DNA of 63,946 nt, the filler included, from Pseudovirgaria hyperparasitica (lineage: Eukaryota): NCBI GenBank assembly GCA_010093815.1. It is 31 parts of 31 records of this genome, joined end to end, with 100 filler letters (N's around TTAATTAATTAA, not from the genome) between each part and the next. Parts side by side here need not be neighbours in the genome. Positions count along the whole stretch, not along the records: positions 3,468 to 6,771 come from ML996655.1; 30 more parts are not named here. One strand, written 5' to 3'. The notes below the pieces were generated by a model, which saw only the letters and a list, made by a program, of their open reading frames with translations, did no database searches and had not been told where the DNA came from. Shown in pieces: positions 1 to 63,946 of this stretch (within the stretch, counting starts at the first letter, position 1; every line of letters begins with the position of its first letter). Made by a program: the position numbers and the translations under genes.

Positions 1-225
1 TGTCTGTAGTCGCACTGATACTCGCTGTGTTCAACATTCAAGCTGTGAGGAGCCTTATGAGTGCCATAGAATTTGCTAATCTCCTAGAAGGGATTAATTC
101 TAGCTAGTGTCTCCTCATTATGTCCTTCCGTCTTTCGGCACTACCTTCATTTCGGAAAGGATCCTATCCCGCACGAAGAAGACGCCTATGAGAGAGCCCG
201 AATTCTTCTCGAAAGCCAAAACTCC

Positions 226-612
226 ATGGCCCCCACTGAATCTCAAAACGATACCATACATAACGCAGCGGTGGGGATTAGCGCAGAATCCTTACGGATA
301 TTGCATTCGCCACCCGATCGCAAGCCCAAAATGATTAATGAGTGCTTCGAGGAGCTTTCTTCAGTTGTAGGCATTCGGTTGAAACATGGCGACGGTAGGT
401 TTAACGCAGTTGACCAAGCCAACTTGTGGGCATCGTGGCAAGAAATGGTTCATGGAAGTACCTTCAAGCCTGAGGATATCCCCCTTCTCCGCACTATATA
501 TCTCCGATGGTTGGGCAAGTCCAGTATATCCCTGTCACAAGATGCTGAACAAGCCCTTCAGAGGGTCAACAAAGATCTACGTGGTGGCAAGCAACAGAGC
601 TTTGAAGCTTGA
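226..612 (+). CDS. Hypothetical protein (128 aa)
   Basis: ATG-to-stop ORF with protein-like composition; no family recognised. Confidence 0.35.
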   Translation: MAPTESQNDTIHNAAVGISAESLRILHSPPDRKPKMINECFEELSSVVGIRLKHGDGRFNAVDQANLWASWQEMVHGSTFKPEDIPLLRTIYLRWLGKSSISLSQDAEQALQRVNKDLRGGKQQSFEA

Positions 613-1396
613 GAGTGCCCTATCTGTCCTTAGTCAAGCATTGCCTCTACCAATCGCGCTATCAATGCATACTTTTGTCCTTCTGCTGAATTCGGTCTCT
701 AGTCTTGTCAACCGTTGTACAATGGGATCCAGAAACAGTTGCGAGACGTACTGTATGTTGCGACAGAGACCATGTAGCGCGAAGATGAAGAATGCTACAG
801 TAGCCAAGAGGGTTATGCTGAAAAGAAATATTAGGATGCCTGCACATAAGATACTCATGATTTCCCATATGCAAGTCCAGCTGAAACCTGGCTTAAGTAT
901 GAACCTAAGATATACCCCTATAGTGTGTAGCCATGGTAGAACTTGCACCATAAACCGTAAACAATAGCCTAGATGTCGACTGATCCTCATCTTAGTGCTG
1001 TTCGCAAAGTATACCAGTATTCAGCGGAACAGGGTATAGGTCGATTGAGAACGTAGCAGACATGACCATCTACAATCGGATACAATCTGAGGTCCTAGAT
1101 TAGAATTGTATGATTAGTCACCCTAAAAGTACAGATTGAGCTTGGAATCTATGCCAAGGGATTGAGATTGCTTGTGTTGAATTGAATCGCTTATACAATA
1201 GTTACCCGATTAGGAAGGAGATAGAGAAACCGAGAGATGAGTATATCCATACATAGTCACTCATATGTGACTTCAAGTCAAAAACCGAGGAAATAGCCAA
1301 AATCCGAGACTTTCCAGTGGAATCACCCTCTGTCGAGTTGAGTCGATTGCCGTATAGAACGGAAAAGTACATTGTTGGCCTCACGACTCAGGCAGA

Positions 1397-3367
1397 CTAT
1401 AAATCAATGAGTCCTTTACCTACCCACGACTTCAAGCAGAGTGCTGGTCGTACTATCGTAGGATGAAGCTTTGCTCGACGAGCAGTAATCATATCTCCAG
1501 CCTCGCTGAAGGCGCGCTCACACTCACAACTTGAGGCTGGGATACTGAGGACGTCTATCGCCAGTCGACTAAGCTGAGGGTAGTCATCTTGACGAGCTAT
1601 CCAGAAGGCTATTGGCGCGTTGGCCCATTTACTATCATGGCCGACAGGAGGCTCACGTCGCCAGCGGATAAGCTCATCCTCAATAACCTCATACTGTTCT
1701 TCCTCGGGTAACTCGGAGTGCTGAGAGATGAAGCTATCAATATCCGTGGTGATAGGGTCGTGATGTACCACTCACGGTGTTGTAGGTGATACCAATGTCT
1801 GTATAGGCTCCTCGCCAGTTGACTGTCTCTTATGCCACTGCCAATATTGCTTGAAGATAGACTCAGCATCTTCGAAGTCATCCCACGCGCTTCGACAGAA
1901 GGTCTTGAGGTTTGGATGAAGGTTTGTAGCAGCGTAATACGCGGGAGACTCATTGAGTGCTATGAAGTATTTATTCATCTTCAGCCAGCCGTTGTTGATA
2001 GCAATAATCATGTGGTCTCCGTCAGCAAGTGTCTCCGTCGTCATCTCATCTTCATTCATCAAATCAGGGACCATATACCGTATTTTGAGTCTCTCGAAGT
2101 GCTCCATGAGGTAGGTAACAATAGGGATGACTTTCCAGATAGCCCCGAACTCACTATTAGGCCTACGTCCCTCTAGGCGACGAGTAGCAACTCGGAGTGG
2201 TAGTAGTAACTCGAGGTATTGTTCTATCACGTCCCAATCATAGTGAGTAAGGCCGCCAACCTGGACAAATAGAGGCTCCTGGCTCCGACTGTCGAGTCTC
2301 TTAGGAGTCTTCATTGGTGGAGCTATAGGAGACTCAATAGACTCATCATCATCAGCCTGAGTCTCAAGATAGCGCCTTGAACGCTTTCTTGAAGTACCAG
2401 GCTGGTAGCCTGATTGGGTGTGTCTGTTTCTCTCACGAGCTGCCTTTACGCGTATAGCTTCCTTACGCTTCATTTCTACCTCCTTAACTCTCTCACGTTG
2501 TATGACTAGGTTGATATAGTATTGAGAAAACTGGTTGAGGGCTTCTCTAAGCTTGATTGCTCGTTCGATCGCGGATATGTGGCTATTCCAGCGTGTCTTC
2601 ACAGGTGTGATGACATCTAGTGGCTTAAAATGAGGGTCTATAAGAGTAAACGTAAGTAATAGAATAAATACTGTAGAGTGACGTACCCGGCGTAGGTAGA
2701 CTATTATTAATGTCTCTCTGAATGTCGTGGAATCGTCGTAGGCGTTCTGGTGTATTAATATGCCAGATGATGGCGAAAAGAGTACGAAGAGGCCCAAATT
2801 TACGCCATTCATCAATCAATATATCCTCATCTTTGGAATCTGGTGCGTCTTCATAGGCGAGCTTATCCTTCCCAAATAGGATACTCTTTGCGACGAGGTT
2901 GATCATGTGACAGAAGCACCGAATACGAAGATTTGGGTGCCAATCGTCCTCATTACTAGCTCCTATCTGGAGTTCCTCACAGATATACTCTATAGCGGTA
3001 TCGTTGTTTGACGCAGAATCGAGGACGAAGTAGCCGAGGTTCTTTGAATTGAGGTTGTATTGATTAAGCGTAGAGAGAGTGAGTTCGGCGTAATTTGAGC
3101 CTGTATGGGCACCTATTATCTCAGGTATATCGAGGAGGAAGTCGTGAAATTCGCCTAATATGGATAGTATATTTGTCAGCATCTTATTCCTCATAGACTC
3201 AACTTCATACTGGACTTATTACTCACCTTCTGCGCCTATAAAATGGACACAATACCCCATAAGTGCGAATCTCTGTTGACGTGTCGTCCAGCCATCAAAG
3301 GAGACATGTATCCTTGATAATGCTCCAGCCATGGCCTCAGTAAGTACACCAATATTGGCTTGATGTG
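1397..3367 (-). mobile_element. hAT-superfamily transposase (Restless/Tfo1-like), 5' end cut by contig edge, two introns, one in-frame stop
   Basis: Motifs in order: IHVSFDGWT (first catalytic D), VLDSASNND, RIRCFCHMINL, KTRWNS, then the hAT dimerisation domain (FW..YPQLSRLAIDVLSIPASSCECERAFS..LKSW). GT-AG introns at 3226-3155 and 2686-2638; the second joins ...PTP/D/PHFKPL in frame. A TGA at 1774-1772 interrupts an otherwise continuous frame. Confidence 0.9.
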
Positions 3368-3467
3368 NNNNNNNNNNNNNNNNNNNNNNNNNNNNNNNNN
3401 NNNNNNNNNNNTTAATTAATTAANNNNNNNNNNNNNNNNNNNNNNNNNNNNNNNNNNNNNNNNNNNN
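3368..3467. other. Artificial scaffolding spacer N44-TTAATTAATTAA-N44 (first of 30; last at 62844-62943)
   Basis: Identical 100-bp spacer with a six-frame-stop linker between contigs of decreasing length. Confidence 0.98.
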
Positions 3468-3562
3468 TAACCCTAACCCTAACCCTAACCCTAACCCTAA
3501 CCCTAACCCTAACCCTAACCCTAACCCTAACCCTAACCCTAACCCTAACCCTAACCCTAACC
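3468..3562 (+). repeat. Telomeric repeat (TAACCC)n, about 16 units, chromosome end
   Basis: Perfect hexamer array at the contig start; TTAGGG is the usual filamentous-ascomycete telomere repeat. Confidence 0.97.
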
Positions 3563-6306
3563 TCCAAGGCACCTTCGCAGAGGGAACCTACACCGAACGT
3601 ATCAACACAATCGAGAAGGAGGTCACAAAGGACATTGCGGCGGACGGACAAGTCCTCCCAAAAGGAGACGGGTCTTTCGCGTCTGGCACATTGCCTATAT
3701 GGCTGGTCGCAGACCAAAAAGCCTTCAAAACCAATGGCACTCGGTACCCTGCCCGGGCCGTTGCACTGGCTTTTGCCCTGGTATCACGAGAAACAGCCAA
3801 GCGCTTCAAAGCCTTGACTCTTGCCCACGACAAGGATGGAGATGTGAACATGGATGACTCGCAAGAGAAGTCTGATATCATCAAGTCCCTCGTCATCCAA
3901 GAGATGCGAAAACAAGGTTTCATGGGAAAACAGCAAGGTCAGCTGCGTGCTCTTCTAGACACGTTCTCACCTCACGCTAACGGATCACCCAGGAAAAAAT
4001 TCGCCTCGGACTCAGTCCAAAGCGTCCCCACCCAAGAGAAAAGCCGCGAAACGAACATCAGGTCCTGCAAAGGGCTCGAAGGTCAACAAGTCTCGCGGAA
4101 AAGGAAAAGGGAATGGGAAGAAGAAGTCTCAAAAGAAGTAGACAGATTAGACTCTATTTTTCAAACAAGTCTAGCGGGTCGTGGTCGGGCGGGCCGGGGA
4201 TCGCAGGCAGAGCCAAGGGCTACGCTTCGAAACCTGCGTGCATCGCCAACCCCGAGTGGATCGCGAGTAGAGCAAAGGGATGCGCGACGAAGCTCGCGTG
4301 TACCTCCAACTACTTTGCCTTCCCGACTCCCCTCCTTTGTATCTGTCCATCCTCGTTCTCTGCTGCGTTCAATCACAGACGACGGTGTACACTTCATTGA
4401 GAAACATTCGGATCTCTTTCTTTCTGTATCAGACATAGCTAGAAAAAGAATAATTACACTCTACACTCCCGCGTACCTGCTGGATGAAGCCCATGACTTC
4501 GCCAGCGGCGTGTTCCTAGGGCCGGGTGTGACTGTCCCCAGACATGTCGAGCATGCAATCGCGCTTAACGCGAAGTTCATTCTCCATCATAAACCGAATT
4601 TCTTGAAGTTGCCTGAAGCCTGGAAACAGCTTCAACGAAGTGTCCGCATTCGCTGGCACTTCCGCAACTCAGACAAACCGTCGAACAAGTTCTACGTCCC
4701 CAAACCGACGTGGGAACCACCTGCAGACCAATGGGATCCGATCATTGAAAAAGGGCTCGAAAGAGGCAAGGACTTACTGCTCCAACAAGCAGAAGCCCTA
4801 ACCCTCTCAGACACCCGAAGGCCTAATCCAGACCTAAAAATGATCGGCGAGTTCCTCACAGATGGAAAGTTCCTGGTCAAACTCACAGACAAAAATCTGG
4901 GACTTGCAATGATTCAGAAAACTTGGTATGTCGAGCACTGCAAACGCATGCTACTTAATAAAGATGTCTACAATGAGATCTGCAAGGAAGACATAGACTA
5001 CTATCGCACGGAAGTTCTGAAAAGAATCAGACACCTCATCGACCTTGGTATTGCGGAAGGTTCAACCGCTGAATACCTACTCTCGTCAGAAAATGACAAA
5101 GGCGTCCCAGTCTTCCATGCTATCCCCAAGGTACATAAGAAGAACTGGACATTACGCCCGATCATTCCCAGTCACTCATGGGTCACGAGAAGATGTTCAG
5201 AGGTCTCTGATCATATTCTCCGCATGGCACTCACACGAACGGCTCCTTGGGTCGTTGAATCGACCAAAGAGCTGATTGCCAAGCTAGAGACAAAGTCAAT
5301 TCTGAGATCGGACAATGTGTGGCTCTGCACCGGTGACGTGGAGAGCTTCTACACCAATGTCCCGCTCCAGGAAACTGTACAAATTATCCGTGACATGCAG
5401 TTCCCTGAAATGATTGACGGTATCAACGCTCGACGCATCCATCAACTGTTGGAAATTGTCATGAGCGTTAACTGCTTCGAGTTCGATGGCAAGTTCTACC
5501 AGCAAACCTCAGGTGTCGCCATGGGTACTTCGTGCGCCCCGTCATTCGCAAACCTGAGTCTTGCCTCAAAAGAATCTCCATATCTCCGTGCATCAAACGA
5601 AGAAGGCTTGCTCTTCTTTGCGCGATACATGGACGATGTTTTTGTCATCTTCAAAGGCCCGAAGACAGCCTGTGAGATGTGGCTCAATGGACTGAGCCAG
5701 AGCGTGAAACCTTATCACACCTCATGGGAAATTAATTCATCTCGTATACCGACCGCGTTCTTAGACGCGGAGTTCTTCTTTGAACAAGGTTTCGGAGCAC
5801 TGGGGTTACAAACACGTGCTTTTCGGAAACGAATGAATAAACATCACTATATTCCCTGGTCGTCTGCTCACCCCCTTACGGTGAAACGTGCTTTCGTTAA
5901 AGCAGAAATGACTCGCTTCATGGTTCTCTCGTCTTCAAGGCGGCTGTTCGAGGAACGGCTTCAAGAGTTCCATCAAGCATTGCGACGGCGTGGATACCCG
6001 TCGGACAGGCTTCAGTTGTGGAAAGGATTGGTACGATATGACGACCGACGGGCTGTCCTCTTCAAGCATAAGACACCCGCCGCAGGTCTACCACTCATGC
6101 TACCATCTTCATACGACGAATACTAGGAATACATTGATGTCCAGGCTGTGCTTTCAAAGATGATGGAACAATGGAACCGACACGAGGAACCCATTCCCGA
6201 GTCGCTCAAAGGTCCACTCATCAAATCACTGAAACGCACAGAGAATATGTTTAACAAATTCTCTGCGTGGAACAAAGCAGTTCTGAAGGAGGGAACCGAC
6301 GAGTAG
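3563..6306 (+). CDS. Penelope-like ORF1-RT reading frame (no start codon; premature TAG at 6124-6126, frame continues to TAG 6304-6306)
   Basis: Frame is open from the telomere junction. PLE RT motifs: LTDKNLGL, FHAIPKVHK..LRPII, TGDVESFYTNVP, YQQTSGVAMGTSCAPSFANL, RYMDDVF, FLD, YIPWSSAHP, RGYP. A further 59 codons follow the internal stop (EYIDV...SLKRTENMFNKFSAWNK...TDE*). Confidence 0.9.
3938..3992 (+). other. Predicted 55-nt spliceosomal intron in the PLE
   Basis: CAAG|GTCAGC donor, GCTAAC branch site, CAG acceptor. Removal shifts the frame to a K/R/G-rich tail ending at TAG 4139-4141. Confidence 0.7.
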
Positions 6307-6871
6307 TGTGAGCTGTGGCTGCCGCGAAACTCGGGGACCTCCCTCACGAATCTCCACCCTGGAACAGGTCTCGGTTAGGAGTGGTGGCACGACATGCCGA
6401 CCAGATAGGATCAAGCTTACTACCCCACCCTATCTCCTAACCCTAACCCTGAATCGCGAGCGTTTATTCGCTCATAAAAAAGGATCACTTGTGCGCGGTC
6501 ATACGTTGTGGTGCGGCTTCGGCCCTTTGGCGCCCAGGACGCAGCCCAGCCATCGGCGTCGGTGCTGTTTAAACACCGCTGCCCGAGGCATGCGCGCGTC
6601 GCGCTGTAGTAGCGCTCGGTGTTTGGGCGTGCCGATACCGGTGGGTGGGCCCTGGTGCGTTACCGCACGGCCCGTGGCGTGTGCTTTGCGCGCAAGCCTG
6701 CATCCTTGGACGGAAAAATGTGACATGCCAGCATTCACAGCGATTCTCGGCCAGAATGTGACCAGGTGACTNNNNNNNNNNNNNNNNNNNNNNNNNNNNN
6801 NNNNNNNNNNNNNNNTTAATTAATTAANNNNNNNNNNNNNNNNNNNNNNNNNNNNNNNNNNNNNNNNNNNN

Positions 6872-9800
6872 ATAGGGAAAAACTTCCTTATATCTATAAC
6901 TATATCTCGTTAAACCTCTATTTCGTCTTAAGTATATAGCTATAGGGTACGCCTATTAGTCTATAGCCTATATTACCGTTATTTTACCCTTAGGTAGTAC
7001 GTATAGATACGGAGGTTATTAGTTAAGGGCTACCCTCAACTAATAATCGGGGTTCTCCCAGGGTTCTTCCAGTATATATCGGGTTACTACCAGCGTATAC
7101 CGGGTCTCTTCCGGTATATATTTCTAGGTACACTAGTACTAGAGGAGTAGTAGATATATAAGTATCTATCAGGAGACGTTCTTAGGGTACTTATTAAGCT
7201 ATTATACAATATCTAAAGTCTTTATAACATAGATAAGCTATTACTATTATATATAGAGGTTAGGGTATATAGCTAGATAGTGGCGTATTATACCTCTCTA
7301 GCCGCACGCCTTATACTATAGCGAGGTATTAGGAACACCTCTCTTATAGATATAGTATAGGAGTCCTATAGCGCCCGTTCGGGCTTAGATAAGTATAGAT
7401 ACTTAGGCTTTCATTAGCCCTTTATATATCTATTTACTTAGTTCCTTCTATAGCCCTCGAATCTACTCTAGGTATCTATTCTACTAGAAGGTCTAGTAGG
7501 CACGGAGTACCTCTTTCTACTTATTTTAAGTCCACGACCGTATATTTTTTACGAGTTCTTAAAGGCTCTACTAGTCTAGGAGAGCGTCTAGGTTATCTCG
7601 GACTTCTTATACTACTTAGCTAGAGTCGGCTTCTATTAAGTACCTATACCGTATTCGATTCCAGCCTATATATAGAAGTATACAGTAATATATACTAATT
7701 CATACACGTAGCGCGGCGAAAGTATATTCTACATTTTCTATACATTCCTATACTTATTATTTAGTAAAGTATACTACCCTCTATATCTAGTAGAAGTTAT
7801 ATATACTTATAACGTCTATCTCGCGTCGTAGTAGTACCGTATTAGTAGCTTTATATACACCTAATATAAGACGGAGTATACGGTTCTATATAGATTCGAG
7901 CTTTATTTACCTAGTCTATATAAGGGCCGTATACTAGTACTCGTGTCCGTACGTAAAGGCGGGTCGTACTATAGATATATATAGCTAGCGTGCCTTATCC
8001 CGGGCGGTTCCCTATATAGAGGCTATAATCTATTATATAGTAGCTTCTACCCGGAGGGCCCTAGAGACGGCGTATACTACTTATAGTCCCTATTTAAGCT
8101 TACTATCTAGTATAACTCCAAGCGCGCATATACTTTATACTAGTAGTTCGTTAAATGCGTCGATTCAGGGGCGTCATTCGCCTTCCCTAGTTATCTATTT
8201 CCCTTAATAATTAATAAAGTATATAAGCTAGTATTTCTCTAGGGCGAACTTTACTCCATAGCGTTTTACCTACTAGAGACACCTCTTATAGTTCTATTCT
8301 AGTCGTCTATATATTCGGTTAGTATTATTATTAATAGCTAGAAGGTATATATTATCGGCGTATCCGACTACCTCTATATACTTTATTCCTTAAAGAAGGT
8401 CTACTATAAAGAAGAGGAATAGAATCGGAGAGATAGTGCTCCCTTATAGGATGCCGCATACCATCTCTTTATATTCACTCTAGTACCTAGAGATATATAT
8501 CTAAGTTATTCTTCCTATAAGGAATAACTATATAAAGCGTATAATCCATTCTAGTATTCATCTTATCCAGAGGTTATAAATAAGTCTTATATAGTTTACC
8601 TTATTAAACGCTCCGGCCATATCGAGGGAGAGGAGCGATACTACCCGTCCCTATTTCTATACGGCCTAGACGACTTTAATAATATATTAGATAGCTATTA
8701 TTAGGGAGCTATCTACCTTTACCTTCTAGTTCAGAGGGAGGAGATTATATTCCTATACCGCGGTACTTATCTTCTTCGCTATCATAGCCTCTAGTATCTT
8801 ACCTAGGTAGGAGAGAAGGGCGATTAGTCTCTATTCCTTTAGGGAGTTAGGGCTCTTTCCTAGTTTTGGGAGTATAATAGTATAGGCGACTTAGAAGCTC
8901 TAGAGGTGGTACCCCTACGTAACGTATACTTAGAATATATAAGTAATAAGCGGTAGGGTTGCTTTTATAGTACTTTTTAGACATTAATTTAGAATTCTAT
9001 CTAGTCCGGGTGCTTTATTATTTAGGAGTATCTTAATAATATTAAGTATATCCTCCTCTATAACTTCTTCGGGGATATCTACCGTATATAGATATTCGGC
9101 GCCGTGAACGTCTAATAGATCTACTAGTTCCGGGAGAGGGAATATGGCCTCCTATAGGGCCTTAGTTTTCTTAAGGCCTATAGAGTATATTCTCCCCTAA
9201 TATATTAGGGGAGGTATAAGTAGCGGGGGTGTCGGAGTATCTACGCCCTTAGCCCATTTCGCCATGCGCTATAGCTCTATTATATATCGTGTCTATTAAC
9301 TAGTAATTATATACTACTATTTACGCCTTTTATTACGGAGGACTTTATCGCGTTATTATATTACTTCCTTCTATTCTTTCTATGACTCGGGTGTTCTCGT
9401 ACGGTATACGCGTCTATATAGCCTTTAGGCGTCTTATCTACTTTCCCGTACTTAAGGAATCCCCTTTACTTCTAGGGGCCGGTATATTCGGTATAGTACG
9501 TGTTTATTTCTTATATTCTAGTATATTTATAGGAGTATCTATACGGCCTAGTCTATAGCTAGGTTATTAGATATATTAACTATAGAGGGATCTAGAATCG
9601 CCGATTCTAGGTCCTTTAGGTACTTTTCCTAGTTAGTATCCTTCTATATCTATTGTCCCTATTATTTATTCGGGGTATATACGTTTATTACGGTTTCTAT
9701 ATATTCATGGTTAGAATCCGTCTATACCTAGCCTAGGCGGTAGTATTAGATCTAGTAACTAATATACTCCGTGGCGAAGGTAAGGTTAAGCGTGAACCCG

Positions 9801-10109
9801 TCTTCGTTCTATTTATATTTTTTCTATATAACTTATTCTATAGGTATAAGTAGATATAGAAAGTCGTGGTAGCGGGTACGTAGTTCCCTTACTCTAAGTT
9901 CTTCCCTAACTACGGCTAGGTCTCTCTACTATTAGTAGTAGAGGTTAAAGTCTCCTAGGAGGATATATTACTCTAGTTCCGTAGTACCCTTAAGTATCTC
10001 GTCTAGTATAAGTATACGTTATTAGTTATATATATTATATATATATAGGGGGCCTATATCTATTTATAGGTATAGTATTATCCTAAGGTTATCGCGCTCG
10101 GTATACGAC
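6872..10109 (-). mobile_element. RIP-degraded Tad1-like LINE (EN-RT-3'UTR)
   Basis: Extreme TpA excess. Minus-strand relics DMAGAFNKV, GIL*GSTISPIL, VGYADN (from YADD). Related copies elsewhere in the window. Confidence 0.88.
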
Positions 10110-11204
10110 NNNNNNNNNNNNNNNNNNNNNNNNNNNNNNNNNNNNNNNNNNNNTTAATTAATTAANNNNNNNNNNNNNNNNNNNNNNNNNNNNNNNNNNN
10201 NNNNNNNNNGGCAGGCCTCGAACGACCTGCACGCAGGAGCTGTTCCGCGGTTGCGCGAGGGCACTGCAGCCCCGGCACGCGCCCACATCACATACCTGAT
10301 AAATGATCTCCTATTCTGACTCGTCATAGCTTTCACGGTATACATACTAGCCACTCGACACGCCGGGACCCTCAAAGGAAACAAGGTCGGCAGGCAGCCG
10401 CGAATGTGGGGACTTGGTCCCTGCTCGCATTGGGACAGAAACAGTTAGATGTAATTACTTACTCAGTACTGTAACGAAGTCACATTTCGGTTCCCTTGTT
10501 CGTGATACAAAGTACCGCCCTGGGTGGAGCTGCTCTTGGCAACAACTTGCTGCCAAGAGCGGCTTTAGCCCGGGCTAGCATATCGCACTACACCATATAT
10601 AGCTTAGATAATCCTTTTCGACCCACATGTTAGTTGGAGGGAGCATGACCGCGCCTCAGAAGCAGAACATGTATGAATACTACAGCGACAAGTTTCTACT
10701 GCCTTCGTGCTATCTGTATACATAGCAATCGGGCCCAGGAATTTGGGAAGGAGGGTAAGGTTCCGGGACCCTCCTCGAGCGGGAGGACTTGCTTTTGATC
10801 TCGTATATGACCAAATCAGATCAATAGCCTGTCCGTGCCGCGTTGTCGCACACCGGCGGGCAATAATATGCTGCGTGCGCCCTGTGAGGAAGTCTATCAG
10901 GGGTCAAGACCAATGTACCGGCGTTACAGATCGAACCATTCTGGAAATTTGAATAGGAGGTCGACATTGGAGTACAAGCGCTAAGCAATCACAGTGTGAT
11001 TGCGCAGAAGTGGGAGTCGGAACGAGACCTGGGGTCCCATTCTAAGCTCTCATGTTAGGTGTTTCATATCGTGTGTTTGATATCTTATGTAATAGTGAAG
11101 GATACTCACGCATGGATTGTGCCAAAAATATTCGTTACCTTTAGACGTTTCTAAGCATCCCTCATCTACTCGTCAAAATCACTAGCAAGACTTCACAACA
11201 CGAT

Positions 11205-12313
11205 ATGAGCTCCCGTGGCTCAATCGATGATGGCTGTGGTGGCGAGGATGCTTCTACTCCACTCCTCCCTCGATTGCTCCCCGCTTTGGGGGGTCATGGA
11301 AGTCGAGGTCCCAGCATTCGACTCTCGTCTGCACCGCCCAAAAGGATAGGAAACCCTATGGCGTGCGGCCCCTGTAAAGCCAGGAAGTCGCGGGTATGTT
11401 ACCATCGAGCTTTGACGACGGACGCCTCTAATATGTGAGGCGGGTGCTAGTGCGATGGAATTCGGCCAGTGTGTACAAGATGCCAGAAGAAGAACACCGG
11501 TTGTCAGTATGAGTTGCGAGCCGGTGTTTCTCGTCAAGTCGCCTTGAAGATCTTTAACGTTGATCTGAAGCGTGAGAACACCGACTTGAGAGAGCTTGTA
11601 TTACTCCTGAAGACGAAGAGTGAAGATGAAGCAAAAGCAATACTCAATATGATCAGATCCCACGACGATCCTCTCAGTGTTATCGAGAAGCTTCGACAAC
11701 ATAAACTGCCTTTCGCTTGGTCCGACACGCCGGGCCAGGACTCTGATAAGGCTGACGAGAAAGTCATCAAGAGTGCGATCCGGGTCCCTGCCCAGCCGTG
11801 GACAAGTGTGGCGACCGACGAAGTGGTCTCGGAGCTGATCACTGCCTGGTTCGCTTGGGAAGACACGACACTGTTTTCGTATATCACACTAGATCTTTTC
11901 GTAGCAGACATGAAAGCAAGCGATCCAGAGCGTGCGACATTTTGCTCTCCCTTCCTCGTCAATGCCATCTGTGCTGCCAAAGCCATCAGTTGCATCGCAC
12001 GAGCTCATAGAATGAGAAGTGTCCACAAGGCCTTCAAGTCCATGGACAAGCCTGCCGCAGACGCAACGTCTGAAAGTACATGGGAGCTAAGCGAACGATT
12101 CCTCGCCGCTGTGAAGGAGCACTTGGAGCTTCAGTGCGGACGGGCTTGGCTTCCTACCATCCACGGACTGTATTGTCTTTTTCAGCACGCATCTATCTCA
12201 GGAGTAGATCGGGCAGGCTAGTTCTATCGACTTGCTGCGATCGACATGATAAGCCGTCTCAACCTCACAAAGGTAGACCACGTGCTCAAAAGGGACATAT
12301 TGCATACTGCTAA
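11205..12313 (+). pseudogene. Zn(II)2Cys6 transcription factor (NirA-like), truncated, with premature stop
   Basis: ACGPCKARKSR | intron 11394-11450 (GTATGT..CTAAT..TAG) | CDGIRPVCTRCQKKNTGCQY, then VPAQPWTSVATDEVVSELI and FCSPFLVNAICA. TAG at 12219 lies inside a continuing frame. Confidence 0.85.
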
Positions 12314-12875
12314 GAACCGAGCTAGACGACACCTGAACCTTCAATACCTGAATTTGGATGAACCAGAATGGCTCGCCTCGCTCAAATTTTCTCGCTTTAG
12401 CAGATGTCAGGATATGTCAGGATAGTCTATGACAAGGGTTAATATTTACCCATCAAAACACTTTCAATTCAAGACCTTCACACTCTATAACCCATTTCTC
12501 AAATTGGTGACAAATGTTAGAAATACCGGGAGCAGTTAGTAGGTGAAGGGTGTATATCCTGGCGAAGAATTGTAACGATACGCACGAATCGGCCATCAAC
12601 GCTGTGCAGTTATGCATTGCCAGCATGATCCTCTGTCCAAAAGATAATCGGAACGTCGGGAAGTTAAGCGCTAGACTTTTTTAGTCATGGTCCAGGAATA
12701 CCTGCATCGTGTATAACTATGCACGACTCGAAAATGTCCCGCTAGGTTGACATCGTCTGCGACCTATCTATATATTCACCTTATTCACATCTCTTCGAAA
12801 TAGTTTTATTGCAAGCTTATTTCCAACTTCGCACATTGTGCATCGTCAGCATTACTTTAAAACGTCACTTGCAGT

Positions 12876-13064
12876 ATGGCTGACAACCCACCGCCTTCGA
12901 AGGACGAACAAGACAAAGCGAGACGCGCAGTTAACGAAAATATTATGAATAACCCGGCGGGCACAGCACTCGTTCAGGCCGCGGGTCTCTCCTCTCAGCG
13001 CAAGAGACAAGAGCTCAAGGAAAAGAAGGAGAAAGAGGAGAAAGAGAAGAAGGATGACAAATAG
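12876..13064 (+). CDS. Small charged hypothetical protein (62 aa)
   Basis: ATG in good context, TATATA about 105 bp upstream, K/E-rich C-terminus. Confidence 0.45.
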   Translation: MADNPPPSKDEQDKARRAVNENIMNNPAGTALVQAAGLSSQRKRQELKEKKEKEEKEKKDDK

Positions 13065-13444
13065 GTGCGTCATTCGATCCAGTACTCTTTTCCAAGTTGA
13101 CAGCACCGAAGCTGTCGCTCCTAACACTTTGACAGTCGTTCCTTTAGCATGTCATGCTTCACTCGAACTTGAGGGTGGGTATTGGTGGGGCAGTGTACGC
13201 GATTCGCGACACATCGGTTGACGAATTCAGTCCACATTACGGTCTACAAATGTACTGAACACTATTAAATCGAATCAAGATTTTATTTGAGAAATTTTAC
13301 NNNNNNNNNNNNNNNNNNNNNNNNNNNNNNNNNNNNNNNNNNNNTTAATTAATTAANNNNNNNNNNNNNNNNNNNNNNNNNNNNNNNNNNNNNNNNNNNN
13401 CTGCAATTTTTCTATGAGAGAGCTGAGCGTGAGGGTACTACCGG

Positions 13445-14623
13445 CTATGTCCGTGGATTCGCTCCATAAACGATGAAGGAATGATTGAGCCTTTGCGTGC
13501 CACGGACATACTGCACAGCACCTGGGACAGCCATCCAAAAACGCATGTCTTCGCCTCGCTTGAAGTGCTCCGAGATATGCGTAACACGGTGCTTCCATGA
13601 GTTCAGAAGATAACCACAAATACCGCACCAGTAACTGGGTTCGATCTGGGGCTTTGAAAATCGCGACAAGATATCCTCGTTCGGATTGAAAATCTTATGG
13701 CAATTTTCAATATGCTTAATGAATTTGTCTTTCCTGGTGAACGTACGTCTTGATTCTTCCTTCTTGATACACTGACACAGGTCGTGTGACTGTAGATGCA
13801 AAGACGTGGGGCTGTTCATTCCACCAAATACACACTGAGTCTTCTTCGCGATTGATGGAGATGTTACAGCCTTTTCGGGCATGCAGATCCACTGCTGCAA
13901 GCGGAGATGTATAGTTTGCTCGTGTCGCTCCCAGTCATACCTGCGCTTGAAGTCCTGCACACAGAAAGTGCACTGGAAGATGTGATCGGGAGAAGACGGT
14001 GTCCGGAGTAGCGATGCGGTAAGATCAGGCTGAATGCGCCGCGACTTCTTCAGTCTACGCTTCTTCGGTGGTCTGTAGTTCTGGATGGGGTCGAGATTCG
14101 ACTGTGGAGAACACAAGTCGGAATTTTTGCCAAGCTTTTTGACACTCTTGGTACCTGCAGATGCTTTCGCTTGTCCTCGACAGAGCTTCCTCGCACGAGC
14201 ATTAGCGAAATATACTTGTACTTGACGGACACTTAGATCGGTGAGCGCAGCAAGCTCTTCACTCTCCTGCCTAGTAAGATCTGGGTCTGCGAGCCGCTGC
14301 GTGAATTGTTGAGCAAGTATAGCCTGCGCGTTGTGCGGAAAGGTCTTGCAATCTTTCGCAATCTTACAAGACTGACTCTCCTTTGTCGTGTCTCCCACAG
14401 GCGTCTGCCTTATTAGATATGAAGAATATCGAGGCTTTGAAAGGTTGGCAGCGGAGTACTCTATTCTTTCGAGTGACTGCGGTGCGGTCGAATGGACAGT
14501 CTCGCATGAGCCATACGCGGGAGATATATGATATCCATACCAGTGGTCGTGACTCCAGCATGAAGCGCTTTGTTGCGAGCATGGTTGCGTGTTTGTCTCC
14601 ATTGGCCTACATAAGTCCGTCAT
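13445..14623 (-). CDS. Homeobox plus C2H2 zinc-finger transcription factor (degenerate homeodomain)
   Basis: LAALTDLSVRQVQVYFANARARK recognition helix; FQCTFCVQDFKRRYDWERHEQTIH; RTFTRKDKFIKHIENCH; WCGICG...RVTHISEHF. Confidence 0.88.
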   Translation of the reverse strand: MTDLCRPMETNTQPCSQQSASCWSHDHWYGYHISPAYGSCETVHSTAPQSLERIEYSAANLSKPRYSSYLIRQTPVGDTTKESQSCKIAKDCKTFPHNAQAILAQQFTQRLADPDLTRQESEELAALTDLSVRQVQVYFANARARKLCRGQAKASAGTKSVKKLGKNSDLCSPQSNLDPIQNYRPPKKRRLKKSRRIQPDLTASLLRTPSSPDHIFQCTFCVQDFKRRYDWERHEQTIHLRLQQWICMPEKAVTSPSIAKKTQCVFGGMNSPTSLHLQSHDLCQCIKKEESRRTFTRKDKFIKHIENCHKIFNPNEDILSRFSKPQIEPSYWCGICGYLLNSWKHRVTHISEHFKRGEDMRFWMAVPGAVQYVRGTQRLNHSFIVYGANPRT

Positions 14624-16942
14624 GGTTTAGTAGCATAATTTGCGTGCCGTAGTATCGTTACTGACTGGGCTTGGTCTGCACTCGTGTTAGACTCGAGGAG
14701 AGGCTCCTGCGAGCCTGATAGCACATATATACTGTCCCAGTATAGGCTTATTCATCTGCAATGAGTCAAGAGGCTTTGGCAGAGCCATGGCTGAACAAAG
14801 CGGCACTATAGGAAAAGAGTATTATCGTTAGTACAGCCAAGGCGACTGACATGGTTTGGCTCAGATATAGATTCCGAGATAGCGTAGCAGAATCTATGGC
14901 TCAGCATGGCTTAGCTGATTGGAGAGCGGCGATGACCTGGTGGATCTCGTGGCTCAGATACTTGTTACCATCTTGCAAGCTTGCTTGAGACATGATGCTC
15001 GTGTAGCGCAGTCGTTTCGCTAGGTGTGAATGGTGCAGATTGAGTCTTCTGTTACAGTGCATACTGGCGCCATTGTTTACCTGCCAAGGTCTTGGCAGTC
15101 TAGAATCCTGGACCAGTGCTGACCAGCTTAATGAGTAGATCTTGTCACAGTGCCGTAAAATAATGAAGACTCGCCCAGAAGTCGGTCCACTGGTTGCCTA
15201 CTTACTGAGCCTTACAGAGACGCTTCCTGCGCGCCCTGTAGCTCTCATCACTGCAGGGATCAATCAACTTATACCTAGTACGATACAACAGCGAAATGGC
15301 ACACAGCGTCGGCATGTGGGGCCTGCGCCTTTTCAGACTGCCTCTTCCGGACATCAGTCTTTTCGAAACTTAGTATTTAAAGCACTCTTAGTTGTACTTA
15401 CGCCCGGCAGAATTCTGGAGGATACTGACTTTCTAGCGTCCGCCTTGACAGCAAGATGCAGTCGCAAACGCCCCTCGAACCATTGTCAGCGACTTCCCTA
15501 GGAGCAGAAACAGAGTGTGAAGTCCTCTCAGATGACCCCTATGCTGTCTACATACCCCAGCAGCTCAATTATTCCGGGTTGTCTTCTAGGACTTCGAACG
15601 AGGTCTGTGGCTCCTACAATTTCGGGGACCCAGGCGTATACTTGGATCAAGCAGACGGCTGAGGACTTCCTTCGCACGACCGGTAACGGAATCTCAGACG
15701 TCGGATGATCTGTCTATCTCGCACACGCACAAAAGTCTTCTCAATGCTATATCTAGAGGCTAACATGACGGCCCGGTTCGGACCTCGGACCGGATCTTGT
15801 CGCTTTCACTCCGTGCCTCTCCTATTTATAGCTGCTTTTCTACTATACTTAAGGGGCTTTCACTGTCGGTATGCCTAGAACATGATGATAAGAAGTTGAG
15901 CATTCTTTCCATGCCAATGGACTCAGGAGTCCAAGCGGTGAACCCCCGAAATGGATCGAATATTACTAAAAGATTGACTAAAAGATAATCCCTTACGGAA
16001 TGAAACTTGTAGTATAGAAAACATACCTTAAAGTATCCAAACTAATATGCTGAGCCATGACCGTACTGAGTCGGTATCACTGATTCGAGATCCATGCCCT
16101 TACTGAGCCATGACCAGTCTCTATCCAGCCTGTTCGGTCTATTTCGAATCCTCGCTTTCGGTTGTAATGATGCTACTTTTAGATTGCGTGATTGAATCTA
16201 AGCAATCGTCGTGCTGAGCTTTGAAGTAGGTGGAGCATACAATCANNNNNNNNNNNNNNNNNNNNNNNNNNNNNNNNNNNNNNNNNNNNTTAATTAATTA
16301 ANNNNNNNNNNNNNNNNNNNNNNNNNNNNNNNNNNNNNNNNNNNNGAGCCAGGCGCATCGCCCAGTGCGTCCCGGACACCATGGCAGCCGCGTGGCCTCA
16401 AGAGATGGTGTGGCCCATCGCGCTCCGCGAGCACGCAACTCACTCCTCGCTCCCTGATGTTCCACCACTGACAATACGCGCTGCCAGCACTAACCTCCAT
16501 CAGTATTGAGGCACTATGTACGACCAGTGGCTGGCCTGAAGCCTCCACTCGAACAGGGTGACTGATTGCCATGGGACCCATGCAACCCTTTGCTCCGAGA
16601 GCACAACACACATCTCAAAGTTCAAAGCGATTCCGCGAACTGATCCCGAGGATGGATTCAGTAGCTTTAAGCCTTGTATATTTCTCTGCAGGCCATTGTT
16701 CTTATATCTATAGGCTGAAGCCGTTGTGAGCATAACCAAGGAGTCAGGTGAGATTACCGTCCGTTATCTGACGGAGATGACGATATAATTTATAGGTTGT
16801 GTACTCTTCACCTTCCAGGATTATAAGAACCCCTCCGATTAATCTGAAACGCGGTACCACACCGGGTCACGGACTGATCTGGGAGGCAAACTGCCATTTT
16901 GGTGCTATTCCACGGCGCATGATATGCGTCTTGGAAAATGTA

Positions 16943-18375
16943 CTAGCTATCTCTGTCATCCTCTGATGCTATATAAAGCTTTGTGTAAAATCTGATAATC
17001 CTTGCCAAGAGCTGGTGCGAGGTTTGAGTATGTCTTGAATTTGTGCATCGTTTATTCAAGGAGTTCGGGGACTTCATGGATCGGGGCAAACCCGTCAAGG
17101 TCTTTAAACCATACAGACTCGCAGCACTGTGCAAGAACCAAGCAATTTCCGAATTGACTGTCGTCTCATGTTAGGTGTTTGATATCATGTGTTTGATATC
17201 ATGTGTTTGATATCATGTGTTTGATATCTTATGTAATAATGAATGATACTCACGCATGGATTGTGCCAAAAATATTCGTTACCTTTGGACGTGTTCGAAT
17301 ACCGTCGAAAGCTTCGGTACTCCGGATCAAGGACCACATGCAGGCATGACTAAGTAGCATGCTCCTGAATGCTTTGGTACTAATGCCATCCCGAGACTGA
17401 GTTAGATCACTATCAAGAAGATCTTCAAGTGAATTCCCCCATTCCGCTTCCCGGAGCTTTGAAGCCGTCAAGCTCTCTTTTCGAGATCTGATGTAATTCC
17501 ATGCTCGGTACATCTCGGTCGGCTTCTGGGCAATGGTATTCGTAGTGTAGGTATGGTCGAGTAATGATTTTTTTCTGCACCATAGTATTTCGCTCGTAGC
17601 CTAGTAATATTTAGATCTGGGGAAGGATCGTCATAATCATCCCAATCCACACTCATCGCTTTACTCACGTTTAGCCAGTTATATAGCCGATTGAGAAACG
17701 AAGGTATGCCTGTTGACGCCTCTCTGCCGAATGGAGGTTCGTATACGCCAGCTGGGAAGTTGTGTGGTGGATGGTTCCATAAGGGGAATAGGTACATGGG
17801 GACCTGATTGAGTATCTTACGCAATTTTATCTGTGCTGAATACAACACTATGGTGATGTCACGCTGGTTGTCGACTTGCTGGGCCTTGTCTTCGTGTGTC
17901 AGACCTTCACCCCTACCGTATATCCGTAAGATTCCCCGTTCTTCTCCAATCTTTAAGGGGTAGTCACCCAAAATAGGAACCAGTTCCAGACGAGGAGACT
18001 GGATTGGCTTGGACTAATGTTTGAAGAAATACGGTACTGGTAGTATATGTGTGAAAATACTGTACCATGCACGAGGTTCTTTTTGATAAGGACACTTCAG
18101 CCTCGTTGGCTATTCTCTTTTCCATGTCGAAGCAGATGGAAGCAAAATGATGCACTGTACGGCCTTACAAACCCCTCAACTTGGCGGAATGGGATCCGGA
18201 TGCCTTGGGCTTTATATCTATGACGGACTGTGCGACATCTCTCGGAGATCTTGCTGCTCATACATTTGTTTCCCAAATTCATGGTGATGCGGACCTCGAA
18301 TGGTATGTCATGTACGTCACGCGGACTACTCGCGTACTGTTCGTGGAATGATCTGTATTGTACATAGCCTATCAT
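16943..18375 (-). pseudogene. Fragmented fungal C6 zinc-cluster-type TF (middle/C-terminal region)
   Basis: Broken frames with LRIYGRGEG, YSAQIKLRKILNQV, DDPSPDLNITRLRAKYYGA and TNIFGTIHA|intron|QFGNCLVL; several frameshifts. Confidence 0.7.
17175..17228 (+). repeat. 14-bp tandem repeat GTGTTTGATATCAT x~4 (intronic)
   Basis: Directly visible; lies inside the predicted intron of the C6 pseudogene. Confidence 0.9.
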
Positions 18376-18731
18376 CCCTCTGTCGCAATCACATCATCGG
18401 CTACCCTATCTCTTCTCTGAACCAATTTCAACTTCTTGGAACGGGGGCAAGTCTCGAATAGCTTTGGCGTTACGCGAATCGGAATGGGGTAGTTCTGGTC
18501 CTGTTGGCCTTGTTAGTACATTCTCCCAGATGATCAGCGCCTTCATCTTACTAGCATCTTCAGATCTGTCAGCCAAGAGACACCGTCCTCGGAGTCACAT
18601 ATATAAATCTTTTGACCGCGCCTTATGACGATGAAGATGTCTGCGCCATAGCTCTTCTTGAAAAGCACGCCTTTCCGAAGAAAATTGTCTTTAGCCTTGC
18701 GGAACTTTTCATTGACCAATTTTTGGCCCAT
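18372..18731 (-). CDS. Small MADS-box (SRF-type)-like protein, one intron (18551-18501)
   Basis: EKFRKAKDNFLRKGVLFKKSYGADIFIVIRRGQKIY resembles a MADS domain. GTAAG..CTAAC..CAG intron leads in frame to DQNYPIP...TEG*. Confidence 0.7.
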
Positions 18732-18842
18732 GCTTACGAGTCAGGTAGGGCTATTTCGCATAAAGTGTCAAGTTGCGCAGTATACCCTAGGTAAAGAGCT
18801 CATAGTGAGTGACTTACGGTAATGTATGCTCAGTCACTAAGG

Positions 18843-18926
18843 CTTTACTGAGCCGTCACACTTTACTGAGCCGTCACACTTTACTGAGCCGTCACACTTT
18901 ACTGAGCCGTCACACTTTACTGAGCC
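18843..18926 (+). repeat. 18-bp tandem repeat CTTTACTGAGCCGTCACA x4.7
   Basis: Perfect array about 110 bp upstream of the MADS-like start codon. Confidence 0.95.
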
Positions 18927-19246
18927 ACTACAATATTCAACGCTAATATCCTTACGATTTAAACTGAGACGTGAGAGATTCTGTCCTGGTGACTAGTCGC
19001 CAGCTGATCATGAAACCACATCGGCTTCCACCTGCCCTTTCCAGCGAAGACTTTCAGAAGTGGACTTGCCTAGGCTTCATATTGAAGTCCTGCCCCAAAG
19101 TAGACTGGCCTTTGCACTGTCGACAAGCCTTACCAAATCTGCGACTNNNNNNNNNNNNNNNNNNNNNNNNNNNNNNNNNNNNNNNNNNNNTTAATTAATT
19201 AANNNNNNNNNNNNNNNNNNNNNNNNNNNNNNNNNNNNNNNNNNNN

Positions 19247-19293
19247 TGTCCTACTGTCCTACTGTCCTACTGTCCTACTGTCCTACTGTCCTA
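19247..19293 (+). repeat. (TGTCCTAC)n microsatellite
   Basis: Visible at contig start. Confidence 0.95.
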
Positions 19294-19644
19294 CCTTGCG
19301 TATCCAAATAAGGCTAGAACAATTAATTGACTAGCTTATCGCTGGACCTTTGTAAAAGTGAATCTTATTTGGGCGATTTGAGGACCATTAGCGCGCTTTC
19401 ACGCCGGCGTGCGCCAAGATCCATTTACACCCTGAATGTGCACCCGATTCTGATTCAAAATTGAGTGGCCCGGAACGGCTTAATTCGGTGAAGAATATCT
19501 TATATATGCCTCAGGAAAGCATTCTCGCGACTTGATTGCACCTCGGCGTCTCTCGGAACGCTCTTTTGGAACTTTCTTGTTTACTTTGACTTCAGAGCGC
19601 GGCAGAAATCCATCTTTGAGTACTTCTTCTCTCCCCAGCGAGCG

Positions 19645-20248
19645 TTGTGGACACTGGGTTACATTTGCCAGTGCTTTGCGCCTCTTCTCGTGATCATCGG
19701 GGGCGCCGCTCACTGGACTACTCAGTTGCCACTATGGGCGAGGTGGACATTGGCAGCTGTGGAATGTTCCTCTTTTGCTCGAGCATTCGTGAGCGTAAGT
19801 GTCTCAACGATGGCGAGGCTGGTGCTCTGACCGTATTCAGTCCAAATTCAGCATTCGCTTCCTGAACATCAGCGTTACTTCATACTGGCATCATGGCACA
19901 AATCTGTCCCTTGTCAGCATCATTCTCATTATCGCTGTCTCGCCGCTCAGCGACCTTCGTATCAGGGCATGCGGTGTCGCTTCTGCTTATGCTGCGCAGG
20001 TCGTTGCTTTGGTTCCAGGAGTCGTGCTGATGTCGAGAAGGATCTGGCATCAGTATCGGGATCCTCGTGGGTGGGAAGGGGAGCTTGGTTTCTGGTTCTG
20101 GATTTGGACGTTGCTCAATGCCGCCTGTGACATGGCTTCTGGTGGAATTGGGATAGTAGACGTCGTCTCCGTAGCAGGGATCGCTTCCGTGTGGACCAAT
20201 GAAAAGGTTGACGCGGTAAGTCGTCCATTGTCTTGTCTTAACTCTTAG
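19645..20248 (+). pseudogene. Small multi-pass membrane protein, disrupted or spliced; paralogue at about 24003-24384
   Basis: Hydrophobic frames. LVIIGGAAHWTTQLPLWARWTLAAVECS aligns with LFVIAGCVGHWTTRSSFWEEWTLSSFECS. Confidence 0.5.
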
Positions 20249-21674
20249 ATCTGACAGACCTAGGTATTCCTTGGTTTGCAGTTCCTTCGATCTGGTCTCC
20301 ACTTCTCCTTGGTGCTTCAAAAATCATTCCAGAATAAGGCCGTTGAAGAGCCAGTCTTATCATCTGGGCAGACAATCTCAGGTTCTGTTTCTGAAAAAGA
20401 ACAAGACCATGGTTCGCAGAGGTATGTCTCGGTTACCAGCTTGGTCTGATGTGCTCCTGAGCTGCCTTGCGCAATCAAGCATATTCGTTGTTTTCCAGTC
20501 CTCAAAAGAAATTTTCATAGTCGTCTGTAGTCAGGAGCTTAATGAAGATGGCTGCTTGCAAAACAGTCTAGTACCTTGCACACTGAATCAAATGTCCGAA
20601 CGAGTTCGTCAGTATGAACTCATCCTAGAGCTTAAGACTCTGAGTTGCACGGATGGTTTTCCCAGGGGGGAGAAGCGCTAAGCGATCACAATGTGATTGC
20701 GCAGGGGAGGGTAATCTGAACGAGACCTGGGGGTCCATTTCAAGCTATGAGAACATGGCACCGCTCAGCGCTCATCGCGGCTCGCTTAAATCGTAGTGCA
20801 CACCATCCATCGTTCGCCTCAATAGACGTGGCGTCTGTGACCCGGGCCAGCTGAACAAGCCGGTTCATGATCCCAACTCCTGTGTGACATGACAACTTAC
20901 CACTTCGGGGTCGCTAATGATGCCGGGAACAGCTCGTCATCCGTGGGATGCTCGGTGCAGATGTCGTAAGCTCGTTATGTGATGCTGGCGTTCCTCATAT
21001 AAAATATGAGCATCCGTCGCAATTCGTCTTGCAAACCAAGGTCGTGCCATATTCCAAATCTTTCTCTTCCATCAGACCTTGTGGTCCTCATATTCGCGAC
21101 AGACTCCATATTATCCTTGGAACAGGATGGGAGAGAGCGAGTCCAGGCACAGAGGAGCTTCTCACAGTTCGTGCACTTCAGAGTCGAGATAGAGAACTTC
21201 CGAATAACTTTTCGCAGGGCATCTTCCCAGCATTGCCGAGATGCTCAGCGACGCACAGTCTTCGTCTCCACCCGGCCAGTGCGACGTCCGCATTGCAAGA
21301 CGTGACACCTTTAATCAAGAAGTTCCTACTGTGCGCTCAAGAGACTACGCAATTCTTGGAGCATACTCCTACACTCCTATCCGAACAGACAATAGCAGGT
21401 TGGACCGAACGCAACTTCAATATCAATAGATCCTTGTTCTCGCCTGGAACGGAAAACGGCAAGTTAGTCTCATGCGTACCGTGAGGCCGCCAGTATCCAG
21501 TCCTATCTGTGGTTGAAGGGCCAGGTCCAACATCTGGGATGCCGACAATGTCTCGCTTCCACCCGAATCTGAACGCCGGTTGATCGATAGACCGCGGATC
21601 CGCAACTGTGGAATCGCAGGCTCAGGACCACATGGCCAACGCCTTGGACGAAGCGCTACCAACGGTCAACGGGT

Positions 21675-21812
21675 TCGAAGCAGGCTGATGAAAAATGCAA
21701 ACGGAATGCAGACGCCTCGGCTCGTTTTCGGCAGCGACGCAAAGAGAGGATAGCTCATCTTGAAACGGAACTAGAAAAGGCGTTGTCAAAGATAGAGGAG
21801 TTGGAATCGTAG
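21675..21812 (+). pseudogene. bZIP domain fragment (not in ORF track)
   Basis: Hand translation: SKQADEKCKRNADASARFRQRRKERIAHLETELEKALSKIEELES*. Has the N-x7-R basic region and a zipper. No in-frame ATG after the stop at 21588. Confidence 0.8.
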
Positions 21813-22639
21813 ACGGGGAATCGCTTTGAAGGACAAGGAGCTTCGTCGACTAATATCGACACGATGAAAGCTCAGAAGAGGGCCGTGGATGTGCGAGGGG
21901 TCTAGGTCGACAGTGATCTCTACGTTTGTGATCCAATAGTTACTTAATTTTTACGCGACTTCGAATAAGAAATAGGGCTTAAGTATGAATTGTTCAAGAA
22001 AGAAATTGCGTCTNNNNNNNNNNNNNNNNNNNNNNNNNNNNNNNNNNNNNNNNNNNNTTAATTAATTAANNNNNNNNNNNNNNNNNNNNNNNNNNNNNNN
22101 NNNNNNNNNNNNNACCACGCGCCCTGGGTTGGTCCTTGTGCGTGTCAAGTGGAGGCTGCAGAGCCTGCAGCGGCGGCGGCGCTGTGCTCGTTGAGATATT
22201 GCCTTGCTCTTCGCTGGGTCTTGACGCTGGTTCTGGTGTTAGAGACGGGGTCCGCTGCTGACGTGGCTCGATGTTCTTATCAGGGATGAGGAGATCGCTG
22301 CCAGACTCAGCAGCCTGCGCCTTGGGTTTGTGTTCTTGAGTATCAAGTGGAGGCTGCGAGGCCTGCAGCAGCGTTGAAGCCGTGTCGGTGGAATGCTCCT
22401 TGCTGGTGTTCATACTGGTGCTCATGACTGCTGTGGTGTGTTGAGCGTCCAGTGCCTTCGCCAAAGATCTTTTATATTCTCTGGACGGTGGGCACTAAAA
22501 AGGTCCTGTGCAAGTTTATCGTTCGAGGGCCCATAATAGAGACATACCGGTCCCGCCCTGCCGCTAAATGGGACCAGATAGCGATATAACTCTAGAATAG
22601 AGACTGGGGACTTCTTTAACTATAAATATATATACTTCT

Positions 22640-22800
22640 ATATATACTCTTACTCTATACATAGAGCATCTATGCAGGCCTGGTAGTGGTCAAAAACAAA
22701 TGGATCATAAGGCCCAAGCGGCTGCCGTCCAAGAGAAACTGGCTTGCCTCCCAGCATCTATCAGCAACCCCAGCTCCTCAGCGGCTTGCTCTCAAGTACT
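22640..22800 (+). pseudogene. Internally deleted copy of the 5' end of the Est1/SMG6-like gene
   Basis: Near-identical to the reverse complement of 53212-53118, then resumes at about 53022-52968. Confidence 0.85.
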
Positions 22801-23039
22801 GCTATATTGAGGAGATGGCTCGGCCTGGAACTGCTCATTAAGAAGCTGCGAAGACAGCAGGTGTTCTACTTAGCACAGCTGGTGTTTAGATAGGGATTAT
22901 ATGGTGTATCTTGGAGTAATCGCTACTACCCTCTGCCGGAGCGTCTCATCAATGTAATACCCATCTGCGGCATGTGTGAAGAAGCGTAGAGCTCACTGGT
23001 CGGCGTGGCTATGTGCAAAGGCGATGTGGAGGAATTCCT

Positions 23040-23450
23040 CAAAAGTTCGAGATGAGTGGCTCAATCTGTTGATTCGCTCAGACATCCACACCGTCTTTGA
23101 CCAGAAACGGTTCGCAATTATCCCAAAATCGAGTGCTTTCTTGGTGCACATCGTTGCTCTCGGGTCCTCGATGCAATTAGCAAACCTATATCACAATGTT
23201 GCGCTTCAACAACTCGTGGGCGTCGCTGTGCAATATCTTTTCGCACGTTTCGCGTGGACTGTATTTGCTCAACTTTCCAACTTTCTCCAGCAAGGCCTCA
23301 AGCGGACGCTCTGTACTTACGCTGAGGACGGGGAGATTCGTGTTGCTGAGTTCTCCGGTGATCAATGCAAACAGATCTTCGGTGGCAAATCACGTAGCCA
23401 AAGCCCGCGGAAACGACAACGTGATGTACCTATTATTCCGGCAGTATCAG
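23040..23450 (+). pseudogene. C-terminal part of a fungal HNH-endonuclease-domain (HNH_2-type) protein
   Basis: LLIRSDIHTVFDQKRFAIIPK...LYHNVAL...VQYLFARFAWTVF signature; N-terminal half absent. Confidence 0.75.
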
Positions 23451-24825
23451 AATATGATACATGGAAGCATCCAAGCTGCAGACGCACTTCATCATGCGAT
23501 GGTACGCCAGGACGTAAGAGAGTACGATGTTCCAGTTCCTCTTCACGGCATTCCTCTATCTACAGTGAATTCTGGGGTCATTCTGACCATTCTGGCTCAG
23601 ATCAGGACTTTGGTGAAGATAGTTTCAACACCGAACAAGAAGATCCGGAGACAGTCGATAAGCCTCAAGTTGATTCCTCGTCTACATCAACCCGTCTCTC
23701 AACAGATAACTTACTTCAATCAAATATGAGACTCAGGAGCTTCGGACATATCCTCCAAAAAACATCTCGCGTCAAACGTCAATCATGTAATAGACGGTCC
23801 TTGTGCATAGGAAATCTCCGTGCAAGTATTCATTGGCATTTAAATTTCACCGCTCAAGTATGGACTGCAACACCTTCACTGCTTACTTCATTATCGCCAT
23901 TCTTGGCACCCTCGTTGGGAATTACCTCTTGTACTTCGACTTCCAAGCACGGAAGGAATAGTTTTTTGGATACTTTTCTCCCTTCGACTTGTCCTGTGGA
24001 CGTTGGGCTATTTCTGCGTAGTTCTTGCGCTGTTATTTGTCATTGCCGGCTGCGTTGGCCACTGGACGACTCGATCATCGTTCTGGGAGGAATGGACACT
24101 GTCATCTTTTGAATGCTCATTGCTTGCAATCTCTTTCCTTAACGTATGTAAAGTATCCTTATGTGTACGACCTCCTAACGATAGCCCAGTCAAAACGTAG
24201 CGTCCGCAACTACAATACGCTTCAGGATTCAAAGCTTCGCCTCGGTCCTCACCTATTCCTTATCAGCATCTTCTTGGTTATCGCGTTTTCCCCGCTGAGA
24301 AATCGATATTCCAATTTGCATGACATTGTTGTCGCAATCGTTTACATCATTCGCGTCTTTGCGCAGATGCAGCCAATAGAGTAATTGGCACAGCGAACTC
24401 GGCTAACTGTGATGTGGATGTGAGTAGAGCAAACACGTTAGCCAAGTGTTGGCCAAGGTCACTGGGTACCGGACGAGTAGCCCGCGACGCGATAACGCAA
24501 TCGAGCGGCTCTGCGGACGACTCAGCAAAGTGGGCGACGGCAGAGTTCAGGAGAGTGGAGAAGTGTCTCGCCGAGTATAGGCATCCGCGATCGGCACGCT
24601 GAAGAGCAGTTGCACGCGACTGCTCCTGCAGGAGCTCCTTCAGGCGCCGGAAGCGAGCTTGAGGTGAGATTGTACCACGTGGTAGAAGCGCGACGAATTC
24701 GAGGTTGGATATACACTTGTGGATGNNNNNNNNNNNNNNNNNNNNNNNNNNNNNNNNNNNNNNNNNNNNTTAATTAATTAANNNNNNNNNNNNNNNNNNN
24801 NNNNNNNNNNNNNNNNNNNNNNNNN

Positions 24826-26960
24826 TAATAGAGGTTAAAGTCTCCTAGGAGGATATATTATCCTAGCTCGGTAGTGCCCTTAAGTATGTTATCCGCCTAA
24901 AGTAATCGGTTCTAATTATATATATTATATATATAGAGGGGTCCGATATTCGTCTAGAGGTGTAGTATTATCCGGAGGTTATCCTATTTAGTATACGACT
25001 ATAATAAGAGTAGAATAGACTTATAGATATAGAAGAGGACTCTCCTCTCCGGTCCTAGGGGGTGTATTATATAATATTCTAGGTGTGTTATTGGTTTGTT
25101 CGTCTGGTAGTGTTTATATAGCTCCTATATGGCGAGTATTATAGCTCCGGTCTCCTCGAGGAGTATCGCCTAGTTCTTACGTTTATACTATACGTTTATC
25201 TATATAATTAGGAGTGCGTCTTAGTCTCTCATTAGGTGCTAGGGAATATATAGGCCTATATATTTATTCCGCTAAGATACGACTATCCTCGTGCGGCGGC
25301 GGCCTTAGTAATTCCTTAGGGCCGTCCTATTATTAGCTTTCTTAGGACGGTTTACTATTTCTAACCGCTTCCTCGTAAGGAGGTAGTCTATAGTAGTAGT
25401 ATTATAGTAGAGAGAGGAACGGAGGTAGGTCGTATCATTTATAGCTACCTTACTCCCTTTATCCGGATTAAGTAGATATATTCGGTAACCTATTTATGTT
25501 TCGCGCACGTAGCCGACTACGACGGGTACTTACCGTCGTAGTTAGAGTACTTTACCGTGTCCCTATCTCTCTAGCCCTCTTCTCGTGTCCCGTGGGGGCA
25601 CTCCTAGGTACTATATTCTTATTAATACTACCTATACCTAGTCTTTTAGGAGTACCGCTATACCGTGTACCCGTATCTCTAATAGTTAAAGTACTATATT
25701 ATCGCCTATACTCTATCCCATGGTTCCGCTATAAGAAGCTCCCCTTCCGCTAGGAATCCCTCTTACGTAATTTAATACGCGAGGGCGGGGTCCTTAAGCT
25801 CTACTATTATAGTAGAGTATACCTTTAATCTGGTTTTAATCTCTTATATATTCTTCTACTATGCTCTTATAATCTTAATCCCTAGGTATTTTTGCTCGTT
25901 TAACTATTCTATCTACGTGATATTCTCTTCTCTAATAACCTATCCGCTTATAGATATAGAGTATATCTATATTAGGTATATGGCCGCCCTAATAGAGGCG
26001 CCTAGGAAGATACTACTAATCGCGTTTAGATCGCGCGAGATGGTCTACTACGCGATATTCGTTATCGTGGTAAGTACTACTCCTCCTAGCGTAAGTTTAG
26101 TAGCGACGACGTTTAACTATATTCCCTTTTATTTATTAATCTTACTTACTATGTCCTTTAGGGATGCTCGCTAGACCTATACTAGGGTATCCTTATCCTA
26201 GATTACGACGTATATACTATACACTACGTTACCGGTCCGGGGGGCCCGTAGTATAGCCTCCGGTGTTACTACTATTTATATCTATATACTAGGGCGCTTA
26301 CCTTAAGTAAGTTCCTCCTAGATTCTACGTAGGCTAGCCTCTATTCGGTCGAGTCTACCCTCCGGTCCTCCTAGTTATATCTTCTTCTCCTCCTCCGTAA
26401 TTCCCTTTAGATTTTAGATAAGATTCTAGAATATATATAGAAGGGTCTTCTAGCCCTCTCCGGCTTCCTTCTCTATACGTACTACCTAGTAGTTAATATA
26501 ATCTAGAAGGGTTTCCCCTCTTAGGGTCCCCTTTATTCCGTCTATCTATAGCGGCGTGCGCCTTTAGGTGTATTCTACGTTTTAGATAGGTATATAGCTA
26601 CCCTTAGTAATGTCGCTATATAGCCTTTTCTATCGTACTAGTAGGGGTATATCTAGTATATACCGGGGTATATCGGTGCCTAAGGCCGCCATATTTATTA
26701 GTTAAGGGCTACCCTTAACTAATAAAAGGGGGTCGGCGTATTAGTATTCTAGTAGCGTAGTCCGTGCCTCTATCTCCGTGAGGATTTTAAGAGGGTATAT
26801 ATATATCTTTATACGGCGATAACGTCTTGGTTTCGACGCTGCACGTACGTGTGTATAGTAGTAGTTAGTATACTCGGTATACTCTATTAATTAAGGTATG
26901 TATCTCGCTATATTACCCCGAATGGACCAAGTTAGCCTCTTAGGGATGTAAAAGAAGTTT
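24826..26960 (-). mobile_element. RIP-degraded Tad1-like LINE, 5' part (5'UTR, gag-like ORF1, start of endonuclease)
   Basis: I*YFNY*RYG (from IQCFNCQRYG zinc knuckle). The contig start is homologous to the EN region at 9936-10109. Confidence 0.8.
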
Positions 26961-27413
26961 TTTTTTTACTTAGGTATTATACGAAAGTATATATTATTAT
27001 TCTATATATATTTATATATATAGATACCTTATAAAACTTAAGGGGGTGTATAAACTTAACCTCTACTATATCTAATAAGTTTATATAAGGTATTTCCTTA
27101 TTAGGAATAGCTTAATATTAGTAATCGATATTACTAATATTATCTACTTATATATATAAACACTCTATACTCTTATAGAAGTTTCTAGAACCCTCTAGAA
27201 ACTTCTAGAGGTCTTTAGAAACACGAACTTCTATAGAGTTCTATTAGGTTCTACTATAGAGTCTATAAGTTCTATAGAGTTCTACTCTACTCTATTCTAT
27301 TCTAAGGAAACTANNNNNNNNNNNNNNNNNNNNNNNNNNNNNNNNNNNNNNNNNNNNTTAATTAATTAANNNNNNNNNNNNNNNNNNNNNNNNNNNNNNN
27401 NNNNNNNNNNNNN

Positions 27414-29695
27414 ACCTATAGAATAAGTTATATAGAAAAAACATAAATAGGACGAAGACGGGTCTACGCTTAACCTTACCTTCGCTACGGAGCATATTAG
27501 TTACCGGATCTAATACTACCGCCTAGGCTAGGTATAGACGGATTCCGACTATAAATATATAGAAACCGTAATAAACGTGTATACCCCGAATAAATAATAG
27601 GGATAATAGATATAGAAGGACACCGACTAGGAAAAGTACCTAAAGGACCTGGAATCAGCGATCCTAGATCCCTCTATAGTCGATATATCTAACGACCTAG
27701 CTATAGACCAGGCCGTATAGATACTCCTATAAACATACTAGAATACGAGAAATAAACACGTACTATACCGAATATACCGGCCCCCGGAAGTAAAGGGGAT
27801 TCCTTAAGTACGGGAAAGTAGATAAGACGCCCGAAGACTATATAGACGCGTATACTATATAAGAATACCTAAGTCGTAGAAAGAATAGAAGAAAGCAATA
27901 TAATAACGCGATAAAGTCCTCCGTAACGAAAGGCGTAAATAGTAGTATATAATTACTAGTTAATAGACACGATACGTAATAGGGCTATAGCGTATAGCGA
28001 AATAGGCTAAGGGCGTAGACACTCCGACACCCCTACTACTTATGCCTCCCCTAATATATTAGGGGAGAATATACTCTACGGGCCTTAAGAAAACTAAGGC
28101 CCTACGGGAGGCTATATTCCCTCTCCCGGAACTAGTAGACCTATTAGACGTTCACGGCGCCGAATATCTATACGCGGTAGATATCCCCGAAGAAGTTACG
28201 GAGGAGGATATACTTAACATTATTAAGATACTTCTAAATAATAAAGCACCCGGACTAGATAGAATTCTAAATCGATACCTAAAAAGTACTATAAAAGCGA
28301 CTCTACCGCTTATTACTCGTATATTCTAAGCATACGTTATGTAGGGGTACTACCTCTAGAGCTTCCGAGTCGCCTATACTATTATACTCCCGAAGCTAGA
28401 AAAGAGCTCTAACTCCCTAAAGGGATAGAGACTAATCGCCCTTCTCTTCTACCTAGGTAAGATACTAGAGGCTATGATAGTGAAGAAGATAAGTACCGTA
28501 GTATAGAAATATAATCTCCTCTCTCTAAACTAGAAGGTAAAGGTAGATAGCTCCCTAATAATAGCTATCTAATATATTATTAAAGTCGTCTAGGCCGCAT
28601 AGAAATAGGGACGGGTAGTATCGCTCCTCTCCCTCGATATGGCCGGAGCGTTTAATAAGGTAAACTATATAAGACTTATTTATAACCTCCGGATAAGACG
28701 AATACTAGAATAGATTATACGCTTTATATAGTTATTCCTTATAGGAAGAATAACTTAGATATATATCCCTAGGTACTAGAGCGAATATAAAGAGACGGTA
28801 TACGGCATTCTATAAGGGAGCACTATCTCTCCGATTCTATTCCTCTTCTTTACGGTAGACCTTCTTTAAGGAATAAAGTATATAGAGGTAGTCGGATACG
28901 CCGATAATACATACCTCCTAGCCATTAATAATAATACTAATAGAACGTGTAGACAACTAGAATAGAACTATAAGAGGTGCCTCTAGTAGGTAAAACGCTA
29001 CGGAGTAAAGTTCGCCCTGGAGAAATACTAACTTATATACTTTATTAATCGTTAAGGGAAATAGATAACTAGGGAAGGCGAACGACGCCCCCGAATTAAC
29101 GCATTTAATAAACTACTAGTATAAAGTATACACGCGCTCGGAGTTATACTAGATAGCAAGCTTAAATGGGGACCATAAGTAGTATACGCCGTCTCTAGGG
29201 CCCTCTAGGTAGAAGCCGCTATATAACGGATTATAGCCTCTATATAGGGAACCGCCCGGGATAAGGCACGCTAGCTATATATATCTATGGTACGACCCGC
29301 CTTTACGTACGGACACGAGTACTAGTACACGGCCCTTATATAGACTAGGCGAATAAAGCTCGAATCTATATAGAACCGTATACTCCGTCTTATATTAGGC
29401 GTATATAAAGCTACTAACACGGTACTACTACGACGAGAGATAGACGTTATAAGTATATATAACTTCTACTAGACATAGAGGGTAGTATACTTTACTAAAT
29501 AATAAGTATAGGAACGTATAGAAAATATAGAATATACTTTCGCCGCGCTACGTATATGAATTAGTATATATTACCGCGTACTCCTATATATAGGCCGGAA
29601 TTAAATACGGTATAGGTACTTAATAGAAGCCGACTCTAGCTAAGTAGTATAAGAAGTCCGAGATAACCCGGACGCTCTCCTAGACTAGTAGAGCC
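27414..29695 (+). mobile_element. RIP-degraded Tad1-like LINE ORF2
   Basis: Reverse-complement copy of about 7565-9845; DMAGAFNK and VGYADN relics. Confidence 0.88.
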
Positions 29696-29795
29696 NNNNN
29701 NNNNNNNNNNNNNNNNNNNNNNNNNNNNNNNNNNNNNNNTTAATTAATTAANNNNNNNNNNNNNNNNNNNNNNNNNNNNNNNNNNNNNNNNNNNN

Positions 29796-29843
29796 CTGCG
29801 CAAAGCATGTGATTCCTGTAGCATTCGAAAAGTGAAGGTAAGC
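29796..29843 (+). pseudogene. Orphan first exon of a Zn2Cys6 domain
   Basis: LRKACDSCSIRKVK followed by a GTAAGC donor; no second half of the cluster follows. Confidence 0.6.
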
Positions 29844-31004
29844 TTGTAGTCGATGACGGTTGCAGAAATATGAAATTGTGTAAGGAGTCATGAGTGTATT
29901 GGTAGTTCCACAAGGTAGCACTTACGGCATGATTAGACTAAAGGAGGAGAAGGAAAAGCTTTGTTGTATTGAGGCGGTTAAAGCTGTTCAGCCGGGGTAA
30001 AGCCACTCTTGGCAGCAATTTTTTGCCAGGAGCGACTTTACCCTGGCCTATACTAATGCAGGATCATATCGCACTACACCTTATATAGCTTCGATAATCC
30101 TTTTCAAGTTAGTCGCAGAGAGCATGACCGCTCCTCCGAAGCAGCACATATGCGCGTAACTGCCTTCGTGCTATCCGTGCTGCGGATAAATAGTCGTGAT
30201 GTGTACATGATGAATAACAAAGTATGTACAGCAATGGGGCCAAGGAAGGTGGTAAGGAGGGCAAGGTTCCTATAGAGCCAATCAACGGTGTAGAAGACGT
30301 TAAGATGACTTCACATTTCTTAGTAGCTAAACATTTCTAGCGCGGAGTCGGTACAACACCCATAGCCACGTACTGCTCGACCTAACTGATGATGACCTTA
30401 CGCCTCTCCTTCCCTGTCTCAGCAAGGCGAGTTTTATGACGCAGAGTTAGCACATAGCTCAAGTAATGCACTAAAGCGGGGGAAGAGCGCGGGGGAAGGC
30501 GACACCGAGATGTGAGATCAGCTTGGGGGAAGGGGTTGGGGACAAACCCCACGATCACCGACAGAGTGATATACCCGTGGTGGCTGCCGGGGCAAGGTTG
30601 TAGCCTGCTTGATACGGGACATAAAACACACGCTGCAGTGGCGACCTGACGACTAACGAATTTCTTTCCCAATGCTCGCCGTAGGCCTGTAAAATTTCCG
30701 TCTTCTTTATAGCCAACGAGATATAGGGGGCTCCCGATGACCCGAAAAGTCCAAGGATCTTGTGTGCGGCATCCCAGAGCTGGTGCGGTAGTCCATGTGA
30801 GTACAGACTTGCTCAGAAGATGAACGCCATGCCGTGGGGAAGTCCAAAACCAAGCCATGGATCAGTACGTCTGTGACCACTACTGAAAAAGCGACAGAGT
30901 ACATCAGGATATATATGTGTCCCACAGTCTTTGACCGGTCAGTCACCGCTATTCGGCGAACTCGCTAGTTGCCTGTTGTTTGCTTCGTTTGAGTATACTA
31001 TAGT

Positions 31005-31648
31005 ATGCCTCCGCAGTATTTCTCCCAGGCAAACGTGCCCCTACCAGGAATCGAACCGAACGCATCGAAGGATGATGGTATGTGTGAGCTCTTGGCCGTG
31101 GAAGACTCTAACTTCCTTAAGGTATTCTTATCAACCCTCCATTCAAACGCCTATTCCTAAATTGTTGGGCCTTGATCCCATGCGTTAACTGGCGAAAAGA
31201 GAGAGCGGCCGACGACGTTAAGGATAGAGGGCATGAACAAACAACATCGCAGCCCTGGCGATGTGACTCTTGGGAATACATATTCAAAATAGAAAACTCC
31301 ATTCCCACATCCTCTGCATCGAATCCCAAGGCACGCGTAAAAGTCAACGTGGAGTGGGTCGACACCCTATATGATGTGAAGCCCATCCCAAATCGAAAAG
31401 GATCGAGCTACTTCTTCTCGCTTCCCTACCTGTGCTGCGGTACACAATACTATGACGGGTCCCTACTGGGTGACCACTTCACGCACCACCACTCGTCTGA
31501 AGACCGCGTCGAAAAGTGTACTCCGGCTCTATGGTTTGAGAATACACGTAAGCAGCAGGCGATCGATGCTCCTCCTCGACTTTCCAATCCTCCGAAGAAC
31601 GATGCAGAGGCCAAAGATTGTATGATAGGATCCCAAATGCGCGCCTGA
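31005..31648 (+). CDS. Hypothetical protein with 44-nt intron (31078-31121), possibly truncated
   Basis: ATG 31005; GTATGT..CTAAC..AAG intron joins in frame to ORF 31172-31648. Confidence 0.5.
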
Positions 31649-32043
31649 GAAACCTGATCTCGCATTTGACACGGCAATAGTTGAATTTCTGAGCTATTGC
31701 TTAGAGCCGGTCGAAAATGCCTGGAGGTTCTTGAGTTGCCTTAGTGCAGATGAGAAATTCAAGATCCGAAAAGCATGGTACGACATCATCCAGGCCGCCG
31801 ACAACTGCGAGCAAGATTTGGGGATTTGTTCGGGCGACAAGACAAAGGAGCCGGGCATTACCTTGGCGAGGTACATTGACTTCTGGAGCATGAATCATTA
31901 TTGGGACATGAATAAATCATACTCCAGTTTGTCATAGCATTTCNNNNNNNNNNNNNNNNNNNNNNNNNNNNNNNNNNNNNNNNNNNNTTAATTAATTAAN
32001 NNNNNNNNNNNNNNNNNNNNNNNNNNNNNNNNNNNNNNNNNNN

Positions 32044-34091
32044 ATATAGAAGAAAGGGTTTAGTTCTTCGATTAAGGACTATTTTTATATTAATCTATCT
32101 CTTACCGGGTACTTCTTAGTTAATAGGGTACCTATTATTATATATACCGGAACCATTTACTCGTCTATTAAGAGTACGTAAATAAGAGTTATTTATACGT
32201 TTTTAGAGTCGTGTATAAATAGATATTTATATATTATAGATATTCTATTTATAATATTCTATTTACGAAGGTCTATTTATAATTTTAAGGGTCCCGAGTA
32301 TAAAGGTATAGTTTCCCTTCTATTTTTCTAGACCTTAGTAATCTTATTCTTCTCCGTTATAAGATTAGATTCTCTCTTCTTATCTAGTTAGAGTCTAGTT
32401 ACTAATACTTAGGTTCTATAGATAAATAATATTATCTACTACTAGGGCTACGCCCTAGCTAGCGAAGACTATACTAACTAAGTAGTAAGTATTAGACTCC
32501 GTGTTATTTACGTCGGGCTCTACTAATTTACTTAGTTAAACTAAAGTTACTTCTATACTTATTATACTCTAAGAAGGGTAAATTACTAGAATCTATAAGC
32601 TAACTTAGAAACTCTTATTATAATAACCGCTAACCGAGTATTTTAGACTAGAGATTACTTATATTACTTATATAGTATAGACTCGGTCGGCTAATACAAG
32701 GGCGTAAGTTCTTTTCCCTTCTAGTTCTATGTTTTAACGCCTAGCTAATAGTTAGTTTAGACTAGATATCTATAAGAACCTCGCCTAGGTTCTAAAAGCC
32801 GTAAAGGCTTTATAGTCTTTATAAGTAGCTAGTCTACTTCCTATATAAGACTATTTAGACTCTCTAGATAAATAATTACTAACTACGCTTTTAGTACTAT
32901 CGCCTTCTAGATAACTACTTAGATAACTAATATAGTAGTCTAGTAGAGTTAAACGTAAGTTTAATCCTAGACTCTAGTTAAATTCTCTTACTAACCTTCT
33001 ATTATAGTATAGGCGGTATTCCTCTAGTATTAGTATTAGGGCTCTATTAGGCTAACCTATAGGCCTATTAGAATGAGCCGGCCTCTAGGCCTTTTCCTTT
33101 AGTATTTAATTCTCTCTCTCTTTTTTTTATTCTTTTCTTTCTATAGAATGAATTTCTTTTTTATTCTCTCTTAAGACTATATAGTCTTCCTTTTCTTTAT
33201 CTATATATTCTATAGATTACTAGATAGATATCTTCTTTTTCTTTATAGTCTACTACTCTAGTAGACCGTTATTCGTCTTAGTAGATCTAAACTTCTATTT
33301 AAACTTATCTAATATAGTAGTATCCGTTAGGTTTACTAAGGGTTTCTATATTAGATTATAGTATCTAGTCTATTTTACTAGGACTTCTCTTCTTTATTCT
33401 CGCTCTTTATTTCTAGTATATAGTATCTCTTTAACTTACTACTCTTTATATATCTTAATAAGTATAGAGTCTAGTTATTTATTATTAGTCTTCTATCTAG
33501 TAGATAGAGGGTCTTTACTAGCTAGTCTAAGTAGATCTATATAGAATACTAGATAGATATTACTAGGAAGCCTCCTTAGTCTAACGGACACTAGTAATAG
33601 AACTTTATCTATAGTATATTTTACGTGCTTTAAGTCTAGGTTCTTCTTTAGTTAACTTATTATATAGTTTCTTAAATTAAGCTATACTTTATCTTCTATA
33701 TAGTATACTAGTACTAGAGTTTACTTTCTATTCGTGGACTTCTCTTACTTTTAGACGGCCTCTACTATATTCGCTTAATATAGCTTAGTAATATTCTTTA
33801 TCTTTTTTATAAAGGTTTCTACTCTTTATTTAGTAGGGAGTAAGAAACTAGAGTTAGCTTCTATCTATAGAGATATAGAGGATAGTAGATTATATCTATA
33901 GATAGTAAAGAATAGGCTTATTTCTAGCCCTACTTAGTAGCGCGTGTTTAGTACTAGTTATATAGTTAGAAGCTAGGTTTTCTAATTAGACTATTTCTAA
34001 TTAATAAAGTTTCGTAAGTAGCTCTATATCTTCTAGTTTATTCTCTCTAGGCCTCTATCTATTTAAGGATAGTATATAGAGCTTAGTCTTT
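32044..34091 (-). mobile_element. Heavily RIP-degraded retroelement, probably Ty1/Copia gag-protease-integrase
   Basis: Very strong TpA bias. YVLLIDE-like integrase relic near 32160-32180, downstream of a possible zinc-knuckle relic. Confidence 0.45.
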
Positions 34092-34683
34092 NNNNNNNNN
34101 NNNNNNNNNNNNNNNNNNNNNNNNNNNNNNNNNNNTTAATTAATTAANNNNNNNNNNNNNNNNNNNNNNNNNNNNNNNNNNNNNNNNNNNNTGGCGACGA
34201 GTATACGACAAAATGCCAGAATATGTCCGTCTCACGTAAATTTGGGTGGGGGAGACATAGCGCGACATGCGAATGCCAAGAGAGTCAGGTTCTAGGCAAA
34301 CGACGAATCCCTTAGCTCCACGCCGTCTTATAGTCCTCCACTCGGGTTTCAACCTGGAGGTGAGATGAAATTTCAAACAGTCGATTGAATATGGGGGTAT
34401 TGGAGGTCAGAAAGGTCAAAAAACGATTCAAATCCCCTAAAACACCTGATCGTGGTTTTAGAGGTGGGTGAAATAGGTGAGTTTTGGTGAGGGCCTGAGA
34501 GGCGATCCACGACTTTTGCAGACCCCTGTTGACTGGAAGGTCGGCTTGGTTTCCAATTCTCTCCCCAGATCTGGCCTTCTAGCCAGGTTAGATCTGATGT
34601 CTCCAAAGGGGATCGAGTCGTACGTAATGGCTACTGCAATATTTACTCAATTTCAGTGATGTGTACTAGTTCCTATTCTACGT

Positions 34684-35082
34684 TCACACTTCACGCAAGG
34701 CCCTTAATCCACCTTGCGCGTTGACATCAGCACCACTATCGAGCAGCAGCTTCACAGTCTGCTGGTGGCCTCCATCTGAAGCTGCTTGGAGTGCGCTGTC
34801 GTAGATTCCACCTTGCGCGTTAACATTGGCGCCCTTGTTGAGCAGAAGCTTTACAGTGTACTCGCGGCCTCTACATGAAGCCGCTTGAAGTGCGTTGCCG
34901 TAGCGTCCATGCGCGTTGACATCAGCACCACTATCGAGCAGCAGCTCCACAAGCTGCTCGTGTCCTCTGAATGACGCCGCCTGGAGTGCATTGCCATAGA
35001 ATCCGCCTTGCGCGTTGACATTGGCGCCCTTTTCGAGCAGTCGGTTTACCATAAAACAGTTACCATATTTGGCGGCATCATG
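34684..35082 (-). pseudogene. Ankyrin-repeat fragment (NACHT/PNP-ankyrin NLR-like repeats)
   Basis: Repeats of GANVNAQGGFYGNALQAAS.RGHEQ.V.LLLD. Isolated, without an upstream NOD domain. Confidence 0.85.
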
Positions 35083-36173
35083 TAATGGACAGTGACTATG
35101 CCACTCGTATAACAGGGGGATTAATAGCTGCTGAAAGCTCCCTGATGTCCTGCACCAAGACAGAAGATCACCCTTGTTCAGTATCTACCCACACAGGTGG
35201 AAGTGTAGACCTACGAAACCGCCGATACGCAACAGTATCTCATTTGGGAAGTCGGTTAATAACATCATCCTGACCTAAGACTATCGTCGACGGTAGGTGT
35301 CCGAGGGCCACACTTCGAAGAGTCAAAAGTTGAAAGTTGAAAGTTAGAAGTTAAGTCTTAGATCCTGCTTAGTCAGCGTAATTAATAAGTTAAAATCAGT
35401 TAAAATCACGTGTATTGTGTGTTTTCTTGAGGCATGCGCGATCAAAATCAGTCGAAATAAGTCAAAATCAGTCGAAATCAGTTCAACAGTATCAAGAGAT
35501 GGTCGTGTTACAGGCATGATAACTGATTGGACTAAAGGAGGAGAAGGAGAAGTTGCGTTGTATTGGGGCGGTGGAAGCTCTTCAGCCGGGGTAAAGCCAC
35601 TCTTGGCAACAATCTGTTGCCAAGAGCGGCGGCTTTACCACGGGCTAGCGTGTCTGTACCCGCTATCTGTATGCATAACTGTTTCCTTTCCAATGCGAGC
35701 AGGGATCCTGTCCTAACTCACCGCTCGCTGGTTGCCTGCTTACTGAGCCTCAAACGTCGATATACGGAGAGGCGTCCTGCGCGCCCTGTAGCTCTCATCA
35801 CTGCAGCGATCAAGAGAGGGCGTGTGGCATCAGGCATTATCCATCGATGCTTCCCACTGTGTGCATGGATCACAGAATTCGCCACGAGTCGTCCACAGTA
35901 AATAGCAACACTCTCTGAAATGGCGTCAATGTTGAGTAGTTATTAGCTTGCTGCATCTTCCTACAGCTGTCCTACGTCACGACAATTAGCTACTTATTTT
36001 GGCATTTTGTCGTATACTCGTCGCCACATGAGGTTTTAATATACGTATACTATCGAATATTAGTTAATATACTTGGTGTTGAGTCTCCACGTTTTTTTTC
36101 TACCCATATGCCCCCTACGAGGTCGAAAAAACCCACTCAAAGCGTTCAATTTGCCATAGACGCGTCGACTAAA

Positions 36174-36200
36174 CCTCCTCCTCCTCCTCCTCCTCCTCCT
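36174..36200 (+). repeat. (CCT)n microsatellite
   Basis: Visible at contig end. Confidence 0.9.
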
Positions 36201-36300
36201 NNNNNNNNNNNNNNNNNNNNNNNNNNNNNNNNNNNNNNNNNNNNTTAATTAATTAANNNNNNNNNNNNNNNNNNNNNNNNNNNNNNNNNNNNNNNNNNNN

Positions 36301-37360
36301 AAACTACTAGAGCTATAGAACGTATACGTACGTCTAGAGGTCTAGAAGATTCCTATTATTAATTAAGAGAAGGATCTAGAATGTATAAGGAGGAATATAT
36401 AAGGAACGGTCTCTCTATGTATTTAGTTCTCTCTCTATCTAGTCTTTACTTTAAGAATTATACTATATTCTTATTATCTTTAAGCTATACTCCGCCGATC
36501 CATTTATTATATAATAGTCTATTACGGCTAGATCCTATTATATAACTCTATTTAGATATATATTCCTTATATAAGGAATATTATATATCTATTTATACCT
36601 GCCCTTTTCACAAGAATAACCTAGATACCCTTCTAGACTAATAGAGCCTTCGAGAGCTCGGACAAAGTATATAGTTATAGATCTAAGATAAGTAGAAAGA
36701 GACACTCCGGGCCTAGTAGGCCTCCTAGTAGAATAGATACCTAGAGTAGATCCGAGGACTATAGAAGGAGCTAAGTAAATAGATATATAAAGGGCTTATA
36801 AAGGCCTAGGTATCTATACTCCTCTAAGCCCGAATGGGCGCTATAGAACTTCTATACTACCTCTATAAGAGAGGCGTCCCCGACGTATCTCTATGGTATA
36901 AGGTATATAGCCGGAGAGGTATAATACGCTACTATCTTATAATATGCTCTAATCTTTACACGTAAAGGTAGAAGCTTATCTATATAATAAGAACCTCTAA
37001 TATCATACGATGGCTTAATAAGTACTCTAAGGACGTCGCCCGGTAGATAATTATACACCTACCACTCCTCTAATTCTAGTGGACCCGGAAATATATGCCG
37101 GAAGAACCCCTTAACTAATAACTCCCGCACCTACACGTGCTATCTAAGGGTAAAATAACGGTAACACAGGCTGTAGGCTAATAGGTGTACCCTATAGCTA
37201 TATACTTAAGAAGAAATAAAGGTTTAACGAGATGTAATTATCGATATAAGGAAGTTTTCCCCTCTTGGGTTTCTTCTTATATAGTAGCTTAGACTAGAGG
37301 AGGCATAGGCCTGTAGAGTACTACTCTACCTAGTTATATAATATTATTATTATTATTATT
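36301..37360 (+). mobile_element. 3' end of a RIP-degraded LINE with (ATT)n tail
   Basis: Homologous to the reverse complement of 6872-7500; ends in ATTATTATT at 37343-37360. Confidence 0.75.
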
Positions 37361-37374
37361 ATACTAGATATAAG

Positions 37375-38127
37375 ATAGAGTATATAGTTCTATATAGACT
37401 TAAGCTTTATTTACCTAGTCTATATAAGGGCTATATACTAGTACTTATATCTATATATAAAGGCGGGTCGTACTATAGAGATATATAGTTAGTACGCCTT
37501 ATTCTAGGTGGTTCCCTATATAGAGGCCGTAATCTAGTATATAGTAGCTTCTATCTTAAGGGCCCTAGATACTACGTATATGATCTATAGACTCTATTTA
37601 AGTTTATTATTAATTATAACGCCGAGTATATATATACTCTATATCGGTAGTTCGGTAAAAGTATCTATTCTAGAATATTACTCTCCTTCTCTAGTAGTCT
37701 ATTTTCTATAGTAGTTAATAAAGTATATAAGTTAGTATTTCTTAGGGGCGAACTTTACTCTATAGTGCTTTATCTACTAGATATATCTCTTATAGTCTTA
37801 TTTAAGGCGTTTATATATTAAACTAGTATTATTATTAATAGCTAGGAGGTATATATTATCGGCGTATCCTACTACCTCTATATATTATATTCTCTATAGA
37901 AGATCTATAGTAAAGAAGAGAAAGAGAATTAGAGAGATAGTACTTCCTTATAGGATACTATATATTATCTTCTTATATTTACTTTAATATCTAGGGATAT
38001 ATATCTAGATAATTCTTTTAGTAAGAAAAGATTATATAAATCTTATAATCTATTCGGGTATATATCTCTTCTATAGATTATAGATAAGTCTTATATAGTT
38101 TATCTTATTAAATATACCGGCTATATC
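37375..38127 (-). mobile_element. Second RIP-degraded LINE RT fragment, opposite orientation
   Basis: Similar to 7870-8625 (GGCGTATCC = GYA of the YADD region). Confidence 0.8.
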
Positions 38128-38227
38128 NNNNNNNNNNNNNNNNNNNNNNNNNNNNNNNNNNNNNNNNNNNNTTAATTAATTAANNNNNNNNNNNNNNNNN
38201 NNNNNNNNNNNNNNNNNNNNNNNNNNN

Positions 38228-38323
38228 CATACCCTCATACCCTCATACCCTCATACCCTCATACCCTCATACCCTCATACCCTCATACCCTCATACCCTC
38301 ATACCCTCATACCCTCATACCCC
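38228..38323 (+). repeat. (CATACCCT)n microsatellite followed by low-complexity C-rich then G-rich DNA
   Basis: Visible 8-mer array. Confidence 0.95.
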
Positions 38324-40150
38324 CATGCCCCCATGCGCATGCCCTCATGCCCATGCTCTCTCATGCCCTTACGTCCGTCCGTCCGTCTGGTTCTTATATA
38401 AGCCCTAGGCACCACCTGTTAACAACCCATATTCTCCCCACCACCACCACACGACTCCCTACCTGACACCTTTCACACGCCCAACACAACAACAACAATA
38501 ACAACCGTTCTATCTCTCTCTATCTTTCTCCATTCTCATCTCTACCTTCTCGTTTCCCCCACCCCCCCTAACCCCTATCTCTTAGCAGAAACCAATCCTA
38601 CCCCATCCAACCACAACCACAACGACGTACCAGAGAAAAGAACAAAACACGGAATCGACCAAACGTAATCGACCAAGGTACCGAATAATAGATAGACCTA
38701 TTCCGTATACACGCGCGAGTACCATAGCTCGCCTCTCAATGCACCTCCTCTATCCAACGCAACCCAACGCAACAACCTGATCAAGTACCGTCCAACCCAA
38801 CCAACCAAGCAAGCACATCCATCCCTCCTCCAACACAACCTCAACCACCCTCACCCTCACACCCACTCCCTCCCTCTCCCTCTCCCTCATCCCCCACACC
38901 CTCAATCCCAAACCCACGCCGGCCAATACCCCCTCCCCCCCCCTCCCAACAGGTTGAACCAACCCCCCTCCCTCCTCGCCCACGCCGCAAGCGCAATCTC
39001 CGCCTTTCCATCCTCGCTCAAACACGGCAACGGCCTATGCAACGACGTCAAGACTCCGGGGCGGGGAAGTGGGTGGTGCGCTACGGGCACCGTATTACCG
39101 CCTGTGGATGTCGAGGACGAGGAGGCAAGGGGAGAGGGCGTGGTGTTTGGAGGATGTGGGGGAGGGGCGTGGTGTTTTGGGATGGATGGGTTTCTTGGCT
39201 CATGCGTGGGAAGAGTATGATGGTCTGGGACGTAAGTGTTTCTTGGCTGGTGCGGTGTGGGAGCGTAATGCTCGGGCATGTAGCTGTGTCTTTCCTGATA
39301 TGGGGGAAGAGGATGATGCGAGGGAAGAGCGTGATACTCAGGGACGTATGTGTGTGCTCCGTCATGCGTGGTAAAGGACTAGAGCGACCATAGCTTTAAA
39401 ATCTACATCCAAATATATAGAAGTATATTTAGACATAACTAAAAACTTAAGAGAAAATGTGTGTGTTGCGCGCGCGACATGCCAAGAGTTGCGCTTAAAA
39501 AGTTACGGACGGATGGATCATCCCTTGGGATATAGACAGGGGCGCAACGTGTGCAGCGTCTTGAGCACCCTTCCACACTACGGCTATTTTTGGTACCAGG
39601 AAGAAAAATGGGCCGGACCACAACCAGCGCAGTGTATTTATGTCTGCTATCATTATGAGACACGAACGATCCTACGAGCAACAGACATCGAGCGCATCAT
39701 CTCCGAGATAGACTCCTGTCGAGAACGAGGGGCTGGTAGAGGAAAACATGAACTTGGCGCAGCAGATCCGCATGTATCGTACGTATTGCGACTCGATCCA
39801 GCGAGCATCAGACATTGCAGTAGCTAGCATGGAACGATTGCAGAACGCTCGCAGCTACTGCGGAGAACGGACTCGAATTCCTCGGCGTGAATCCATTAGA
39901 TTTAGCTGGATATGAATAAAAATCCATGTCGCTGCCTGCCTTTAGTAAGTGCTAAAATGGAGAAGTAGCTGAACATGACAGAGGACTAACCAAGGCGAGA
40001 AAGGAATACATGGCTTCCTAGTTGTGATGCGGTCCTGGTCGGATTATCGTNNNNNNNNNNNNNNNNNNNNNNNNNNNNNNNNNNNNNNNNNNNNTTAATT
40101 AATTAANNNNNNNNNNNNNNNNNNNNNNNNNNNNNNNNNNNNNNNNNNNN

Positions 40151-41911
40151 TAATCCCGGCCAGAGTGAGGAAAATCGACAGAGTATTGTACCGCTCCTGC
40201 GCGACTTGCTAGCAACGAACGAACAGAGGGAGCACATAGTCGTGGGCGACTTCAATCTACACCACTCCCATTGGGGAGGACCGCGAGTGACTCGAGCCGA
40301 AAGCGAAGCCGAAGAGCTGCTGGAAACCATGGAGAACTTGAACATGACGAGCATGCTCGACCCTGGTACAGTCACCTTTGAAGTAGGCACTCTACAATCG
40401 ACCATCGATATGTGTTGGATGTCAGTAGGACTACTAGATCGGGTCATCCGGACCAAGGTCGACAAAGACCTCGGCCATGATTCCGATCATCTGCCGATTA
40501 GCACAGTTCTCGATCTTAGAATTGGGGAGCGAGACGTAGCCCCCACGAGGAACTGGAAGAACCTCGATACAGCGGCCTTCCAGAAAGCCCTCAAGGGAAC
40601 ACTTCCTGCCCTTCACCGACCTAGAACCAAGACTGCTATCGATAAATATATAGAGGATATCGTTCAGGCCCTCAATGCTGCAGCGAACAAAGTTTTACCT
40701 CTAAGACGCCCGTCCACGAAAGCACGGTCGGGATGGTCTACGGAGTGCACATCCGTGCTCGCGGAAGCAAAACGACTCCGGCGAGTTCATGGCCAAGAAC
40801 ATAGTCGAGATTCTTGGGAGGCATATCGGACCGCAAGAAATATCAAGACCAGGACCATCCGAAAAGCGCTTAGGGAGGCGCATCGAGACGCCGTGGAAAA
40901 AGCGGCAGAGTCCCCTACAACCCTGTGGAAGATCGCGAAGTGGGCGAGGAATCGAGACAAGCAAGCACCTGGCATAACTCCAGCCATCGTGGACCCAGCA
41001 ACAGGAGAAAGCATCACTGAAGCGAGTGAGAAAGCTGAGCTGTTTCGTAAGACCTTCTTCCCCAAGCCACCGGAGGCCGATCTCAGTGACTTGGAAAGCC
41101 AGCAAGACCTCAACCAGATCGAATCGCCACCGATCACGCAGAAGGAAGTACTCGATGCGATCAAGGGCGCATCACCGTACAAGGCGCCTGGGCCAGATGG
41201 AATTCCGAATCGAGTGCTACAAATAGCAGCCATGGACCTCGTCTTCCATCTGACCCAAATCTATAACCGGAGCCTGGAGTTGGGCTATTGTCCCGCCCAC
41301 TTTCGAGAATCCATCACAGTCGTTCTGCGCAAGCCTGGAAAAGATGACTACGGGAAACCGAAAGCGTACCGACCCATTGCCTTGCTCAACACGATCGGGA
41401 AAGTCATGGAGGCAGTGGTAGCCCGTAGGCTAAGCTACGTTGTGGAGACACACAAGGTTCTCCCACAGACTCATATCGGAGGCAGGAAGCTACGCTCGAC
41501 CGAGCACGCCCTTCACACTATAATAGGCAAAATCTACGAGGCATGGAACAAGACCCCGAGCCAAGTAGCGAGCCTCTTACTCTTAGACGTGTCCGGCGCA
41601 TTCGATAACGTATCACACCAACGGCTACTGCATAACCTTCGCAGAAGGAGAGTCGATGAGAACCTAGTTCGATGGGTCGCCAGTTTCCTGCGGGATAGGA
41701 GTACACGGATCGCGATGGACGGATACGTTTCGGAGAAGTACACAACGGAGACAGGAGTGCCGCAAGGATCGCCTACATCACCTGGTCTCTATACCTTTTA
41801 TAATGCCGACCTTGTCGAGATATGCAACCAAGGAGACAACACTACTTGCACCGGATACATTGACGATGCGGCTATCTTAGTATGCGGGAGAACAACGGCG
41901 GAGACATGCGA
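40151..41911 (+). mobile_element. Intact Tad1-like LINE ORF2 (APE endonuclease C-half plus RT), both ends cut by contig edges
   Basis: VVGDFNLHH, STIDMCW, SDHLPI, KAPGPDGI, KAYRPIALLNTIGK, LDVSGAFDNV, GVPQGSP, YIDD. No stops and no RIP signature. Confidence 0.95.
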
Positions 41912-42377
41912 NNNNNNNNNNNNNNNNNNNNNNNNNNNNNNNNNNNNNNNNNNNNTTAATTAATTAANNNNNNNNNNNNNNNNNNNNNNNNNNNNNNNNN
42001 NNNNNNNNNNNCTGGTCGACGCGCTAGCCACTTTTGATTTCACTGATCACGTTCTTTCTTCGAGGCGCGCACGTCCTCAATTCAAACACTGAATGCATCG
42101 TGTCTGTTGGGTCTGACCTCAAGTTACAATGGACCCAGACCTGCGATGGATCTCTCAATCTCTCAATTCGAATGATAACTGGATATAAGTCTCTGCGGAA
42201 GCATCGAAAGGAGAAGGAGAAGCTTTTCCACCATACTCTTACTAAACTAAATTCCCGCGTATTGCTCACGGCTGTCGGAGAATCGAGTCCTTGGCAATTC
42301 AGGAGTACAAAATCTCAATTTGTTCAATACCTCCTAGCATACTACCCGTCCCACGCACTTCGAAGTTGTAACCTATG

Positions 42378-42645
42378 TACATATGCACTTCAACGGTATT
42401 AGCGGCCTCAGCGCGTCATTATCGCGTTATTATCACGTAATATACGCGTCGCGTCTAATATTATAATCATAGGCTCGAAAATAGGCTATGGAAGTGCCTA
42501 CTATGGAGAAATATAACTAGAACATGAGTACTTAACCCCTAGATAACTAGGAAGAAGTTAACGAGTAATAAATATATAGTATTAGCTATATAGACGTCGC
42601 TATCTTTATTTTATATATATATAGTACCGTTGAAGTGCATATGTA
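42378..42645. mobile_element. Tc1/mariner-type MITE with TA flanks
   Basis: Perfect 23-bp inverted repeat TGTACATATGCACTTCAACGGTA (42376-42398) and its complement (42625-42647); TpA-rich interior. Confidence 0.8.
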
Positions 42646-43849
42646 CAGTTCAAGTCGGGAGCACTTAGGAGGACACTGGTTTTAGCATAGACACCCCTAG
42701 ATAAGGCCTTGCACGGTCGCCTGGAAAGGGCAAGGCGATGTTAACTTTATTGAGGAGTTTTTGTCCGTGCTTGAACAGCCCATGATTGTGTCAGACCCAG
42801 AGGCAGCATTTCGAACACTTGTATAGAGGTAAAGTAGCGTCTAGCTCTGAGTCGACCATGGAGATCGACGACAGTTGCTAATTATAATTCTCAACACAAG
42901 TATCAATAGCGCCAGATTCCACCAGATCGCCTACCGCCGAAACGGTGGGTGTCTGCGTTGGTATCACTTAAACTTGAGTGCATGAGGGACTGGAGAATCC
43001 GAGTCCACAATCGTAGTCCCCCCTCCCCCCGTCCTTACCCACTGCTGTGTATCTCCAGTCTTCCTAGTCCCGCGACAACCAAACTTTATCCCCAACCGCC
43101 ATCATCATGAGAGGTTGGCCAAGTGCTCTATTGATCATTGTGGTCACAGTATTAGGTCTAAACCTCCTGCTCCAGAATTTGAACCTCCTCGAGATTCTCA
43201 ATTTCGAAGCGATCCTCCTGTTGATACTCGTGGCATTTATTCCAATTTTGGCCTTAAGTTGGGTAGTATTCAATTATATATTGGGGGTTATTACGCGACT
43301 GTAAGACTGCCAACTTTGATATATGCACTCGACTAACTCTATAAGACGGTGGGAAGATGGCCATGGACATGATGGGAGAGAGAGAAGCGAAGTTTGATTG
43401 ACTATGGGCTTTGCGAACCTGCTGCTATGGAACCGTGGGCCCCATTGTATAGCGCAGGACATTTATCTGATAATCAACGAAGTTCTCCAGACAGAATTTC
43501 CACGAGAGCAGTGAATGTGATTTTCAGCTGTTCCTCGTCCGTATTAATCGTGCGATCTGGTCGGTTCTCTAGTAGTAAAGATTCAAAGTCTTATACACGG
43601 TGCTTCGGATCTTTCCGACTCTGAGTTTTAGGATGAGAGTGAAGTAGACGCAGCCTCTAGTCCAGCCGTGGCAGCAGCGTTTAGTTAGAACACTAGCTGG
43701 TTGGCTCGCTATGCAATCTCATCATGCCCCAACGTCCAATGCATTGCTTNNNNNNNNNNNNNNNNNNNNNNNNNNNNNNNNNNNNNNNNNNNNTTAATTA
43801 ATTAANNNNNNNNNNNNNNNNNNNNNNNNNNNNNNNNNNNNNNNNNNNN

Positions 43850-45435
43850 TATAATTCTATAATTAATAGAATAGATAGAAGGAAGTATAGCTACTATCTA
43901 CGATAACCTAGAAATATTTAGCTATATTTATACTAAATACCCTTAGAACAGATAGAGAACGTAAAAGAAAGGTACTATCTAAGTTAAGAAGCGTAGTATA
44001 ACGACCGAACTAGATACCTACTTAACTACTATAATACCTCTAAAACCTATAGAATAATATCCCTATACTATAGGAAAATATTTATATATTCTAGTTTTAT
44101 AAAGTACTACTTCCGTTAATCCGCGAAAGACTAGAAATAGTATTATTAAGTTTTAACTATCTATATAAATTAGAGGAGAAAGCTAATAAATACTACCGTA
44201 TTCTTAAGAAACGCGGCTCTCTAGGTAAAACCGACGAACCCTATATAGGTTAGAAATAAGGTCGATTAAATACGTTTAATTAAGAGTAACCTTACTATAA
44301 TTAGTACTAGAAGAGCGTAAATCGAGGTAGAAACGCGTTAAGAGAATACTAAAATAATTAAGGTAGTGCTTCTTAACACGGAATAGGATAAGGTATAGAC
44401 TTAAATATAACACCTATTATAAAATAGTAGGATTATAGTGTACTTCGTTACTATAAGTATAGAGAAATAGAATATATTTCGTCTAACTATAAGAATCTAA
44501 AAAAAGAGTAGACTAGTATATAAGATCTAACCGCGTTCTTAGCTAAATTATATATACTTAGAAGGAGCCGTAGCGCCTTCCGGTAAGTAAAGACCTAATA
44601 TTACTAAAAGTATTATTATCTATAGTAAATAGTAATAAAACTATATAGACCCTTATAGATACTAGTATAGAAGATAACTATATTTTATTAATTCTTATAA
44701 AGGAGTATAGATTATCGTATAATCTCGGTAAAGTTAGCCGAACTATTATAGTTAATAGATATAAAGTTAGAACTTTAGGTAAAGCTATAACGAATTATAA
44801 AGTTTAAAACTTAACGATAATAAAATAGTAGATATCTAATAAATTTATTATAGCTAATACTAGCTAATAGAATATAATTCTAGGGATACCTTAGCTTAGA
44901 CGCCTAAACCCTATCCTTAATTTTTAGAAGAAGATATTAATGTTCCGATAATACTATAGTAAATTATACTAGTAAGTTATAACTATTAGTAAGAAGGTAT
45001 AGAATCTCGCTATACGGATCTAATTATTACTAATCTATCTTATATTCTTATTAATTATTAATAAAGACGAGGATAATAGTAATAATTAGGGCGAAGATAT
45101 ACTATCTAATATATATTTATAGTATATAGATATATTTTTAGTAGAAGATATATTACTTCTCTCTAATTTTAGACTATATAAGCTAAAGATTAAGCTCGAA
45201 GAGAGAGTAGATATCCCTTATAGTCTACTTTATCTACTTTTAAGACTAGAACTTAAAGTTCTTTCTAAATATATTAAAGAATACCTCAGAAGAGACTAGA
45301 TATATTATAGTATATTATTAGCTAATATATCTATTCTCTTTATAAAGAAGAAAGATAGAAGTTTATATCTATATATTAACTATTAGATACTAAATATAGT
45401 AACTAAGAAGAATTATTATCTATTACTACTAGTTA
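43850..45435 (+). mobile_element. RIP-degraded Ty3/Gypsy gag-protease-RT
   Basis: TLIDTS (protease), IILGIP*LRRLNP, ILFIKKKDRSLYLYINY*ILNIVTKKNYYLLL (from [30 protein letters not shown]). Confidence 0.9.
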
Positions 45436-45535
45436 NNNNNNNNNNNNNNNNNNNNNNNNNNNNNNNNNNNNNNNNNNNNTTAATTAATTAANNNNNNNNN
45501 NNNNNNNNNNNNNNNNNNNNNNNNNNNNNNNNNNN

Positions 45536-47104
45536 CTGCCCTTAACTAATAATTAGGGTTCTCCCGGGGTTCTTCCGGTATATATCGGGTTACTACCAGC
45601 GTATACCGGGTCTCTTCCGGTATATATTTCTAGGTCTACTAGTACTAGAGGAGTAGTAGATATATAAGCATCTATCGGGAGACGTCCTTAGGGTACTTAT
45701 TAAGCTATTATATAATATCTAAAGTCTTCGTAACGTGGATAAGCTATTACTATTATATATAGAGGTTAGGGTATATAGCTAGATAGTAGCGTATTATACC
45801 TCTCCGGCCGCACGCCTTATACTATAGAGATATATTAGGGACGCCTCTCTTATAGAGGTAGTATAGGAGTCCTATAGCGCCCGTTCGGGCTTAGATAAGT
45901 ATAGATACTTAGGCTTTTATTAGCCCTTTATATATCTATTTACTCGGTTCCTTCTATAGCCCTCGAATCTATTCTAGGTACCTATTCTACTAGGAGGTCT
46001 AGTAGGTATAGAGTGCCTCTTTCTACTTATCTTAAGTCCACGACCGTATATTTTTTATAAGTTCTTAAAGGCTCTACTAGTCTAGGAGAGCGTCTAGGTT
46101 ATCTCGGACTTCTTATACTACTTAGCTAGAGTCGGCTTCTATTAAGCACCTATACCGTATTTAATTCCGGCCTATATATAGGAGTGCGCGGTAATATATG
46201 CTGATTCGTACACGTAGCGCGGCGAAAGTATATTCTACGTTTTCTATACGTTCCTATACTTATTATTTAGTGAAGTATACTACCCTCTATATCTAGTAGA
46301 AGTTATATATACTTATAACGTCTGTCTCGCGTTATAGTAGTACTATATTAGTAGCTTTATATATACCTAATATAAGACGGAGTATACGGTTCTATATAGA
46401 TTCGAGCTTTATTCGCCTAGTCTATATAAGGGCCGTGTACTAGCACTTATATCCGTACATAAAGGCGGGTCGTACTATAGATATATATAGCTAGCGTGCC
46501 TTATCCCGGGCGGTTCCCCACGTGGAGGCTATAATCCGTTATATAGCGGCTTCTATCTAGAGGGCCCTAGAGACGGCGTATACTACTTATGGTCTCTATT
46601 TAAGCTTACTATCTAGTATAACTCTAAGCGCGCGTATACTTTATACTAGTAGTTCGTTAAATGCGTTAATTCGGGGGCGTTATTCGCCTTCCCTAGTTAT
46701 CTATTTCCCTTAATAATTAATAAAGTGTATGAGCTAGTATTTCTCCGGGGCGAACTTTACTCTATAGCGTTTTACCTACTAGAGGTACCTCTTATAGTCC
46801 TATTCTAGTCTTCTATACGTTCGGTTAGTATTATTATTAATAGCTAGAAGGTATATATTATTAACGTATCTAACTACCTCTATATACTTTATTCCTTAAA
46901 GAAGGTCTACCGTAAAGAAGAGGAATAGAATCGGAGAGATGGTGCTCCCTTATGGGATGCCATATACCGTCTCTTTATATTTACTCTAGTATCTAGAGAT
47001 ATATATCTAAGTTATTCTTCCTATAAGGAATAACTATATAAAGCGTATAATCTATTCCGGTATTCGTCTTATCCGGAGGTTATAAATAAGTCTTATATAG
47101 TTTA
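45536..47104 (-). mobile_element. RIP-degraded Tad1-like LINE copy
   Basis: Colinear with 7030-8598, differing largely by C/T and G/A changes. Confidence 0.9.
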
Positions 47105-49050
47105 NNNNNNNNNNNNNNNNNNNNNNNNNNNNNNNNNNNNNNNNNNNNTTAATTAATTAANNNNNNNNNNNNNNNNNNNNNNNNNNNNNNNNNNNNNNNN
47201 NNNNGTTCGCGCTCTCCGCCTCGCTCGTCCATCGTCACATTCGCGTTGGTTGCTTCCCTCTTTCTCGCCACGCGGACTTCTCTCGCGCTCGCGGTGTCGT
47301 TGCGCTCGCGGTGTCGTTGCGCTCATTTTGAGAGCCTACTGTCCCGATCGAAAATAATGGGAAGAACGAGTAGACAAGTGCGCCACATGACTAGAACACT
47401 AGAATTCACGGCGCCTGAGGTCTTGAAAGGCGGGTTTGATAAGGCGACACACGACCTGGAGGGAAATCTCCCGCGGCCAATCCAGTAAGCGCGTGGTACA
47501 CGGGTAATAACCGGGTGGACGAGTGGAAGAGAACTACACTGCGCTACCTGCCAGTGTCGCATAATGAATCCTCGTAGTATTTAATCTATATTCGTGGTAG
47601 CACCAGTCCCAGGCAAAACGATTATCACGCGTCCATAATGTAGCACTGCAGCAGTGTAAGGATCAACCTGTCTTAGGGGTAACACATTCGTGCGCGGAGT
47701 CGGCACAACACCCGGAGTAGAAAATCTTGTGCGTAGGACGGGACCTGTAAGAAGTGATGCACCCAACGGACATAGTTCTATCGGCGACCTGTGAGTATTG
47801 GTACCCCCTCTCTCGATCCGAAAAGAAAGAAAAGTCGGAGAATCGTCTCAAAACTAGAACGCCTCAAACCGCAGCAAGAATGTGCGAGCACAACGGGACC
47901 ACGGCGCAATCGTGGATTTGTACATGGCGTTTTCGATTCCTTGCAGTCCGGTACAGTGTCCTTCACACTTGAGGGAAACGTCGAAAGTGATACAGTGCAC
48001 ACGACACAATATGGCCTTCAGGCTAACGCTTCTCGTAGATCCTGTGCACATAAATCATGACTCACCCGAACCCCCATCAAGCCCAATATATCCAGAGCAG
48101 AAGGGGGCGGTCGAGGCTTCTGATATATATGAACCTGATAGCGGCCATGGTTTGTATCATAATCCGTCAAAACTTTCATGATTTCATTGACTGTAGCAGT
48201 TGCTCCTTTACAGCGGAAATTGCGTCACGGAACGTTACCCCATGAAGATGAGTGGGTCGATGAAGCAACCCGTACCGAAAACGAGTCTTGCCAGCACGTG
48301 AGCGAAAGCCCTGGTCATACGGCCCTCCCCAGAACTGGCGATAGCCCAGGCGAGTCTTAGTTGTGCCCTCCGTCAAAGGTGCCTAACATTACACTAGATC
48401 ATCCAATCTCCATTGGATCCATTAAATCAGACGACTCTCTGCATCCAGTGGAGGTATTGCTTAAACGGTGACGAAGACAGGGACACAGCGTAAGCGTCAG
48501 CTCCGATCTGAGTGGTATCAACAAATTCCCCACGGATCGCGACCTGGCGGGCAGTTCGACAGTAGAGAATAAAGAGCCGAAACGCCTGGCGTCTAACACG
48601 GACAATCGAGCGTCGTCTTCTGACTATACCAAATCGCCTGATCTGACGTGCATTTCTCCACGCCCGGGCGAGACAGCTATTGTGGAGAGTGATGGTTGTG
48701 GATATTTTCAGAGTGAAGTCAACCCAATAGCGTCNNNNNNNNNNNNNNNNNNNNNNNNNNNNNNNNNNNNNNNNNNNNTTAATTAATTAANNNNNNNNNN
48801 NNNNNNNNNNNNNNNNNNNNNNNNNNNNNNNNNNGTCGAGTTTGGGTATGGATATGGAACTTTGTTTGACAAGGGTGGCGCAGGTGAGAGTGGAGAGAAG
48901 CGAGCGACATCAGAAGTGTCGAGGACAGAGCTTTGCATCAACGGGTCATCGATCTGTGAGTTTCCGTCCGCTGCTCCTCTCCAAGTGGTTTGACGAAGCT
49001 CCGATGACGATGACAGGGTTGGAACTGCCCCCATGGAGTAACAGAGGATC

Positions 49051-49633
49051 GGGTACCAGAAGGGCCCACGTCAAGATGACCTCGGCCCACGTCAGCCAAA
49101 AATGCCAAGCCCACGTCAAATTAGCCGAGCCCACGTCAAAATTTCGTAAATAACGTAAAGTAAAGCATATACTCAGCATATGCTAAGCATGTACTAAGTA
49201 TATACTAAGCATATACTAAGTATATACTTAGTATATACTTAGTATACGCGTCGTATATATATATATATATATATATAACTTAGTATATATATATATATAT
49301 ATATACACGTAATAAAACTTAATATATACTTTATATATACGTATTACATATATACCTTAGTATATTTATATATATATATATAATAAAACTTAATATATAC
49401 TTTATATATACGTGTTATATATATAACTTAGTATATATATATAATAAAACTTAGTATATACTTTATATATACGTGTTGTATATACTAAGTATATACTTAG
49501 CATATGCTCATTTATAATACCGGTAATTTTTATTAATTATTTTTTGACTCGTGGTCTCGCTTAACAGTCTGACGTGGGCTTGGCATTTTGACGTGGGCTT
49601 GGCTTTTTTTGACGTGGGCCCTTGTGTAACCCC
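49051..49633. mobile_element. Mutator-like MITE with 10-bp target-site duplication
   Basis: ACAGAGGATC at 49041-49050 and 49634-49643; imperfect G-starting TIRs; subterminal GCCCACGTCA repeats (4 left, 3 inverted right); AT-rich interior. Confidence 0.85.
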
Positions 49634-50358
49634 ACAGAGGATCTAAGAGAGGACCGTAAGTTCTGTGGGACAGTAGTAGTTCCCTTATAGATAACGACTG
49701 TCGCGACGGTTGCGGATGTCTCGGTTCGCAATGGTCGATCTGAATAATAATGGACTCTCTGTCAAGCGGGAAGGAGGTTTCGCTAGGTACTCTAGCGAAA
49801 CCTCCTTCCCCTTGGTAGAAAGTTGTTCTTCAATGTCGTGTGCCGCACTAGCCACACTTAGCCACCTTTGTTCTCTTTCAGATCAGGCATCCTCGCATTT
49901 GCGCTAGTAGCGTTGTACCTACTATGTGTTTTAGTACAGCCTTATATATGCTAAAATTACGATGCTTCACGACCCGTGTAGAGTCACGCACAACGTCCCA
50001 AAAGCTTATGAAGTCAGTTTCATGTCTTACATGGCGACGGTAGGAGGCTTGTCTAATAGAATGCATCCTCTCTAATGTGCTAATTATGCAGAGTCCACGC
50101 CGTAGAAGGATTGAAGACGACGGCGCGACACATCAATCGAAGGATGGTCCTCCCGCATCGAGCTTTCTTTGACGGAAACGACATGCTCGAGCACCTCGAC
50201 TGCCTTCGCCACTTGTCCGTTTGCTTCATATGCGCCTGCGAGCGCGTGCTGCGATGCCNNNNNNNNNNNNNNNNNNNNNNNNNNNNNNNNNNNNNNNNNN
50301 NNTTAATTAATTAANNNNNNNNNNNNNNNNNNNNNNNNNNNNNNNNNNNNNNNNNNNN

Positions 50359-51269
50359 AGTCAACCCAATAGCGTCAAAAGTCGGGAAGGCAGTAGTAGG
50401 GGGCGTGAATGTCATACCCGAGACACAAGAAGTGCAAGAGGACGATCCGAAGAACTGTCGCCGGCACAACCACGAGACCAACGAACATCTCTACGCGAGT
50501 GCTTCAGTGGGAAGGCATACGAAGCGAGTCCGTCAAACGAGCGAAGAGCCTGGAGTTCGTCCCAAAAAACGTCATCGACCACTAGCACCATTGCCTACAA
50601 TACGCTCGCAGGCGACCCCTGGATGTCGGCAACAGACAGCTTCTCAGCTACATCTGCAACACACAGCTGGCTGTAAGGCTATGGAGGAAGAGATTTCAAA
50701 GGCTACCGTTACGCGACTTGCTAGGGATTCGAATGCGAATTCGATCTTAGCCATCACCCATACTCGCCATCACCTTGACGGGACCCTCTATATCTCAGCC
50801 ATAATGCGTGCAGACCGGATTGTGGGGTCATGGGACAGAGTCAAGGCCAGCTTGGCGGCCGCAGCATCAGTGGCAGATCCTAGCACCCTTACGGTCACGG
50901 TCACAGACTGTGAACCGGACGAGTCTCTTGGAGAATGGCCAGACTTGGTCCTGGTCACTGCTAAACGGGGAGGAACGCAGCGCTCTGTGCAGGACTGGGC
51001 GCGGGACCTGGTCGGTAAAGGACAGCGATTCTGAATCAGATTGCTCGTCCAAGGGATCTCAGTATGTGCCCAATCAGCCGCGACGCACCCATGAGCGATG
51101 GAAACCAGAGGATGATGCGGTGCTGAAGAAATGGTAGAAAAAATGGTCGGGAAAACGGGGTGATATCACCAGAATTCAAAACCCACTCGGATCAAAGCGT
51201 TCCTTGGGCGCAATCCAGATCCGCATTCACAAAATGAATCAGTCTTGGCAAAGGTGCCAAAAGAGATGA
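50359..51269 (+). pseudogene. 3' part of a disrupted gene with a C-terminal Myb/SANT-like motif
   Basis: Long frame to 51034, then in another frame THERWKPEDDAVLKKW*...RSLGAIQIRIHKM. The first 18 nt overlap the end of the contig at 48717-48734. Confidence 0.6.

Positions 51270-63946: not shown

Follow-up and report, generated by a model that had tools for sequence, protein, structure and literature searches.

An unplaced contig of the fungus Pseudovirgaria hyperparasitica carries a dead copy of a Penelope-like element (PLE) that most probably belongs to the endonuclease-deficient, telomere-associated Coprina/Athena kind. In the reading that we prefer, and to which we give as a whole a probability of about 0.75, the copy lies in a RIP-active fungus, its short telomere tract is an internal part of the element, and the copy would have been primed on a chromosome-end overhang and then capped by telomerase. 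The assignment to the Coprina/Athena kind was made from sequence features and polarity.

The contig and its features

The DNA analysed, called the window below, is a stretch of 63,946 nt from assembly GCA_010093815.1, in which 31 small contigs are set end to end and joined by 30 linkers (N44-TTAATTAATTAA-N44); positions are those of the whole window. The element stands alone on its own unplaced contig, ML996655.1 (3304 bp, positions 3468-6771), and blastn and tblastn searches found no further copy of it in the window. Since the window is a concatenation of 31 contigs, "chromosome end" here means the end of a 3304-bp unplaced contig; that a chromosome end lies at 3468 is plausible. The window holds one telomere-like tract only besides the one found at that position. 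The features of the contig are listed in Table 1.

Table 1. Features of the element on contig ML996655.1, in window positions
Feature	Position	Strand	Remarks
Outer telomere repeat tract, (TAACCC)15 + TAACC	3468..3562	+	C-rich strand; starts at the first base of the contig; (TAACCC)15 itself at 3468-3557
5'-truncated ORF, 854 codons, without start codon	3562..6123	+	Residue 1 aligns at about residue 133-135 of full-length homologues
DKN motif (in KLTDKNLGLA)	4888..4896	+	PLE hallmark upstream of the RT core
RT core, Pfam RVT_1	5275..5679	+	Residues 572-706, E 2.9e-10; catalytic RYMDD at 5623-5637
In-frame TAG in place of a conserved Trp codon	6124..6126	+	TGG to TAG, a G-to-A change in TpG, of the RIP type
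Last 58 codons and natural stop (6303-6305)	6127..6305	+	Homologues stop at the same place
3'UTR	6306..6435	+	Hairpin H1 (GGCA 6386-6389 with TGCC 6395-6398); hairpin H2 (6403-6409 with 6429-6435) adjoining the tract
Internal short telomere-complement tract TEL_A, CCTAACCCTAACCCT	6436..6450	+	130 nt past the stop
Putative first ~321 nt of the variable region between tract and hammerhead	6451..6771	+	61% G+C; 3' pseudo-LTR or next unit

Two sequencing runs, X1 and X2, gave contigs that match this DNA. The X1 contig, made with an independent assembler, spans 3571-6771 with 0 differences and adds 37 letters on the telomere side, and X2 has no cover at 4289-4548. The two runs are not independent of each other, since both come from one sample, possibly the source of the assembly itself, and the depths of their contigs are no measure of copy number. 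Among the runs listed, no RNA run carries the contig.

A truncated reverse transcriptase without an endonuclease

The contig opens, as had been stated in the preliminary description, with telomere repeats that abut an open frame lacking a start codon; repeats and frame overlap by 2-4 nt at most. Residues 1-853 of the ORF align to residues 133-976 of homologue P0007 and to 135-957 of homologue P0029. The repeats thus join at about codon 133, which bears out the proposed 5' truncation, and the copy is without about 132 codons and without its 5' region. Relatives have single ORFs of ~960-1080 aa, those of full length measuring about 1000-1040 aa (typically ~1030 aa), and the frame of the contig copy is likewise single and continuous apart from one TAG, at a position where a Trp is present in 6/6 fetched homologues. 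Of the open frame with a full RT that had been described, the RT stands and the intact frame does not, the nonsense codon being followed by 58 further codons before the natural stop. With its truncated 5' end, its missing start codon and its nonsense codon, the copy in the contig is dead.

The ORF encodes a PLE-type RT. It contains the RVT_1 core, the DKN motif, named as PLE-typical when found upstream of the RT (PMC13159263), the catalytic RYMDD and a thumb. The D, K and N of the DKN motif are invariant in two alignments (21/21 and 42/42 sequences), and in the larger one the RPIxP, QxxGxAMG and RYxDD motifs and the P..S.HP columns of the thumb (P486, S489, H491 and P492) are invariant in 42/42 sequences as well. 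No GIY-YIG domain is present on the contig, since none of its other frames has a Pfam match at E<=1, and none follows the ORF as an endonuclease domain, since the homologues end at the same place; among the long relatives, GIY-YIG was found in 0/20 at E<=0.001. The earlier claim of a PLE-type RT lacking this endonuclease is therefore upheld. A mitochondrial retroplasmid was rejected on the nuclear-type telomere repeats, the NLS-like stretch KRKREWEEE in the ORF and the PLE motifs.

The ESM Atlas clusters closest to the protein contain PF26215 (HTH_animal) and PF28514, and rotifers are their commonest phylum; as these neighbours are mostly rotifer clusters, the element may be either Athena-like or Coprina-like. 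An AlphaFold model of the RT has a mean pLDDT of 87.9. When the model of residues 280-854 was compared with the PDB by Foldseek, the top five matches were TERT (7.7e-11 to 1.8e-8), followed by LINE-1 ORF2p (2.0e-8), so that TERT is separated from other RTs only modestly (7.7e-11 vs 2e-8); the TERT matches cover 567-753 aligned columns at 10-13% sequence identity, with TM-scores of ~0.45. A search of PDB sequences with a 21-sequence profile was uninformative, since TERT was absent from its results and the best match was a defence RT at 4.9e-5.

Architecture of the related loci

The reading of the right-hand part of the contig depends on a comparison with 77 related metagenome loci. In these loci the ORF and its 3'UTR are followed by a short telomere tract of the C-rich strand, then by 216-596 nt of variable DNA, and last by the hammerhead and the true 3' end. 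The succession of stop, tract and hammerhead, with that same range of tract-to-ribozyme distances, was found in 36 loci. Of the 13 closest loci, 10 could be measured and have 381-587 nt between tract and ribozyme, more than the ~321 nt that the contig has left after its tract. Telomere tracts of the C-strand type share the strand of the ORF in 63/77 loci and occupy the opposite strand in 0/77; the sense strand of the ORF is hence the C-rich telomere strand, and the Athena/Coprina polarity proposed at the outset is supported.

The ribozymes of the relatives were found by a motif scan combined with a pairing test. The hammerhead core lies on the ORF strand in 70/77 loci and is invariant in 39/39 aligned sequences, and all three helices can form in 50/58 distinct segments vs 7/1160 shuffles. 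The type I hammerhead is thus real in this family. RNAalifold on a MAFFT alignment recovered helix II only (3 pairs), since a sequence alignment does not bring helix III into register; that fungal PLE hammerheads have a large helix III agrees with the literature (PMC4209133). Rfam gave no match in the 3304-nt contig at E<=1, nor did any of 18 related loci match at E<=0.1. The motif scan likewise found no hammerhead in the contig, which stops short of the expected ribozyme. The contig copy shows neither a hammerhead nor a second pseudo-LTR because the contig is cut on both sides. By eye, a complement of the ribozyme core lying downstream of it appears to covary with the core.

The 3' ends of the DNA copies fall beyond the ribozyme. 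In L041 and L074, divergence sets in where a 12-nt tract ends, ~112 nt past the start of the ribozyme; in L017, L018, L019, L035 and L055 it sets in ~125 nt past that start, and L013 runs into a long telomere tract at 107 nt. Pseudo-LTRs are present in relatives as direct repeats of 300 nt, 100% identical in L013 and 94% in L041. In addition, 34/77 related contigs close into cycles, the units being 3403-4012 nt long.

Proposed formation of the telomeric end

Coprina and Athena elements attach to G-rich overhangs through reverse-complement telomere tracts and adjacent hammerhead motifs (PMC8557442). If the published model for this kind of element is applied, with the polarity described above, an element RNA whose 3' end bears, or lies close to, C-strand telomere repeats would anneal to the G-rich 3' overhang at a chromosome end that lacks its cap, and the element RT would extend this overhang with no endonuclease cut. 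Copying would halt early, inside the ORF, or the end would erode later, after which telomerase would add (TTAGGG)n, seen on the contig as (TAACCC)15. The element would have its true 3' end, and meet older DNA, only past the right end of the contig.

The 5' junction could also have arisen by loss and healing, a longer or full-length terminal copy having been broken or eroded inside the ORF and then capped by telomerase. This is a possibility to which we give the smaller share of our confidence. Repeats joined to an internal ORF position with so short an overlap are the outcome of either process, and 5' truncation is treated as a mark of a very-end position in a published description (PMC5537684). 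With one junction only, the sequence does not separate loss from incomplete copying; no other copy exists in the window, and the run contigs offer no joints or loose ends.

It is also conceivable, although we doubt it, that (TAACCC)15 is a tract buried between stacked elements, the contig stopping there because short reads cannot cross the repeat. Tracts of ~100 nt followed by element sequence 100% identical to the start of its own contig occur in L013, and the contig is an unplaced piece of 3.3 kb among 31 small ones. Against this, the orientation is that expected for a left chromosome end, and L041 has the same telomere-capped arrangement from the first base of a 29313-nt contig. In addition, the usual telomere length of filamentous fungi is close to 90 nt, which is the length of the repeat array here.

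The internal tract and the DNA beyond it

The tract at the end of the 3'UTR is part of a strongly conserved stretch of non-coding DNA. A block of ~69 nt that ends in it (6383-6450) has 80.9-95.7% identity to 13 loci, while the ORFs are 64-72% identical at the DNA level; the conservation of this non-coding block is therefore above that of the ORF. Hairpin H2 has 6-9 bp in 11/11 sequences, with 9 distinct stem sequences, and a covarying hairpin thus adjoins the tract. Taken together with the order of the related loci, the comparison indicates that the 15-nt tract is a built-in internal part of the element and not an old chromosome end. The proposed annealing of the RNA to an eroded end by way of this tract is left unsupported, since in the relatives the tract is internal and copies continue through the variable DNA and the hammerhead.

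The DNA past the tract had been called unrelated. The tract is where it was said to be, at the end of the 3'UTR; the word "unrelated" does not hold, as the flank is duplicated in the sample and lies at an element position. The comparison of 6451-6771 with the flanks of relatives gave no similarity beyond the conserved block, and the region after the tract is unalignable even among the relatives, all of which carry element sequence in the place that this flank occupies. The flank starts with a modestly stable hairpin (6458-6462 with 6469-6473; z -2.57, within a range of -0.17 to -2.78 across 11 sequences). A 329-nt contig from run X2 is a second copy of tract and flank that covers 6436-6761 with 36 differences; the 32 substitutions listed are all transitions, and 19/25 changes toward A/T (C-to-T) are in CpA, against a background of 25%. 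Extra branch contigs join the last 33-40 nt of the flank. From its position, its hairpin and its repetition in the same sample, the flank is assigned to the element, probably as the start of a 3' pseudo-LTR or of the next head-to-tail unit.

The original interpretation was that the element ends at the 15-nt tract, a remnant of priming on an eroded telomere, and that 6451-6771 is unrelated subtelomeric DNA. The flank's lack of detectable similarity to those of relatives fits this account, the tract could pair with a G-overhang, and priming at an internal tract is possible for other copies. We nevertheless consider it unlikely: conservation across 13 loci covers both the tract, whose place is fixed, and the preceding 55 nt, copies in three subfamilies run past the tract to beyond the ribozyme, and the sample holds both the RIP-mutated second tract and flank and the branch contigs.

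A more speculative proposal, which we regard as quite improbable, concerns the RNA of the whole family. It would be cut by the hammerhead into unit-length circular or concatemeric molecules, in which the hairpin-clamped CCCUAA tract would serve as a telomerase-RNA-like template and boundary module. The single-stranded tract would then dock on the G-overhang internally, or let the element RT add telomere repeats itself. This is hinted at by the cyclic contigs, the conservation of the ~69-nt block, the 9 stems of H2 and the covarying core complement. Cyclic assemblies are explained equally well by head-to-tail DNA arrays, and the DNA copies have their ends past the ribozyme rather than at the tract. 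In the literature consulted on PLEs, hammerheads and metatranscriptomes (PMC13725137 included), no full-length fungal PLE circular RNA is described. If the proposal were true, the fungal elements would be a living intermediate between retrotransposon and telomerase.

RIP and the origin of the contig

The composite RIP index exceeds 1.2 in 9/31 contigs of the window. Together with the CpA bias in the duplicate of the flank, this supports the earlier description of the host as RIP-proficient. The contig copy itself is nearly unmutated, while the duplicate of its flank is RIP-marked.

Contamination or a chimeric assembly might be suggested by the small size and unplaced state of the contig, by a closest protein just 63% identical to the ORF and by the failure to recover a matching contig from both runs of a second sample that bears this species label (no proof of absence). 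Either is very improbable, since the flank duplicate bears CpA-biased C-to-T changes in the same RIP pattern as the 9 marked contigs, the X1 contig from the independent assembler agrees with the contig over 3571-6771, its G+C of 51% is similar to that of the non-RIP contigs of the window and the named homologues are all ascomycete.

Relation to known elements

The preliminary description had presented such elements as unusual for ascomycetes, a view that does not survive the literature. In 2026, Coprina-type PLEs (Coprina-1_Alen) were reported from an ascomycete, Ascochyta lentis P94-24, where they occupy 13 chromosome ends; the same paper cites Tuber melanosporum as a further case (PMC13159263). 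Like Coprina-1_Alen, the present element is a fungal endonuclease-less PLE with an NLS, DKN, RT motifs 1-7 and a thumb; in both, telomere repeats stand on both sides, the outer ones at the chromosome end in Coprina-1_Alen (PMC13159263) and plausibly so here. Direct terminal repeats occur in Coprina-1_Alen (PMC13159263) and in relatives of the contig copy. Coprina-1_Alen is found in one isolate and is absent from another (PMC13159263), and the present element seems to be missing from the second sample of its species label. Coprina-1_Alen differs in having two or three ORFs (PMC13159263), whereas the full-length relatives of the contig copy have one; moreover, the contig copy is truncated and unplaced, and the likeness of the two is one of described features. 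One ORF is given as the rule for Coprina and usually two for Athena, a criterion that is not strict (PMC13159263), and the single ORF of the contig copy matches Coprina. With both Coprina (basidiomycetes and other eukaryotes) and Athena (bdelloid rotifers), the element shares the absence of GIY-YIG and the occurrence of 5'-truncated copies capped by telomere repeats.

The endonuclease-bearing PLEs (Penelope/Poseidon, Neptune, Nematis, Naiad/Chlamys) also have an RT with a DKN-type motif and a thumb. Like the relatives of the contig copy they have pseudo-LTRs, which in most of their clades contain hammerhead motifs; unlike the contig element, they possess GIY-YIG and insert inside chromosomes. 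Endonuclease-free PLEs are the retroelements closest to telomerase. TERT provided the best structural matches to the RT model, and both enzymes would lengthen a G-rich 3' end with the help of an RNA that contains the C-rich telomere complement; unlike TERT (10-13% sequence identity), the element reverse-transcribes its own mRNA rather than just a short template. The HeT-A, TART and TAHRE elements of Drosophila resemble it in head-to-tail end addition, with the 3' end toward the centromere, and in frequent 5' truncation, but they are non-LTR (LINE-type) and poly(A)-primed and replace telomerase, whereas telomerase-type repeats are present here (PMC5537684).

The contig copy leaves existing knowledge unchanged, since its kind, polarity, telomere tracts and ribozyme are all in print. 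It adds one more ascomycete host, in which the element co-exists with active RIP. For annotation in this family, it teaches that the insertion junction should not be placed at the short telomere tract that follows the 3'UTR, since this tract lies inside the element and marks where the pseudo-LTR borders on it. Endonuclease-free PLEs illustrate how chromosome ends can be lengthened by a mobile element, and the many diverse environmental relatives, with a non-coding block conserved above the ORF, offer a start for studying how RNA is targeted to the G-overhang.

The telomere-capped copy and its contig

The window (63946 bases) is not a single stretch of chromosome: its 31 contigs, arranged in falling order of size from 3367 down to 1003 bp, are joined by 30 identical linkers (N44-TTAATTAATTAA-N44, at 3368-3467, 6772-6871 and 28 more places), so that features on either side of a linker are not genomic neighbours. 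The element lies on a small, unplaced contig (3468-6771; 3304 bp, 51% G+C), and statements about a chromosome end rest on this one contig and on public sequencing runs.

The preliminary description had telomere repeats running into a start-less frame for a PLE-type reverse transcriptase (RT) lacking a GIY-YIG domain, with a telomere-like tract downstream. All this holds, except that the frame is not intact. The frame in which the repeats encode NPNP stays open, with no start codon, up to 6123, where it is broken once by an in-frame TAG. At this site all six fetched homologues read ...PSSYDE[IV]WE[YH].D..., showing that a tryptophan codon has been turned into TAG; the frame then runs for 58 more codons to a stop (6303-6305) at the same end as in the homologues. 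The terminal array and the 15-mer past the stop are the only telomere-like tracts in the whole window. Residue 1 of the window protein aligns with residue 133-135 of full-length relatives, so that the copy is without about 132 codons and everything upstream, and is indeed 5'-truncated as first proposed. The sequence features are thus real, in a frame broken once and in the context of a small unplaced contig.

Positions of sequence features (window coordinates unless a locus is named)
Feature	Position	Remark
(TAACCC)15	3468-3557	then TAACC to 3562
DKN	4888-4896	invariant in alignment (n=42)
RYMDD (R..DD)	5623-5637	R, D, D invariant in alignment (n=42)
In-frame TAG	6124-6126	breaks frame once
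CCTAACCCTAACCCT (15-mer telomere-like tract)	6436-6450	130 nt past stop
RIP contigs	6872-10109, 24826-29695, 32044-34091, 36301-38127, 43850-47104, 59005-60269	strong RIP indices
Complement of hammerhead core	L003:611-690, L008:3023-3100, most loci inspected	by eye

Identity of the protein

Pfam recognizes RVT_1 at residues 572-706 (E 2.9e-10), and the other frames of the element contig match no Pfam family at E<=1, hence the absence of a GIY-YIG domain. In 20 long relatives GIY-YIG was likewise absent at E<=0.001, 12 having RVT_1 and 8 nothing. Of 8000 candidates scored in a word-indexed search, 194 were relatives at E<=0.001, the closest being 63% identical (1031 aa); the few named ones are all ascomycete (Diaporthe, Beauveria, Orbilia, Pochonia, Aspergillus nomiae, Cordyceps). 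An exhaustive HMMER search gave 13145 cluster representatives at E<=0.001 and 787 at E<=1e-30. Besides DKN and R..DD, the columns invariant among 42 aligned sequences include PK.HK, RPI.P, the D of motif A, Q..G.AMG and the thumb motif P..S.HP; DKN, RT 1-7 and thumb are described as the domains typical of PLEs (PMC13159263). Neighbours in the ESM Atlas carry PF26215 (HTH_animal) and PF28514 (DUF8422), rotifers being their commonest phylum.

An AlphaFold model of residues 280-854 (mean pLDDT 87.9, pTM 0.84) was compared with the PDB using Foldseek. The top five matches are all TERT (Tribolium, 7.7e-11, 2.5e-10 and 1.4e-9; Tetrahymena, 9.2e-9; human, 1.8e-8), followed by LINE-1 ORF2p (2.0e-8) and by group II intron-like RT and retron RTs (3.5e-8); the lead of TERT over other RTs is modest, with TM-scores of about 0.45. 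TERT was not among the hits when PDB sequences were searched with a profile.

Organization of the family

JGI metagenome contigs were scanned once, with 293 pattern matches; 142 of these encode relatives, and the best 80 were reduced to 77 loci (L001-L077). These share a common architecture. An ORF of about 960-1080 aa with its 3'UTR is followed by a short C-strand telomere tract (TEL_A); 216-596 nt of variable sequence, the variable region, then lead to a hammerhead ribozyme (core CTGA.GAG.C...GAAA), beyond which lie a spacer of about 100 nt, often a second tract of 12 nt (TEL_B), and the start codon. Both signals follow the polarity of the ORF: C-strand tracts of at least 12 nt occur on the ORF strand in 63/77 loci and on the opposite strand in none, and the ribozyme core in 70/77 and in one, respectively. 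The core is invariant in all 39 aligned sequences. Helix III (at least 3 bp from A15.1:U16.1), a non-G cleavage nucleotide and helix I (at least 3 bp) are all formed in 50 of 58 distinct segments versus 7 of 1160 shuffles. A large helix III is known from the hammerheads of fungal telomere-associated PLEs (PMC4209133). Rfam models detected no hammerhead in the element contig or in the related loci searched.

In more distant relatives (L023, L051, L056, L061 and others), GAGTTCRAACCT or GGTTCRAAC stands directly before the first telomere tract, within the preceding 15 nt. It forms a 4-bp hairpin whose TTCRAAC loop recalls a tRNA T-arm, in the place of hairpin H2 of the window's clade.

The tract as the probable inner edge of a pseudo-LTR

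The 15-nt tract had been taken for the end of the element, where priming occurred. The 3' ends of DNA copies in relatives do not support this. Locus L013 opens with a long telomere tract, after which come the variable region and ribozyme, then the ORF with its 3'UTR and TEL_A, and then variable region and ribozyme again; its repeats (300 nt) are 100% identical, and a further long telomere tract follows 107 nt past the start of the second ribozyme. L041, on a 29313-nt contig that begins with 96 nt of telomere repeats, has the same layout with 300-nt repeats 94% identical; for L041 and its relative L074, divergence sets in directly behind a 12-nt tract located about 112 nt beyond the last ribozyme. 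In another subfamily, the decayed copies L017, L018, L019, L035 and L055 diverge mutually about 125 nt past the ribozyme, three of them (L018, L035, L055) inside long contigs. In three subfamilies, therefore, the DNA copy passes through TEL_A, variable region and ribozyme, and TEL_A is the inner edge of a pseudo-LTR, not the element end.

Some decayed copies (L018, 9629-17251 of a 26460-nt contig; L035, 47768-55132 of a 73168-nt contig; L052; L055) lie well inside long contigs, with longest open frames of 253-493 aa and a 3' boundary bearing no telomere tract; they may represent either internal relics or a subfamily with internal insertion.

The sequence beyond the tract (6451-6771, the flank) had been called unrelated DNA, a view that these comparisons do not support. 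Of the 13 closest loci, 10 allow the distance from TEL_A to the start of the ribozyme to be measured, and it is 381-587 nt; the element contig continues for 321 nt only past its tract, so that absence of a ribozyme is expected. The flank does not align with those of relatives, this region being unalignable even among relatives with about 50% protein identity. Three observations support its assignment to the element. The 69 nt ending in the tract (6383-6450) share 80.9-95.7% identity with 13 loci whose ORFs are 64-72% identical (DNA). The hairpin adjoining the tract (H2; 6403-6409 with 6429-6435) persists in 11/11 sequences with nine different stem sequences, and each of the 11 has another just past the tract (z -0.17 to -2.78; window -2.57). 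Finally, in a public sequencing run (X2) of the sample in which the element contig occurs, a separate 329-nt contig covers 6436-6761, beginning at the tract, with 36 differences, and three further short contigs branch at 6732-6771, meaning that the flank is repeated in the host genome. The simplest reading of 6451-6771 is as the start of either a 3' pseudo-LTR or the following head-to-tail unit.

In 34/77 related contigs the first and last stretches are identical (123 nt in 31, 127 nt in 2, 70 nt in 1; e.g. L003:1-4014, L008:1-4026), with a circularly permuted ORF and units of 3403-4012 nt; circular molecules and head-to-tail arrays would both give this pattern. The hammerhead core has, about 60 nt further downstream, a complement that, judged by eye and uncounted, changes with it (CTCATCA with CTGATGAG, CTCTTCA with CTGAAGAG) and may offer an alternative pairing that inactivates the ribozyme. 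Self-closing contigs, core complement and conserved block feed a speculative, improbable reading in which a circular or concatemeric, hammerhead-cut RNA would use its CCCUAA tract like the template module of telomerase RNA; they have no bearing on the verdict on the window copy.

RIP and the host

The claim of a RIP-proficient host was supported. Nine of the 31 contigs, AT-rich (26-40% G+C), have TpA/ApT of 1.52-1.93, (CpA+TpG)/(ApC+GpT) of 0.05-0.33 and a composite index >1.2. In the duplicate flank all 32 listed substitutions are transitions (G>A 17, C>T 8, A>G 4, T>C 3), and 19/25 A/T-ward changes fall in CpA, against a background in which 25% of all C positions are CpA. These patterns mark the host as RIP-active and the element as endogenous to it. 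The TAG at 6124 is a TpG-to-TpA change; the window copy is almost untouched by RIP (0.68, 1.12 and composite -0.44 for the element contig).

Other small contigs carry a LINE-type (non-LTR) retrotransposon fragment that fills its whole contig (40152-41909, +; 586-aa frame, Exo_endo_phos_2 E 3.2e-17, RVT_1 E 3.5e-26), a 393-aa frame with a homeodomain (13448-14626, -; E 4.5e-7) and a 166-aa frame with ankyrin repeats (34687-35184, -; E 2.6e-33). On the first contig, several long frames (1397-3215, -) resemble a decayed transposase, the C-terminal part being hAT dimerisation-like by eye; two frames tested against Pfam gave no match at E<=1e-4.

A possible route to the chromosome end

Polarity, truncation, cap, lack of endonuclease and an internal conserved tract are demonstrated, as are, in relatives, the ribozyme position and the 3' ends. 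Athena and Coprina are described as attaching to exposed G-rich overhangs, aided by reverse-complement telomere tracts and adjacent hammerheads (PMC8557442, PMC13159263), and the steps proposed here follow that model. C-strand repeats located at the 3' end of the element RNA, or close to it, would pair with the overhang on an uncapped chromosome end, and the RT would lengthen this overhang; synthesis would halt within the ORF, or the end would be eroded later, and telomerase would then add repeats. The one junction available fits incomplete copying as well as it fits erosion followed by healing. Positioned about 110 nt upstream of the start codon, the ribozyme would release the 5' end from co-transcripts, a role proposed in PMC4209133 and compared in PMC13725137 with ribozymes of other retrotransposons.

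Relation to known elements

Endonuclease-less PLEs have been reported at telomeres in rotifers, fungi, plants and protists (PMC8557442, PMC5537684, PMC4209133). According to PMC13159263, Coprina-1_Alen occupies the very end of 13 chromosomes in the ascomycete Ascochyta lentis P94-24, with telomere repeats on both sides, direct repeats and detected transcription, and is absent from a second isolate; in Tuber melanosporum such elements are on almost every chromosome end. The full-length relatives of the window element differ from Coprina-1_Alen in having a single ORF. The earlier interpretation thus stands as regards a truncated, capped PLE with no endonuclease, but not as regards the tract as its end. 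The window copy, dead and on an unplaced contig, is an ordinary though neat example of a kind of telomere-associated retroelement already described, ascomycete chromosome ends included.

Follow-up and report, generated by a model that had tools for sequence, protein, structure and literature searches.

A candidate frame-switching intron between ORF1 and RT in a family of telomere-attaching, Coprina-like PLEs

A family of Coprina-like PLEs probably carries a retained intron that switches the reading frame, giving rise to two RNAs, one coding for ORF1 with a tail and the other for an ORF1-RT fusion. Telomerase has its closest relatives in PLEs, which are unusual among retroelements in that they keep introns. 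For the telomere-attaching PLEs of filamentous ascomycetes, we lean towards a model in which the intron acts as a nuclear switch. The spliced RNA would be a dedicated messenger for a Gag-like ORF1 protein, whose functional basic tail would be produced only after splicing, and the unspliced RNA would serve as messenger for RT and also as template for transposition. A retained intron of this kind would have a readable job, being both spliceable and translatable. If true, it would give a concrete reason for intron-keeping in the PLE class and a testable answer for one large fungal group.

The element and its telomeric context

The window, that is, the whole stretch of 63,946 nucleotides that was analysed, consists of 31 short contigs of Pseudovirgaria hyperparasitica joined by spacers. 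It contains a single copy of the element, on contig ML996655.1 (positions 3468-6771), and because the window is built of such short contigs, the real context of the element is just 3.3 kb. Judged by its features, this contig carries a dead, 5'-truncated copy of a telomere-attaching, endonuclease-less PLE of the fungal Coprina-like kind. The coordinates of its features are summarized in Table 1.

Table 1 Features of the element copy in the window
Feature	Positions	Strand	Description
Telomere tract (TAACCC)15	3468..3557	+	C-rich strand in the element sense; terminal; caps the truncated 5' end, abutting ORF1
ORF1 exon 1, 5'-truncated	3562..3937	+	Last ~125 residues of a ~260-residue helical protein, from translation and alignment
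ORF1-linker-RT fusion, unspliced frame	3562..6123	+	854 codons in the truncated copy
Phase-1, 55-nt intron of spliceosomal type (candidate)	3938..3992	+	5' site GTCAGC, branch GCTAAC at 3976-3981, 3' site CAG
Dual-coding stretch (predicted)	3993..4141	+	Spliced, Lys/Gly-rich ORF1 tail; unspliced, ORF1-RT linker with RKRKRE motif
Conserved RT region	4378..6123	+	RT anchor begins at 4378; no endonuclease domain after RT
In-frame TAG	6124..6126	+	Replaces a nearly invariant Trp; the frame afterwards runs on to 6306
Conserved 3'-terminal RNA element	6383..6450	+	Terminates in CCTAACCCTAACCCT at 6436-6450

The RT is of the PLE type, a class read here from motifs, and its layout of DKN, RT motifs 1-7 and thumb agrees with the description in the available part of PMC13159263. 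The DKN motif of the N-terminal PLE motifs is located at 4888-4896 and belongs to TDKNLG (T442 D443 K444 N445 L446 G447), which is invariant in 37 aligned sequences. The RVT_1 core matches Pfam at ~5275-5679 (residues 572-706, E 2.9e-10). No GIY-YIG endonuclease was found: the ORF stops ~60 codons past the thumb without any later Pfam match, and in a precomputed list PF01541 is assigned to only one of 103 homologues, the distant P0102. Pfam searches also gave no matches to LTR, protease, integrase or RNase H, and the element resembles Ty1/Copia in its working without being a member of that group. The fungal hosts named for some of the matches are consistent with the Coprina clade.

A single ORF is the family norm. 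Thirty-six of the 103 database matches cover at least 98% of the fusion as one protein (888-1077 aa), and the ORF1 and RT anchors are in the same frame in 38 of 39 related loci, which were picked irrespective of ORF length. The ORF1 of the window copy is without its first ~130 residues; its residue 1 corresponds to residue 133-135 of full-length relatives, and it aligns to their residues ~133-260. The AlphaFold model of a full-length relative, P0112, is all-helical over residues 15-254 with a mean pLDDT of 81. A Foldseek search of this fold against the PDB returned nothing at E <= 0.001, the best hits being generic long-helix proteins (E 0.32), and a Pfam search of ORF1 with or without the tail gave no match.

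Frame 1 of the window copy is open from the telomere repeats to 6123 and contains no stop even across the intron. Unspliced ORF1 therefore continues directly into RT, as the preliminary description of this DNA had claimed. The TAG that follows falls at alignment column 1144, which is Trp in at least 90% of 37 sequences. The window copy, truncated and interrupted by one in-frame stop, is thus a dead relic, so that the mechanism is assigned to the family and not to this copy. The proposal that this very telomeric PLE switches frames hence stands for its family but not for the copy on which it was made.

The element has the hallmarks of a terminal position. It is 5'-truncated, capped by telomere repeats in the sense orientation and followed at its 3' end by a short reverse-complement telomere stretch. 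Telomere repeats are seen on the C-strand in 24 of 73 related loci and on the G-strand in none of the 73. The terminal CCTAACCCTAACCCT is a telomere-complementary tail that would anneal to the G-strand overhang. The 3' element that contains it is 81-96% identical at the nucleotide level to 16 loci whose proteins are just ~45-58% identical; L045 gives only a weak partial match (41 nt, E 0.007). It can form a 5-bp helix, GGTGG/CCACC, with compensatory changes, one pair being GC in 8 and AU in 6 sequences and another UA in 13 and CG in 1. Despite this covarying helix, a hammerhead core is not readable in the 3' element, and neither a hammerhead ribozyme nor any other known RNA was matched by Rfam at E <= 1 on the 3304-nt contig, although fungal variants may escape the models.

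An intron conserved in phase, length and reading frame

A 55-nt intron of the form GT..GCTAAC..CAG, free of stops in the RT frame, had been described in the window, and it is seen there. Its borders are G/GTCAGC at 3937/3938 and CAG/G at 3990-3992/3993. The 5' splice site follows the first base of a codon (phase 1), base 3937 being the first base of the split junction codon, and the length equals 3 x 18 + 1 nt. The 5' site GTCAGC is a weak match.

The intron was searched for in a comparison set of 39 related metagenome loci by a strict finder, GTNNG...CTRAY...AG. A phase-1, 3n+1, stop-free intron is present 14-41 nt past the ORF1 anchor in 33 of these loci, which represent 22 lineages at less than 80% identity, some of them down to ~25%. 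Only seven lengths occur (46, 49, 52, 55, 58, 61 and 64 nt), every one of them 3n+1. The GT-AG borders and the fungus-typical length of 46-64 nt are those of a spliceosomal intron. The 5' sites of the lineages read GTACGT, GTAAGT, GTATGN, GTGAGT or GTCAGN, and the branch, NCTRAY, lies 7-13 nt from the 3' site in 20 of the 22 lineages. Six loci are missed by the strict finder. Three of these (L024, L027 and L039) are degraded copies; the branch of L031 reads TTAAC, L029 resembles a GC-AG variant and the candidate in L062 is phase-0 and 73 nt long.

No RT-frame stop occurs in the introns of any of the 22 lineages, whereas the other two frames are free of stops in only 6 and 4 of them. Multiplied together, the shuffle probabilities come to 8.7e-7; because the 22 lineages are related by descent, this and the other p-values exaggerate independence. 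Elsewhere, 64,253 nt of related coding sequence contain 46 candidate 5' sites (0.72 per kb), just 2 of which combine phase 1, 3n+1 length and freedom from stops. The intron pattern thus exceeds chance expectation. Furthermore, the residue encoded at the 5' site differs among loci (Gly, Arg or Ser, i.e. NGT) with the GT constant; because the residue varies while the GT is kept, conservation acts at the nucleotide level. Splice signals, 3n+1 length and a stop-free RT frame, which the preliminary description had proposed to look for in homologues, are all kept. The retained form appears to be under selection. Once the unspliced frame is constrained, the 3n+1 length is fixed by descent, and so it is not independent evidence for a selected frameshift.

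Two reading frames in the stretch downstream of the intron

Removal of the intron had been predicted to shift the frame into a Lys-rich tail that stops at 4139-4141, and translation agrees. The tail of the window copy (peptide P0001) extends for 48 codons past the split junction Gly codon to the TAG at this position. In the family, the tails are 36-58 residues long, Lys/Gly/Pro-rich, acid-free and disordered, with L019 (18 aa) and L056 (93 aa) as outliers in length. The tail stop lies 14 RT-frame codons past the start of RKRKRE in 6 of 11 loci (WIN, L001, L009, L044, L045 and L054) and 16-20 codons past the motif match in 4 others; L011 has no motif. The conservation of the basic tail, to be looked for in homologues, hence extends to its length, composition and stop position. 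The count of stop-free tails is true by construction and was not used as evidence. Tail length was likewise dropped as evidence, since in this purine-rich stretch long open runs are also common in the third frame.

The tail frame leaves a mark on the codons of the RT frame. Asp and Glu occur 16 times in the tail frame against 74 ± 6.8 expected from synonymous resampling (reached in 0 of 2000 and 0 of 1000 resamplings), whereas the control regions are not depleted (24 against 25.7 expected before the intron, 289 against 285 in the RT body). RT-frame codons for Lys, Glu and Gln end in A in 91% of cases in the overlap and in 64% in the RT body (p 9e-29), and those for Arg and Gly in 11% and 68%, respectively (p 3e-36). 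The xAA and xGA biases, opposite in direction, are consistent with a tail in which AAR (Lys) and GGN (Gly) are favoured while GAN (Asp/Glu) is avoided. Identity between lineages is higher in the tail frame (0.38, 0.39 and 0.32) than in the RT frame of the same bases (0.31, 0.31 and 0.20), with the values inflated by the low complexity of the tails. The third positions of the overlap are strongly purine-rich, with T at 6% compared with 25%. Deviations from the synonymous null occur in the third frame as well, with 8 stops against 46.7 expected and 299 Lys plus Arg against 212, so that the tail composition comes in part from base composition, and only the opposite xAA and xGA biases seem to argue specifically for the tail frame. 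On these grounds the spliced frame appears to be under selection as well, and the claim that 3993-4141 codes in two frames is borne out in that the tail frame constrains the synonymous sites of the RT frame, within a generally purine-rich region.

We consider it unlikely that the splicing is real but not adaptive, i.e. a host-side or accidental inactivation of RT or an RNA mark, with the tail as a by-product of a purine-rich linker or of an exonic splicing enhancer. The overlap is indeed purine-rich in all frames, the third frame shares the shortage of stops and the excess of Lys/Arg, and purine-rich exon sequence beside a weak intron is a known enhancer arrangement. However, a plain purine or GAA-repeat bias explains neither the avoidance of a final A by Arg/Gly codons together with its preference by Lys/Glu/Gln codons nor the near-absence of Asp/Glu in the tail frame only (in the third frame 68 are observed and 62.7 expected). 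The conserved place of the tail stop also speaks against it, as does the persistence of the splice signals in 22 lineages, where harmful signals would be expected to have decayed.

Spliced-form proteins in public data

The two products proposed in the preliminary description were ORF1 with its tail and ORF1-RT, and proteins equal to the spliced product are found in public sets. Seven proteins consist exactly of ORF1 and the tail joined at the predicted junction, and each of them aligns over this junction with the conceptual spliced products of the loci studied. Five are plain ORF calls on contigs, from JGI (P0112, P0113 and P0116) and Logan (P0117 and P0120), and two are fungal gene models, P0114 of Aulographum hederae and P0119 of Verticillium albo-atrum, which may be ab initio predictions. 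Many other relatives read through, and all of these are database proteins.

Five other database proteins, with jgi, lgn and/or ena as sources, exactly match uninterrupted ORFs on intron-containing contigs, which indicates that those contigs received plain ORF calls. If the calls are plain, the source contigs of the JGI and Logan ORF1-tail proteins should be without the intron. In 4 of 5 cases the spliced-form contigs are short (976-1312 nt), a hint that early termination might make the spliced RNA a subgenomic messenger as well. Because gene callers either read through the intron or predict the short protein only, the annotation of telomeric elements in fungal genomes is inconsistent.

These proteins bear on whether the segment is an intron at all. 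It could be ordinary linker, poorly conserved and intron-like by chance, that is never removed and belongs to a single ORF1-RT polyprotein. Its frame is open everywhere, it sits in a variable, gap-rich linker and the 5' site of the window copy is weak. Nevertheless, GT, the CTRAY branch and AG are kept over 22 lineages while the encoded residues change, the splice pattern is rare elsewhere, codon usage downstream follows the shifted frame and the seven proteins are joined exactly at the junction. We regard this as the least probable of the alternatives, with next to no weight.

Proposed mechanism of frame switching

In the mechanism that we propose, an element of this family encodes one long ORF, ORF1-linker-RT, with a short phase-1, 3n+1 intron directly past ORF1. 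When the intron is retained, the ribosome would translate through it to produce the ORF1-RT fusion, and the intron would have to stay stop-free and to change its length in threes only. New copies would likewise be made from the unspliced RNA, which must serve as their template given that the intron persists in copies. When the intron is removed, the frame would shift by one base and ORF1 would end in a tail read from the frame that overlaps the linker. Because this shifted frame stops at a conserved place, no RT would be made from the spliced RNA. The choice between splicing and retention would thereby determine how much of the transcript goes to ORF1 protein, which would be abundant, and how much to the less frequent enzyme fusion. 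ORF1 would be Gag-like, and its tail may be nucleic-acid-binding or nuclear-targeting. We infer that the two isoforms coexist in one cell and that their ratio sets the ORF1:RT stoichiometry.

No conserved alternative route to RT was seen in an examination of AUG codons in 22 lineages and of slippery heptamers in 6 loci. An RT start at its own downstream AUG would contradict the proposal that only the unspliced RNA makes RT, and no RT-frame AUG past the intron is conserved: 6 of 22 lineages have none, and the positions differ in the others. This result fits the proposal. If splicing were constitutive, ribosomes on the spliced mRNA could still get to RT by a -1 frameshift or by reinitiation. Splicing of the window copy makes GGA AAA AAT, which contains a canonical A_AAA_AAT slippery heptamer at the junction (3994-4000). 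It is in the correct register, and slipping by -1 at this point would restore the RT frame. L001 has A_AAA_AAG 8 nt past the junction, and the available part of Craig et al. 2021 (PMC8557442) states that a frameshift with a pseudoknot can set off the ORF1 of PLEs. However, the heptamer is not conserved among 6 loci: none occurs within 200 nt in L003 and L010, and the rest differ in heptamer and offset. Frameshifting at the junction heptamer was therefore rejected as a family feature. Nor would an intron that is always removed have to avoid RT-frame stops, as this one does in 22 of 22 lineages, or to vary by threes, and constitutive splicing would not require the genomic frames of ORF1 and RT to coincide, as they do in all but one of the 39 loci. 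This makes constitutive splicing very improbable, and alternative retention of the intron is the preferred account of how RT is made.

Comparison with known systems

Retroviruses and LTR elements produce gag-pol by programmed -1 or +1 frameshifting (also summarised in PMC3735527). The outcome would be the same in the window family: one RNA region is used in two frames, with the minority product containing the enzyme. In gag-pol frameshifting, however, the ribosome chooses on one mRNA, whereas in the window family the spliceosome would choose in the nucleus, with the fusion as the unspliced default.

Coprina-type PLEs of fungi, endonuclease-deficient and telomere-associated, were reportedly described by Gladyshev and Arkhipova in 2007. 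As far as the accessible text of PMC13159263 goes, Coprina-1_Alen of Ascochyta lentis has in common with the window element a fungal host, a chromosome-end site (in the window, a telomere-capped contig), ORFs pointing off the telomere, telomere repeats on both sides and a 5'-truncated copy. Both also have a DKN RT with thumb and no GIY-YIG endonuclease, a helical or coiled-coil N-terminal part and a basic NLS-like motif before RT. Coprina is said in the same text to have typically one ORF, and the A. lentis element itself has two. The accessible passages on Coprina-1_Alen mention no intron, splicing or overlapping frame, whereas the window family has a conserved frame-switching intron and a second overlapping frame. 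A hammerhead motif beside the 3' telomeric stretch is counted among the traits of the Coprina and Athena types but was not detected in the window copy by Rfam.

Athena and other PLEs with retained introns and a separate ORF1 are said to have been described by Arkhipova et al. in 2003. According to the available part of PMC8557442, Athena-type PLEs and the window family share introns kept through retrotransposition, a coiled-coil ORF1 upstream of RT, telomere attachment and the lack of an endonuclease. In that part of Craig et al. 2021, a ribosomal frameshift, accompanied by a pseudoknot, divides ORF1 from RT and the introns are called 'conserved', whereas the window family has one frame and would shift it by splicing. 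No description of a frame-switching intron or of an overlapping tail frame in PLEs was found in the accessible portions of the literature; Gladyshev and Arkhipova 2007 and Arkhipova et al. 2017 may bear on novelty.

Judging from the available parts of PMC3735527 and PMC5580714, BARE1 and copia, with their Gag-only splicing, come closest as a precedent. BARE1 of barley, copia of Drosophila and EVD of Arabidopsis are Ty1/Copia elements that produce a Gag-only mRNA by alternative splicing. As proposed for the window family, a single ORF contains an alternatively spliced intron, and its removal shifts the frame to give the structural protein only. The unspliced RNA is both polyprotein messenger and replication template, and the proposed purpose is an excess of structural over catalytic protein. 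The BARE1 and EVD isoforms have been shown by experiment, whereas those of the window family are predicted from sequence. The three elements have LTRs, a protease, an integrase and VLP-based replication, and the window family belongs to another element class. Furthermore, the BARE1 intron is 104 nt long and is followed by a stop three residues past Gag, as opposed to the conserved basic tail of 36-58 residues over the linker frame. Another difference from BARE1, copia and EVD is that the window family keeps a translatable intron, placed between the ORF1 and the RT of a PLE. If true, splicing-set Gag:Pol stoichiometry would have arisen independently of Copia elements. The window family would then be a clean natural case of two overlapping frames linked by alternative splicing, and PLEs would have converged with Copia on splicing-based control of structural versus catalytic protein.

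The window copy and its intron

The preliminary description placed a frame-switching intron in a Penelope-like element: splicing would give ORF1 with a basic tail, and retention an ORF1-RT fusion. The window consists of 31 short contigs (1.0-3.4 kb; 1003-3367 nt, in falling length order) with spacers N44-TTAATTAATTAA-N44, and because the contigs are separate, adjacent regions are not linked in the genome. The described 55-nt GT..GCTAAC..CAG intron is exact. It is of phase 1 and 3n+1 length, and the translation of the window copy has no RT-frame stop within it. Removal of the intron opens the Lys-rich tail that had been described, with 49 residues (48 codons past the split junction Gly) ending at TAG 4139-4141.

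Features of the element-bearing contig and of other contigs in the window
Feature	Position	Remark
Element-bearing contig	3468-6771	Second of 31
Telomere repeats, (TAACCC)15	3468-3557	Contig start
Open frame 1	3562-6123	854 codons
5' splice site, G/GTCAGC	3937/3938	
Branch, GCTAAC	3976-3981	
3' splice site, CAG/G	3990-3992/3993	
RVT_1 core	Residues 572-706 of frame-1 ORF	Pfam
In-frame TAG	6124-6126	Frame goes on to 6306
CCTAACCCTAACCCT, terminating the 3' untranslated stretch	6436-6450	
ORF with weak fungal Zn2Cys6 cluster match	11451-12218 (+)	Consistent with a fungal genome
ORF with homeodomain and C2H2 finger	13448-14626 (-)	Consistent with a fungal genome
Non-LTR (LINE-like) retrotransposon, open 586-codon fragment	40152-41909 (+)	Separate contig; AP-endonuclease E 3e-17, RVT_1 E 4e-26
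Very AT-rich contigs	6872-10109, 24826-29695, 32044-34091, 36301-38127, 43850-45435	G+C 0.26-0.39, many TA dinucleotides, stops; look like RIP-degraded repeats

The in-frame TAG is the sole stop within a 915-codon frame and replaces a Trp conserved in at least 90% of the 37 relatives in the alignment. The change from TGG to TAG lies in TpG context, the pattern that RIP-type mutation would give. Because full-length relatives start about 130 residues further upstream and have Trp instead of TAG, the window copy is 5'-truncated, stop-bearing and telomere-capped; it is a dead relic. Its sense strand is directed away from the chromosome end, and Pfam detects no endonuclease downstream of its RVT_1 core. 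The copy resembles Coprina-1_Alen, as presented in the available part of PMC13159263, in having the layout of endonuclease-less, telomere-attaching Penelope-like elements. The end of the contig (6451-6771; 321 nt, 61% G+C) shows no similarity to the rest of the window or to any of 72 related metagenome loci, and represents subtelomeric DNA of the host or else the remnant of an unrelated terminal addition.

Conservation of the intron

Used as a protein query, the 854-residue read-through gives 103 matches. Because 36 of these are single proteins of 888-1077 residues spanning at least 98% of the query, a single ORF1-linker-RT frame is the family norm. The named hosts of the relatives belong to several classes of filamentous ascomycetes. 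The linker is variable in the alignment of read-through relatives, and its frame-1 translations recurrently show Gly/Arg/Ser + Met/Lys/Thr, then Thr/Ala-Asp/Asn, then Pro-Arg, residues that would be the translated NGT-ATG/AAG/ACG, RCTRAC and YAG/G.

The DNA of the 72 loci came from a metagenome contig scan, and loci were anchored by profile matches to the ORF1 end and the RT-region start, blind to ORF length. Both anchors are present in 42 sequences, including the window copy; they are ordered in 39, and in the same frame in 38 of the 39. In 33 of the 39 loci, a strict finder (GTNNG, CTRAY, first AG) detects an intron of phase 1 and 3n+1 length, free of stops, at 14-41 nt past the ORF1 anchor. 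The failures are L024, L027 and L039, three degraded copies in which the 5' site is mutated and stops are numerous, L031 with a TTAAC branch, L029, which looks like a GC-AG variant, and the most distant locus, L062, whose candidate is 73 nt long and of phase 0. At <80% identity the 33 loci represent 22 lineages, with identities down to about 25% for some. Elsewhere in the elements the splice pattern is rare: 64,253 nt yield 46 candidate sites, just 2 of which are phase 1, 3n+1 and open.

All 22 lineages have introns that are stop-free in the RT frame, against 6 and 4 in the other two frames, and the joint probability of this is 8.7e-7 when intron interiors are shuffled. Intron lengths are 46, 49, 52, 55, 58, 61 and 64 nt, so that all changes are multiples of three. 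The finder conservation, the RT-frame openness and the 3n+1 lengths indicate that the intron is translated often enough for selection, and it is probably also spliced, because the splice signals persist although the encoded residues change. The features that the preliminary description had proposed to look for in homologues (splice signals, 3n+1 length and an open RT frame) are thus present across the family.

The introns of the 46-49 nt clade (L030, L031, L033, L034, L036, L041) share a conserved internal GGCAAACGCC, translated as Gly-Lys-Arg when the intron is retained. At the intron interior of this clade, read-through identity is 0.44, higher than the 0.31-0.39 of flanking coding sequence. 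This would point to constraint on either the intron-encoded peptide or a splicing-tuning RNA signal.

The shifted frame as a second coding frame

In 31 of 33 loci, conceptual splicing gives a tail 36-58 residues long, in which Lys+Arg make up 31-45% and Asp+Glu 0-9%, as expected from the proposed conservation of the basic tail; L019 (18 residues) and L056 (93 residues) are length outliers, and Asp+Glu are wholly absent in 19 of the 31. Tail length by itself is weak evidence because the third frame is likewise often open there. As a stronger test, a null expectation was obtained by holding the RT-frame protein fixed and redrawing synonymous codons by each element's own usage. The tail frame holds 16 Asp/Glu against 74 +/- 6.8 expected, a value reached by 0 of 2000 and 0 of 1000 redraws. 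Depletion is not found in the RT body (289 vs 285 expected) or over the 40 codons that precede the intron (24 vs 25.7), and is mild in the 40 codons past the tail stop (34 vs 45.3).

Against a tail-specific reading, the third frame of the overlap (3993-4141 in the window) likewise deviates from the null: it has 8 stops vs 46.7 and 299 Lys+Arg vs 212. Together with T-poor third positions (6% vs 25%), this indicates that the overlap is purine-rich as a whole. However, A-ending codons make up 361 of 397 RT-frame Lys/Glu/Gln codons in the overlap (91%, the RT body having 64%; p 9e-29) and 16 of 150 A/G-ending Arg/Gly codons (11% vs 68%; p 3e-36), opposite directions that base composition cannot explain. 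In the tail frame these choices convert Arg/Ser to Lys/Asn and Asp/Glu to Gly, and the tail contains 29% Lys, 16% Gly, 10% Pro and 8% Asn. Between-lineage identities are 0.38, 0.39 and 0.32 in the tail frame, values inflated by low complexity, vs 0.31, 0.31 and 0.20 for the same bases in the RT frame. The tail stop lies 14 RT-frame codons past the start of the linker motif RKRKRE in the window copy and 5 of 10 other loci, among them a clade with just about 30% identity, and 16-20 codons past the motif match in 4 others; L011 lacks the motif. Judged from these sequence patterns, the shifted frame is a real coding frame.

Proteins of the spliced form

ORF1-only searches with one locus and a 17-sequence alignment return 15 rows, or 14 distinct short database proteins (P0106 is in both tables). 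Seven of the 14 are ORF1 directly joined to the basic tail: P0112, P0113 and P0116 (JGI contigs, 1103-1312 nt), P0117 (six Logan contigs, the longest 3760 nt), P0120 (Logan, 976 nt), and the gene models P0114 of Aulographum hederae and P0119 of Verticillium albo-atrum, which may be predictions. All seven, drawn from both major clades, can be aligned with a conceptually spliced L003, L007, L030 or L032 product over the predicted exon-exon junction. P0106, P0108, P0109, P0121 and P0123 are unspliced read-throughs or frameshifted variants. Five database proteins (sources jgi, lgn and/or ena) correspond exactly to ATG-to-stop ORFs of intron-containing contigs, so such contigs got plain ORF calls; by the same reasoning, the five contig-derived ORF1-tail proteins should sit on intron-less contigs.

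The contigs of P0112, P0113, P0116 and P0120 (976-1312 nt) barely exceed the ORF1-tail gene, and that of P0117 is 3760 nt. The spliced RNA may be a short subgenomic messenger ending early, as in Arabidopsis EVD; alternatively, the assemblies may just break there.

The AlphaFold model of P0112 (27 aligned sequences) is of good confidence (mean pLDDT 81), all-helical over residues 15-254 and disordered in the tail (261-311). Foldseek gives no convincing PDB relative of the ORF1 model, and Pfam gives no match in ORF1. From its composition, the tail is guessed to be a nucleic-acid binder or nuclear signal.

Route to RT

Initiation of RT at its own downstream AUG, named at the outset as an alternative, finds no conserved start: between intron and RT region an RT-frame AUG is absent in 6 of 22 lineages and varies in position in the others. 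Splicing of the window copy would form a canonical A_AAA_AAT slippery heptamer (GGA AAA AAT, 3994-4000) in a register that fits a -1 slip into the RT frame. Such a slip is rejected as the family route, any heptamer being missing in 2 of 6 loci and the others having different ones. Because neither AUG nor heptamer is conserved, the unspliced frame is the only conserved route, in line with the claim that only unspliced RNA makes RT. Since copies keep the intron, retroelement biology implies that unspliced RNA must also serve as the reverse-transcription template. Control by intron retention is thus supported at the family level, not from the dead window copy, and we regard a splicing/retention switch as a likely mechanism of the family.

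The 3' element and arrays

The terminal ~70 nt, reaching to telomere-like CCTAACCCTAACCC (6383-6450), are 81-96% identical in nucleotides to L001-L003, L005-L014 and L064, elements whose proteins are merely ~45-58% identical. This 3' element has an invariant, hairpin-like GGCACGA.ATGCC core, shows compensatory changes in a GGTGG/CCACC helix, and has no Rfam match. It probably serves in RT recognition or in telomere annealing, and a fungal variant of a ribozyme may be involved. In L003, L007 and L010 it occurs on both ends of ~3.9-4.0-kb contigs, with a unit of about 3.88 kb in L007; in L005, L046 and L048, also ~3.9-4.0 kb, the ORF1 end lies beyond the RT start. The doubled 3' elements and the order swap indicate that elements lie in head-to-tail arrays or were assembled as circles.

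Comparison with known systems

Penelope-like elements retain introns, the significance of which is called unknown in the available text of Craig et al. 2021, and according to its Fig. 1 legend, a ribosomal frameshift with a pseudoknot can separate off ORF1. Coprina elements are typically single-ORF in the available parts of the A. lentis paper (PMC13159263), which do not mention an intron. A frame-switching intron in these elements was not found in the literature searched, and its novelty is provisional. The closest working precedent is BARE1, in which, according to the accessible text of PMC3735527, a 104-nt intron is removed from about half of the translatable RNA, shifting the frame to a stop three residues past Gag; copia and Arabidopsis EVD are similar in the available part of PMC5580714. 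The present elements differ from these in class. Furthermore, their intron is kept translatable, and the shifted frame would encode a conserved tail overlapping the linker frame.
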